Below are positions 1 through 64,000 of a stretch of DNA of 64,000 bases, one piece after another (within the stretch, counting starts at the first letter, position 1; every line of letters starts with the position of its first letter). Where the stretch lies: positions 67,456,001-67,520,000 of the forward strand of contig OZ076411.1 in assembly GCA_964187785.1 (NCBI GenBank), written 5' to 3'. Source of the stretch: Amphiscolops sp. MND2022. Taxonomy: Eukaryota. The position numbers and the translations under genes were made by a program. The notes beneath the pieces were generated by a model that did no database searches, had not been told where the DNA came from, and was given only the letters and a program-made list of their open reading frames with translations.

Positions 1-699
1 TTCGTAATTTTTGCTACGGTAGAAAGAATCACGAGCACTTGAACATATAAAATCGCGTCCATCTTGGCATATCTCACTAAAGAAAGGAAACTTTAAGAGC
101 CTTTTTTTGATACATAATTCACACGCATTTTTGCGAGCACGCCTTGTAAAACGATGTGTATGTTGGAAAGTTACGAAAATTCAAACCTTTAAGGGCGATG
201 AAAAAGCTGTAGAGAATTTGCTGCAAAAGTAGAGAACAACTGGTTTTTAGCGAGCTCACTATTCAAGTGTTTTGCATCTTCTGAACTGCTATTTGAAGAA
301 TAATCAATGATACATATGGCAAGTACAAACACGTTTGATTTCTCAACGAACAAGTGATCAAAGGAGAAATGGAGCTAACAAGGGCTTCAAAGCTTAGCCC
401 AACTAAAAAATTGATTTTACTTTTTTTAAATTTCAAAAAATGATTGAATAATCGAAATAATAACTATTAATAAAAACTCATAGCGTGCAAATCAATACAA
501 ACAACAAGGTTCTCTAATTAGCACTTCTCTGATTTTAGTTTTAACACGAATTGATTGTGTGATAGTTCTAAATCGGTTTCTTTTGCCCCATATTCGCCTC
601 GCATCTACAAATTGCCCACTTGTAAGCTTCCTCTTTGAAAAAAAACAAGCCGGAGCCCCGCTCAAGTTTCAAAAGTAACAGTTTTCATCACATTTGCAG

Positions 700-985
700 T
701 ACCAAAAATACCCAAAGGGATATGCAAAAGGCTCGAGAAGTTTTTTCCCCCAACTGGAAACAGCAAAAAAAAACAACTTGTGGAGAAGGAAACCAATAAA
801 CAAAAATTGAGAAAATAAGATTTCGAAAAATGTCTCCGGTATGTCGCATAGTGCCGAAAACTCTAAAGAGTCCTCTATGCTCGCAAAATTTTTGGTGTCT
901 TGTAAAAATTGAAGGGGGGCTTCGATGAAAACAAAGTAGGAAAAAGTCGTTTGTGTTCCGAAATAACGCTGGTCTCAAAAACAAG
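700..985 (-). repeat. Dispersed non-coding repeat (family also at ~56500-56600 and 63180-63720)
   Basis: gtcgcatagtgccgaaa at ~845-861 is the reverse complement of tttcggcactatgcgac at ~63551; related ttcggcactgtgc motifs occur at ~56530 and ~63426. Boundaries approximate. Confidence 0.45.
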
Positions 986-1699
986 AAGAACTATATCCGA
1001 TATACGTTAAATCCGGAATTCGTTAGGATAAACTGGGGTGAATTGGAAAGCAAGTCTGCGATCCAGCTATAGTGTTTCACCCAATTAAGCACTTGACAAA
1101 AACTTTTGACCGATAAAATGCATGTCCCTATTTGTGCTGCATCAATATAGAGCCTTTCATGTATGTACAAATGTATGATATGCACGTTGGACCAAACAAG
1201 TTTTTTTGACAACTACGAGATCCACGGCAAGACTCTGAGAAATGAAAAGGAACAGAGACAACTTCCCACACCTCTGAAGAAAGTTTTCGAGCCGGGGCAA
1301 TTATGGTGAGAAAAAATCACTTCAACTCAACCACACGTGTCGTGAGTTTGAGTTGAACGAAACCATCATATCTGATTTAGAAGTGCGAGTCTGGAAACTG
1401 ATATCCAAGTCTGCGGTTTACAGAAGCTTTCGGTAGCAAGGGTGCTACTCACTTTCTGCAAACGGTTAATGGTGTTTTGTCCGAAATTTTACTAAATCAA
1501 CAATTATCCAAAAGCCGCCTGATAATGGACCCATATTGTAAAAAAATCTGGGGAATTCCTACTACCAGTTGTATGTGGTTTTCAGTAACATTGATCTGTC
1601 AACAGTACTCAGTATGCTGTACGTTGCTAATGCAAGCGGAGTGGGACATGAGATATGTAATTTAGAATAATCATTTTCAAGTCTATAATTTTTTATTGT

Positions 1700-1925
1700 G
1701 GTTTTTTTTCAGAATTGAACGCACCAAAGATGGAAAAGAAAGGAAAGATGCAAAACGGAGGCCAGAAGAGCAAAACGAATGAATGACTGAAGAGCGATGC
1801 ACTTACTCGGAGCAGAAAACACTCCAGGAAAAACAACTATGAAAGAAGAAAGAAGAACATATGACGCAGTTTTTGAAAGCTTGTCCTCCCTGTAATTTCC
1901 CTGAACATCCAAGTGACACTGACGT
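1700..1925 (+). pseudogene. CCDC65: Decayed duplicate of DRC2/CCDC65 first coding exon with its splice acceptor and start of intron 1
   Basis: tttcagaattgaacgcaccaaagatggaaaagaaagg...gagcagaaaacactccagg...ccctgaacatccaagtgacactgacgtt aligns by eye to 36210-36432 (tttcagatttgaacgcaccaaagatggcaaagaaggg...ccctgaacatccaagtgccactaacgtt). It has indels and stops, and the donor is mutated (aaggtttgt -> aaagcttgt). Confidence 0.9.
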
Positions 1926-2399
1926 TAAATTTTAAAAAGCAAGCTCTCCCAAGAAAACTGGTAGCACACCATATGAGCGAAGACGTAAAGCGTTACCTGA
2001 TAACAAAAATTGGCTGCTGTAGCAAGTGTAAAAAGCGGCTCGGACGTCGCAAGAAGTACCAAACAAGGATCTTTATGCGAAAAGACTTGTTTTAATGGTT
2101 TCCGCTACATAGGGTAGCATAATACTGAAAGTCAAAAAAACACGGGTTAGCACCTCAGAAAGAGCCACAGTAACTATGGGCTCTCAGGACATGTTGGTCT
2201 CTGTGTTTTTGCCCTGTTTGGTCTGGTCTTCGTTTTGCCTTGAAAATGGCGAAAAGAGCAATCACATGCTTAGTGCCACATCACACATCGAATTGGAATT
2301 TTCGACAAAATTTCCGTCAAATGTCAAAATTTCAAAATCGGCTGATTTTGCTGTACCAGAGGGTGCCGTTACAATACAACAAAGATGCTAAACTCTTCA

Positions 2400-3580
2400 T
2401 TTAAATGCAAACATTTCTTTTTTCTTCTACATTCTAAATTTTTCGTTCATAATTCAATTCAGTTCTGGTCTTTGCTAGTTGTTTTAGACATTGCTTGAGT
2501 TAGAATGGTCTTGGCTTAATTTTGTGGTCCTTTCGCTTAAAATTTTCAAGAAGAAGAGTCCGAACTTACTGATGCATATGTATGTAAAAATTCGTATACA
2601 AAAGAACATTTAAACCACTTAACAGAACAGCACCAGGACCCTACAAAGGTATTTTTAAATGGGGAAGGACCCTCGAAACAACAGGTCATCAAGAAAAAGA
2701 CTATGTCTGCCAGATGTTCGCAGATTATTTTTCTGTTTTCTAAGATTATCTTTTTCGTCTCGTTTTTATTGATGGAGTCATATTTGCGAGGTAAAGACCT
2801 TCGTTTTAAAGAGATAATTCAAAAACAGAGTTCCGCGATAAAAAAGTGATTGTCGGCTGACTTCTGTTCGTACTTCAGGTACCCCGAACAAATACTCCGA
2901 GTAAGTGCGGGTGAACTATCATGGATCTACAGGGTCTTCATATTGGTCAGTTGACTTCTTCTACTTGTATGCACGGCAAACTTCAATATGTCAAGTACAT
3001 AAACGTCGAAAACATTCATGATTTGGCTCTTGAACATTTCATCAGACGGATATCTTCGGTTTTTAAAACACATGTGTGATGCCATGATGCATGTCCTCAA
3101 AGATTCTATAATCTTGAATTAGACCTGAATTCCTAACCCAAGCAATTAACAGATTTAATTTTATTTGAAAGCTCATTACCGTTAGAGAAACTTCATTTAA
3201 TATATCCGGTGACAAGCTCATTAAATATTTCCTGTTGCTGTCAAATGTAAATGAATATAATTGAATATAATCAACCCTAGTTGATAGAATATATCTACTC
3301 GGAGAAAACTGGAATCTTCCGTATAGCACAGTTCTCTTCTTGAATTAACAACAAACTGAGATCTCAGCAAGTTTGAAAGAAGACCTAGCTAGCTCAAAGA
3401 ACTTAGAATAAAGACGACCCTGCTGGTAAATCTTAGACTTCTTATGTCTTTAATAAAAGATCTAAAAGAACTTACCACACATATTTTTAACAGCTCACAT
3501 GCAGATTTTTTTCCGAACAAGGAATATATCATTCAGTATACTTTATATCTGGATACACCCATTTATCAAGAATCTGTAGT
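2400..3580 (-). mobile_element. Degenerate LINE ORF2 3' remnant (RT / C-terminal region)
   Basis: Minus-strand pieces RRYPSDEMFKSQIMNVFDVYVLDILKFAV (~3058-2970) and SLFYRGTLFLNYL (~2850-2810) resemble post-RT C-terminal motifs of L2/CR1-group LINEs. Many stops. Confidence 0.5.
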
Positions 3581-3879
3581 GGATAATTGATTTCATGTAT
3601 TTGTTTTGACATCTTATCTTACAGAACTACATGTGAAATGCATCAGACGCAAGGGTCCCAAACAAAATACCCAAAAACCCAACCCAAAACCCCACAAAAC
3701 CCAACCGAATCATCGACACCCAATACCACAACCCGAACAATTCCTGTAACTCGGCCCATTGCCCAATCCCAACAAGATCAAATTTTGACCCAAGTTTGTC
3801 CGATTGTTTGCCATTCCTGGTTTTTTAAAATATTTAGAGTATTTTTAGATTTGAAATGAACGATTTAAATGATGCAGAA

Positions 3880-6290
3880 ATCGAGTCAATAAGCGCAGAG
3901 ACCGATGTCCAGGATAATGAAGTATTGGAAAATGTCGGTAGTGGATCGCCTTGTAAAGTGGTTAAGTCAAAGTTGAATACTTGTAGTAATTTTTATATGT
4001 GATTTAAGCATGGTCGAAAAACCATTAGACTTAAGTGTATAAAATGTGGTACCTTTGTGGAGTCGAACAATTTCGATACAAGTTATATGATTAATCATTG
4101 GCAGCGTTGCAGGAAATGGTCTCCTGGTCCATCAAAACGTCATTCAATTTCTAGTTGTAAAGCGAACACGTCGTGAAGTTTATGGAGAGGATGAGGTTGC
4201 GAATGTGGCAATTTTTGTTAATTTCCCAACAACCAAATTTTCTGAGTCAAACACGTTACGCAAATGGTATAAACGCATGGGGTTTGGCCGAGTTTCAACT
4301 CATGGACTGAATCAATGTTTTGAAACCAAGTGCGATAAAACCTCAAAGAAATGTGTCACAGTATTCAGCGCACTGAAAACGTTGCATTGTCATTTGATAT
4401 ATGGCGAATGCCGTATGTCGAAAAAGTCATTGGCGTATATTTATATGCAATGAACAAACAAGTATGTCTTGGTCTTATTATTATCAAAATTTTGTGGTGC
4501 CGAGGAAATTCGCAACTATTTAGAGGAACGTCTTGCCATTTTTGACATTCAACTTTCTCGAGTCGATGTTTATTTTGTTTCCTTTACAGATATGGGGGCG
4601 GATGGTCAGCGACTGGCAGAAATTACTGGTATTTTTATGTTTCCGTGCCTAGCACACGTTATTAATCTGATCGCCAAAAAGTAAATTAACAACGTCGAAC
4701 CTGACAGCGATCCTCAGCGATGATGAGCACCATGAAAATCACCTGAATGACACGATTCAAACTGCGGGGAACATTTCAAGAAAAATATATGACAGGACAT
4801 CCTTGACCGAAAATCTGCACAAGAGTGCTGGTCGCTTCTCACGTCATGCTACTCTCAATTCTCATAAAGCAGACGTTGGAATCTCTCGACTTGCCTTCAA
4901 TGCTCGAATCGCGTGGATTGTACCGAACTAATGGCAAACGCCCAGACGGTGTTACCATGATTTCTTGGGAAATGGGTAAACAGCTGATGTGGGATTTCAC
5001 GGTTGTGGATGCTCTTGCACCCAGTCGCCTGAATCAAGTCTCTTCATGCAACTCGGGAACCACCGCCACCGAGGCTGAAGCGCGAAAAAATTGGGAAGTA
5101 TCGAGAATTAATAGACAATCGATACATTTTTCAACCGGTGGCCTTGGAAGTACAGGGTTCTTTGGGCGAGAGCAGTGAAATTTTCATCACGCGTCTCTGT
5201 AAAATGCTCTGTCGTTCGCACGACGATCAACGAGCTGGCAGCTTTTTGAAGCAACGGATTTCAATGGCTCTTCAGATCGGCAATGCGGCCTGTTCTAGGA
5301 ACTGTGAGCGACAGAGATGCGTTCGAAGAAATTTATTAGATATAGCCTAACTTTTTTCACCTTTTTATCATAGCAGCTTCGAAAAAATTTCTACCGGTCG
5401 ACTGCATAGTGGCTGGTTTGAGTAGTTGGTTGGTTGTTTTTTTGTTACTGGTATAGTGGCTGGTATGGGGTTCCCAACTTTCGTTGCAGACCACGGGTGT
5501 GTGTCTTTTCCCCCAACATGATGATACACATGGCACTTGATTGATGACGAAGATCCATGCTATCTTATAGAGGAAATAAATCTGCACAATGTACAACAAC
5601 CTGTTTGTGGAACTGTGTTGAAAGTTGTAAGAGAAAAATCGACCCGTTGGAACTCACTACTAAAAAAATGCTCAAGCGCTTCAGAGAATTACGTGACCCT
5701 TTTTCCTTGATGTCCGAGTTCACCGATTGCTTCCAGGACTACAACTGGAATACGTTGGGCAATGTTTAATCCCTGAAACTTTTGGAAGCAATGGCAAAAT
5801 CGCTCAGATTTCCTACCGCAGATGTCTATACTGCTGTGAACGTTATCAATTTTCTGAGGTCTTTAAAACAGAGATCAAAAGATTAGTTCCCATAGTCGCG
5901 ATTTTATTAAAAAGTGGATTGATAGGAACGATGTGGTAACGGCAATAGTTGACGAGCGAGGTCCATTCTTTGATTATGTACAACGTGAAAACAAAATAAC
6001 AGATTTTTCAGCAACGGATGATCATTCCTGTTTACCACCGTCATCTAGTTTTGCGGAATTCTGTAAGAATGCTAATAAAGCTGGTTTGACTTTCAACATT
6101 CGTTCTGGATTTAAAAAATACAAACCCGCAAGTGTAGATCCAGAGCGTTCAATCAGCCGGAAGAGTTACCAAAACATTTGCATAATCGAATGGAACCGCG
6201 AAAACACGCCTGTAATCTGTTCATTCTCGAAAACGACTGGTTGGACGAGTAAGAACTGCCTCAGCATCGTGTGCTGGAGATATACTTTTT
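3880..6290 (+). mobile_element. hAT-superfamily transposase pseudogene (BED finger, DDE core, dimerisation domain), interrupted
   Basis: BED-like CIKCG...TSYMINHWQRC (~4030-4110), LSFDIW (~4386), TDMGA and CLAHVINL (CxxH, ~4590-4670), TRWNS (5642-5656) followed by MLKRF, and PASVDPERS (~6125-6150), all in canonical hAT order. Frameshifted. Confidence 0.8.
4820..5350 (+). mobile_element. 3' fragment of a CRE-type non-LTR retrotransposon (restriction-like endonuclease domain) inserted in the hAT gene
   Basis: GKRPDGVTMISWEMGKQLMWDFTVVDALAPS...AEARK...KY...FQPVALEVQGSLGES...FLKQRISMALQIGNA is the typical RLE C-terminus of CRE-clade elements. One frameshift. Confidence 0.8.
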
Positions 6291-6577
6291 GAGTTAAAAT
6301 AATATGCGTTTCTGTTTTAAGTTCAAAAGTTTTAGGTTCATAAATTCGAAGTTGTAGAAACAATACTTCCCAACAGACCCAATACCCAATTTCTGGTACC
6401 ACTACAACAACCAATATTAGCCTCAACCAAATAAATATGATCCCTGCTCAGACGGTTAATAACAGATATATGTTTGGCTAATTTACTCATTACTCGTTGG
6501 ACGTGGAACACGCAAGTTAAGATTTTAGCAAGTTAGATACCAGATAATTGTAATCAGTACAAGTTTTTTCAGTCTTT

Positions 6578-7527
6578 TTAAACACTAACTTGTCTTTCCA
6601 GTTTAAGAAATCAATATAAGCCAAATGACGCGACGAAAAAATTGAGCGAAATGACTTTAATCCAAATGACTTGTGACCGAGCGCTACTCCATTTCTTGAA
6701 TCTCGCCGAAGACATATACCTGCTACAATTACGAAGGAGTCAATAAGAGGGCTCAAATTGGAAAACTTCACCTTACCTTACCTTATCACAAGAATTTCGC
6801 AAAACTTTTTTCGAAGGCAGGCATCTTGAAGGAAACGATGTCCATGACTGGCAACCAACTGTTGATTACACTATACCTGAGTTATGGCATGAACTTGACC
6901 GTGATTTTGGTATGGTCTAACTAACTGATGCCTTGAAAAATTGCAGATCTTCTTCATTTGACAATGACATGCTTCATGTTACCATGCTGAAAATGCTGGC
7001 GGCCAACATGAAAAACTTATTGCTCTTCTTGTTCAACACATGTTGGATCAATTAAACACTAACTTGTCTTTCCAGTTTAAGAAATCAATATAAGCCAAAT
7101 GACGCGACGAAAAAATTGAGCGAAATGACTTTAATCCAAATGACTTGTGACCGAGCGCTACTCCATTTCTTGAATCTCGCCGAAGACATATACCTGCTAC
7201 AATTACGAAGGAGTCAATAAGAGGGCTCAAATTGGAAAACTTCACCTTACCTTACCTTATCACAAGAATTTCGCAAAACTTTTTTCGAAGGCAGGCATCT
7301 TGAAGGAAACGATGTCCATGACTGGCAACCAACTGTTGATTACACTATACCTGAGTTATGGCATGAACTTGACCGTGATTTTGGTATGGTCTAACTAACT
7401 GATGCCTTGAAAAATTGCAGATCTTCTTCATTTGACAATGACATGCTTCATGTTACCATGCTGAAAATGCTGGCGGCCAACATGAAAAACTTATTGCTCT
7501 TCTTGTTCAACACATGTTGGATCAATT
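6578..7527 (+). repeat. Apparently perfect 474-bp direct tandem duplication
   Basis: ttaaacactaacttgtctttccag starts at both 6578 and 7052, and gttggatcaatt ends at both 7053 and 7527. No differences seen by eye. Confidence 0.9.
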
Positions 7528-9276
7528 CCACATGGCCTTGGAAAATATCTAGTATCACTCTTATAAAAAAGCCGGGAAAACAATCCTACCAACAATGCTC
7601 CAGCTATAGACCATTATCTATTTCTAGCCATGTTGGAAAGTTATTTGAGAGAATGATTTCTGCTAGACTGAAGCTTTACTTCGAAACTCACAATATCCTT
7701 GACGAAGAACAAGAAGGTTTCAGGACTCATCGGAGCACTACCCGTTCTTTGTATTGTATGCAACTCGTATTAGAGGAAGCAAAGCGCTCGAAAAAGCCAA
7801 TCGCACTACTGGATATTGATCTGGAAAAGGCCTTTGATAGCATTTGGGTCCAAGGTCTGCTTTATAAACTTGAATTGGTGAATTTGCCCCACAGGCTGCT
7901 ATGTATTATATCATCCTTTCTTAGCAATCGGAAGGGACTCATTGATATCAACGGCCATTACACTGAACTTTTCGATACTAATGTTGTTCTCCCCCCAAGG
8001 TAGTGTACTTTCTCCTCTTCTTTTCATATTTTACCTTAGTGACTTCTTATCCGAAGTTGAGGTAAAGTTCAAATTTGCAGATGACATCTCGGCTATCATC
8101 TCTGCTTTTAACACAGAGACCTTACATTCAGCTCTACAAGCTTTTCGTCATAATTTAGAGTTTTGGTGCAAAAAGTGGAGAATGGTAGTTAATGGGTCTA
8201 AAACTGAGCTACTTCTTTTGAATTGCTTGGCTGACAACACTGAGCCAATCCTTCTCAACGGGGAGCGATGCAAGACGAAGCAAACTACAAAATCTCTGGG
8301 CTTGACAATGGACACTAACCTCACCTATAGAGAGCATACGTCTATTACGGCCTCGAAAGCTTTAACTAGCTGGAGGCTGCTTAAGAGTAAATGCTCTAAC
8401 AGGTGGGGCCTCAGTATTCCAACACAAGCCTATCTGTATAAAATCATAATCAGACCACAGTTTTTTAATGCGGAGCCGATTTGGGCCCAAAGAAACTATG
8501 CAAGCCTACAAATTGTACAAATTCGAATCATTCGCTCCATAATGAAACACAGCATGTCTCCAAAGATAACAGCTATTGAAGCGTTGATGGGATTCCCCTC
8601 TATAAACATTTATTGTTCTTCAATTGAAATAAAATTTTAATCAAAGCAGTGAATAAAGATGATTTAGTTACCGCGACGCATATACCCGTAGTCTCTCCTC
8701 CCTTCTCCCAAGCAAACTGAGAAGATTTGAGAGAACTCATATGTCTCATTCTTACACTCGGGACTCCATCAATGCCTTCATCAGGGATAACTGGAACCGT
8801 AGATGGAACAGTCCGTATAATGACAATTTCCTCAGGAAGTTCATTTCCAACTTACCACAAGAAATGATTCATTTACCTTTACTGGACGGACGGAAACTTT
8901 TTCTTTGCCAATATGATAAGCGATCTTCTCATCGGAAGCTCACGAAGATTAGCTGTAAAACTTATAGAAACTGAGCCGCACACCATCGCCCATGTGTATT
9001 TGTGGAACGTCAGAGCAGAACAGCTACCACTATTTCTTCTATTGTCCAAATTATTGTAATTTCAGACCCTTTTATCTCAATTCTTTTGATCTTTTCTCTC
9101 CTGATGACTGAGTCATTAATAGAAATTTCATCTCCGGTACAAATATTATTTATTGTACTGAAACTGCCGCAGGCGATCCTGCCTATTATGTATGCATCCA
9201 CTATATTGTAACTTTTCTTAAATTGTTTTTTTGCATACCTGCCCGCAAAGACGGGCTTCATTTTAGAAATTATATA
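6790..9276 (+). mobile_element. 5'-truncated LINE (I/Jockey-group-like) ORF2: RT plus C-terminal CCHC knuckle, (TA)n tail; frameshifted
   Basis: ORFs 7407-8003 and 7942-8640 contain IKKPGK, YRPLS, QEGFR, DLEKAFD, PQGSVLSP, FADD and WGL. CICGTSEQNSYHYFFYC lies at ~8994-9045. The element ends cttcattttagaaattatatata. Confidence 0.9.
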
Positions 9277-10005
9277 TATGACGGCAACCTTTGTTCGACA
9301 GAATTTTTCTAAATTTTTACGGTTTTCTAAAAATATCGTTCGAAAGTGACGTGGCCCTCAATCATGATTTCACGTGATACCTGCCCGCAAAAATAATAAA
9401 GAGAAGACACAAGCAGATCCTGCAAGGCGGAAACAAGCGAGCAAAGTGACAGAGAAGCAGAAAAACGTGTACGAAATTGTAAAACTATAGCCCATGCGCT
9501 AGTTCCCACGGTGATCATCACAGGTTGTTCCTAGCCAGAATGTCGGATCAATTGCAATGTCAGGACCCAGGGTTGTGCCGAACCCGAGTACTAGTGCCAT
9601 GCCATTTGACCCCTATTCGCCGAACTGGATTTTAACTCTTCCTTGATGTATTTACCGATTTGTTTGATGAATTCTTGGTCAATTCCAGAGCTACTCGTGT
9701 TAATGTCATTTACGTTAGATTCCCTTCTGGATCGTTCAATTCAGTTCTATGCAACTTAGCCCCTTTTTTACAGGCTGTCTAAGCGGTGGTTACGAACGGA
9801 AAAAACATAATACCCGTTATTCTCAGCAATTACAGACTAGAACAGGTCAGAAAGCATCCTTAGAGACGGTTCCCCCTCCTCGGGACCGGCTTTCCTTAGG
9901 AGGACAAAATGAACTGAAGTTATGGTGATTGGTCCCGAATCTTAACCCATGACGTCAGTTCCTCCATCCTGTGTAGCGAACAAGCGCTAAGCGCTTTTTA
10001 TTACA
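9277..10005 (+). repeat. Gypsy 5' LTR (729 bp)
   Basis: Starts tatgacggc (3' copy tgtgacggc) and ends attaca. Colinear with 27377-28451 once the MITE is removed (728 bp); roughly 90% identical by eye. Confidence 0.88.
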
Positions 10006-10019
10006 TAGAACTCGTTTTT

Positions 10020-10036
10020 TGGCGACCACAGAGGGA
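10020..10036 (+). promoter_or_regulatory. Primer-binding site, tRNA-Arg(TCG)-like
   Basis: TGGCGACCACAGAGGGA is complementary to a tRNA 3' end (TCCCTCTGTGGTCG-CCA) resembling animal tRNA-Arg(TCG) ends as recalled. It lies 14 nt after the LTR. Confidence 0.7.
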
Positions 10037-12896
10037 ACGTCTTTGGGAAGCTTTCCTGCATAGTTGTTAAAAATTTGACCCTCCGGTGTTTAGCGCCAAG
10101 ATCGTTTCGACTCTGAGGGAGAAGACAAAGTTTTGTCCCTCTTTTAACGTTCGCATGTTTTCTTGGCTGCTGGAACGAAGGAAACCCAGAAAAACCCGGA
10201 AAAAATGCGTTTTCAGGTGCGAAAATGGCATTTTCAGGTTGAAAAAACCGTAAATGTATGTGTTGAGATGTAACGTTGTGATAGCCCATCAGTGGGTATA
10301 TGTTTTACAGGTAATGGCTGCCGTAGCACGTGGCTACGGGTGTTTAACCAGTGTTTCTAGCTATTTTCAGTTTTTTGAGCCATGTATGACAGGTACCGCT
10401 GGAGGAAAATCCATACTCCACCAGAGCGAAGGGGAGTCAAAAAAGAGTGTCTGGGTTCGCCGCTTCCCGTTTTTGGTGGAGACGTCCGCGAGGGGTGGAT
10501 TTTGGTGGACAAGGAGTACAGCTCCTGACGAAGCTGATGGTTCAAACCGCAAGTCTCTAACTGGTCTGGATGAGAAATTGCGTGGCGAAGGTACCCCCCC
10601 CCCCCTTGGACCAGAAATGTCGCTCAGATGGGTCATGGTTCGCGAAAATTTTGAGATTGCATCTTTTTTCATAGGGAGTCGTTGGTGCATGTCAGTAACA
10701 CTTTTTTGCAATGTAACGACACCCTACGAAACGCTTTTGAGCCAAGAAAACAGAGACTTTTCGCAAAAACTAACGATTTTTCGTGTTTTTGAGTGTTTTC
10801 CTTGGTTGGAGCACGAGTGCTCCGTAAGTCCAACGTAGCGTTGCCCGAATGGTGACAAAAGTAGCCTCGAACCTTGAGGGAAATGGAAAAAATGACGGGC
10901 AACCATTCCTGTAGCTTTTTTAGGTGGAAAAATTGGATTTATGAGTGAAAAAGTGCAAAATTTGAGAAAAAGGGTGAAAAACACCCTAAAAACGCTACTG
11001 TGCTTAGCTGTAGAAGCCTGGGGCACCGCTGTAAAGTAGTTTCTTGAGCGAGTCACAACCATAGGGTACTGGAATCAGCTTTTAATGACCGTTTTGCTGG
11101 CACAGAAATTGTAAAAAGGCGAAAATCTTGTAATTTTGGCCATTTTGGGCCTTGCAGAGCACATCATTAAAAGCTTAGTTTACAAATCTTTTAATCACCC
11201 CCAGGAGGCCAAGCGCTCTCATTTTCTGTTTTTAAAATTAAAATACCGCATTGTGGTGAAAACCGCGTGCCAAAACGCCCATTGAGTGCTGAGAAAAGTG
11301 GAAAACGCACTGAATTTGACTGAATTTCCACAAAACCGGACTGTGCAAGTGTTAGGGTCGGATCACTGATTCCCCCAACCCTAGCTAAAAAGTGGTTGCA
11401 AATTCGTAATCACCACAAACATAAACACTATTGCCGAAAAATTGATGGGCTCAGTGCTAACCAGAGTCGAGAAAATCTCTTTGACGTTTTGACCTCTGTA
11501 GTTGCTGAAATAGTCAAAACAAGCCAAAACTGTAAGAGCGACAGTGCCTTATACCTAACGGGCACGGCTAATTGAGGTTTTGTGGCAGTGCTGTGACCAG
11601 TGGGAAAACACGTTGACCCTGTTTTGCCTGCCGTAACATTTGTAGTGTTGACCCTCTTAGCTAATTTGTGAAAAAAGTGTCAAAAAAGACCGTTTTTTCT
11701 GCGATCGTGTCCTAACCTGACCAAAGTTCCCGGTATGTCCGAGAGCATCCATTGAGCTGTCATACCAGCATTGTGGGTAGCCACTGGAAACGCGTGCCCA
11801 ATTTCGTGCCAATCGATGCAGTATTTGTCAAGAAATTGACGAAAACGTTGTGCACAAAAACAGGTGCAAAAAGGCAAATTTTTCAAAACTTTTTGGAAGT
11901 GCCCGAACACCTTAGCCGGAAAGTGGGAACAAATTGCATCCCACCATCGTAACTCGTGCCAGTTGGTGCATTGCTAGCAAGAGCACCGAACCGCTAACTC
12001 ATAACCGTGTTGGGATATCGTGCGAAAAGCGTGCATTGTGACTCCTGCTGAGACACAAGTGTACCGCACGTCTGTACCAAGGCGAAACAGTGTACAAGCC
12101 TCGGAGCCCAAATCGATGATCAGTTCCGTGTACCTGGGTGTACGTAGGATCCCCTGGCCGAATTTGACCCGGATCCGATTTTTGAGTGACGAGTACGAGC
12201 CACTTGTGTTTTTTTGTGTTAATCGAAAGAAATCAAAAATTGTCTCGAGTCCCTCGTGATCGTCCCTGAGAGAACCTACCCCCAACCCAAATTTACTTTC
12301 CGAGTTTGTGGGTAGAAACCTAGAGCGTGTGCAATTTTGAGCCAGCTACGACCCGTGGAAGCAATTTCGACCTTCCCGAAGCGTGCCGTGAGCGAGCCGA
12401 AAGTTGCTTAAGTCAACACCGAGACGACTGGAGGTCTGACACACCTTGGGGACCCTGAGGAGCAATTTTAGTGGGATTCGAACACTCCACGGCCTAACTG
12501 AGCGTCTCGTGTGTCAACCGCGTCTGTAAGGAGTGCTACGGACGAACATCAGTGACCTAACAGAGCGATTACTAAGGATTTCGTGTCCACATTACCTTAC
12601 GTTGTATCACGAACCAACGGTTCACGGCATCATGTTCTGGACCGGCGAGTCAACAATAGCCAGGCTACTTATGCGCCGCACGGCGGAACCCAGCAATTCA
12701 AACGCATCCAATGCCACTGGCCTGAACGAGAGACAAGAGACAAGTTCGACTCAACGGGAATGTTCAGGCACCACTATTCGGATGAGCCTAGGAGCATGGC
12801 CATCGGCGGAATCGTTGTTAACTGTCTCCTCCTTTTCAGAAGCAATCAGAGGACAGTGTAACCGGTGATCAACAACGACGAGAAGAGCAAAATGCT

Positions 12897-15270
12897 ATGG
12901 CTCTCAATCGTAATGGTTCACCCGTATTGGAAGAATTTTTTCGTACCGGACAATGGATTCAGGACAACCGGGGCGAGCTAGTATCGCCTCAAACGGCGGG
13001 ATTCTGGCCCAATTCCAACCACACGGCGGTAGATGGGACTCCTGTACGTGCTGGGTGCTCACGAGCGCCCCAGAATGACGGCAGTCTCGTTAGCAAAGAC
13101 ACTGAGGCCATCTTAGAGAACATGACTTACATTACGCCAAATATCGTTTGGAGGCCTGTCGAGCAAAAGCCTCGAACAAGCAGAAGATTCACCCTCCTGC
13201 ATTGTGTGCGCAGGACGAACTGACTCGCGAGAACGCGTCATCCCTTCGTGACAATACGATATCAACAACCTCCTCACGACGGTCCTCAGCATTAAGGGTA
13301 GTCGAGGAAGCCGCTGCAGCAAGGACTGCAATTAGCAGCAAGCCTTAGCGCGTCTGGCAGATACCCGTGCCGAATGCAATGAGCAGCACAAAGTGATGAC
13401 TGCAGAACTGGAAGCTATGCAAGACTCAGTGAAATGCAGCCTAAGAGCAGCTACCCAACAAACCACTGTGCAAGCTGCAAAGGTGGATGCCATGGGATAT
13501 CGCCTGGAAGAAATGAAAGACTTACTTCTCCAACGCGAATTACGCATGGAGGTGCAAATGGCCGAACTCAGTAATCAGCTGCACTCTCTCGGCGCTGCAC
13601 CCCGAGCAGTACCTTCAACGACTGAGCAGACCCGAATGGCTGAACCCATCGCGTCCACGAGCAAAATGGTGCCTATGCGCACCCCCAACCCACCAGTAAC
13701 TCTGAAGACGAGCCTCAAGACGGAACCCAAGGTGCTCAAGCCACCACCAGCGGGCAAGAAGACCACCAATGTGCATGTGTGCGCACCTAATTCGCTCAGC
13801 ACAGTGCGCACCATCGATGACGTCACTGGCCCGTACCCAGGATCAAGGGGTAGACCCCATGACAACCACATTATCGACCGTCGACCTGGCAGACACTAAA
13901 GCCACTGCTGGTTCGAAGACTAGCAGGGCTGAGGATGAAGCCTACACCACTGCTAGGGCAAGGACAACTGGGACCAGTTCAATGTTCCTAACCGCGAGTG
14001 AGGGAATACCCGCGGGCAATCCCTGCGCCAGCAGCACCCGCAAAAAAGACGACGTGAATGGTGAGTTGTCTATGCAAGCCCCCAGGGGCAGTCAAGATAA
14101 CTATCCGGACCCTAGTCAGGGAGAGGAAGTAATCTCCCCCGAGCAGCTGCGATTTACTGCCGCTATTTCCAAAGCCATGTCCAAGGAGTTGGCCCCCCTG
14201 CTGGCAGGACGCGATCCAACTCAGGCCAGGCCTAGTGTCTATAGAGGATCCAAAGAAGGTTCCATCGATGGATGGATCCTCGTAATGCTTGCCGCTACTT
14301 GCAACGCACACAGGCCAAAGGAACCCCCGACGACAAAGCATGGAGCATCATTGGCCATCTGGAAGGCGAAGCTCGCAATTACATAATCAACAAGACCGAG
14401 TCCAAAAAGACACCCATTAAAAGTAATCGAACTACTAGTTAGGAATTTGGAACCGGAGGCAACCGCATGCAAGTGCGCCAAGCCTTTGCCACTCGACAAC
14501 ACTCTGACAGGGAAGACTGGATGCAGTACCTGGATGCACTGGAAGGTACTGCCAAGCCAAGGTTTCCCTGACGAGCCCGTTACTACCAAGCGTTACGAAA
14601 TCTTGCAGCGCTTTGTCGAAGGCGTGCGTGACCGTGCCTCGCGGAGAGAACTCTCTATCATCTATGCATCCGAAACTACTGTCACTGAGCCTCCCACTGT
14701 AGAATCGTTGCGGTTCACGACCCGACAACTACAACGCACCAGGTCCAAGTCTGCGCAACCGTACGACCCAGGTACACTATGAGGTCAAGGCCTCATTCCT
14801 TTGCGCCACCAATCCGAAATAAGATGATGCTACCCCAGCGAGTACTGCCTCGCCCACCAGCCAATAACGCCCCAATAAATCCAACGGCAGCAGAACCTGC
14901 TGTGCGCCTGCCTCTGGGTGCCTGCTTCAATTGTGGCCAGACTGGGCACTTCGCCCGAGACTGTCCCAATCGCGACCAAGCTCGCAAACACACAGCTGCC
15001 CCAAAACTTGAAGGAGTGAAAACCACTGCCGAGGATATAACCGACATTCTAGAAATTTATCCTGGAATCCGCCAATGCGCCCATTGTGGAATATTTGACC
15101 ATGCGGGCTCTCCTTGCGTCGGAAACCCTGTCAATCCAAGCGAAGAACTTGACTACGATCGCTGGGCAGAAGTGGAAGCTGCCGGAGTCGCTGCCCACAC
15201 GGTATCATTAGAGGACGACCGCGTGCTGATGTTACACCCAGCGGAACCTCCAGCTTTCTACACCCCCTGA
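12897..15270 (+). pseudogene. gag: Gypsy gag (coiled coil, capsid, CCHC zinc knuckle), frameshifted
   Basis: Coiled-coil ORF 13393-13899; capsid-like YRGSKEGSIDGW and YEILQRFVEGVRD; CFNCGQTGHFARDC at ~14923-14964. Confidence 0.85.
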
Positions 15271-18200
15271 CCATTACATGTGGAGCCAAGCAAGTCCAGA
15301 CCTGCTTGGAGCCAACTACATTTAGCCCTCAGGGACGAACACTTATATCAATCCATTTGATGCTAGCCGCAGAACAGCTGCGTCGGCCAACACTGACATT
15401 GGCCAAACTCTGGGTCGAACTGTCTATGATATACATTTACAAACGTGTGGAACTACCCCGCCCCAAAGAGTGGTATGCCCCAGGGGACACTCTTACGACC
15501 TATTCTCCCGTGCCAATCTGCGCCACTATGGAAGTCGTGGATGTGAAGTTTGAGGCCTGCGTGGTAGTAGACGTTTTCCCACCCGGAATATGCTTGGGCC
15601 CACAAGAACTCAAGTGTTAGAATATCAATCACCAGGAGCCAACCGGTGAAGCACGGATAGACGAGCGTGCGTCACTCGTCGTTTCCTTGGTTGTGCCCCA
15701 GGCGGCACCCATTCCTCTACGAGGACTTGTCGACACTGGCTTTGGTAAGTCCATCTTGACCTTTTCAGCCTTCAATCGTGTGGCCTCGCAGACTGGCACC
15801 GTGTTGAAGCCGTACCGCATTGATTTGTACGCCGCCAATGGCACGACCATTAAAACCTTTGGGCTGGAAGAGCAGATCCGCTTCCAATTGGGAGGCAATG
15901 AATTGGAAACTAATTTCGTCGTGGTAGACGAGGCCCTGGGAGTGGAAGACTTCCTCTTGGGTCGTAACTCCCTCCGAGCATACCAAGTGCTCGTGGACCC
16001 AACTTCGATGAAGATTGTGGTCCGAGCGCCAGTGAAGCCTGTTTGGCATCATGCACATACACAGGTAGGTGATGCTTCTTTAGCTACTCCTGTCGCTTTA
16101 GACAGCGACTTGATTCTCCAACCTTTTGAACAAGCAGTCGTCAAGGCTAAGCTCACCACCAATGAACTTAAACCGTGGATATTACAAAATGTAGCATTGA
16201 ATGCAGCAATCGCCGATGCATCGCTGCACAACGTAGTGTTTTTAGAAGACAGCATTGCCACTGTCAGTGAAACAGGCCACGTTTTTGTCAGCGTGATGAA
16301 CCCGACGAGTAACCCTCAGCGGATGCAGAAAGGAACCCGGCTGGGCAGTTTAGTCCCGGTGTCGTTGGTCTATCAGGCCATTCCGCAAAGGACCCAAAAT
16401 CAGCAAGCCCAGGTTCAACAAACTGAGGCCACCCATGACCAATTTGCGTTTGTGAATAAAATCTATGAAGAAATGAATTATACTACTGATTTGCAATTAC
16501 CTTCTTCATCTGAATTTGAGTTTTTGTCTTCAACAGATCCAACGAAAGCAGGCCTTTCAGAGCGTGAAATACGCAAGCGTACGGACTCTGGACTCCTGGC
16601 TCCCGTACAGGGAGCAGAGTCACAGCTTAAGACGGTCCGAGACCTATGGGGTTCCAAGGCTAGCATTTCGCTTGAAAACATCTTAACCGAGTTTGATGAC
16701 TTGTTCATGAAGCACAAGGCTGACATTGGTCGATGCACCATAGCCAAACATCCAGTCGAGGTGGAGCCAAGAGCAGTGCCCCAACGCGAAGGCGCAAGAC
16801 GCATGTCCCCTGAAAAGGCAGAACGTGCCAACCAGGAAGTACGCAATCTGCTCGCACTGGGTATGATTCAGCCTTCCTTGTCACCATGGGCAAGCCGGAT
16901 CGTCATGGTAAAGAAAAAGAACGGCGAGTTACGCTTTTGTTCTGTCTTCCGCCCACTGAATGAAGTTACCGTTAAAGATGCGTATCCACTGCCTCGCATC
17001 GATGAAAGCCTCGCTAGGCTGGGCAAGGCCAAGATCTACACTAGCATTGACTTGGCTTAGATTTTCTGACAAATTCCTGTCCGGAAGGCAGATCGTCAAA
17101 AAACCGCCTTTGCCTGCAAACTAGGACTGTTCGAATGGCGACGTATGCCTTTTGGCATGTGCAACGCCTCTGCCACCTTCCAAAGAGCGATAGCACGAGC
17201 GCTACGCAAGATCGTGAATCGGGAAGGCAGCATGGTAATGGCCTACATTGACGACATTGTCATTGCCACCGAAACCGTGGAAGACCACATGGTACGTCTC
17301 CGCGAAGTCTTTGAATGCTTGCGCGAAGCGGGTTTCAAAATGCGAGTTGCCAAGTGCGACTTCAAGAAATCCGAGATCAAGTACCTAGGTCACGTCGTAT
17401 CTGCGGAGGGCGTGAGGCCTGATCCCAAAGCTGTCGCAAAGTTACGCGACTGGGAAATTCCCCGCAACAAAACGGAAGTGCAGAGCTTCTTAGGCTTCGC
17501 CAATTACTATCGCGAATTTATTCCTTGGCACGCCAAGCTGGTAGCCCCTTTGCATGCCATCACTGGCACAAGGGCCACCTTCGCTTGGGGATCAGAACAG
17601 CAATTAGCCTTCAACGAGGTAAAGAAAGCACTCATTGACGCAACTGCCCTCGCGCAACCAGACTCCGAAGGCGAATTCGGGTTGGACATTGATGCCAGCG
17701 CCGTGGCTATCTCGTGGATACTTCATCAGTGGCAAGGCCCACCTGGAGAAAGACGTTTACGCCCAATTGTCTACGGAAGTAAAAAAAAACTCACAGCCAC
17801 GCGAGCCAAGTATGGAGCGCCGCAGCTAGAAATGTACGCGGCGTACCACTTCATCGTAAAGAACCACAGCTACCTATGCCCGCGAAAGTTCACGCTGAGA
17901 GTGGACACTCAGGCGCTATCATGGTTGAAAACGTACTCAACTGATCAAGCCCTCATTGGTAGATGGATCATGGCACTAGAAAAGTACCACTTCCTGTGTC
18001 GAACATCGACTTCGAACACAACATCGCAATGCCGATGGCCTATCCAAACGAACCAACGACTATCGATGGAGAAAACAACAGCTCGAAAAACTGCCTTCAG
18101 TCGCAGAACGATGGAGTTTTCTCTCCCAAGATGAATTCGAGCGTCTTCCCACCGCGCCATGGTTTGACTTGCAGGGCCGGGTAATCCCCAACCATCCTGA

Positions 18201-21200
18201 GCTACCACAGCACTCGAAAAACTTGCAACCAAACCCTCCCAACTCGGTTCAGCGCATAATTCGTCGCACGCAACGCATTCACCGGCGAAATAAACAGCAG
18301 GAGGCCCTGCAGGCACCTCTGCCTCCACAGCCACCTCCCATTCTACACGCTCACGAAGACTTCTACCACGACTACCCAAAAGACTGGATAGATGTTACCG
18401 AAGAAGCACGAGATAACTACTTACTGCCCACACACGTGACCAATGTTGCTTTACGCACCACCTATGAATTGACCAATACTGATGGAGCAACGCTGCAAAG
18501 TGCCCCCGCTCATGTTAAGCAGGTAGCAATGGCCATTCGCAGCGTGAGCACAGAGCTACACGAACATGCCCACACCGTCCACGGCATCAAGGACCTGGTG
18601 CTAGCGCAAAACAGAGATGTCCACGTCCTTGCACTCAAAAAGTTGGTCAACGGTGAATGCACTGACCAAGACATATTCCCTGAAGATGTACGTGCGTTTG
18701 CTCGTAACTACTTCAAACAAAAGAAGGAGATACTATTCCTGAACTCAAAACGTGTGCTTTGCGTGAAGTATCCACCACAACAGCGTCCACTGCATGAGCG
18801 ACCGTGCATGATAGTAATGCCTCAATTATATCAGCAGGAGATCCTTTTTCGTGCGCACGATGTCAAGGGTCGTCAAAGCATTACTAAAGTTGTGGCACGA
18901 ATTCAAGAACGCCGTACCTGGCTTGGTATTTGCCGCACAGTGGGCGAAAACGTCAGCCAATGCCTCAAATGCCAACAGGTTCGAGACAAGCCTGGCGATG
19001 TTCGGTTCCACCTCAAGAACATTCAGAGCGGGTACTCCATTGAGTTAGTGCAGTATGATCACATGAAGCTGTGCCCATCTGATGAGGGCCACACCGGAAT
19101 CCTAGCGATCATAGACCACTTCTCAAAATTTGATGAAGCTGTACCATGTAGTTATGAAGAATACGACGCAATCACCACCTCTCGCTTGCTGTTGCAGAAA
19201 TGGTTTGCACGTCACGGCACACCTACACGTATGCAGTCGGACATTGCTCCGAACCTAACTGCAGAGGTCTCCAATGAATTCATGAAGGCCTCTCAGGTTA
19301 CTAAAGTGACCTCCACTGCTGGTCGAACGCCCAGATCGTACCTTGCTTACACTGCTGCGTGTGTTTTGTTCACGTCGGATGCGTGACTGGGATCAGCATC
19401 TCGATGAAGTGCTCGGTGCTTACAATTCCACACGCCACGCTACAACGGGGTTCTCACCCTACATGTTGACTGGGGCACCGAAAAAGCGATACCCCTCACG
19501 TACTTGTACCCTGAGTTCGCCACTTAAGCTTTTCCCACGCACGATGCGTATGTAGACCACGTGCTGGCGCGTCAACAGGAAATTCACGACCTGGTGCGCA
19601 GGAACACTCACCAAGCTCAACAGCGTCAAAAACTTAAACATGACCGTGCGATTCAGCCAAAGCCTATCAGAAGGGCGACTTGGTCTGGGTTTTTTGTCGA
19701 TATGTTCCCCAAAAGGGATCACCTAAACTGATGCGCGCTTGGCGCGGCCCACACCATGTTGTACACACGTTACAGGATGGACGTGTTTACATCCTTGACA
19801 CAGGGCAAAAGGTCCACTTTGAACGCCTAAAGCCTCACAATAGTGGCCCGCTAGAATTTGCCGCCACCCCTCTTGATACCGGTGACATCGCCGTCGTCAT
19901 GGACCCAGAGCCTGAACGCTCTGTAGAACCCATAGACGATGATTGTTCAAAACCTTCATATGAGTCTGAACAAATGCTTTCAGAGGCCTCGAATGCTTCA
20001 CTAAGTTCCCGCAAGCGCCACTGGATGGATACCAGGTTGCGCACCAAGCTGCGTGCGGGCGAAACCCGGCCACATTACCAGCAATTCAATTATTCCAGGT
20101 CCGAAACAGACAATGAATCGTCGGGGGCGATGCTTCCCATTCCCATCCTTTCACCACAAAAGGTGGAAACCCACCTACCTCTGTTTCCAATAGACAACCC
20201 TATGGCACCTGATTCCTTATCAGATGTCTCAATATTGAGTTGTCTCCCACAATTGTTCTCTGATCATGAGCCTATGCGCTCACCTTCACCACACGTTTCG
20301 CAGTCAGACAATACTCCGGAGCTATCCCTCACCGGTACCCCTGCTCCGTTGCTGACTCAACCCTCTCTCACTGACTACCTCAGCAATTATCCCCTTTAGC
20401 CAAATTAAGCCAAAGTCTCTCCTGAAGCCAGTTCTTGTCCATCATTACCCTCAATGAACATGGCCCCGGCAGTATTGCCAACACTCCACCGCTCCTTCTT
20501 TCAAAAGGGGGACGGGGAGACCGCGAAAAAAGACACGGGTGCCTCAACAGCGGAAAACTCAGGGCAAAACAACGTCCAAGGCGCAGGTACCCAAACCGAA
20601 CGTCCAGACGGGATCTCAGAACAGATACCAACTGAGGCGAAAACGGCAGCCCAGATATAAATGCGGCACGTGCGGCCTACACGAATGCGTGTGCGTGCTA
20701 GCAGTGAATGAGAACCGGGACGTTCCCATTGAAGCCCCCGAGGGACGATATCACGCCAAGTTAATCCGTCAATTTGTCGTCCCAGCGGAGAAGACCTTTA
20801 CTGGAAAAGGAACGAACTGAGAAATATCCATCCGAATTGATCTTGCAACAAATTGCAGTACCAAGTGTTGCAAAGGCACCATGCCCCCGGTTCAAGGAAC
20901 GGACCAGTAATGGCAAAGGCTTTGAGTTCACGTTAGCCACCGTGATACCCCCAGTACCTCCCAAAATTGTGTTTGGACCGTTCAACTTTGAGCGAGAGCC
21001 TGTCCAAATGGCTAGGTGTATCACTACTGACTTGTTGCTTGACCGATTTGGAGTGGAAGTAGAATCGGGTGGTGTCTACAGTCCCGCCCCGTACTGGTGG
21101 CTGTTGGTGACTGCTTCAAGCGTCGATGCACTAGTGAACCCAAAACATCTACTGTTATGCTTGGAAAGCCTGAGGACTTCCACAACGGAAAACCTGATCC

Positions 21201-22021
21201 TATGCTTCCACCTAATAGACTGGTATCGAGGCAAGGTGAAATTCCGTTGGGGGTTGAAGGTTATCATCACATGCTTCATCAACTATCCGCGAATTCGTCT
21301 ATTGGACGAATGGACCCACACGTTTGAAGAACCCCTGCAAGTCATGGCAGCGGTGAGCACGCTAGACACATGGGTTCGAGCGAATGTAGATAACCAAGCA
21401 CTACCACGTTCCGTATGGCAGGACCTATCCGCAATACAAGGTCGCATCCCACGTGTGTGCAAACCTTCCGACAATGACCCTGGTCGAGAAATATTTTATC
21501 CAGGTAGTTTGCGTCCCAACATGGTGGAATACATTTCCTAAAACACCACTGACTTCTTGCAAGCCGAAAGGCATATAGCCCTGCCATGTCCGGCAGACTT
21601 GGAAACAAGTTCCGCGGCGCTGCGCTACGTGTTACGGGAATGTGGCAAGGAACACGTATTCTCACTACGTCCGCAAGTGGGGGAAATACTCACCCTAACC
21701 CCCACGATAACAAACAAGCCTTCTCAGACAATACACCTGCTGATTACACGCGCGAATCAGTGTGCACAACTGATAGCAGATGACTATCTGCTATGCCTGA
21801 GAAAATTGCTAGCATGGCTGGAAGACAGAGGAGTCTCCCAGGTCCACTTTCCCATACTGGACCCAGAAAGGCCGGTATACTTTTTGGCCAACCTATATCG
21901 AGTGATAATGGACTTGTTTGTGGACACGAACATCCACGTAGTTCTACATAATTGCGTGTATGTGTCCATACTAGGCATCGAAGTAGGTGTTAAACTACCT
22001 TGTTGCCATCTCCCTGGCTGA
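15270..22021 (+). pseudogene. pol: Gypsy pol: protease, dUTPase-like remnant, RT, RNase H, integrase with GPY/F motif, long C-terminal extension; multiple stops and frameshifts
   Basis: LVDTG...FLLGRN (PR); SVMNPTSNPQRMQKGTRLG; SPWAS, KDAYPLPRID, MPFG, YIDD (RT); DIDAS, YGAPQLEM (RH); HD...CLKC, QYDH, MQSD, VER (INT); WRGPH (GPY/F). Confidence 0.92.
20960..21960 (+). other. Two tandem TARG1/OARD1 (Poa1p-like) macrodomain-like units at the end of the Gypsy pol region
   Basis: Unit 2 (HIALPCPADLETSSAAL...GEILTL...TIHLLITR...CLRKLLAWLEDRGVSQVHFPIL...IMDLFVDTNIHVVLH) parallels TARG1 as recalled. Unit 1 (WLLVTASS...LLCLESLR...FHLIDWYRGKVKFRWGLKVIITCF...IRL) is similar. ORFs 20774 and 21557 share a frame and are separated by one TAA. 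Confidence 0.7.
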
Positions 22022-22561
22022 AATCTGCTGTGAACCACGGTCACTCAGACGGCTTCCTTGTGCCTAACACACTTTATTTATTGTTAAACACTTTACTTAA
22101 CCCTAACGAAGGACGCTTTGAGCGTTCTCTTAATTAATCTATCATAACTTGTAATAATGTTTTTCATTAAGGAGTTCTCTTATGGAACCGGTTTTAATAG
22201 CGCATCACTCAACCATCACCACGGGTTTAATGAGTATTCATTTTGAGAACCATGATAAGATGGCTTATCATCATACGGCCCCTGCAGCGATGCCTGCCTC
22301 AGCCCTACCTAATCAGAACGCTGCTCGAGCGCAGCGTTCCAACTAAGTGCAGTATATCAAAGGAAAGGCTATGCAATGGCATTTCGTCAGCAGCCGTAGC
22401 TGGGGTCGCAGCCCTCCTGGCTCAGTTAGAAACTCTACCTATTTTGGCCGTGTCGATAGTGGCTGACGTGGCAGGGTACAAACGTACCATGACCATGTCG
22501 CAGCGGGGTATGGGATGGATATGACCTGACTCATCCCTTTCTGGACGATCGGTCTACTGTA

Positions 22562-25500
22562 GTGAGAGGCCCCAGCCTACAAACAGCTATGGAGCAAGAG
22601 GCCACTTTGCGAATCCCTATTGCCAATGTGCCAATGCCACAGCCCTTGCCACCAGCACACCTGGTGATCCAACCTCAACAACAACCACTCGCACAGCAAA
22701 CGACACAGTCGCTGTATCTACCAGACGCACAGCCCGTGGCACATCCTCCAACCCAGATGGCACCTTATGCTAGTGCTCCACCGCCCATTCCCCGCACATG
22801 GTCCTTAGCACAACACCTCTACTGGAGCCCGAGGGCTCCAGCCCAATGTCCAGCGCCAGAGTGCAATATGTGCAATCCATCTGCGCCACCCTCGGCTCGT
22901 CACATTGTTGTCGCACCTGATATGTCGCACAGGACCCCTAGCGAGCAAGTTGTGATACAAGCTCTCCAAGCGGTATCGAATTACCCAGAATTCAGAGACA
23001 TTGTGGAGACAGTATCCAGGCAGATGCCAGGCTTGCAGAACCTTCTAGGAGCCACAGGACAGCCTGAGGGCTGACTGGTCACAAGGGGAAATCAAGGTCC
23101 AAGCACCTGTCCCTCTACTCCTGGTACCAGCACAACAAGACAGCGGGCTCCTTCACCTATTTCATGGTTGTCACTTGTTTCTGATGAGGAACTTGGCCGC
23201 AAAAAAGCCTCGCCGCATGAATTAACTCGATCGACCAACAACAACGACAGCCCCACGAGCCGTCCACTTCCGGTCAAAACGAACAATATGTTGCGCTCGG
23301 GTGGTAATTCAAGAGCCACCAAAAGTAGACTATCGTGGAACCCCAGAACCTCAAATGGCCATGAGTGAGGTAATGGAGCGGTATGCCCAAGCCCCGCCTC
23401 AAAGCAGGATAGCGCCGATGGCTCGGCACCCTCAGGCTCCTCCTCTACCACGAAATCTGGAAAGTCTACAGGACCACGGTATTTCCCACAGTCGGACACT
23501 GTGTCGGAAACCGTGGTAACAAGAGATGCCAATGGCATCTGGCAGGTCGCCCCTCGGTTGAACGATCAGCAGTTCCGAGACCACCAAAAAGTGCCTCCAT
23601 CCAGCGCCAGTCAAACTCAACTGCGGAAACTTTCAACCATTGCACATCTTTCACGAACTCTGCGCGCCTCAGATACGGACATCTTCGAGCCAGCATGGGA
23701 GCAAAGAGTAGTTCGACAGTTGACTACAGCCCATGACAACTATCTACGGCCGATGCAAAATAACCTGAATGCGCAATGCAATGCCAGATACTCGCTGCAG
23801 CCAGGTGAGACTTGGGAAACCCATAGTCAATACTCCAGGTGCCTGGAGGCCTTGAAGCCAATTTCAAAGGAACCCATCTAACGCGTGCGTTACTGCGTGA
23901 TGGTTGGTTCAACGGTCCCATGCGACCTTCCATTAGACAACATTATCCCTGATGTGTTAGTCGTGACGATGCCTATATCACGGCTACCCGAGATGGCAGA
24001 AGTAGCCATCGCGATGTTCTCACCTGAGTTAGAAGGTCCTCAGAAAGAGCCACCTCCCCGGCTAATCATCTTTGCCAATCTGATTGACCATATGGCCTGC
24101 GAAGGCCTACTAGAGGACTTGCCGCGTATACTGCGCGGAATGTCCACCCACGAAGCAGCAAGTAACGAAGTTGCTGGAGTATTACACCAAATAGCAACTG
24201 CAATGGAGCGCACAGGTAAGTTGCTCTGCGCTCGTCTGAGAGTGCCAGCATTATTCGTTTCTCCTCCTGGGAAGCTGTACTGGGGAGGAATGTTCCAACG
24301 GTTCGTATACAGGCTGATCGAGATCTGTAGTGCCGCCGCATTGATTTCTACTTATGCGCGCCCAATTTGCGCGTTGGAAAGACGGACTTGCGCCCTGCTG
24401 CACTATAAGCGCATGCATACCTGGCAACAATTTCACGTCTGTTGCAGCCTGTAGAACGTGGAGGCAATGCCCAACTGACCTGGGATGATGCGACCTACTA
24501 CGACCATGGAATGCGTCTAGGCACGCTGACGTTTGATGAGGCAGGAAATCGAATTCTCCCAGAAGCCAGAAGAGAGGGGCGTGAAAACATGCGCCGATAC
24601 AATTGGCTGGTGCCCGATGCCCACCCCAACACAGTCAAAGCAGATCTAGCAGCGGTCTGGGACCGGATTTGCAGATGGCCACTCAACAGTGAAGTGGAGC
24701 GAACAATCCCTCAGATTCAGTTCGCTGACAACACAGATATCATCAAGATGTTGCTGGGCTTGCGGCTCATCGTGGCTCACGAAGCCGTGACTCTAGACCA
24801 GCTAGTATGAGCACGCGAAGTCACGTACGGTGACTGGTATCATGACCGCATGACCACCGTCACATTGGAAATGGCAGCCAGAACGCTGTCGGTGTCTTTT
24901 CCAGAGTTGAAGACAAGTTTTGGCTTAGGATGGCACCTGGAATTCATGGCGGATGAATTCTGTCTAACCGACGAACAGCTGCAGAAACTCACCGATGCCT
25001 TGAAAGGAACTACGGTAAACGAGGTATTAGCCCTTGCGTTAGCCTTGGGACCCACAAAGTTTGTGGCTGGCCCCCTGGCCATGATCGTAGACCTAGTCAC
25101 CGCTGGTTGGGTCCTGGAGTTCTATATATACCTGGTCCGGGCCCAAGGAAAATTGACCTTCATGCTTGCATGTGGAGAAGTGCTCTTTTTGCAGAACGGG
25201 CACAGCTACACTGAGCAGCTATTCCGGATGAGAGCGTCAGTACAACACTGGCTCTACTCTACACTGATCTATGCATCGGGACTGTTCGTAGTAGTAGACC
25301 AAGCTCAACCCCTACGTGACTCGGACGCGCAGCTGCCTCGTGAAAATCCCGGCTTCCCTATGCCGCAGCAGATATCCAACCTAACGTTGGCAGAAGAAGA
25401 TCTGGTACCAGTAGTTGCCCCCGTCTTGATTCCTATCTTCGGACCCCTGAGCCTACTGCGTTATCCCACCAAGCCCGTGTCCATGGCGGCGCAAGTCGCC

Positions 25501-26591
25501 ACCGTACCCATATTTACTTACCTTCAAGAAGGTCATCCTAAGAATTATGAACAAGCAATCAGAGAGACACTGAGCATCGAGGTATCTCAAGCGTACACCA
25601 CCATCAAAACAGAGCAACAAGCGGAAGAAAACATGATGGGTGTTGTCCGCGCCCGTTCTCGAAAAGCTACTGTCTTGCCACGGGAATACGGCCCGGTTAA
25701 CTGGTATAACGCTCCGGTTGATCTCAACTGGCATCCATTCAGGTTCCCCTGGTCCGCGGACTTTGTCAAGAAGATAATCAACGCGAGTTTGCGGCTATGC
25801 CCGAATGTCTGTCCGGACTACAAATTCAAAATTTTTCAGGTACCCAACCGTTATTGGAAAGAGCCAGTGGGATACCCCCGCGCTCGTCCCATCAGGCGTG
25901 GCAAAGAGCACCTAGACCACCAGGTACGGCACTTGGATGTTGCCAACATCCCCAATGGATATGCGTGGCGGCACAAATACGCGACCGCAGCCTGTCACGG
26001 CGAATGGCCCCCATCCAATACGAACCTGCCTGGCGCCCTCAAGGATGTATGACCATGTCTGGGGACATGCCCCTGGCGCTGCTGGACACGGTAAACCAAG
26101 TCCTAGGCACAGAAATGCGTGCCGAACGGGATGAAGGGTGCCTCAACCTCGGGGTAAGTAAATTCGAAGTGTGGAAAAAGGCCTGTACGCTCTGGAGGCA
26201 AGCCGGATGGGTCTCCAAACGCGTTGCCCTTGCAGCCAGTCATCGAGCTGAGGAAGAGCGTGCAGCACGATACGCTCTCCAAGTGTCTCAAACTGCTGCT
26301 GCCCCCACCATGGCAATGTCACTGGAACAAACGCCCACAGTAGACGCCACACAAGCAGATGAAGAAGTTACAGAAGACGATACAGCTATGCCTGTGACCC
26401 CTAGTCCCTCTGGTGAGCATGCTGCAGAGCTCACGCCTAACGTGGAGTTGGCTGACCCCATCGGTGAACTCACCATCGACACCGATGCTGAGACTGTAGT
26501 GCCCTCACCCGCCAGACAAGTGTCCGTGAGCGATGCCTCATCTCCGCGAGAGAACTCTCCTCGAAGCAGGAACAAATCAGCAATTCAATGA
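22562..26591 (+). pseudogene. Gypsy extra 3' ORF (~1300 aa when rejoined): Pro/Gln-rich N-terminus, SGNH-fold-like domain, hydrophobic helical region, acidic tail
   Basis: Chain of same-strand overlapping or abutting ORFs 22562-23074, 23301-23881, 23885-24454, 24442-24810, 24850-26052, 25797-26591, lying between the pol stop and the PPT inside the LTR pair. Confidence 0.7.
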
Positions 26592-27366
26592 TCTCACATT
26601 CCAACTTGCCAAAACGTCAGTGAGCCCGAGGGCTCACAAATTGAATCAATGAAGCTAGGCCTTCTCAAAACTTCCATGGCCTTATTACGGTGCTGCCTTG
26701 AAACGGTGCAATTTTAGTTAATCGTTTGTAGTTAGATTATTTGATTTGATTCTACGCCTTGGGTGTAAGTTCATTGAGTGCATCTGCCTCTCGTGCCAAT
26801 ACAAATTAACAAAGCTCTTCAAAAAAAGGAACAAGCAAACACTGTTTTTGCTCATCACCTCTAGCGGTATCCAAGAAAGAAATCTTGGTGCGAAAGCACA
26901 GCGAAGTCATAAAAGATCTTTTAAACTAGATTGTCACTCTTTAGTTGAGTCTTGTGCGCTCTATCAACTGTCTATCTTCTGTGTGGAGCTCATACGCTCC
27001 TGAAAAAAAATCATTTTTAAGCAAGAAAACTGTATGAAACGAATCTTTGCCAAATTGGAGAAAAAGACATTTTAGATGGCACTTGCCGCAAAAGGCAAGC
27101 CTTGCTTTAGTCATCACAAGTGTTAAAAATGGCTTAAGCTGCCTGAAAAATCCTAGTTCTCGAGCCGGTGCTACGAACGTCTTCATTTTTTTGTAAAAGT
27201 ATTAGGTTTTGTAGTAAAATTGCAAAAGGATCCAAAAGGCGACGTCTTCAAGATGGCAGTCCTATGCAACGGCATTCTGGTTTCAAGATGTATACACAGC
27301 ATGGGCGGTATCCTGATTCCAGACGAGGATCCCCGATGATTGCCAGGGACGACAAGCCAGGAGCCC

Positions 27367-27376
27367 AGGAAGTGGA
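27367..27376 (+). promoter_or_regulatory. Polypurine tract of the Gypsy element
   Basis: AGGAAGTGGA immediately precedes the TGTGAC start of the 3' LTR. Confidence 0.6.
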
Positions 27377-28451
27377 TGTGACGGCATCCTGTGATCGACA
27401 GAGTCTTTCGAAATTTTGACGATTTTCTGAAAAATTCGTTCAAAAGTGACGTGGCCCTCAAACATGATTTCACGTGGTACCTGCCTGCAAAAATCATAGA
27501 GAGAAGAACAAGCAGACCGCGCGAGGCGGAAAAAAGCGAGCGAACCGACAGAGAAGCAGGAAAACGTGTACGAAACCGTAAAACTATAGCCCATGCGCTA
27601 TTTCCCACGGTGCTCATCACAGGTTGTGCCTAGCCAGAATGTCGGAGTATTTGCAATGTCCGGACCCAGGGTTGTGCCAAACCCGAGTACCAGTGCCATG
27701 CCACCTAAACCCGATACGCCGAACTGGATTTTAACTCTTCCTTGATGTATTTACCGATTTGTTTGATGAATTCTTGTTCAATTCAAGAGCTACTCGTGTT
27801 AATGTCATTTACGTTAGATTCCCTTCTGGATCGTTCAATTCAGTTTTATGCAATTTAGCCCCTTTTTTACAGGCTGTCTAAGCGGTGGTTATGAAAGAAA
27901 AAAGCATAATGCCCGTTATTCTCAGCAATTACACACTGGAACAGGTTAGAAAGCGGGTGGGCGGAAGTAGGTCGAAGGAACGGGATCGAAAATCAGAGTT
28001 AGACCTCAGGTCGACATACCAAATTTTTGAATGGGATCGAAACAACTCGGATCGAAATTTTAATAAGGTAGTCAGATATGTTCACATACCCCTAGTGCCC
28101 TGAATGTAGGAGCGAAACGACGTGCCATATGGCCATGCCTCAATGTTGCTACTTGGCGAAGGGAGCGAAGCGACCGAGCCATACAACAAATACGATAAAA
28201 TTCGACCGCATTCCATTCGATCCCCGCAGTTCGATCAAAAGGTTCGACCTCTGTCCTTTCGACCAGAAATTTCGACCTATTTACAGCCACCCTCAGAAAG
28301 CATCCTTAGGAACGGTTCCCCCTCCACGGGATCGGCTTTCCTTAGGAGGACAAAATGGACTGGAGTTATGGTGATTGGTCCCGAATCTTAACCCATGACG
28401 TCAGTTCCTCCATCCTGTGTAGCGAACAAACGCTAAGCGCTTTTCATTTTA
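27377..28451 (+). repeat. Gypsy 3' LTR (contains MITE insertion)
   Basis: Begins TGTGACGGC, colinear with 9277-10005, followed by ATATA. Confidence 0.88.
27955..28292. mobile_element. 338-bp MITE with 9-bp TSD inserted in the 3' LTR
   Basis: Imperfect TIRs gggtgggcggaagtaggtcgaa / ttcgacctatttacagccaccc. TSD ttagaaagc (27946-27954) / tcagaaagc (28293-28301). The 5' LTR holds the empty site (aggtcagaaagcatcc). Confidence 0.9.
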
Positions 28452-28979
28452 ATATATAAATATTCTCTCCTCTCCGGGAGACAACAGAGGGTAGTAATCA
28501 ATGGCACATTCTCAACCTGGCAGAATGTTACAAGCGGGATACCTCAAGGATCAGTATTAGGTCCAGTGTTGTTCACGATCTACATAAATTCTATGCCGGA
28601 AGCTGTGGAGTCAGAACTTTACCTGTTTGCCGATGACGCGAAGCTCTACAGGGAAATACACTCAGACGCAGATCAGAAAATACTCCAAGATGACCTCCGA
28701 AGGCTGGGAAGCTGGTCGAGTAGCAGTTTACTTCAATTCAATGAGAAAAAATGCGTGAAAATGACCCTCACAACAAAGAAAGACTCCACTGAGAGACATT
28801 ACTTTATGAACACATCAAAGATGTTGGAAAATGTTAGATGTGAAAAACACTTGGGTGTACTAACTGATCACAAACTAAATTTTGACTTGCATATTGCTAA
28901 AAAAATAAAAAGCGAATTCAATGCTTGCTATTATCAGATGATACCGCATAGACTGCAAGATTTTGACATCATGTCTACA

Positions 28980-31500
28980 TTCTTATAATACGAAATTTGC
29001 CTCAATGAGTTATCAATGTGGTTTTGGTGAAGACTACATCTTATACATTCTCGGCGATTTCAATTTTCCTGAAATCGATTGGATTACTCTAACATCATCA
29101 AATACTAATGAGCAAAAGTTTATTGAAACCTCTGACCTGTTAGCAGTTTCGCAGTTAATCGATGTCCCGACTCATAAGTTGGGAAACATTCTTGACCTGA
29201 TTCTAACAAATGACGACACTGGCTTTTTCAATGTTCACCAACAGTTGTTTTGTGATCATTTTCCAATATTATTCTATACGTCTTGCTGCCTGCCTAAACC
29301 AGTTTGTATTGAGTCATTCTCCAAATCTTCTTTTGACCAATTCCTTTTCAACAGTAATCTTGAAACTTTATTCAAGTTCATAACCCTTGATAACATGTCT
29401 AGTCCCTGTTATCCTTACGAATGGTATGAACTTTTAACCCACTCTATTGGAAGCTCTCTGCAGCTCAAGCGTTCCAAAAGACTTCATTTTCCAGCTTTCT
29501 ACTCATCACATACAATCCATATTCTCAATCTTGTTAGAACTAATCAAACAAAATTGAACAAAGGTTGGTCGCTCCACAATTCAATCAAGCATATTGAGTT
29601 GACACGTGCCCTCCCTGAATCTATTGAACTTGACAAACACATTTACATTGAGCAATTCAGCTTAAAGTCGCCAACAGACTGTTTCAAACTTCTGCGTTCA
29701 CTATGTTTTAGTCAATCATATCCTGCTGTTATGTACTTTGAAGATCAAGTTTTACATACTGAAAGTGAGAAAGCAACCTGTTTTAATAACTACTTCGGAT
29801 CAGTATTTGGTCCCAAAACCATCAACCCACCTACTCTTTTCATGTCTTCAGATCACAAACTTTGTCTTGATGATGTTTCTATTCGGGCGGAAACTGTTAC
29901 TTTCATGCTTAGTCAATGCAATGATTCGTCATCCCTTGGTCCATATCTTATTCCCTCCTTCATTCTATATCGATGTTCTCAGATCCTTACTTCCATAGTT
30001 ACTGAACTCTTCAACTGGGTTTTACATAATAGAACTTGGCCTGCTGTGTGGAAGTTGTCTTTTGTTACTCCTCTTCACAAAGATGGTCCGCGAACGCAGA
30101 TAGAAAACTATCGACCAATAAGTATTTTGCCTAAATTGTCTGATATTTTGGAACGTATACTTTTCAATTTTTTATATCCGAAAGTCCGAAATTCGATTAC
30201 TAAAAACCAGCACGGCTTCATGACAAAACGAAGTACTGTAACGCAGATGATATTATATCTTGATAAAGTCTACCGTAATATTGATTCCAACGTACCGTCA
30301 TTAGCTGCATATTTCGACGTCAGAAAAGCTTTCGACTCAGTGCCTCATCACTTACTTCTGCAAAAACTTGTGAAATTCGGGTTCTGTCCAGATTTTATTC
30401 GCTTGTTCTCTTCTTACCTGGATGAACGCTCCAAGTGTGTAAAACTTAATAATACCTTCTCCAGTAAAATAACCGTTTCTTCTGGTGTACCGCAAGGCAG
30501 TGTACTGGGTCCATTACTGTTTATCCTGTTTGTAAACGATATGCCAAACTTAATAGTTTATGGTACTCCTTTCTTGTTTGCTGATGATATGAAGGTGTTG
30601 TTCGATGTTGACAACTTGTATCTTTGGAGTATTGCCAACGGTCTGATCTTTCACCCTTCAAAGTGCAAACTTTTACCTTTTGGTTCCTCGTCTTTCGATG
30701 AGTCATTCATTCTTGGCGACAATGAGCTTCCGGTGGTTGACAATATAAAAGATTTGGGCTTCCTGATTACTCACAATCTAAGCTGGAACAACCACATTGA
30801 CCATAAATTAGCCACTGCTCGAAAAATATTTGGGTTTCTTCGAAGAAATGTTCCATTCAATTGTTCTATTGTCAGAAAGAAACTGCTTTATCAAAGTCTT
30901 ATTTTATCTGTTCTTCTCTACGGTTCCCCTGTGTGGTTTCCCTCCTCCACGTATATTGCAAGACTAGAAAAATTCCAATATAAAGTTTTGAAATGGATGT
31001 TTTCATCAGAGGACTATGTTTCAGGTCTGCTCCAGCTACAGTTTCTTCCAATCTGCTACCAACTCATCAAAGCTGACGTGATTCTACTGTGGAAAATTTA
31101 CAATAGTGATGTTGATTGTGAATACTGTCCATCTAATGTTGCCTCTTGTACGCGTGCATCTTCGGCCAATCAATTTATTATCCCTGATACAAAAAAACTT
31201 GGCTCAAACGCTAACTTCTTCGTACGAGCCACACGTTCTGTAAACTTTCTCCTAAGTCAAAATGTTATATCTTTACCCATGTCTCTATCATCTTTAAAAT
31301 TTTCTCTTGACTGTTATTTCAAGATGCTAACAAAGAATTTTAACATCGATAATTCTTGTTGCTTCTACCTCAAATGTATGTGCACTTGTTGTAGGTCCTA
31401 ATTCACCTGATTTATGTTTTGTTCGTTATAGTTATTTTTTTCTTTGGTAAATAATTTCCGTAATTGGAATTGAGTCTTTTACTACTACTACTACTACTAT
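28980..31500 (+). mobile_element. 5'-truncated L2/CR1-group LINE with open ORF2 (endonuclease C-half plus RT; ORF track 28963-31401)
   Basis: ILGDFN, LDLILT, DHFP (APE); YRPIS, QHGF, DVRKAFD, PQGSVLGP, FADD (RT); no internal stops; (act)n tract at ~31480-31499. 5' boundary approximate. Confidence 0.92.
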
Positions 31501-31909
31501 CAAAAAATATTCCATGAAATTGAACTGCCAGTCACTGAGTGTAATAATTAAGACGCTTGTCAGACCCCACTTGGAATATTGTAACCAAGCATGGCATCCA
31601 CATTTCCAAAAACACAGAAGTAACCTCGAAAATGCCCAGAGACGAGCGACAAGACTCATCCCTTCTCTCGCATCTCTCCCTTATGAACAAAGACTAATGA
31701 AACTAGATCTACCCACCCTGGAGATGTACCCACCGGAAGAGGGGAATAAGATCTAAAGAATAAGATCTAAAATAATAAGATCTAAAATTATGACATGCTC
31801 AACTTCCAAAAGGGGAATAAGATCTAAAATTTTAGATCTTATTCCCTTCAGATGTTATTCTTTGGAGAAAGGGAATAAGATCAAAAATGCATTGATTTTA
31901 GATCTTATT

Positions 31910-32092
31910 NNNNNNNNNNNNNNNNNNNNNNNNNNNNNNNNNNNNNNNNNNNNNNNNNNNNNNNNNNNNNNNNNNNNNNNNNNNNNNNNNNNNNNNNNNN
32001 NNNNNNNNNNNNNNNNNNNNNNNNNNNNNNNNNNNNNNNNNNNNNNNNNNNNNNNNNNNNNNNNNNNNNNNNNNNNNNNNNNNNNNNNNNNN
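31910..32092. other. Assembly gap (183 N)
   Basis: Run of n characters. Confidence 1.
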
Positions 32093-35000
32093 CTTTGTAT
32101 TATTCTAAAAGGCGGTATAAATGACTTTTACAGGGTAAAAAGTGAAAAAAATTTCAAGCACGACAGATGCTACAAGAGCACTTAATAAACCAAGTGCAAG
32201 AACGATTTATATCGAAGGAAGACACTCGATTATGAAGGTAAATAGAAAGGTCCCTTCTGAAGCTGTTGAAGTTATCCAAGACAGAAATATTGATTGCTGA
32301 TAGGTAGTTAGAGTAGCAGCAGATTCTCTGGAAGTAAGATTCCTGGGTTTTGAATTTGTGACAGGGGTTTACTGGGGAAAGATGGATGAATTTGGAGCTT
32401 CTGAGATCTTTAGCAGGATGGCTAAAACATATAAAGTCTTTAATATTTAGGTCATATTTGCCATGGATGGTCTTATTAAGGAAAAGCATGTCTTGGAAAA
32501 CAAGATAGAAAGAAATTGGAAGTGTGTATGTTGCAGCAAGTTGTTCAAGATAGTTTGATAAACCAGTAACCCATTTCAGGCACTTCATGTTGAATAATTC
32601 CAATTTACGTCTGTAAATCAATGAAGGGTACCATATTTGGGAACCATATAGCAAGACACTCAGTACACAAAGACGATAGTAAAGTAGCTTTGTACGGGTA
32701 CAAACATTTCGACGCAGGTTTCGTTTCAAAAACTGGAAAGACTTCCTAGCTGCAATTAATTTAGATTGAATGTGCTTGTCCCAGGATAAGTTGTCAGAAA
32801 CCATGATACCCAAGTCTTTGATAGTATTTACAACTGGTAGTTCGTTGCCATCCAGGAAGAACGGGCCTATTAACTCTCTATTTTTGAAGGAGATAACGTT
32901 GCATTTGTCAATATTGAATCTCATTAGGTTTTCGCCCGACCAGTAAAGAAAACCGTTTATATCGTGCTGCATATCAGAAGTTGTCAAGACTGAGTGAAGT
33001 TTACTGTCATCGGCAAACAAGTAACTCGAGGATGTTTGTACTGTTTTGGGTAGATTGTTAATAAAGATAAGAAATAGAAGGGGGCCGAGCACGCTCCCCT
33101 GAGGAACACCACTTGTAATTTTTGCAGAATCAGAAAGACACCCATTTACGTATACCTTTTGAGATCTTTGATTTAGATAGGATTTGAAAAGCACCAAGAA
33201 ATCGGAGTCAAAATTGAAAGAAGCCAATTTCTGTAGGAGATTGTGATGACAGACTAGGTCAAATGCTTTGGAAAAGTCAAAATAGACTGAGAAGCTGGGT
33301 CCATTCACATCAAGTTGATGATACAATTGGTCAAGATAAGGGAGTAATTGCGTAACTGTTGAACGATTTTTTAAAAAACCATGTTGTTGATCACAAATCA
33401 ATGGTCGTATTTGGGGATAAATGAAACGAAATATAATTTTTTCAAGAATTAAGGATAGTTGAGGCAAATTGCTAATTGGACGATAATTTTCCACATTTTC
33501 GGGGTTACCAGATTTGAGAATTGGCTTTATGGTAGAAAATTTCCAGAAATCAGGCCACTGTTTTGATTTGATAATGGTATTAAAAAGCTGGGTGACAAGA
33601 GGTGCTAGTAGCCCAGGACAGGAGTTGAAAACGAACGTGGGAATGGGATCAGAGCTCGAACAATTAGAGGATGCACTGGAAAGTAATGCTTCAACCATCG
33701 AAATTTCGACTGTCATATCCTGCAGAAACACCAGTGGATTATCAGCTATTGGTAAGAATGTTGAGTTGCTTGTTTGGTATACAGAGCTGAAGTAGGAATT
33801 GAAGAGGTTAGCGATATGAATATTGGTGCTAGCTTTGATATGTTTCCAATGCATCTGGTTAGGTAAATGATTAAGAGAGAAAGAGCGCAGGTACTTGAAG
33901 CAAGAGCGAGTCGAATTGGGTGATAGACTGTCAATCAAGATAGTTTTGTCCAGTTCAATAGAATTTTGTATGTCGTCCTTCAACTTCTTTTGATATGTTG
34001 GTTCATAATTGTTTTTGGCAGCTGTGCGGAGCTTATTAATCATATGTATAGAGTGAGAGGAATAGAAATATGGAAACTCAAGTCTCCTGTTAGTTTTGCG
34101 ATGACAGGATGCATTGATAGCATTCATAAGCACTTGATACCAGAAGGCAACATAATCGTCAAAAGAGAATTGAAGAAAACTGGAGTTAGGGAAGCTCAGA
34201 AGATCATAGTAGTGAGAAGAAAGATTTTGATTGAAGCAGTGAGCGGAGAAGGAAGAAGCTGAATACTTTGATGTTGTTTGAGAACTTTGGTTGGACAAGG
34301 GCTTAGGTAAGGAAAACCATGCAAAAACAGCAAAGTGATCCGAGTACAGACTTTCATCCACACAAACCGTAAAAAGTTCTGGAGTTGAAGTCAATATGAT
34401 ATCGAGTATGCTTCCGGACTTGTAAGTTGGTTCGAAAACAAGTGGCAGGAGATTTAAACTTTCGACTTTTTCCAATATTGCTTTAGAGTAATCAGAGTGT
34501 GCAGTGATTGTTGCCCAACAGACGTCCACCAAGTTAATGTCACCAAGGATTGTGAAAGAATTCGAAGATACAAGATCGTCGTTGAAGTATGAGGAAATGC
34601 AGTCTATTAGTGAATCTGCTTGAATACGGTATGGAGAATTTGTGGGCGGGTTATAAATCAGTAGAAACATGTGAGAGCTGTATTCGTCAAATAAGTAGAT
34701 GGCAGTTGAATAGTCGTTTAGCTTTGAAACTTCTGAATGATTGAATTGAAATCCTTTTTTGGTAGCTATCAAAACCCCACCATGTTCCCCAGTTAATCGA
34801 TCTTGTCTGGAGATTGTTGTATAATTGCTTTTTAGTGGAAAAATTTCAGAATCGTTGATAGATGGATAGAGCCAAGTTTCAGTTAGAAAGATGATATCTG
34901 GGGAATGAAGACTGAGATAATTCAGAAGTTTGAGGCGTTGCGAAACATCGATAAGGCTTTGGACATTGATAAGGCAAGATTTGATTTGCAGTCAATTTTG

Positions 35001-35126
35001 CAAGTTGACCTCAACACCATTTCTCATAAGTTTTAGACCTTTGATTCGCAATTCTTCTTTGGGGACGTTTTCATTGTTAATCATTTGATATCTTTTTTCT
35101 AACACCATCCAAGTATTCCCGTCCTG
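32093..35126 (-). mobile_element. L2/CR1-group LINE: end of ORF1 plus complete open ORF2 (32154-34991, 945 aa, APE + RT)
   Basis: ORF1 tail EELRIKGLKLMRNGVEVNLQN-TGA (34994-34992) is followed in frame by LQIKSCLINVQSL...DIIFLTETWL...GGVLIA...ILGDIN...LDIILTS...SDH...YRPIS...DFSKAFD...PQGSVLGP...FADDSKL. No internal stops. Confidence 0.93.
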
Positions 35127-35524
35127 TAATTTTAGATCTTATTCCCTTTAGATCTTATTTCCTTTTTTGATTTTAGATCTTATTCCCTCCTCTAGTACCC
35201 ACCCTTCTACCCACCCTGGAGTGTAAGATAAGAGAGTCACTGGAGGGATGCTGATGGAAAATGACAGAATCACAAGAAGAAATCAAAGAAAACTTGTGGT
35301 GCAGCCATCGAGAACATCAACAAGAGGAAATTTTTTCACTGTAAGAGCAGCCAATGACTGGAATAGCCTGCCAGATGATGTCACGTCGGCAGGAACCCTT
35401 GACTTTTTTAAAGCGAAATTGGACAACACCTGGAGAAATTTGAACTACGAAATGACGATGGAAGGGGAACCCAAATAGCAATGAGCCAATCACCAAAGGC
35501 TTCGGCCTTAGATTGTGAAACATC

Positions 35525-35995
35525 TATTCTATTCATTCTTTCACTCGGGACTCCATCAATACCTTCAGGGATAACGAGAACCGCAGATGGAACAGTCCGT
35601 ATAATGACAATTTCCTCAGGATTTTCATTTCCAACTTACCACAAGAAATGATTCACTCAACTTTACTGGACGGAAACCCTTTGATTGCCAATATGATAAG
35701 CGATCTCATCGGAAGCTCACGAAGATTAGCTGAAAACCTATGGAAACAGCCGCACACCATCGCCCATGAGTATATCAATTCTCTTGATCTTTTCATCTCT
35801 GATGACTATGCCATTATTAGAAGTTTCATCTCCGGTACAAATTTTATTTAATGTACTGAAACTGCCGCAGGCGATCCTGCCTAATATGTATGCATCCACT
35901 ATATTGTAACTTTTCTTAATTTGTTCTGTTTCATACCTGCCCGCAAAGAGGGGCTTCATTTTAGAATTTATATATATATATATATATTTATTATA
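35525..35995 (+). mobile_element. Short 3' fragment of the same LINE family as 6790-9276, with internal deletion and (TA)n tail
   Basis: cactcgggactccatcaat...gcaggcgatcctgcct...gggcttcattttagaatttatatata matches 8755-9276. Confidence 0.9.
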
Positions 35996-36232
35996 TTTAT
36001 TTATTATTGAAATGTCCTCGATCCATTGAACTCTCAGGTTGCATGATCTCGTTCCTCAATTCTTTTTGTTTTCTATCTTGGTTGGAGTTTTTTTTTGTCT
36101 GTCGCCCGGGCTGGGGCCACATGATGAATAAAGACGCGTTTTTTTCTAAACGCTCATTGATGACGATCCAATTCTGATTGGTTTAAGATAAAAAAGTTAT
36201 TGTGGAACTTTTCAGATTTGAACGCACCAAAG

Positions 36233-36385
36233 ATGGCAAAGAAGGGTAAGAAGAAAAGTGGAGGCAAAAAGAGCAAACTGGATAAAATGACTGAAGAGGA
36301 GCGAATCCTTTACTTGGAGCAGAAAACGCTCCAGGAAGAAGAACAACGGAAGAAGAAAGAAGAACAGATGATGCGTTTTTTGAAG
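36233..36385 (+). CDS. CCDC65: Dynein regulatory complex subunit 2 (DRC2), coding exon 1
   Basis: MAKKGKKK...EEERILYLEQKTLQEEEQRKKKEEQMMRFLK|GT, 51 codons, phase 0; joins in frame to exon 2. Confidence 0.9.
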
Positions 36386-37128
36386 GTTTGTCATCCCTGC
36401 GTTTTCCCTGAACATCCAAGTGCCACTAACGTTTAATTCCGCTGTTTCTGAGCTATTTGGAATTGAGATCCGAAAAGATTTCTGAAACGGCGTAGTAAAA
36501 TAGCTAGTATGGACATTTTAACTGCAAAATTTTAAAAGTTCTAACTATTGGCGCTTCTTGTTTTGTTGTTCTGAAGTTCGACCTAAGTAAGAGAAAAAAG
36601 GAAACATTAAGAAACTCTCATTTTCACACAGCAGACAATTGATTTTCAGTGAGGAATGAAGCTTCAATGTTTTTGACTTTGCAACTGCTGAAATTGAATG
36701 CTTTTCAACTTTTACTGTCATAGGGACTGAAAGAAATAACTGGCAGTGATGATTACACACATTGCTCAAATTTCCATCAAAGGAAATCAAATGCTATAAG
36801 CATAAATTCTACTTTCAAAGAACAAAATATCATATGAAGGACTTTCGACATTTTCGGGATTTTGCTATTTTCACAAATAGTCGTTCATTTTGTCGCCCTT
36901 CTGGAAGAGAAAATTCGGTAAAGTTGTTGTTTTCCGATCATGAGAAAATTCAATTGTACAATTTGTGGTTGCTTATTTTCACAAATTTTCTTATTTCTGA
37001 AAGTCCTCCACTGAAAGACTTCAAATTATTAGTTTACCTGAATTGACCCAGAATATATTTCAAATTTTTTGATGAATTAGTTTCATAATTTCGACCCTAC
37101 CTGCTCTAATTATTGGTTGTTTTTCCAG

Positions 37129-37381
37129 ATGAAACTTCAAAAAGAGGAGAACAACTCAAAGTTCAATCTACATAAGTTGAACACTCAATGGCGTGAAATT
37201 ATGAGACAGTCCAAGAGCAGCGAGCTGAAGAAAGACATTGAAATTCTCAGCCAGACTTTCGAGCGAGTGGTGGACAGGAAGAAGGCTGTGTTGGAATCTC
37301 TGTCTCAAGATCTTCACGAGGCTGAGGAACAGTACAGTATGGCTCTGAGGAGTCACCTTCAGCACGTTGATCGACTCATAG
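37129..37381 (+). CDS. CCDC65: DRC2 coding exon 2
   Basis: ccAG|[22 protein letters not shown]...[20 protein letters not shown]...[21 protein letters not shown]|[16 protein letters not shown] and EAEEQY...ALRSHL match CCDC65 as recalled; phase 1. Confidence 0.95.
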
Positions 37382-38264
37382 GTTAGAAGGAGAATTTATT
37401 TCTCCAAGAACAAGATACATACAGTTATCAGCATTATATAGAAGAGATTTGGAGAGGATTGGTAACGAGATCAACAGATCTGCTTCTCAACCAGTTCTGG
37501 AAGTACTTAAAATACCTGAAAGTTCAACATGGACTATTCAACGACAAAAGATTCTAAGTTGAGAACAAAATTTTACCAAAAATGAATTTTGCCGCCCAAA
37601 AAAGCTCAAAAATAAAATCAGTGATTACAGCAGTGAGGCAGTTTTTCATTCGAGACCTTACAAAAATTAAGGTTTATAAAACATGCATTTAGATCTGTGA
37701 ATCGCATTGAAACCGGTTCGAAATTCTCGAACAAATCGGAGCTCGTACGCATTCTGATCATATTTTTGGATCCCCTTCCAGCCACTGATGACCGACCAGG
37801 TTGGTCCATGTTTAAATATGGGGATATGATATTTATGTGTTGCGCCATTAAGTTGAAAACATGTGTGGTTTACTGATCAAGAAAAATGCTATTGAGACCC
37901 AAGAGATGAAAGTCGTCAACATTCAGCTTCAGACAAAAGTTTGGTAATTATTGTTAAATTTGTAAAACCGAATCTGTCAAACTTTATGCTATAGTTTCAT
38001 CATTTTTCGTATAGAAAAACTGCCTGTTTGAAAGCGGTGCTTTTAAACGTTATTTTCACTCTCCATTCTCCTTTGTTGCTCTATTTCCAATGCTTTTTAG
38101 GAATCAGAAAAATTTTCGACAACTTTATGCAATCGTACCTTTTTTCTCCCGACCTTGCCATGAAATTTTTCAATTTTCTCAAAAACTGTCCATACAATTT
38201 TTTATAAAATTTAACAGTCTTTCTACGCCTGTGTGCGCAATGGCATCAAAGTCGTATGAGTGGG

Positions 38265-38571
38265 TGTTGAAGCACAACTAAAGCAAGCAGATGAAAGCTA
38301 GACATTCAAATCTCAAAGTATTCATGCTGACTAACACTCACATGCAAAAATGTATACTTCATTGATTTCGTAATTTGTTCATACTTTGTTCTCATTTCCC
38401 ACAATTTCTGTCACTTTAGTAAAAATCAGTCGAGTTAAAACTTTAACTTGCTCTCCCATTTTTCAACAAATTAGATTGATTCTAATTTAAACATTCAACA
38501 AATTAGATTGACTCTAATTTACAAATCGCAACAAATTAGATTGATTCTAATTTACAACTCACGGAACAACA
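38265..38571 (+). repeat. BEL 5' LTR (307 bp)
   Basis: TGTTGAAG...GAACAACA; only 3 mismatches to the 3' LTR seen by eye. Confidence 0.96.
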
Positions 38572-38574
38572 TTT

Positions 38575-38595
38575 TGGTACCGTATCGACCCGGGA
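38575..38595 (+). promoter_or_regulatory. BEL primer-binding site (tRNA-Phe/His-like, imperfect)
   Basis: TGGTACCGTATCGACCCGGGA, 3 nt after the LTR. tRNA identity uncertain. Confidence 0.6.
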
Positions 38596-38605
38596 AAAGC
38601 CAGAA

Positions 38606-41600
38606 TTGTTACTCACAATGTCTGCAAAGTACGCCGACAAAACACTTGACCAATTGAAGCGGTCAAGATCTGCAATGCTTGGTGTGATCACCAAACTCAG
38701 CAACGAAGCACAAGCTCTTTTGAAAAAGGAGAAAAGTAATCTGCTGGACGAAGACATTGACTTGCTGAATTACTGGAAGAAAAAGTTTGAAACCAAGGTT
38801 GAAGAAATTGCTCATCTAAATGCTGCTCTTGTCGAAGTTACACCAGACAATGATGCCGACATGGAAAGGGAGCTTGAAGATGCAGAAAATGCCGAACGAA
38901 AAAGTGGTACCCTTCTTGAAGCAGTCAGTCGCATTCTGGAACAATTTGAAGAAACTGATGCATCACTGGCACCAATTCAAGAACCAACAAATGCCACATC
39001 CAATAGTCACAGCAGCCATATCAAGATGCCCAAATTCGACCTGCCGAAATTCAATGGTGAATACAAGAAGTGGGTTCCGTTCTATGAACAGTTTATGGCC
39101 TCAGTTGATAATAACCCCAGTATTCCAGCAATTCAAAAATTCAATTATCTGAAAGCCTCACTAACCGACGAAGCTCTTCAATTAGTTGCTCACTTGCCGT
39201 TGTCAAGCTCGAATTATCCAATTGCTTTCAAGTCGCTTGTTGACCGCTATAACAATCCTAGATTGATTCTCAACAGTCCTTTGGATGTTATCTTCGATTT
39301 GAAGTCAATGAAGGGCGATTCGGCATCTGAGTTACGCAAATTGTTCGTCACTTTTGAAGAAAATTTGATGGCGATCAAGGCTCTAGAACTAGAGACAATT
39401 TAGAAGACTTCATTTGGGTACGAATGATTGCAGAAAGGTTGGATCAAGCTTCGAGAGCTCTTTGGGAAAACGACTACCCTGGTACCAAAACACAAACCCT
39501 GACGCAGTTACGAGAGTTTATTGGCAGAAGAGCTCAAGCTCTTGAATCAGCCACGAAATCAACTACCAAGGCTTCAGAATGTCCACATCTTAAATGTAAT
39601 TCTCAAAAGAAATCTCAACCTACTCAAAACTACAAGGCTAGTGTTGAAAAATGTCCTTGTTGTTCAGAAAGTCATAGAATTTATTCTTGCAAGAAATTCA
39701 CTAACATGAGTCCTAAGGACCGCAAAAATCTCGTTTGGACGTCGAAATTATGCTTTAATTGTCTGAACTCTGGTCACAGAACTAAGGAATGCAAGTCAAA
39801 GCATACCTGTAAAACATGCCATTCAAAACACAACTCGTTATTACACTTACCGGACGCAACAAAAGGAGCTGTTTCTGGCTCACTTACCACAAATCAGGCG
39901 ACTGCTGGAATTGCCTCTGGCATCGTTCCTACCGCAATGGTTCCCGTTGAAGATGATTCTTCAAAAATCACCATGTGTCGAGCCATGATCGACACCGGAT
40001 CACAGATCAGTTTGATCTCAGAGTCCGCAGTGCAGCGGATGAATTTGAAACGTCATAAGCAGACACTTACCATTAATGGAATTGGAAATGTTTCCAAAAC
40101 TTACCGCTCCGGCAGTGTTAGCCTGCGATTGAAACCAAGTTCTGGTCATAGTGTCATCACAGTTAATGCATATGTCTTACCCAGCCTTACCCAAGTTCTA
40201 CCTGAACGCGAATTCAGCATCGCCAAATGTTTCCAATTGAGGTCAGTGGATTTAGCAGACCCTGAATTCAATAAACCCAGAAAAGTGGAAATGATCTTGG
40301 GCTCTGATGTTGCAGAGCAAATTTTCCTTGACGGAAAATTTCAAGAAGACAATGGTCTTCATTTCAGAAACACCATATTTGGCTGGACTGCATCTGGTGT
40401 TACAAGAGACCATCAATCAAATATCGTCACCACCTCACTCTGCATCACCAACTCCTTCAACTTGAAACAATTTTGGGAGCTTGAGGAAGTCCCTGAGGCA
40501 AAAAGGTACAGTGATGAAGAAATTGCTTGTGAGAAGCATTTCAAGGAAACTACCTACATCGAAGATAACAGATTTCATGTTGGTATGCCTTTCAAACCTG
40601 ACAGCTCTCCATTGGGAGATACTTTCACTCAAGCGAAACGTCGTTTTCTAAATCTTGAAAAACGTCTAGATTCAAATCCTAATCTTAAAAAAGGATACAC
40701 AGAATTCATTCACGAATTCATCGATCTCAATCATCTGGAACCTGTACCTGACAATGAAATTGCAAAACCTGATCATCAATTGAACTTCTTGCCGCATCAT
40801 TGTGTTCACAAGGAGGATTCAACTACCACAAAGTTGCGTGTGGTATTCGACGGATCTGCCAAATCCAGTAATGGCAACTCACTCAATGGTTCTCTCATGG
40901 TAGGGCCAACAGTACAGCAAGATTTGTTTTCAATTCTTATTCGTTTTCGGTTGCATAAAGTTGCTCTATCGGGAGATATCGCAAAAATGTACCGACAAAT
41001 TGCATTAGACCCAGCTGCAAAAGATTTTCAGACTTTTATGGAGGGATTCAAACACAGACTTCATCAAGCAGTTTCGAATGACTCGTGTTACCTACGGAAT
41101 TGCTTCCTCGGCATTTCATTCAACTCGAAGTGTGGTAGAAGTCGCCAATCTGTGTAAAGACCAAGTTCTCGCTCAATCAATAAAAAACGATTTCTATGTT
41201 GATGACTATTTATCTGGTGCCGAATCAACTGAAGATGCAAAAACGAAAGTAGATGAAATTTGCGCAGTTCTGAACACTTATGGATTTGAGCTACGGAAAT
41301 GGGCGTCTAGTCATCATGAAATCACCTTGTCTTTGCCAGAAAATCTACGAGAAAGCACCAACCAAGAAAAATTCATGGACAACAATTACAAAATAAAAAC
41401 GCTGGGTGTGTCATGGAAACCCAACTCAGATCACTTCGGTTTCTACTCAAATTTGACAATTCAAGGGAATGTGACTAAACGACAGTTACTCTCAGAGACA
41501 GCGAAGTTGTTCGACCCAGTTGGGTGGCTTTCTCCCATTGTCATCAGATTTAAGGTTTTACTTCAAAAACTCTGGGTACAAGGTATTGAATGGGACCAAC

Positions 41601-43819
41601 TTGTATCTAAAGAAATTCAGAATGAATGGGAACAAATAAAAGATGACTTGCCCAATTTGGCAGAACTCAAGCTACAGCGATGTATCTCTCCTCAAGGGAA
41701 AATCGCGAATGTTCAACTTCATTTGTTTACAGATGCCTCTGAAATGGCATATGCCGCTGTCATCTACGCACGGATAACAGATATTGACAGGCATATTGTC
41801 TCGAAACTCGTCGCAAGCAAGACACGGGTTGCACCCATCAAAACAGTCTCTTTGCCTCGATTGGAACTTTGTGCTGCCCATCTTGGAATCAAGCTACTTG
41901 TCAAAATCAAGAAAATCTTTGCACTCACAAATCTACCAAGCCCAACTATCTATGGATGGACTGATTCCACGATAGTTCTCCAATGGCTTTCGCAGCTACC
42001 ACGAACATGGACCTGTTTCGTCGCCAATAGTGTCCGAAATTCAGCAAACTCTTCCTCGAGAAAATTGGTATCACGTCAAGTCCAACTTGAACCCGGCAGA
42101 CTGTGCATCAAGAGGGATGATGGTCCAAGACTTACTCAAGCATGACCTCTGGTGGTTCGGTCCCAATTGGTTATTGCATCCAGAGGACACTTGGCCTCAA
42201 TTATCTTCAAAAATCGATGATGAAATGCGAAAAATTGTTCAAACAGAACAAAAGCATAAAATCAACACTACTACAGTCACTGCCTCTCAAGTCGCGGAGC
42301 CTCTATTTGACATTAAACAATACAGCACTCTCAGCAAAGTCTTTCGTGTAGCAACAAACGTGCATTTAGCTATTGACTTACTTCAAAGGGTCAATAATCA
42401 TCTGAGTCTTACTCCCTCAAGACTCGCAAAAGCGAAGGATCTCATCATTTCACTTCACCAACAAGAGTTCTTCACAGAAGATTTCTTTCGTTTGAAAGCT
42501 GGGCAGGAAGTAAGCAGAAAAAGCAAGCTTCTCAACTTATGTCCTTTCTATGATGGAGATACTGGCACAATCCGCGTTGGTGGTAGATTATCACAAAGTT
42601 CACTCGCCGAGTTTCAAAAATTTCCTCATCTCATTCACCCTGATTCTCATCTGGCAGTACTGATTTTACGGCATTTTCATGAAGCTACCCTTCATGGCGG
42701 GGGGCAGCTAACGCTCAACTCCAGCAGATCAGAATACTGGATAGTTCGAGGTAAAACTGTTGCTAACAAATTTATCCGGAAATGTGTCAAATGCAGTCGA
42801 TTCTCTAGTGAAATTCCAGCTCAACTTATGGCTGGCTTACCTTCCGAGAGAGTTACGCCTACCAAACCTTTCGTTATTGTTGGTATTGATTTGGCAGGAC
42901 CTATTATCATCAAGCCAGACAACAAGACATGGATTGCAGTTTTCGTTTGCTTTTCCACAAAGGCTGTTCACATAGAATTAGTCACTGATTTGACAAAAGA
43001 TTCTTGCATCGCAGCTTTGAAACGATTCGTTGCAAGGCGTGGACTACCAGAAAAGATTTTCAGTGACAATGGTACCAATTTCATTGGAGCCAGAAATGAT
43101 ATTGCGAAAGTTCAAAGTCTTTTCAGTAAAGACACAAATGAAAATTCAATCAAAAATTGCATCAATAGTCGTGGAATTGAATGGATCACTATTCCACCTA
43201 GAGCTCCACACTTCGGTGGACTCTGGGAAGCAGCTATTAAGTCAATGAAACGACACTTGAGGCGTTGTGTGGGTACGCAAATCTTGACTCATGATGAATT
43301 GAACACTTTCGTTATTCAAATCGAAGGAATTCTAAATTCTAGACCTCTCACTGCAATGTCTGCTGACCCCAATGATTTACAGCCGCTCACTCCAGCTCAC
43401 TTCATACTGGGACGAGGGATGAACGATTTACTTTCGCTGACTGCAAGTGGAAGTGATGAAAACTTACATCTCAATGTCAGATTGAAGCTTCTGGAAAAAT
43501 TGAAATCTTTTGGAAGTCTTGGCATCGAGATTACTTGGCTACGCTAAAATTACGAAAACGATGGCTCACAAGCGGTCCAGAATTCGCAAAAGGTGATTTA
43601 GTTTTGATTGCTGAGGACAATCAACCTCCTTTGCACTGGAAAATGGCTCGTGTAATAGATCTTTTTTCTGGTAATGACGAGATAAATCGTGTTGCAAAAG
43701 TCAGAACAACCAGTGGAACCCTGATGCGGGCAATAGTCAAGCTTAGAAAGCTCCCCATAGATCCCCCGCAAGCTACATCAGGTCCTGACTTGGTCAGAGA
43801 TGCAACAACTCTAACTTAA
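38606..43819 (+). pseudogene. gag-pol: BEL/Pao gag-pol polyprotein, broken by four frameshifts
   Basis: KMPKFDLPKFNGEYKKW (gag); three Cys/His knuckles; AMIDTGSQ (PR); YVDDYL (RT); FTDASEMAY (RNase H); H...HGG...CVKC, GIDLAGP, SDNGTNF, GGLWE (INT); GDLVLIAED...WKMARV (C-terminal). Frame changes near 39390, 41030, 42030 and 43500. Confidence 0.96.
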
Positions 43820-43864
43820 AAGAAGTGAAGTACATCAGAGCAAAAATGGGGCATGTTATTCAGA

Positions 43865-44800
43865 CAACTTTTTCGGTCCCGAATTTTGTTGTTACATTAT
43901 ACAGACGCATGGACCACCTTAAATGACGCCCTAGCATTTCTGTGAAAATGTCTTGGGAGCCGAATTTTCGATTTCGGTCTCTATTTGAAGTTATAGTAAT
44001 TTGATGCGTCTTACCTCTATTTCGGAATACCGAAATACCTGATGTTTTTTCGGTCCCGAATTTTGTTGTTACATTATACAGACGCATGGACCACCTTAAA
44101 TGACGCCCTAGCATCTCTGTGAAAATGTCTTGGGAGCCGAATTTTCGATTTCGGTCTCTATTTGAAGTTATAGTAATTTGATGTGTCTCACCTCTATTTC
44201 GGAATACCGAAATACTTGATGTTTTTTCGGTCCCTAATTTTATTGGTACAGTTTACGGATATACGAACCTCGCTAAATGGCGCCCTGGCATCCCCGTGAA
44301 AGGTCCTAGGAAGCCGAATTTTCGATTTCGACTTACATCCAAAGTTATGTCCGTTTGACTTCAGGTTCACCCCAATATTTTACCTCAGAATTGACAATTA
44401 TTCACCTTATTTCGTTTCACCTGTTTACATTTGGTCTTTTCTAGGCCTTTCTGATTTCCTACTATCACCAGCTGTTTCATGGATCGAAATTAACAGCCAC
44501 TTACCCATTTGACTCAAGAAATTCAATCCTAATCAAACAAATTTCGTACTTTTAATGAAATTCGACATAAATCAACGGATGTTTTTCCGGTCCCGAATGA
44601 AGATCATGTACTTCCAGATGCTGGTTTTACGCTCAAAGGCTTCCTAAAAGCCCCCTGCAGAAAGTCTGTGAAGCCGAATGTTGAATTTTTGATTATAACT
44701 AAAGTTATCTCCATTTTGACCTGTATTACAACTGGTTTGGGATTCTGAAATATTCAATGTTTTTTTTTCGGTCCCGAATAACATTGAAAATTCTTCCAAC
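43865..44800 (+). repeat. ~177-180-bp tandem array inside the BEL 3' region
   Basis: cggtccc anchors at 43874, 44051, 44228, 44588 and 44768. Units 1-2 are near-identical; later units are diverged. Confidence 0.85.
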
Positions 44801-45382
44801 CGTATAGGTGGTCGCAATCGACGCCCAAGATTGCTGTCAACAACCTCCTGAGGCGGGATTTTTTATTTTCAAGTTATATTACAAGAAAATCTTACATACA
44901 GTTATCAAATTATCATTTGGAATCAGTCAACAGAAAAATAAATTCAAAGAACAGAAGAACTTCAACTCACCTTGGATTCTGCAGTTTGTTGCAGCTATAC
45001 AGGCTTCGGCGGAGCTTCGGCAGATCAAGCTCAGAGGCACCGACCAATGAAATTTATTTATCATCAAATGTAATATTGGATATTTTACTTATACAACCTA
45101 CCGAAATGTGGATGTTCGCATTTATATTTATCAGTAGCAGACAATCTCTATTGGTTTTATCATCATTCTCGAAATTATAGTTATTTCAAATCTCTCAATC
45201 CCCATAATCTAGCAGACGTGGCTTGCGGTCTAACTGGTTCATTATCAATTCATCATTATGGAATTTCAGTTCAACTCACTTCTTATGGAAATTCATACAT
45301 GCACTCGTGACTCATTCAAATGGTTGAAAAATCAAATGACTCATTCGATCATTTATTCTGTTCATATGGAAGTAACAAAATT

Positions 45383-46774
45383 TCACAGTTCGTCACGAGG
45401 CATGCACTCTTCAACTGCAGCAAGAGGAAGATCTAATTCTTCATCAGACGTAAACTCTAGAAGAGCTGGCGCCTCCGAAGAAGTTAGATCCCCCTTTTTT
45501 AGGTTAGCCAGCAAGCGATTTTTCTTTCTTCGGGACTTCGCTGACAGCTCCAATTTGGGAACTGGAAGGTGAGCTTCCAAATTGAAACCATAGTTAACGA
45601 AGGCCTCAAAGTGTTCCAGTACATCACTCCGAGAGAGGAAAGATCTAACAGACGTCTCAGTACGGGAAAGAGAAATTGCTGGATTCAGACTGACTTGAAC
45701 TTGAAACTTACGCCAGGCTGCCAGTGCAAGCTTCCAGTCCCTGACAGTCAGAAGTGACAACAACTTATGCTTTCCGTACCTCTTCAACCACTGTGAAATA
45801 TAGCCTCTTCCGCAACCCGTACTGAAACTGTTAAAAACAATGCTTGCTCGCCTAGTGTCGCGCAAATCCAGTCCTTCCCAACCATGCACAAGTGCCCATC
45901 GAGTAGAACCATCAGCAGCAAAAGCTCTACCCGTTAGAACACAATGCGCATAGCAAGCAGGCTGAATTAACACGTCACCTTCTTCAGCTAAGTGAAACCG
46001 CAAACCACGAATGTTTCTTTTGTTCTGCTTATGCGTTTTCGAACGTTCTGACTTTGCACCCATCAAGAGCTGATAAAAATGATCAAAGCTTTGAATGGAC
46101 ATAAGGAATCTGGAAGAGCCAATATTGGTAGCTACGATCCACAGCTTGCGGCCGGACGATAGCTTGGCAATACTCTCTCCCCCAGCTGGTTCAATATGTC
46201 CACATGTCATCCAAGGCCCCTTCGCTGCTAAAAGTGCCTTGGATCCAACTTTGATGTAGTCCGGAGCAAGACAATTGACAGCCGAGTCAGGCAACACAAA
46301 CGAGCACGTTCTGCTGCCCTCAAAACCCCGGTTGTCCCTTCCCTTGCTGCGACTTGTAACAGTGGCTCCTGCTGACTGCAAAAAGTCCGAGAACGCACAA
46401 GCACCCTTGTTCCAAAGTGACTTGACTCTGGGAGCCAAATCACAGAGACTGTCTGCTGCAGCGCCTCGAACCACCGTGGGGACAGTTGGAAATTTGATCC
46501 CCCAGCTGAAGATGGAGACCACCAACAGTGGAAGAATTCCCCTCTGTCGCCACGCCAATCCTCCACGCTGCTCCACTTCAGCGAACACCTCCTCAACACG
46601 ACTCTCTCCTGGGACTGTTGGAGGCACCTCCTCGTCGTCACTAACCTCCGCACCCGCGTCCACCGTTTCCTTTGGATTCATTGCAAAATCTGAAATCATT
46701 AAAGAATCTACCGATCCTTCAAGGCGGGCGGTATGTTGAAGCACAACTAAAGCAAGCAGATGAAAGCTAGACAT
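45383..46774 (-). CDS. JmjC-domain 2-oxoglutarate/Fe(II) dioxygenase-like protein encoded antisense inside the BEL element (463 aa from ATG 46774; 432 aa from ATG 46681)
   Basis: Uninterrupted ORF: PTVVRGA...KGPWMTCGHIEPAGGESIAKLSSGRKLWIVA...FHLAEEGDVLIQPACYAHCVLT. This gives T(-3), H, E(+2), K(+17) and a distal H(+84). Basic KSRRKKNR near the C-terminus; AATAAA on the minus strand at 45053-45058. Confidence 0.85.
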   Translation of the reverse strand: MSSFHLLALVVLQHTARLEGSVDSLMISDFAMNPKETVDAGAEVSDDEEVPPTVPGESRVEEVFAEVEQRGGLAWRQRGILPLLVVSIFSWGIKFPTVPTVVRGAAADSLCDLAPRVKSLWNKGACAFSDFLQSAGATVTSRSKGRDNRGFEGSRTCSFVLPDSAVNCLAPDYIKVGSKALLAAKGPWMTCGHIEPAGGESIAKLSSGRKLWIVATNIGSSRFLMSIQSFDHFYQLLMGAKSERSKTHKQNKRNIRGLRFHLAEEGDVLIQPACYAHCVLTGRAFAADGSTRWALVHGWEGLDLRDTRRASIVFNSFSTGCGRGYISQWLKRYGKHKLLSLLTVRDWKLALAAWRKFQVQVSLNPAISLSRTETSVRSFLSRSDVLEHFEAFVNYGFNLEAHLPVPKLELSAKSRRKKNRLLANLKKGDLTSSEAPALLEFTSDEELDLPLAAVEECMPRDEL

Positions 46775-47040
46775 TCAAATCTCAAACTATTCATGCTGAC
46801 TAACACTCACATGCAAAAATGTATTTTTCATTGATTTCGTAATTTGTTCATACTTTGTTCTCATTTCCCACAATTTCTGTCACTTTAGTAAAAATCAGTC
46901 GAGTTAAAACTTTAACTTGCTCTCCCATTTTTCAACAAATTAGATTGATTCTAATTTAAACATTCAACAAATTAGATTGACTCTAATTTACAAATCGCAA
47001 CAAATTAGATTGATTCTAATTTACAACTCACGGAACAACA
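46734..47040 (+). repeat. BEL 3' LTR (307 bp)
   Basis: Near-identical to 38265-38571, followed by TSD gtggg. Confidence 0.96.
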
Positions 47041-47579
47041 GTGGGATTTGAGAAACATAGCCAAAGTTAGCCCAAAAAAGGCCAAAAACAGTCATTTTAG
47101 ATTTTCATTTTGACCAAAACGATTTGAAAGAACTTTTATGGAGTCTTTCTACACTATAAAAGGGCTTAAGTGTCCAATTTCATCAGAATCGTGTGACTGG
47201 CATTCGAGCAAGTCGGAAGGAAAAAAATCTTAATTCTACCCCTTGATCACACATGCTGCTCTGGTTATTGTTTCAAATGTTGCTCATTTTCAATCCATTT
47301 CGGCTTTTGATTTAGCTAAGCTTTCCGACTTGCCCCCTCTTCAACAAGCGCTCAAACATTCGTTGTTTACCCTAAACTCGGTATTGCAGTACGCACTGTC
47401 CTCTTTGTAATTTCTGATAGAGAAGAAAGCGAAGAAGAGAAAAGAACACAGTATGATGTCTAAAACGTAGATCAGTACGGAGCAAATTGTAATTACTGTG
47501 TATTTATTCATCAACCTGCTAAAGTTTGAATCTCCTGTATTGATTCGACGATACTTCAATAATTTCAATGATTTTTCAG

Positions 47580-47664
47580 ACCTGCAGAACTCGAGAATTT
47601 TCACGCTTCAGTCTGAGTTCGACGAAGAGGCTCAGATTCTGAAGAAAGAATATGACATAGAACG
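47580..47664 (+). CDS. CCDC65: DRC2 coding exon 3
   Basis: tcAG|(D)LQNSRIFTLQSEFDEEAQILKKEYDIE(R)|GT. Phases 1 in and 2 out fit the flanking exons. Confidence 0.88.
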
Positions 47665-49469
47665 GTTAGTTCCAGGAAATGCTTCGACTTCATTCATTGG
47701 TTACAGTTTTAAGGGTCGCCAAACTTCGAATGTTATCCAATTTTCATTTGCTGCTTTTTTATTTCAAAATGACTCACTTACTCTTTGGTATATTCTTAAA
47801 AAGAGAAAATGGATTTTTTACGGAGAAGGCTTACATTATTTTCAAAATTCCAAAAATTTGTTTTGCAAATTTCACACTCATTTGGCTACGCTCACACCAT
47901 AAAGTTTTTCTCTTCCTATATTTGACTGCCCGAATACACTCTATATGGGTAACGAAAAATTTCGAAAATCTCAAATTTTGACAGGCGAAGCCGTGCTTCG
48001 CAAACACTTGCGACGAAAGTTGCGAGCTTTTGGAGAGGAAACCAAATAGGCAATATCATACGGAGAACCAAGGGTTGAGGAGGCGGACAAATTTTATACT
48101 ACTTGATCAATTTTAAAAACCAGCACAAAAACCACATGAATCGGTGCCGTAATAAGACTGCTTGTAGGGGGAAGCGACCAGAAGACTTTTGGGTGGTCTG
48201 TTTCCTACGAGAAAGGGGCCTGTATTGACCAAAGCAACAACACAAGAGCTCAAATAACCCAATTCGATTTTATTAGGCCACAACACTTCACACATCGGTA
48301 TTAGCCAGGCAACATTCCAGAGATATTTCAACGAAATTGCATTCAACTTGTCTGATTTACATCAGATTCATTAGCAGTCTAATCATACTACCATAGTAGT
48401 TACTATTTTTGGAGCGAAGGTTCTTGGGCTGTGAACTGGAATTGATAATACTGAGTTTTAACTTTCAATAGGCCTTGCACCTTTCCAAAATCTGGTTTTC
48501 AATTTCAAATTGCAATATCTAAACTATTCGTCCCAGACAACTCATTTGACATTCAGAAACGATGGCCTGAGTTTTCACTGAGTTCCAAACATGGCTCGGG
48601 GCTCGCTTCGTGACGCTGGCTTCTGACTTAGTGCGAAAATCTTTGCAGATATCGTGCCTGTATTTCCGAGAAGCAAAAAAAGGATCGTGCTGTCATTTTT
48701 TGTTTTGAAGTTTTTAATCTCTACTGAATGTAATTCAGATGAGATAAGCGAAACTACTAAAAAAAAATCGACCACTAAAACAATGGGTTCAAGAAAACAG
48801 TTTACGCCACCGAATTCAGCGTTTCGAGAAGAGGGATTACATGCAGTAGACCTTGTCAAGAACTGTGTACTCTTTTGTTGTGGTATCATCAATTAGACAA
48901 TAGAAACCTTCTGACGCCATGAAACGTAAGACGGAACTATTGTCGCATCTCCAGTTTACTTTCAAATCGCCCATATTTTTGGTCGGTTCATGTGTTTCCT
49001 AAATTTCTGGTAAAGACATTCTTTGGAAAGTGGTATCGGTGTTTCTGACGATCGTCGATGAACAAATATGAAAAGGTCCTTTATTCGAAGGAAACGATTT
49101 GCACATTGTTCTCGACTTCGAATGTTATTTCGAGATGAACTTTCGGGAAAATCCTCTTCTGTCTCCCTATTTGAATTTCATCTAGGGAAGTCAATCGCGT
49201 GGTGAGCATATCATTGAATGTGGATGGAAGTATTTTTGTCAAAAACAGCCAAGTTTCACAGAATATGTTGATAGTTCAAGTGTTTCCAATAAAATGGTTG
49301 TTTGGCAGCGTTACCAAAATTTTTGAAGTTTTTTTACGTTTTGGAACAATGATCGAGTTTTCTAACAGCGATTGTAAAGCTGCGAAAACGGCCTCTTTTG
49401 TTAGTCGGTCCATCTCCAGAGTAAACTGTAACGAGAAAAATGTGTCCAGTAATTTTCAAACCTAATCAA

Positions 49470-50560
49470 TATAATCAAACAGCGGAAAGAAGGGGAACCA
49501 TTGGTAGAAGTAGAGCAGATGAAAGAGAATCAATGTCGACAATGGTTGAGCGAACTTCCGGGTGGACAGATATCTTTCTGAAGGGGAATTCGCCGACAAT
49601 GAAATCGAACAGATTTTCCAACTTCTGGACTCTACTCAATGCGGTGTACACCAAATGAACTGTTGGTCTAGAACGGAAGTCGTACTTCAAGCCATTGAAC
49701 CTACCGCCTGAAATATTAACACACCCATTCTTCGAGAAAAAAATGAAGTTGTGAAGTTTAATTTAAACGGAAGATAGCGTTTCACTCCAGCCTGATAAGA
49801 TCAATAACAAGTCCTAAGAAGTACATTTCGAAAAGTAAGGAAAATAGCTCACCTTGTGATTCATGACTGGTAATAGCCGACGGAGGGACGACAGGAAACT
49901 GGGTTCTAGTAACTCTGGTTGATGTTGTTCAATGAGTTATCTCGAAGTTTTGAGATGGGTAGCCATTTCAATGCCTTCACGTACAAACGGTGAGCTTGGT
50001 CAACACCACTGTTTTTGTGACAAAGCATCATTTTGATTTTCTGCAGTATACCATTCACTTGAAATGTCATTGGCGGGTATCGTGGGTGCTTGGCAGTTTG
50101 ATAACGACAAAACTTTTTCATTCTATTCAGCAACTCGTTGATTTGTATAACAGACACGTAAACACGGTGGGTGATGTGGAATGATTGCTTTCGAGGAACC
50201 CAATATCATGAATTGTATGTGAAGCTCTTAGATTTCGAAAAAATAGCTCAGCGAACAAAAGTAATTCAATTGTTGCATGACTACGTTGATTTCAAACATT
50301 GAGAAATGTCCCACAGTTGCTGTTGCCGCGTGGAAACTCTATCACATGAGTTTGACGTTAAATCAACTGGAAAAGCTTTGTCTGGAGGAAATTGATATAA
50401 ATCATCAAAGAACGCATGAGCAGTTTGAAGAGCGATTACATCGAAGGGGAGTCAAAGAAGACGCTTATCAATGTTTCGTCACGGGCTGTGGTGTGGTACA
50501 AGGAACTCAGAAAGCACGCCTCTCAGTGAAAATTAATCTTTTTATGACTGTTTCAGCAAT
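49470..50560 (-). mobile_element. PIF1-type helicase remnant (Helitron-like), degenerate
   Basis: Minus-strand DDLYQFPP (~50410-50383), QFPVVPPSAITSHESQG (~49903-49853) and YTALSRVQKL (~49650-49620) occur in PIF1 motif order. Confidence 0.6.
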
Positions 50561-51896
50561 CAATTCTAGCTCGTTCTTTCAAACATGTTGCGGCAGAATA
50601 ATCAGAATAGTCAATTACAAATATTTTCAAAACTGTTGAGGCAGAAAAACCAGAAAATACATTCGAATTGTAAATAATAAAAAAATAATAGAATAAAAAA
50701 ATGAATAAATTTAATCACTTCGACAGGGACCAGCGTTGAACTCTTGTGCATTTATCTCGGGAGAACTGAAAAGGGGTACTGTCCAATTCACTTACAATGA
50801 AAACAATGTGCCAAGATGAAAGCATAACATAAGAAACCAAAAATACAAAATCAAACTTCAAAAGAAACAATGAGATCAAATGTCAAAGTCAACCAGAAGA
50901 TCCAGAATTCTACCGGAAGAAAACCTTCAAACTACCAGTCTGAGGAGCAACCGGTTTTCCAACTAGAGGCATAAAAATCACGAAAATCTCAGGAATTCAA
51001 GTTTTAGCTCAGCAGGCAAAACGAAAAAAAAAATGTTTTTTGAATTGCAGAGGTTGAAGCAGGATGAAAAGCAGAAAACATTGTTCTGAGTAACCTGAAG
51101 CATGAAAGATTTCGCATTTTAGCTTTGAGCATGTTTTTGAACATTAAAAAACAACCTCGACGATCACTGAACTGCTCTATTGAATAGGCAACCAACTTTT
51201 CGTCTAAAGTCTCCATTCAGTAGAATTGCAAACATCGATTATAATCGAGAAACCACATGGGTAATGCATGGGGGTTCAGAAAGTTTGTGCATAATTTAAT
51301 CACTAGGACTGCCTTCTCCCATGCACAGGTTCGACAATCCAGTAAAACTGGATTAGGGCAAGTTTGAAATCGGTATGCGAAGTCTCAGTTTAAAGCCTTA
51401 ACTTGAAAAACACTTCTGCAGGCGACCGATGGAATTTATTTCGAAGCATTTTGAAGGAATTTGAGCTTCCAACACTTGAACACTTTTTCTGAAAACGCTT
51501 TCTTGAAAATTAAAATGCATAACTTTCACAAAATGCCAAATGTCAAAGTATGCAATGTTATAACTTGCGAGCTTTTTGTTTGATTTCAAATGAAAATATA
51601 CCTCTGTGACTCATCGAAATTTGCTTCTGGGACTTTTGTGTCAATTGAATATGTAAAAATATTTTGCGATTCGCAATTTTTGTCTGCGAAATGAGTGTCT
51701 TTAGCTTTTTCGTACCCTAGAGTATATTTTGGAAACGCAGTTGGCTTTAAGATTTTTTAAATCATGAGTTTCAACCACAACACAACGGTAACTATTGTCT
51801 ATCAAACGAGAGTTAGTTGCCATTTGAAAACAGCATCTTTGATGTTGCATCCAAAGGTATGACCCCTTGAAGCGTCCAGGGTTGTTGTACTTGCAG

Positions 51897-52035
51897 GGAG
51901 AAGATCATGGAGCAGTCACAGAAAGAGTTAAATGACCTGCAAGACATCGTGTTCTCTCTGGAGAAGAGCTTCCAGGACAAGGAAGCGGAGGCGTTGAGTG
52001 AGTTCCAGAGTCTCAGAGATGAGATCAAAACCAAG
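51897..52035 (+). CDS. CCDC65: DRC2 coding exon 4 (gene incomplete in window)
   Basis: gcAG|(R)EKIMEQSQKELNDLQDIVFSLEKSFQDKEAEALSEFQSLRDEIKTK|GT, phase 2 in and 0 out. The four exons give 210 codons. Confidence 0.9.
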
Positions 52036-53449
52036 GTTAGTCCAGTTACCAACGGGTCCAGTCTAATGGGCATTGAATAGACCACGCTCATACTCAGGGC
52101 AGTGCTGCGTCTCAGGAAGAGCCAAGAACATGTGAACGAAATCAGGTTCTGTGAGTTGACGAAATGATGTTATCTCCAATATTTATTCCAAGAATTCTGG
52201 ATGCTTAAAAATTCTTATAAAATTCTTATTAAATTCCTATAAATTCTGCTCTTTTCTCGCCAGAAAATGGCCATATTTCTTCGGTGTTAAACTGAATTAG
52301 GAATTTTGCCTAAACCCTTTCGAGATGATGTAGCGATTTTGCATATTTTCACTTTGACATATTTCGTTCTGATTTTATGGAGACACATTTTATGTATGGT
52401 TTTCATGTCATGGATCTAAAAAATCCCCTTTAGTAAGGAGCCTATTTTTATTCGGCAGTTTTTGTGACTTAAAAGTCTGATTCTTACATTGGCAAATTTG
52501 TTTTGTCAAATTATACCCCTGACACTGTGTTCACGCCTCTTGTTCTAGTGGTTAGGATGCGTACTTACCCATTGTATGTTTGCCGATCTTGTCGACCCGC
52601 CCCCAATATTTTCCCACTTTTTTCAGTTTTCCGAATCCAAATGGCGCCTTTTCAAAAAAAATTGGCACTCTGAAAAGAGAATTTCCCAGAAGCAACCCTC
52701 GGCATATAATTTTAATTATACTATGCGCTTTTTGAGACGTTCTAGTCTTGTTAAATATCATATGACATGTTTCATTTTCTCCCCTTGACCTATATGTAAA
52801 CGTTTACTTGAAGAAGCGTTTATTGATATTGAATCCGATCTGATTTACGGGGCTGTTTTATTGACGAATGGTAGGTTTTTCAACAATTGGTTGAGGTGTT
52901 CGTGGTGGTGAAGATAATCTTTATTAATCTGCCGTTTATCTACTCTGTTTTTCTTGCCCGATGTCTATGAAAGCATTCTCGCAGGATGTGTTTCTGATCC
53001 TATCATTAATTCATCTTTCCATATAATAGATGGATGCGTCTCAATTTTTATTTTATATAATTTAAATAGCTCAACTTTCGATTTATTTCTTATTTCGAAT
53101 TGTAGATGCTTCGATTCATTGTGGCCTACGTTTTATTAATTTAGGACGTCGTGTGTTCTTGATGATTGTAAATACTTTTGTCGGTGTTTTAGTGATAGCA
53201 TTGAAAGAAACACAATCTTGATAGAAAGATTTCCAGTTTCTCAACAAAAGTATAATTTTCTTCATTGAAAAGTTTCTGTAATGGGTGTGATTCTCAACTA
53301 AGTATCGTTTTATAATTTATTCTTGAACTATTCGAAACCCAACACAAATTTATAACGCGTTTTGTCTAAAAGACATAATAGTCCAAATGCCGTTTTTCAG
53401 CTCCTTTTAATCCCCTGAGACAATTTAGTTTCGTGTGAAACAAAACACC

Positions 53450-54300
53450 AACGCCGGCATTTGACTCCGAGAAGTATCGACGAGTCTCTTGCCATTTCAA
53501 ATAATGTCGATCGAGAGAATTCCAATTAAAATGAAAAAAGTTACTATGAAAAATGATGGACGCAGAAAAATTAGTCTGCGAAGTTTCCCTTTTCCGTTAT
53601 AGTGCAGCACTAATTGTGAAATATAAGTAAATCCATACTCTAACATGCTGTATTGCAGAACAAGCTTAATGTAGGTTTTGTTGAGAAGCATCAAGTCTGG
53701 AGATTCAAAAAGCATCAATTTATTTACGATAGCAGCAGCTTCTGAATTCTTGTGTGGAAAGGAATTGATCTGATCAGTAAATTGGTAATCGTTATCGAAG
53801 GAGACGTCTAAGACTGTTCTTCGATTTTCGAATCATTAAAAACAATATATTGTGGTTTTACTGAAGAAAATTCTGCTAACATTTAGATACAAAATATCTA
53901 TCAAATTTAGGCCATTTACTCATCCTGTTGAATTCGAAGCTGATTTTTCTGCTGATGTTCTTCAATTTTTGCTTTCATCGCCAAAAAAGTAGGGCTTTTG
54001 CTTGTTTTTGATTACTTCAAAACCGTTCTTGTCAAGTATCTGTAAAGTTGGACCGATATTTGAGGAGCTTTGCGGTGCACCATTGGCAAGGAAGGTTCCG
54101 GATGACTGAACATTATCGACAATAACATGTTGCTTTTTTTCTGAATTGAAACTCGAACCACGTAATAACTGCCACCATCGAATTCAGAAACATATAAACG
54201 TTTTCAAGCGAATCCTTTAAACATTTTCTTCACTGATTATATAACACTTTTTGTCCGCTCGAAGTTTCTGAAAAATTACAAGGATGTGTACTTTGGATTC
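53450..54300 (-). mobile_element. Highly degenerate LINE RT remnant
   Basis: Minus-strand LLNKTYIKLVLQYSMLEYG resembles the post-RT YxxxVRPxLEY motif; little else is recognisable. Confidence 0.35.
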
Positions 54301-55114
54301 CCAGAATGTTAAACAGATGGCGTTTTAACACAGAACTTGAAACTTTGAAAAATTTCGAAAAGTATGCAATTTACAGCATATACAGTTTTCCGGAATTACG
54401 TTTTTCCAACTTTATCTCATTTTTAGTGCCTATCCACAGAATTAATTGAATGAATTTTAGCCAAATTTAATTGAATCGGTTAAGTTGATCGGTTATTAAT
54501 CAAATTCAGTTTTACAAACCGTTTTTAATATCAGACCGATGATTTTACGTCCCTCCAGGTCGGCCTTCGTCAAAACTAGCCGCTGGACCAGTAGTGGCAC
54601 GTCGCTTCGCTCCTGGACTTAGCGTCTTATTAGTGTGCAAACTTAGTTAATCACGATTCCCTAATTTAGCTTTTACCTAAGAGATTTTAATAACTGGTTA
54701 CATTGGAAATCACTGGCCACCATAACTAATTCAAGCGCTCCTTAAAGGTCTAAAATCTCTGAAAATAGTTTTGAGATTCGATGATTACAGCCATTCAGTT
54801 GCAGTCATGATTATTCTTTGCAGTTATCAAGATTGGTTTTGGATTTGTTCAAGAGCCTTATGTGCGATAATTAAATTCGTCAAACAGGAGCACTGTGAGT
54901 CTTCGCATGAAGGATAAGTTACCGTTGACGTTGGAATGTGAGTTTTTGTCCTGTGATCACAAATTTTTATCTAGGGTTATATTTGATTTCATCTAGATAA
55001 AAACTTTCCCGATTTGGTTTGAATTTGTTCTATTAACATTGTGCTTTCCTGAATAGTGCCGATAACAGCTTTCAGAGGGTGTGATTAGTCTCTGTTTTTG
55101 TACCCCTTTTATAG

Positions 55115-55289
55115 CAGGGGCCCAAATAACGTTTACGTAATAACATCTAAAAGTGTTTCGGGAATAACGTCTAAAAGAATGCCGTCTAAAATTCAATGTT
55201 CTAAGACGGAATGAGCATGACTTGGCTCAAGACGTTATTACCGTTTTGCATTTAGATGTTATTCCTTAGACATTGTTCCCGCTCTTGCC
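55115..55289. mobile_element. Small MITE related to the 31735 element
   Basis: Forward aataac(a/g)tctaaaa motifs on the left and reverse ttagatgttattcc on the right. Flanked by cttttatag (55106-55114) and gttttatag (55290-55298). Confidence 0.5.
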
Positions 55290-55749
55290 GTTTTATAGTC
55301 TTTCATCTCTTCATTAATAGCAACAGTGCTGCATGATTTCATACCTCTCGTGCTTTCTTGTTACTTTTTATGTCTCCCAAGACTATTGCTGCAGCCACTT
55401 CATCTTCCTGTAATTTCTGCCAACATAGGTGTTACTTTGTTGCCTAATGACTCCGTAAAGGCCATTTACAATGATACTACCATGTCCGTGTCGCACTCAA
55501 TTAACTATGACCGCCAGCGTGACAACACTACGTGACATTACGTCATTGATAATATGCAAAATTACATAACATTCTGTAGCTTCCATAAAACCCCACAGTT
55601 AGAAATATCGCAATTAAAATGTGGATCCCATTGTATGTATATGCATAGTTTGAATGACTGAAGATGGCTTAGTATAACAGTCGATTATAACTCGATTTTT
55701 TTCCTCCGGTGGGACCCGAGATTAGATTACGGGACTTTCTTCGACTTCC

Positions 55750-56370
55750 TTAAGCGGCCATTGAGATTTGAAGACTTGTAAAATCAGTCAAATGGGACGT
55801 TGACTTCCAGAGCGAGTTGTTCGCAAGCTGGAAATCGGAAGTGAAGGGCTCTGAATGAGACGTTCTCCATGTTACAGAAGCACAACCAAAATATGCATTA
55901 AGTATGTTCTGTCATAAATACTGCAGAAGAAATCCAGCTTACACTGGACCTGACGGTGATGTTGAGAAGTAACAGAGAAAATCGTTCTGGTGATTTATTA
56001 TTGATTACTTTTTTGGGCCCCGGCTCCAAAAGTTTTTCAATGAAACTAGAGAATATATTGATGACTTACTGCAAAATCGTGCCAGCTGACTTCGGAAATT
56101 TGTCGGAATCGGTTGCGACCATGGTTGTTCTAAAATTGCCGTTTTAGTATGATGAGGTGTTGTTAAACTGAAGTTGATGATTTCCAACACAGTTTTTATT
56201 TGGTGTTTTATGCATAGGGACTAGTTTTTTTTCTTCCAGTCTCGCATTGTACAGTTGAATCCTCCTAATTTGGAACGCTAGTGACCAAATAAAATTGTAT
56301 GAATGGTGAGAAATACGAATTAACTGGATTATTTTACTTTGGTCGTCGCGAAATGGAGGTTTCAGATGCA
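55750..56370 (-). mobile_element. Highly degenerate LINE RT remnant
   Basis: Minus-strand FRDDQSKII (FADD-like) and FGCASVTW (LEYASxVW-like) occur in the expected order. Confidence 0.3.
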
Positions 56371-58792
56371 TACGAATTAAACGAACATCCGAATTAACCG
56401 GAGTTGACTCGTCTCCTGATTTTTGTTTAACTTCGCTAGCGGTTTCATATCGTCGTGGAGAAAGTCTGAAATGTATCTAGGACCATATTTTTAAGGCTGA
56501 ACAAAAAAGTGTCCCCCTTTTGGTGTTTTTCGGCACTGTGCAATTTTTTTTTAAAAAAATTCATTCTACCGAAGCCCCCATTTGATTTGTTCTTTTCAAT
56601 TTAAAAAACCCTTTAGCAACACGAAGGCCTTTTAAAGGGATTCTATGCAATTTTTGAGCCATACGACTCGGGCCGTTCCCAGCTTGTTTTTGTCTAAAGA
56701 GTTTTCCCGCATGAAACGAGTTTGGGATTTAGTCGATTATTCTGCGCGTATCACCCAGAGATTATCGTCTTCTTCATCAGACGTTGAATGCGTTCCTTGG
56801 TTGAGAGAAATCAAATTTAATGATTCAACACAAATGTTTTCCTGGTAAAATATGTTTGAATTCGTCTTGAAACTTAATTGCAAACAGATGCTATCAAATT
56901 ATAAACAAGTGATTGTTACCAAATCCTACATTTCAATTATCAACAGTTTCTTCTGTTTTCACCATTTCAACTGACCTTTTAGGACAATATTTTTCGCCCA
57001 TATTTCCATATGAGAGAAGAGAATTGTTTACTCTGCCGTGTTTTCCCCAAAAATTTGCCATTTTCCAAATTTATACTCAAATGATAAAGGTGCTTCCTTG
57101 AGGTATGTACATGTAGAGGTTTTTGAAATTTTTATTATATCTGCGATAGCAGGAATATTGAAATCTGAACTTCGCAACTTTTTCAGTCAACTTTTCGTAC
57201 GCGATTCGAATGCCTACTGAAAATATCAGATTTTTTGTTCGGCAGTGAGTATAAGGGTATTTAATTATAATATATTTAAATTTCTCAAGCTGCCGACTAC
57301 AAATCATTTCTCGTGCGATGAAACGAGCGAGTGGTATTTATGCATTCGCCCTCCGAATTCATTGAGATGAAGCGAGCAAACGTGCGTAGTTATGCTTCCG
57401 TATGCCGAGTTGTTGAAATATTCGTTCGACGAGAGCTTCATCTGCTTTCAAATGCGAATACGAAACTTCGTCTACGCTTAGTAGGTATATTTTCTTTAGT
57501 CCGAGAAGAATTAAAGGCGAAGTAAACTGCTAGTGATTAATTGTGCTCTATATAAATGATTAAGATTTGCTTCTATTATTGAAGATGAAAGCCTAAAAGC
57601 AGAAATAATACTGTGCCCCGCAGGGTCCTATTTTTTTAAATTGGAAGAGACAGTTTCCTATTTTCGAGCATTTTTTGCAATTTTTGGTACAATTTCTGTT
57701 TTCGTGGAGGCCAAATTAGAGAATTCAGAGAAAAGAGCAAGTATAAAATATGCTTTTCTGGAGCCAAATTTTCAGAAAAGTATCCAAAAATGACCTCGAA
57801 TAAGCCCAAAATTCTAAAATTTCAAGTTTTTGAATGTTTCCTTTAGTAGAATATTTACAGAATTAAACGTTGAAACAATTAACTATCCATCCAGTATGCT
57901 TTTTAGGGAAGAAATCCGTAGGTCTTTTTCGACAGGGTTCAAAAACTGACTTCAAATCTCTACCGTGTTCAGCAAATTTTGTACTCTTTGATAGGTATGG
58001 TATTTGTAGGAAATCTTTCAAACGTGTTATTCTATTGTGAAATTTTAGCTTTTTTGTAGGTATGATTATCGACAGAGTGGAAAAACAAGATACGACTTGT
58101 TTAAGAAATCATGAAAAAGTTTTTCTGTGTGAAAAGCAGTAAGACAAAATATTCAACTTTTGACAGTATAATCCATATTTTGTGAATAGTTTGGATGTTT
58201 TGATAGCTATAAGATTCGAATACTTATATAACGAATGTTTTTGGTTACTTATCAGACATTTGTAATGAGAAACAAAGTTTTTGTGAGGACAGTGCCTAAA
58301 GGTTCCAAAAAAGACTTTTACCAGACAATTTACTACTTTTATTTTTATATTTACTAGACAATGGTTCTGACCATTTGAAATGGTTCTGAAAAAACCAAAA
58401 ATTCGATCGCTGAAAAAACCGAAAGTTTACAATTCAATCATAAAACATGAAAAATTATTTGCAAACGTCTCGAGTTTCAATCATAAAAACTTCAAATGAA
58501 CACGATTGACAGCAAGATAAATTTTCAGCAGGAATTTTCATCGAAGGCGTCTCTCTTGATAATCAATGGAGATAATTGCAGGTGAAAAGAGTGTTCAAAT
58601 GAGAAAATATGAAGCTTGCATTCATTTTTAGTCGGCGCTTCATGAAGTGAAACTCGACTATATTAGTGGCGTTTTTCAGTCCACACGAACTGACCAAAAA
58701 AGTTCTACAAAATTTTAAGGGGCCAAATTATACCATTTGGCCCAGGGAACTGAACTATAATAGAATAATCGTAAAAATAATAAACCCTAATA

Positions 58793-59741
58793 CACTGTAT
58801 GGACAAAAAGATTTGCACACCTACCAATTTTTTTTAAAAATGAACTCAAAGACAGAACAAAAACAACAAACTAATAACCAATTGTAGCACCTTTGGCTTT
58901 TAGCAACTATTTACGCGATTTTTCAGGGAATTGTACAGTTTTGTAACAGTTTTTTTCGTCGATACTCTCCCAGACTCTGGTGACAGTTTCATCTAAAATT
59001 TCCCATGTTATTCTCGCTTTCTGGAGACGCCGTTTGACAATAGCCGACAAATTCTTTATAATATTGAGGTCCGGACTGTAGACAGGCCATTGGAGCACGT
59101 TGACGCCACTTTCCTCAAAAAAATTTCGAGTTATTTGTGCTTTATGCACCGGGCAGTTATCCTGTTGAAACAACAAATCTTGGCCAAATATTTCCGGTCC
59201 AGGATCTCGAAGAAGTGAGAGGTAATCACTGCTCGTCATTGACGGCGGAGACTCGATTAGTTTCTTCTGGCCCGTTGACGAAATGACACCCCAGAACATA
59301 AGTGAGCGCTTGTTAGTTGAGAGATGTTTTGTGTACTTTGGGTCGTATCTTTTACCTGGTCTCCGTCACACATGAACTCTTCCGTCGCTCCTCAGTCGAA
59401 CCCTCACTTCGTCCGAGAACAGAACACGTCCCCACTGCTTGTCCGTCCAGTTCCTGTGACGCCAACACCACTCCATTCTCTTTTGGCGAATATTGTATTT
59501 CATTGGATTTGATGAGTAACTTTTTTGCGGCAGCTCTTCCTGAATACCCACGTCTTCGCAACCTCCTGCGAATTGTCTTTTCGCAGTCAGTTTCATCTGC
59601 CGAAAAACTGTTGAATACGAAGCGGAGTCTCTCAGGGCTCACAAAAGGGTCTAAAATTAAAAATATGAAACTCGTTCACGCGAGACTTGAACAGAAATCG
59701 AAAATGTTTCGCGGTGAGCAAATCTTTTTGTTCAGACAGTG
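58793..59741 (-). mobile_element. Tc1-family DNA transposon, internally deleted (949 bp), TA TSD
   Basis: 29-bp TIRs cactgtatggacaaaaagatttgcacacc / ggtgagcaaatctttttgttcagacagtg, each flanked by TA. Transposase pieces VLFSDE, MFWG, FQQDN, WPVYSPDLNII; the N-terminal HTH is missing. Confidence 0.92.
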
Positions 59742-62298
59742 TAATAATAAATCTTGAAAATTGTTCTGTTTATTTCTGATAAATAGTTTCTGATATGAAC
59801 AAAATTTTGCGCTATATCCGAATTTTCTACGTTATATCCGAAGTAAATTGCGTTTTATCAAAGTGGAGGCATAGATTCGAAATAAAGCGCTCCCATTCGC
59901 CCCAGCACGCTTTATGCGAACTTTTGACGCTGTATCTGAAGTGATTTTGCCGTTCCCGGTTCGTGTTACTGTATGCACCAGTTAGTCCATTTCGAATAGT
60001 CAATGGTGACAACAAACGCGAAGAATTTGTTACACCTGTGCAACTGAGCTCAATGGTGTGATGCAACGATGGTGCGGTACGCTCTGTTCTCTTTCGGAGG
60101 CGGTTATCAGGCTCAAGTTTTCAACGTCAAAGTCATGAAAGGCACTTCCGGAATCTTAAAAGTGTTTTGAGGTGCAATCAAAAGGTATATTTGAAAATGT
60201 CATTTCAAGACTTTCCCAAAACTGCTCGTTTTTTTCCTCGATAGGTCGAACTTTGTATGAAATGCGTTCGGTCTATCTTCAGTCTAAATTGCCATATTGA
60301 AGTTGATCCAAGTCAAAAGTAAGTTTTACGAACAATTTTTTCAGTTAATTGAGGTCTAAGTAATTAATTTACTCGAGAATGTTTTCATTTCTTGTAACTT
60401 CAATTCCTTTTTACTTACTTTGTTTCAGCGACTCGTTTCTGAACAAAAACTTAGATCTTTGGATCAATAATTGTTTGTACTGAATCGATTTTTTCCGTTC
60501 GTTGTGAGGTCTAACGTTACCATTTATGATCAAATCCCGAACATGAAAAGAATAGGCTAATGAAAAATAATATATGCTCTTTTCCAAACGTTTCCAATGT
60601 TGATACTCGAATGACTGGAAAAAGTGAACAAAGGGAAAATTTTGGGGAAAACGGACAAAAGACTGAGTTTCTCATGCTGCGATCAAAACGATTTGAATCT
60701 AGTGTAACGAGGGTTGCCGTTATAAAACAATTAGTTTATTGACTTGGTTGTTTGCTTGAGTTCCGCTTAAAAAGCCAAGTGTCGGCGGCGGCCTCTGCTT
60801 TTTACCCTGGAGCTTTTTTGTCTGATTGCAATCACTTGTCTCCTTTGATGGTTTCGTGTTGCTTTTTATGTTCGCTCGCTGCAGACTTTGTCTATAATAC
60901 TTGCTATAAATGAATATATAAAGTCACCCATCATACCAATTATCTCCATTTTTAACCGATCTTATATTAAGCATTGAAAATATCGCACAATGTTTTTTGT
61001 TCATTTCTGTTCTTTTTTCAGTTGAATGTATATGCTGAGTAGATGCGGTACAAAACTTATTTTCAAGACGGGGCAAAATAGCCGATTTTGAAAATCAGAC
61101 GAAACCCGTTTTGGCTACTAATTTTCTCCCGCTTTGAAAATCCGCATTTTGAGAATCGGCTACTTTGTCTGACTCTAAATTGACTTTATCCCGTTTTGAA
61201 AATCATTTTTTGTCCTTTTTCGAAATTCGGTTTTTCTGTCCGCTCCCATCTCGTTGTCAAGGTGTAGTTTGTCTAATCAGATTCGTTCATTAACAACTGT
61301 AGATAAAATTGCATTTTAAAATCAAGAATCAGTATTGATACATTATTAATGCTTCCCTGTCGTGGAATTCGTTTTACTGACTGATTCTACTTATAATCTA
61401 CCGCTTACTACTTGGTTCATTTCATGTTTGTTGCTTTGCTTCTCCGTCTTTTCCTCGTTTGCCATTGGTGGAGACGAAGAGAAGTTGTTGGCCAGGAATT
61501 GTTGAATTTTATTTCCCTCATTTCGCTTCTTTTTCTTTACTTATAATTCCCCATGTGTCCTGAACTGTTTTGAATGCCAGTTATACTACTACCGCTCCAC
61601 TGTTTTATCCACCACAGACAAAACCGCCTCTCATGTTATCTGCTTATCACTGCTACTGTTTTTACTCAAAACAGTTGAAACTCGAAATCTCGATATCCTG
61701 ATCCATTGAGCGTATATACCAAGGAGTTGGTTGTTGGTGTTAACCAACCAAAAAAGTGTGTTAAAACCATCCCCCATTTTCGTTCATCTGACTCTCAAAA
61801 TTTCCGCAATCTTTATCATCGTGTGTGGTAATTATCTGTGGCAGTACCAATGCCGCCGCCGCCGTCACCACCGATGCTGCTCTTAGTGGAGTAATGCAAA
61901 TGCAACAAGTGTTATGCTCCGTGGTTTCCAGATTTTGCGCACACTACAACTTTCAAACGGAAACCAAACTCAAACGCACTGGAAAAGTTGCCTCTATTGA
62001 AACTTGTTCTTCCATTGTTCATTTTCATTGACTCGTTGTTGACAACGTGCTAGAAACAATCTACGAAACAATAGTACTGTTGTTATTTCTTTTGGTCATA
62101 AAAACTCGAAACTTGGTTTAGTCACTGTTGTTTTCGAACGATTTTGTTTGGAAACCCTAAACATGTCAGATCATTTTATGCAACATTTATCCTCCGATTA
62201 TTGGTCATTATTTCAAACAATAGTCCCTTTGTAATCAATTTAATCGCTAGTTAGATCTTCAATTTCATTAGTTATTAGCGCTCATTTATCTCTCAGTT

Positions 62299-62544
62299 AT
62301 GGAATTGACCCGTTACGTAACTTTACCCTCCCAAGTCCTGCTACTGTTTCTAACTGTCGTCGCCCTGGAGTGGAGGTTATGCGTGGCGGGTGGGGACTCT
62401 TTGGTGCAGCAGAATGCCAACAGATTAATCGACTTCCTCTTCGCTAATTACACCACTCTTATAAGACCTCGCATCCATCAGAATGAAACTGTCAAGGTGC
62501 ATTTCGACATAGCCATGAAACAGGTCATTGATGTTGACGTCAAG
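62299..62544 (+). CDS. Cys-loop ligand-gated ion channel (nicotinic acetylcholine receptor-like) subunit, first coding exon
   Basis: Signal peptide (LLLFLTVVAL) then NRLIDFLFANYTTLIRP...NETVKVHFDIAMKQVIDVDVK|GT, matching the nAChR N-terminal pattern (L...Y...RP...V.V......Q..DVDxK). Confidence 0.88.
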
Positions 62545-63179
62545 GTTAATAATTGCGACAATCGCCCTATTACCGCGCCAATCAATATCAATAAATAAAT
62601 AATCAATAATAGCCGTTCCTGTTTTTGATTTTTGGCTGAACCTTGCCTGGGCAGGAATGATTGATATAGTATTTCTTTGAATACAGGCCGCGGCTTGTAA
62701 TTTTTTCCGTAGTAATTTGGAGGCCTATATTCGAAGAAATACGGTAAGCTATGCGACTTAATGCGGCTTCTTATTGGGGGCGACTTGTTTTCGAAGAAAT
62801 ACTGTAATTGAAGTTGCTTAATGTCATTGATTTGGTTAGAGAAATTGTAAAATTCCATGTTATGATTGATGGGAGAGACTGAAGCATTTGGCCCAAAAAC
62901 GATATCAACCGATTGTTTACTATATTTCCCACGGAGCATTAATTTGGAAATCGAGAAAGTGAGGATCGTTCAAGAAATGGTGTTTCAACCCAAATGTTCA
63001 AAATGAAAAATTTTCAATTTACAGCTTTTGAGTGGAGGGAGGAAAGATAACTTGTTGGGATATCTAAAACAACATTTTTTCTCAAAGCAAATACGAATTA
63101 TTGCAATAAACTATATCCAATCAGAACTGAAAAAACATGCAGTGATCCAGGGTCAAAGATTTCACAACTTCGTTTTTAG

Positions 63180-63720
63180 TCGGCGCATTTTCCTTTAAGG
63201 AAAAAAGCCCGACTATTACAGTGGCTAGTTTTTTTTTGTTTTTTTTTTTCGTCAGACCACAGAGCTCATCGCGTATGTACCACTTTTTACAGAAACTGAT
63301 AAGTTCACTCAGGCCAAGTTCCACCAATGCAAACTTACTGCAAAGGGTCCCCCTTTCGTTTTTTACCTTTTTTACGTAACCTACAAAACCGGAAGACTCC
63401 AAAGGGTCCCCCCTTTCAATTTTTTTCGGCACTGTGCGAATTTTTTTTTCGAAAATTTTCAATTTTTCAAAAGAGTCCCCCCTTCGGATTTTTTGATATT
63501 TTGCAACAGAAAATATGTTAATGAATCCCAAAGGGTCCCCCCTTTTCATTTTTCGGCACTATGCGACGTTTTCGAAGTTTTTTTCAAAAATTTTTTTCAA
63601 AAAAAATTTTCAAAAAAATTTTCAAAAATTTTTTTGTTTCCAGTCGAGAAAAGTGATTTTCCAGTCATATCGAGCATGAAAGGCACACTTTGGGTGTCTC
63701 GAAAGTGTTTTCAAAGCTTT
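63180..63720 (+). repeat. Non-autonomous repeat with reiterated aaagggtccccctt / ttcggcact motifs
   Basis: aaag(g/a)gtcccc recurs at ~63343, ~63401, ~63471 and ~63530; same family as 700-985. Confidence 0.6.
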
Positions 63721-64000
63721 TCATGAATACATCCTGGGCATATTTAGAAAACTGAGCTTTTTGAGCCTTAGATATAGCGCCGACTTTAGACGTTCCCGTC
63801 TTGTTTTGCCTATCCACTGCTCTGTATCAATCGGTCAAGTTTGAGTGTAATTTAACCGAATTAGTTAAACTGATCGATTTATAATCGAAGCAATTTAACA
63901 GCTTCATAAACTTGATATATCTAAGAAAAAGTAGCTAATTATTCTATTGTTCATATGTGCGAATATTCATACTGGCAAAAATTTTGCTTGAAACTGTCAA

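Follow-up and report, generated by a model that had tools for sequence, protein, structure and literature searches.

Organization of the element

The window, that is, the whole 64,000-nt stretch of DNA that was analysed, contains a long terminal repeat (LTR) retroelement spanning 19,175 bp, from the start of its 5' LTR at position 9277 to the end of its 3' LTR at position 28451. All features described below lie on the plus strand, except for the MITE, to which no strand was assigned. The 5' LTR (9277–10005) is 729 bp long, with its terminal TG mutated to TA and its CA end kept. The 3' LTR (27377–28451) comprises 728 bp plus a 347-bp MITE insertion, and its terminal CA is also mutated, so that the window copy is bounded by TA...TA instead of the TG...CA found in its sisters. 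The MITE itself (338 bp; 27955–28292) has short terminal inverted repeats, is flanked by a 9-bp duplication (27946–27954 and 28293–28301) and was inserted into the 3' LTR later. The two LTRs differ at 65 of 728 aligned sites (K2P distance of 0.096). A 17-nt primer binding site (PBS; 10020–10036), complementary to the 3' end of tRNA-Arg(TCG) of the same genome, is positioned 14 nt from the 5' LTR (15–16 nt in the sisters), and a purine-rich tract (27360–27376) adjoins the 3' LTR. The copy is decayed, with 11 frame changes and, inside the aligned stretches, about 18 stops, some of which may be counted twice owing to overlaps. Matched LTRs of ~729 bp bracketing 19,175 bp, the 347 bp of later MITE sequence, the PBS and an LTR divergence of ~10% accompanied by many stops had all been reported in a preliminary description of this DNA, and each was recovered here; of the polypurine tract that it also listed, a purine-rich sequence is indeed present before the 3' LTR, but it is imperfect. 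The element belongs to a genuine giant Ty3/Gypsy family, of which it represents an old and broken member.

Between the PBS and gag-pol lies a long leader of about 2.6–2.7 kb (10037–12631), as had been proposed. It is conserved between subfamilies, non-coding and poor in ATG codons on the sense strand. Matches of its minus strand in tblastx searches suggested an antisense gene; this candidate was rejected, as codon periodicity is absent (p 0.97, compared with p<0.002 for the ORF2 control), frame-breaking indels are present and young copies contain no ATG-started ORF longer than 141 aa. Hairpins were predicted in the leader, yet the covariation term was unfavourable (+8.0), and comparison with Rfam gave no match.

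Sister copies and size of the family

The family consists of several subfamilies of 18–19.3-kb elements, with LTRs of 714–737 bp and an internal region of about 17 kb. LTR pairs spanned 18.0–19.1 kb in 11 of the 12 copies fetched, and eight of nine copies of a divergent subfamily spanned 19.2–19.3 kb. When pairs were chosen by LTR match alone, 14 of 16 were separated by 17.9–18.2 kb (start to start), the remaining two being only 11–12 kb apart. The younger intact copies that had been predicted do exist: young members have LTRs that are 99–100% identical, and among six young copies ORF2 was unbroken in all and the single Gag-Pol frame in two.

The two short pairs would be in line with a family that is short proper and a 22–27-kb region of the window that represents an independent nested insertion, the outcome named beforehand as fatal to the idea of an oversized element. 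However, that region was covered almost fully and collinearly by all six closer copies fetched, is found at the same place and in the same direction in three subfamilies, even where ORF2 identity drops to 43%, and carries coding sequence under purifying selection; no separate termini were seen around it in the window, and 14 of the 16 pairs chosen by LTR match have the full length. The collinearity of the sister copies already refutes the nested-insertion reading, which retains next to no probability. The oversized Gypsy family, with its extra length made up of accessory coding and leader sequence, stands.

Gag-Pol and affiliation to Ty3/Gypsy

Two ORFs are present in intact copies: gag-pol, with a product of about 3,140 aa, and ORF2, with one of 1,426–1,456 aa. 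Because gag and pol of the intact sisters share one frame, what had been taken for a third ~4-kb ORF is the second. In the window, the broken gag-pol (12632–22021, start approximate) encodes a Gag zinc knuckle of the CX2CX4HX4C type (14920–14970), an aspartic protease (15714–15977), a reverse transcriptase (RT) with RNase H (16908–17987) and an integrase (18820–19760, end approximate) with an H2C2 finger, a DDE core and a putative GPY/F-like motif. The latter, judged by eye, reads WRGPH at the position after the integrase core, where a relative has WRGPF.

The order of domains (CCHC-PR-RT-RH-IN), the D..D(35)E integrase, the tRNA primer site and the TG...CA LTRs, seen in the sister copies and mutated in the window copy, are shared with Ty3/Gypsy elements. 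Among solved structures (PDB chains), the RT best matched that of Ty3 (E 2e-66; closest RT-RNase H structures 4ol8 and 7q5b), followed by caulimoviral (8e-47) and retroviral (5e-37) enzymes. Unlike other Ty3/Gypsy elements, the family combines a length of 18–19.3 kb with a 3-bp target-site duplication (TSD), a leader of about 2.7 kb, a PBS 14–16 nt away from the LTR, a macro-like Pol tail and an ORF2 of 1.4k aa.

Other giant elements share some of these traits. Planarian Burro/GYPSM1 is likewise large, and its accessory domains form part of a single, very long polyprotein; it is, however, described as exceeding 30 kb and carrying BIR, BCL2, MATH and ankyrin domains and an in-frame Env (PMC6431247), none of which was found in the intact Gag-Pol by a Pfam scan. 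Plant Ogre elements resemble the family in size and in having extra ORFs of unknown function, but, according to the same source, owe their size mostly to LTRs of 1.9–6.5 kb (PMC6431247).

Target-site duplication

The most unusual trait of the family is its TSD, which is 3 bp long in 28 of the 31 LTR pairs examined. One further pair is ambiguous (3 or 4 bp, in poly-A) and two are untestable; a TSD of 5 or 6 bp was seen in none. The window copy itself is flanked at both ends by ATATA, and on its own fits 3 and 5 bp alike. Since this ATATA lies within a (TA)n run and 3 bp is the rule for the family, the duplication is most likely ATA (9274–9276 and 28452–28454); the flanking ATATA of the preliminary description is thus present, but its 5-bp length is not upheld. 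Of 27 sites, 25 have A or T as the central TSD base; if an AT content of 62% is assumed, P is about 4e-4.

It could be argued that not the integrase but gap repair by the host, or a wrong call of the ends, produced the 3-bp footprint, and the TSDs were indeed read from filled sites only. This explanation is improbable. The same method applied to the same genome gave a 5-bp TSD in all seven testable copies of a different Gypsy family, whose RT is 40% identical (15 pairs were extended, of which eight were cut by tile edges or unpaired), and the BEL/Pao element of the window has a 5-bp TSD as well. Furthermore, the termini of the family form a clean inverted TGTA(A/G)C...GTTACA, while the duplicated triplets vary freely.

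LTR annotation tools that require a TSD of 4 bp or more, a default setting, would miss or mis-trim this very abundant family. TSDs of Ty3/Gypsy elements (Metaviridae) are typically 4–6 bp, and in the 2025 survey by Kojima 4–6 bp is given for other LTR elements and 3 bp as the mark of Troyka (PMC12440569); a Gypsy family with TG...CA ends and a 3-bp TSD is an exception to that rule. Membership of the Ty3/Gypsy superfamily depends on RT and the order of domains; the TSD does not enter its definition. The length of the TSD reports on integrase geometry, shorter staggers being thought to need sharper DNA bending (PMC4422553). With many insertions in one genome, the target preference of the family becomes definable. 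A search of titles and abstracts on Gypsy elements with 3-bp TSDs, with Repbase and GyDB outside its range, found none describing this family.

Might the family then be an oversized member of Troyka/Kuafuorterviruses? The two have in common the 3-bp TSD and a single Gag-Pol (PMC12440569, PMC11673190). However, Troyka elements are described as having CG...CG ends, a CX2CX8-10HX4C knuckle, no GPF/Y motif, LTRs of 100–400 bp and an internal region of up to 7.7 kb (PMC12440569, PMC11673190), whereas the family has TGTA...TACA termini, a CX2CX4HX4C knuckle, a putative GPY/F-like motif, 714–737-bp LTRs and about 17 kb of internal sequence. We consider such membership very improbable.

The Pol tail

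Behind the integrase, structure prediction places a TARG1-like macrodomain at the Pol C-terminus (21518–21964), probably in tandem with a first, more degenerate macro-like domain (20939–21322), for which the match is weak (HHalign probability 22%, E 1e-3). For the 145 aa at the end of Pol, the fold predicted is that of the TARG1/OARD1 and DarG macrodomains (4j5s, 2lgr, 5m3i): Foldseek matched it to TARG1 with an E of 9e-10 and a TM score of 0.82, and VIA gave a Z of 16.9 (rmsd 2.7, 139 aligned). A profile of the tail matched other Pol tails, Pfam-Macro-positive ones included, with a probability of 99%. Unlike TARG1/OARD1 and DarG, the tail is fused behind an integrase, is probably tandem and shows only 13–14% identity to them. 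Its loops look degenerate by eye, and the glycine-rich loops of related macro-bearing Pol tails are replaced. The tail is under purifying selection (pN 0.18 vs pS 0.87).

ORF2

The broken ORF2 of the window (22260–26591) is likewise under purifying selection in the family (pN 0.14–0.39 vs a saturated pS of 0.76–0.84). Its sequence matched nothing in Pfam, NCBIfam or PDB, and no relatives were confirmed in metagenome contigs. Within it, an SGNH/GDSL-like fold is predicted (23867–24474). VIA returned a Z of 8.1 (rmsd 3.9–4.1, 162–170 aligned), a value close to the level reached by unrelated models, with nearly all 50 rows being SGNH/GDSL proteins, Oskar OSK included. Foldseek gave no match at E<=0.001, comparison with viral folds gave none at E<=0.001 either (by which a family is not excluded), an atlas lead reached 0.75 only, and an SGNH profile of ORF2 did not match the intact SGNH domain of the relative P0297. 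The pLDDT is under 50 for about 40% of the ORF2 model, and no fold is assigned to the helical parts.

The position of ORF2, in its own frame after pol and before the 3' LTR, is that of env, which raises the question of whether it encodes an envelope or fusion protein and the element is an infectious, errantivirus-like endogenous virus. Hydropathy and motif scans make this very unlikely: the N-terminus is hydrophilic and without a signal peptide, the best 19-residue hydropathy is just 1.78 and falls within the predicted helical domain, the C-terminus has no clear transmembrane anchor, and the sole furin-type site is found at the extreme C-terminus and not centrally. The predicted fold, alpha/beta SGNH-like with helices, also differs from that expectation.

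More weight is due to the possibility that ORF2 is an active hydrolase with a non-canonical set of residues (the conserved Ser and another conserved His), serving, for example, membrane remodelling as proposed for LINE esterases. By motif position, the block-I Ser is present in 24 of 29 rows, the block-III Asn in 34 of 36 and the Asp in 27 of 29; D-S-T, Asn, Asp-His and a PPG loop are strongly conserved, and a different His (aa 581) is kept in 32 of 36 rows. SGNH-type proteins are also known from other retroelements: rotifer Vesta has a GDSL/SGNH ORF3 downstream of pol (PMC5408684), and the ZfL2-1 LINE esterase is active and lipid-binding (PMC3905857), catalytic residues being described as intact in both (PMC5408684, PMC3905857). 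However, the position that the motif assigns to the catalytic block-V His is occupied by Arg in 31 of 39 rows and by His in one, a hydrophobic residue stands in place of the block-I Gly, and Oskar OSK is among the top fold matches. Oskar OSK is a non-catalytic SGNH fold. An active enzyme is on balance unlikely, and the predicted SGNH fold of ORF2 is likely a disabled esterase, embedded in a 4.3-kb ORF, whereas the Vesta ORF measures about 1.3 kb (PMC5408684).

Proposed biology of the family

The window element is best read, with a probability of roughly 80%, as a decayed copy of an 18–19-kb Ty3/Gypsy family whose members are flanked by 3-bp TSDs and owe their extra length to three parts: the leader, which is non-coding, the end of Pol, where a macrodomain is predicted, and ORF2, with a predicted, likely non-catalytic SGNH fold. 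By analogy with established Gypsy biology, tRNA-Arg(TCG) would serve as the primer on a full-length RNA, and the protease within the single Gag-Pol would cleave it. The family's integrase would join both ends of the DNA at points separated by 3 bp; compared with integrases that produce a 4–6-bp stagger, this would call for a more sharply bent target or for active sites that lie nearer to each other. We lean slightly towards the macro-like tail and ORF2 acting as intracellular binding modules, with ADP-ribosylated chromatin or defence proteins and RNA or lipid, respectively, as candidate ligands, and not as enzymes or an envelope. Translation of ORF2 would rely on an RNA that is spliced or that starts internally. 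The family contributes a further animal-type element, about 19 kb long, whose enzyme folds are conserved and likely disarmed, and is a testable case for accessory-protein evolution.

A broader proposal is offered tentatively: the family may represent an old and so far undescribed clade of giant Gypsy elements in which the 3-bp stagger of the integrase evolved independently of Troyka, the fused macro-like domains recognize ADP-ribosylated chromatin or work against defence based on ADP-ribose, and the pseudo-esterase ORF2 serves as an Oskar-like RNA- or lipid-binding scaffold. If so, LTR finders that insist on TSDs of 4–6 bp would under-annotate it. Titles and abstracts searched for macrodomains or SGNH domains in LTR elements included none describing this family. 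In an RT-RH tree of the 33 available rows, which include no reference clades, unnamed long Pols are the group in which the family falls. The best G000 matches that a restricted search found for P0296 and P0301 reach no more than 42–49% identity, so that both probably belong to other species.

Size and organization of the giant family

The element at window positions 9277–28451 is a real, although decayed, copy of a variant family of Ty3/Gypsy LTR retrotransposons. Self-comparison of the window yielded a two-piece LTR match, the interruption being an insertion within the 3' LTR (27377–28451; 5' LTR, 9277–10005). This insertion, a MITE of 338 bp, is accompanied by a 9-bp duplication. The two LTRs are separated by 38 transitions and 27 transversions over 728 sites (K2P 0.096), and the copy lies within an older repeat, at the (TA)n end; a paralogue of this repeat is found at 35533–35977.

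The 1.07-Gb assembly containing the window (G000:C3:67456001-67520000) was searched for relatives of this copy, hereafter the giant family; its LINE, BEL/Pao and Gypsy elements suggest an animal host. Searches seeded with the window LTR resulted in 1,155 candidate matches (40 of them scored), and those with a piece of ORF2, the second ORF, located between gag-pol and the 3' LTR, in 3,434 (101 scored). LTR pairs spanned 18.0–19.1 kb in 11 of the 12 copies fetched through an ORF2 match; the remaining one carries an internal duplication and has no LTR pair within its tiles. Since this set was picked via ORF2, pairs selected by the LTR only were also read: 14 of the 16 pairs among the 40 matches are 17.9–18.2 kb apart and two are shorter. 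Copies of a divergent subfamily (ORF2 ∼43% identical) span 19.2–19.3 kb in eight of nine cases; in the ninth, one end is masked. The oversized Gypsy family proposed in the preliminary description is thus borne out, as are the younger intact copies anticipated there: LTRs of young copies are 98.9–100% identical, ORF2 is unbroken in all six and a single Gag-Pol frame in two of the six. One young copy consists of two LTRs of 714 bp, a leader of 2,709 bp, gag-pol (9,411 bp), a spacer (295 bp), ORF2 (4,281 bp) and a 3' UTR (767 bp). Judging by this layout, the family has two ORFs, and the third one originally assigned to the window copy has to be abandoned; that copy seems to have three because it is broken. 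In another young copy, L059 (G000:C4:73990638 region), the sequence past the 5' LTR stops at the primer site, which suggests a further insertion there. Burro and Ogre, as presented in PMC6431247, are bigger than the giant family or of other build.

The primer site (10020–10036) is complementary to the 3' end of a tRNA. This end is present 259 times in the genome, versus 0 for a control pattern. In the three loci scanned, ARAGORN called most genes bearing this 3' end as tRNA-Arg(TCG); the predicted primer tRNA is itself highly amplified. Tandem tRNA-Arg genes, mostly TCG, with a period of ∼174 bp, are located at G000:C9:57.54-57.58 Mb (L088–L090).

Between subfamilies with saturated synonymous sites, the leader is 71–74% identical across blocks of 750–870 bp. 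No codon periodicity was found in it, its indels break the reading frame, and in one young copy sense ATGs are rarer than in shuffles (19 versus 31.9±4.3). The leader is therefore a constrained non-coding region, likely with a role in packaging or translation. Hairpins predicted in it had an unfavourable covariation term (+8.0) and no Rfam match, and no RNA structure is put forward. Within the leader (L042 and L054), a ∼190-bp duplication is carried by some copies and lacking in others.

Target-site duplications

Among 31 LTR pairs of the giant family, a 3-bp target-site duplication (TSD) was called automatically in 25 and read manually in three more (L027, L069 and L051). One pair lies in poly-A (3 or 4 bp), and two are unreadable, one lacking an LTR pair and the other having a masked end. 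A TSD of 5 or 6 bp is required by none of the pairs. In the window copy the ATATA initially reported as a 5-bp duplication lies in a (TA)n run, and the duplication is most likely 3 bp (ATA). All three subfamilies behave alike, and the middle base is A/T in 25 of 27 tallied sites. Two controls from the same genome gave 5 bp. One is an unrelated Gypsy family (L111–L127), in which 15 pairs were tried and seven of seven testable copies had this length; the other is the BEL/Pao element at 38265–47040. The 3-bp trait therefore follows the element rather than its host genome, and suspicion falls on the integrase. According to PMC4422553, shorter staggers in retroviruses are tied to sharper target bending, and by analogy the integrase of the giant family might bend its target more sharply. 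At 11–12 kb, with LTRs of ∼1.95 kb, the control Gypsy family is long as well, although its gag-pol frame comprises only ∼1,420 codons, with several kb unaccounted for.

In the main text of Kojima 2025 (PMC12440569), the supplements of which may list exceptions, Troyka is characterized by 3-bp TSDs and CG...CG ends, whereas other LTR elements have 4–6 bp. Troyka shares with the giant family the 3-bp TSD and a single Gag-Pol, but differs in termini, zinc knuckle and size, and apparently in its absence of GPF/Y. Among the papers listed for 3-bp TSDs or staggers and for macro or SGNH cargo, none describes the giant family.

Gag-Pol and its C-terminal tail

The domains identified by Pfam searches follow the Gypsy order: zf-CCHC, protease, RT, RNase H, H2C2 and rve. 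Ty3 is the best solved relative of the RT-RH region, and the integrase displays a WRGPH motif in addition to D..D(35)E. A low-complexity linker is followed, over the last ∼145 aa of Pol, by a predicted TARG1-like fold (model matched by Foldseek at E 9e-10; VIA Z 16.9, rmsd 2.7). This stretch is alignable with the Pol tails of relatives, including two that exceed the Pfam Macro cut-off. The preceding domain has a comparable secondary-structure pattern and, at the profile level, weakly matches the last domain (probability 22%, against 0.06% for the reversed control); the tail is therefore probably a tandem macro-like pair. Glycine-rich loops of the macro-bearing relatives are replaced in the giant family, and catalysis may have been lost.

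In an RT-RH tree (33 rows, without reference clades, midpoint root), the giant family is grouped, with support, among unnamed long Pols, the tails of which vary (macro, SGNH or helicase). Among related Gypsy Pols, P0328 and P0331 carry a superfamily-1 helicase as C-terminal cargo, P0297 an SGNH domain with intact-looking motifs, and P0334 a Pfam Macro domain.

ORF2

A profile search with ORF2 yielded 627 representatives at E≤0.001. The 150 matches listed were 25–92% identical to ORF2, and no homologue listed in other searches is named. Non-synonymous differences are far lower than synonymous ones, which are saturated. Neither a signal-like N-terminus nor a clear membrane anchor was found. The model of aa 380–1320 (mean pLDDT 63) contains confident blocks at ∼aa 540–740 and 800–970; nearly all 50 structure matches listed for the first block are SGNH/GDSL hydrolases (best Z 8.1), while Foldseek returned no significant match. 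In the motif alignment (128 of 140 rows, 12 misaligned ones dropped), conservation extends to a block-I-like D-S-T and to the block-III Asn, but the block-V-like motif is D-L-R-P: 31 of 39 rows have Arg there. ORF2 is thus likely a pseudo-esterase, that is, a predicted SGNH fold with disabled catalysis; an active enzyme employing another conserved His is possible. The sequence data establish the 3-bp TSD, the primer match, the size and the ORF layout of the giant family; for both the Pol tail and the putative pseudo-esterase the folds are predicted, and it is the functions of these accessory parts that we infer. Rotifer Vesta elements have SGNH accessory ORFs with catalytic residues intact (PMC5408684), and LINEs are also known to carry such ORFs (PMC3905857).

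Other features of the window

The BEL/Pao element is young (307-bp LTRs, 99% identical) and contains a 177-bp tandem repeat (43869–44330) and, ahead of its 3' LTR, an antisense open frame of 463 codons (45383–46774) with no Pfam match. Two long endonuclease-RT LINE frames face each other at 28942–31401 (+) and 32154–34991 (−), separated by an N stretch (31910–32092). A perfect two-copy tandem duplication of 474 bp at 6578–7527 is either very recent or an assembly artefact.

Follow-up and report, generated by a model that had tools for sequence, protein, structure and literature searches.

Hosts silence retrotransposons largely by small-RNA-guided histone methylation. Few transposon counter-measures are known to us (the VANC proteins and, as a proposal, the TET/JBP cargo), and to our knowledge none of them takes the form of a retrotransposon-borne enzyme. 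The VANC proteins are the anti-silencing proteins of the Arabidopsis VANDAL (MuDR) transposons, and this function was shown experimentally (PMC5735166, PMC10398659). Genes for TET/JBP dioxygenases are carried by the fungal DNA transposons Kyakuja, Dileera, Zisupton and Plavaka and by some Helitrons; the survey of this cargo recorded zero retrotransposon carriers, and VANC and captured SET-domain genes are named there as other transposon-borne epigenetic factors (PMC12730594).

The antisense gene described here resembles VANC in that an accessory protein encoded by the element would counter the silencing of its own family, which is only proposed for the JmjC cargo; VANC differs in being a sequence-specific DNA-binding protein without an oxygenase fold, encoded by a plant DNA transposon. 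With the TET/JBP cargo the predicted protein shares the class of Fe(II)/2OG dioxygenases, the movement between transposon lineages and a removal of silencing marks that is only proposed for either, whereas the TET/JBP proteins belong to another fold subfamily, act on DNA bases, and are found in fungal hosts and on DNA transposons only.

HBZ of HTLV-1 is an antisense gene at the 3' end. Plant Retand and other LTR retrotransposons have antisense ORFs at the 3' end as well (PMC11963269, PMC7264820). The present gene shares with HBZ and Retand the arrangement of a minus-strand gene flanked by pol or env on one side and on the other by the 3' LTR, which presumably drives it; what they encode is a bZIP regulator or proteins whose fold is unknown, in contrast to a JmjC-class enzyme. 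The LTR retrotransposons of bdelloid rotifers contain third ORFs for a GDSL esterase, a DEDDy exonuclease and a dUTPase (PMC5408684). There, too, animal LTR retrotransposons have captured enzymes and unrelated retroelement types share the same ones, but these ORFs are in sense orientation and encode other enzyme classes, with no JmjC reported among them.

Accessory enzymes with a proposed role against silencing are already known as transposon cargo; the retrotransposon carrier and the JmjC class are new. The author of the initial annotation knew of no BEL/Pao lineage with JmjC cargo, and our full-text literature search found no published LTR retrotransposon of any type with a JmjC gene. We consider it highly probable that the gene encodes a JmjC oxygenase which the element has kept as selected cargo.

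The BEL/Pao element and its relatives

The window analysed was a stretch of 64,000 nt on contig OZ076411.1 of Amphiscolops sp. MND2022. A young BEL/Pao LTR retrotransposon of 8.8 kb spans positions 38265-47040 of this window, in which the repeat search returned direct repeats of about 300 nt lying 8469 nt apart. The element and its immediate borders consist of the following parts, in addition to the antisense gene:

38260..38264, no strand: left target-site duplication GTGGG (read directly; the same pentamer follows the 3' LTR)
38265..38571, plus strand: 5' LTR, 307 nt, TG..CA (repeat search; exact comparison with the 3' LTR)
38575..38592, plus strand: putative primer-binding site starting with TGG, three bases past the 5' LTR (read directly)
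38606..43819, plus strand: gag-pol of BEL/Pao type, in five frames in the window copy (Pfam; tblastn)
43869..44399, no strand: 177-nt unit repeated three times in tandem, within the spacer that separates pol from the antisense gene (repeat search)
46720..46733, plus strand: polypurine-tract region abutting the 3' LTR (read directly)
46734..47040, plus strand: 3' LTR, 307 nt, TG..CA (repeat search; exact comparison)
47041..47045, no strand: right target-site duplication GTGGG (read directly)

Exact comparison of the LTRs gave 3 mismatches in 307 positions (LTR positions 54, 92 and 93) and direct reading gave a clean GTGGG duplication, both as originally reported. The element-free junction was recovered from contigs of public DNA runs, which connect the left flank directly to the right target-site duplication. 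The putative primer-binding site is typical in its position and its TGG start. The domains found by Pfam in the window gag-pol were a DUF1759 gag, Asp_protease_2, Peptidase_A17 (the Pao signature), Integrase_H2C2 and rve, and since the internal region codes for these the initial assignment to BEL/Pao was right; the features of membership observed are the TG..CA ends of the LTRs, the short target-site duplication and the Pao-type pol with its DUF1759 gag.

A single open gag-pol frame is absent from the window copy. Compared by tblastn with an uninterrupted BEL/Pao polyprotein of 1718 aa from a metagenome contig, which served as the reference for frame breaks, it has four frame changes (near 39403-39424, 41078-41157, 42030-42145 and about 43547). 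The element in the window is not intact because its gag-pol is split over five frames; the antisense gene is still intact and, judged by its sequence, the window copy can still supply the predicted enzyme although its own gag-pol is broken. In the comparison of sister copies, which covered three gag-pol regions and two flanks, a copy on another chromosome was found to have a single gag-pol ORF of 1740 aa with the full Pao domain set including RT and DUF5641, and two further copies have one gag-pol frame change each. In two of the gag-pol break regions, small indels distinguish the contigs of the public DNA runs from the window, and these two breaks are therefore not common to most copies.

A six-frame search (tblastn) of the 1.07-Gb genome with the antisense protein gave at least 100 matches at 35-100% identity. 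In each of the copies that the LTR query could reach (23/23), an LTR directly adjoins the ORF at its 5' end and has the same orientation. For the element as a whole, near-full-length relatives number at least 12, at 94-100% identity. That the antisense gene travels with the element as cargo, as had been claimed from the single locus, is supported by these copies. The same tail-to-tail position next to pol recurs in three BEL/Pao lineages with genes that are 46-52% identical. Two of them are in the same genome, where the gene is 52% (lineage L023-L027) and 46% (lineage L028/L032) identical and lies on the opposite strand to the BEL/Pao pol, and a metagenome contig has a 48%-identical protein in the same arrangement beside the intact 1718-aa Pao polyprotein. 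On a further metagenome contig a 31%-identical relative is encoded tail to tail with a pol of 1744 aa, which was classified as Gypsy-type because it contains RVT_1, RT_RNaseH, Integrase_H2C2 and rve and is without Pao domains; the Gypsy-type context rests on this one contig. On contigs long enough to show the context the family thus mostly adjoins retrotransposon genes (three BEL/Pao lineages and one Gypsy-type pol), a tally that leaves out the relatives P0017, P0039, P0058, P0120 and P0126, whose contigs were too short or which came without DNA.

The antisense gene and the selection acting on it

The antisense gene is a single exon in a single open frame. Its features and signals, all on the minus strand, are:

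45352..45357, minus strand: AATAAA, candidate polyadenylation signal for the antisense gene (read directly)
45383..46681, minus strand: predicted JmjC-type oxygenase gene, 432 aa from M32, stop included (ORF list, alignment, fold, dN/dS)
45482..45508, minus strand: basic motif KSRRKKNRL, possible nuclear localisation signal (alignment; putative function)
45944..46207, minus strand: predicted catalytic core T190/H193/E195/K210/H277 (alignment to ceKDM7A and PHF8; family conservation)

The ORF listing contains an uninterrupted minus-strand ORF of 463 aa with an ATG start at 45383..46774, in exact agreement with the initial annotation. The placement of this ORF between pol and the 3' LTR holds for the 432-aa form and fails for the first 13 codons of the long form, which are inside the LTR, the long-form ATG at 46774 sitting 41 nt within it. 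Residues 12-22 of the 463-aa form come from reading the LTR terminus and the polypurine tract in reverse complement. The ATG at 46774 was rejected as the true start, being inside the LTR and heading a frame that is stopped in the sister sublineage. M32 (46681-46679) is the start methionine conserved in all lineages of the alignment, and because the long-form start lies in the LTR and M32 is the conserved methionine the product is likely to be 432 aa long. The apparent peptide conservation upstream of M32 was dismissed as coding sequence and attributed to the LTR end and the polypurine tract. In reverse complement the polypurine-tract region (46720..46733) is read as the residues TARLE of the long form, and this stretch is kept in the alignment by the 52%-identical lineage too, as is expected for a cis element.

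The translation contains WMTCGHIEPAGG, SSGRKLWIV, GDVLIQPACYAHCVLTGR and KSRRKKNR. In diverged lineages and in the consensus of the alignment the basic motif appears as RKKNRRLAN, and it is followed by an acidic S-D-E-E stretch in what the model and the alignment depict as a flexible C-terminal tail. The G+C content is 46-54% in the ORF, about 40% in the remaining element and 31-37% in the LTR.

The candidate poly(A) signal is 25 nt past the stop codon, and this distance is the same in both sublineages (that of the window and that of the sister copy) although the surroundings diverge. With just 53 nt between M32 and the inner edge of the 3' LTR, the geometry places the putative promoter in the 3' LTR or abutting it. 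The 3' LTR contains three copies of a 26-nt palindromic motif (46933-46958, 46965-46990 and 46998-47023). Four public runs, all of one study, contain the sequence and none is recorded as RNA; over 41500-47300 the run contigs are short and cover the whole element evenly, as the DNA of a repeat would.

Retention in sister copies and dN/dS had been proposed as a check in the initial annotation, and both bore its reading out: the ORF is retained in the copies and in the three BEL/Pao lineages, and between the window sublineage and the sister sublineage dN is 0.035 and dS 0.185, giving a dN/dS of 0.19. The fixed differences between the two sublineages comprise 25 nonsynonymous and 40 synonymous codons (synonymous excess, binomial p 2.5e-13). 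Identity between the window and the sister copy is 93-94% in the ORF, 81-89% in the spacer on one side and 86-92% in the LTR on the other, with the lowest conservation and the most gaps in the tandem units (43869..44399). Within a sublineage dN/dS is near or above 1, as expected because copies decay after insertion. A chance or spurious open frame was rejected on dN/dS, on retention in several lineages, on the at least 100 matches in the genome and on the 155 relatives among representative proteins.

The gene might alternatively be a neutral passenger, i.e., a host sequence that the element captured and replicates without benefit to itself. The ratios within sublineages would agree with this, as would a window copy in which pol is dead and the ORF, perhaps by its length alone, is still open. 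It is contradicted by the ratio of 0.19 and its p value between sublineages, by the unchanged location in lineages as little as 46% identical and next to a Gypsy-type pol, and by the better conservation of the ORF than of its flanks, so that a passenger is disfavoured and in our judgement extremely improbable. Between element lineages purifying selection acts on the antisense gene.

Fold, catalytic residues and enzyme class

An exhaustive profile search of 1.84 billion representative proteins returned 155 relatives (E<=0.001), many of which are fragments; 50 of these 155, with 17-50% identity, were used for the alignment, the profile and the model. AlphaFold2 gave a mean pLDDT of 89.8 and a pTM of 0.88 with the 50-member alignment, which was needed, the model from 11 close relatives only being unusable (pLDDT 39.5). 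The predicted structure of the 432-aa protein contains the double-stranded beta-helix (JmjC) fold and is laid out as a catalytic domain (the barrel), a helical region and a flexible tail. Searched with Foldseek against the PDB the model had 387 matches at E<0.001, and all 50 listed of the 387 are JmjC proteins, including TYW5, FIH, PHF2, KDM7A and KDM5B. The fold searches of Swiss-Prot models and of the ESM Atlas returned JmjC proteins only, and protein-language-model features point to JmjC clusters (0.96).

The check by profile and structure searches that had been suggested for the ORF came out as JmjC on the side of structure, but blank for the single sequence in Pfam and PDB. Pfam returned zero domain matches for the sequence of the antisense protein alone, including JmjC (PF02373) and Cupin_8 above the gathering score. 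Among the 50 relatives, five touched the Pfam JmjC family, with a best E of 2.8e-4 and none reaching the gathering score; every other Pfam family was matched by two members at most. Searching the PDB with an 11-member profile gave zero matches; with the 50-member profile, ceKDM7A (E 0.083) and PHF8 (E 0.3-0.4) were the sole matches in a set of 177,635 PDB sequences. The identity to any solved JmjC protein is 10-15%, and to the KDM2/KDM7 enzymes 11-15%. The family is divergent, lies below the Pfam JmjC threshold and is not captured by current profile libraries. That a canonical JmjC gene of the host was captured recently is unlikely, as the family lies below this threshold.

The residues T, H, E, K and H that had been read as catalytic, the positions H+17 and H+84 and the coordinates of the two H codons are all correct in the translation. 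The codons are 46207-46205 (T190), 46198-46196 (H193), 46192-46190 (E195), 46147-46145 (K210) and 45946-45944 (H277), with K210 at H193+17 and H277 at H193+84. In the 50-member profile T190/H193/E195 align on the T-x-x-H-x-D of ceKDM7A and PHF8, G-x-K210 on their 2OG-binding lysine and A-H277-C-V-L-T on their distal H-A-V-L-T. The columns of the Fe(II) triad are conserved among the relatives in 44/45 (H193), 44/45 (E195, with one D in addition) and 49/50 (H277) sequences, and those of the 2-oxoglutarate contacts in 40/45 (T190; T or S in 44/45) and 46/48 (K210); at 17-50% identity the catalytic columns are kept in 89-98% of the 50 members. Because the fold model, the fold searches, the profile alignments and the catalytic columns agree, the antisense product is predicted to belong to the JmjC structural superfamily and to have an active site that looks competent, and the dioxygenase class given in the initial annotation finds support in the AlphaFold2 model with Foldseek, in the weak match of the 50-member profile to KDM7A and PHF8 and in the catalytic conservation.

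It is hard to explain without catalysis why the metal triad and both 2OG contacts should be kept in 89-98% of 50 members, which makes it very unlikely that the protein acts without catalysis, binding chromatin or silencing factors and blocking heterochromatin sterically or by recruiting activators. Such a mode of action would be similar to that of Epe1, a JmjC anti-silencing factor of fission yeast for which a non-enzymatic function has been reported (PMC7192584).

An active enzyme may be either a lysine demethylase of KDM2/KDM7 type or a hydroxylase of proteins or RNA, similar to JMJD5, JMJD6, FIH, JMJD7 or TYW5, which would modify a host factor or the element's Gag, integrase or RNA and thereby aid replication or disarm a restriction factor. 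When solved structures are ranked by Z the top 21 entries are all KDM2/KDM7/PHF; KDM7A and PHF8 are the only sequence-level matches of the family profile, and the alignment with KDM2/KDM7 continues past the barrel into the helical region, to model residues 365-407. These results speak against a hydroxylase, which we regard as the main rival reading but as less likely than a demethylase. JMJD6, whose spacing of catalytic residues had served as the initial comparison, is not the closest protein. On the other hand, the lead of KDM2/KDM7 over JMJD5, TYW5, JMJD6 and FIH is only about 1 Z unit, called a tie by the comparison tool, and together with the identity of 10-15% this weighs against the demethylase reading. 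The KDM2/KDM7 proteins (JHDM1, PHF2, PHF8, KIAA1718, ceKDM7A) are moreover products of host genes with reader modules, whereas the present protein is encoded by a retrotransposon and reader-less: in its 432 aa Pfam found none of the PHD, CXXC, F-box/LRR or Tudor modules. This, too, counts against the demethylase reading, for PHD, CXXC, F-box and Tudor modules target the cellular KDM2/7 enzymes and the protein would have to find the chromatin of the element in some other way.

A possible role against chromatin silencing

We propose the following mechanism for the element. The antisense gene would be copied at every retrotransposition because it lies within the 3' untranslated region of the genomic RNA and so passes through each cycle of reverse transcription. 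It would have its own transcript, starting from a promoter within the 3' LTR or at its edge, and ending at the AATAAA, by analogy to HBZ in HTLV-1. The protein may enter the nucleus by means of its conserved basic C-terminal motif. There it would act as a reader-less lysine demethylase of KDM2/KDM7 type, removing repressive or transcription-coupled histone methylation, and this would delay or reverse the chromatin silencing of element copies. An antisense transcript would also form a duplex with the genomic RNA and might itself become a source of small-RNA silencing, which argues against the demethylase reading. The whole chain, in which the element counters chromatin silencing by means of a KDM2/KDM7-like demethylase that has no reader modules, is put forward tentatively, with a confidence a little short of even. 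Somewhat less probable is the wider statement that animal LTR retrotransposons (BEL/Pao, with relatives beside a Gypsy-type pol) encode an antisense KDM2/KDM7-like eraser of host silencing methylation driven by the 3' LTR.

For the annotation of animal genomes the finding means that such ORFs are to be treated as transposon genes and not as host JmjC paralogues. Even if the substrate were a protein or RNA, the accessory function would be enzymatic and new for LTR retrotransposons, and the JmjC family would be new and unannotated. As a selected JmjC cargo of BEL/Pao elements, with a relative beside a Gypsy-type pol, it would be a direct and testable candidate for an enzyme by which an element in an animal erases silencing marks, and the arms race between element and host at the level of chromatin would become accessible to experiments. 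If the demethylase reading is true, it would be the first enzymatic counter-defence at this level known in a retrotransposon.

Mosaic history of the element and its sister copy

The BEL/Pao element at 38265-47040 was compared pairwise with a sister copy in the same genome (G000:C12:57267113-57276800, stretches L008 and L035). Identity was 98-99% across gag-pol, as against 86-92% in the LTRs, 81-89% in the spacer and 93-94% in the antisense JmjC gene. The two copies are mosaic, and the disparity between gag-pol (98-99%) and the LTRs, spacer and antisense gene (81-94%) indicates that the LTR-spacer-JmjC block and gag-pol have had separate histories. Judged from these identities, it is as if the block had been exchanged via recombination between co-packaged RNAs. 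Two repeated features were identified in the element:

43869-44399, in the spacer that separates pol from the antisense gene: tandem repeat of three copies of a 177-nt unit (100%, 98% and 60%)
46933-47023 and the corresponding positions of the 5' LTR: 26-nt motif that includes an internal palindrome (resembling AATTAGATTGATTCTAATT), three copies

The tandem-repeat stretch is mostly absent or different in the sister copy. The palindromic motifs, whose copies are spaced at 32-33 nt, are candidate binding sites for transcription factors acting in sense or antisense transcription.

Insertion site

The element is surrounded by a host repeat of very high copy number (38230-38259 and 47041-47125), for which the summed contig depth in public DNA sequencing runs exceeded 140,000, compared with approximately 1,000 across the element itself. 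Many contigs from these runs joined the left flank straight to the right flank and represent empty-site-like paralogues.

Relatives in other settings and base composition of the antisense gene

An intact 445-aa relative (45% identical) was found in two stretches, L030 (G000:C9:50193230-50197441) and L033. On the side where pol would be expected, neither a BEL/Pao nor a Gypsy pol was found over 9 kb; there was only a 325-aa RVT_1 fragment, approximately 5 kb away. Another relative, P0013 (37% identical), is encoded at 9944-11077 of stretch L042, on a 470-kb assembly contig where no pol was found near it; it is bracketed by two 5-kb direct repeats, 99% identical and bearing PIF1-helicase fragments, and this setting may represent a carrier of a different type or else a tandem array. 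When the element's own genome was searched with the antisense JmjC protein, none of the matches listed (at least 100) fell at 9277-28451 of the window.

The G+C content of the antisense gene (45400-46800) is 46-54%, higher than in gag-pol (approximately 40%) and in the LTRs and flanks (31-37%), which is compatible with a foreign origin of the gene or with selection for a codon usage of its own.
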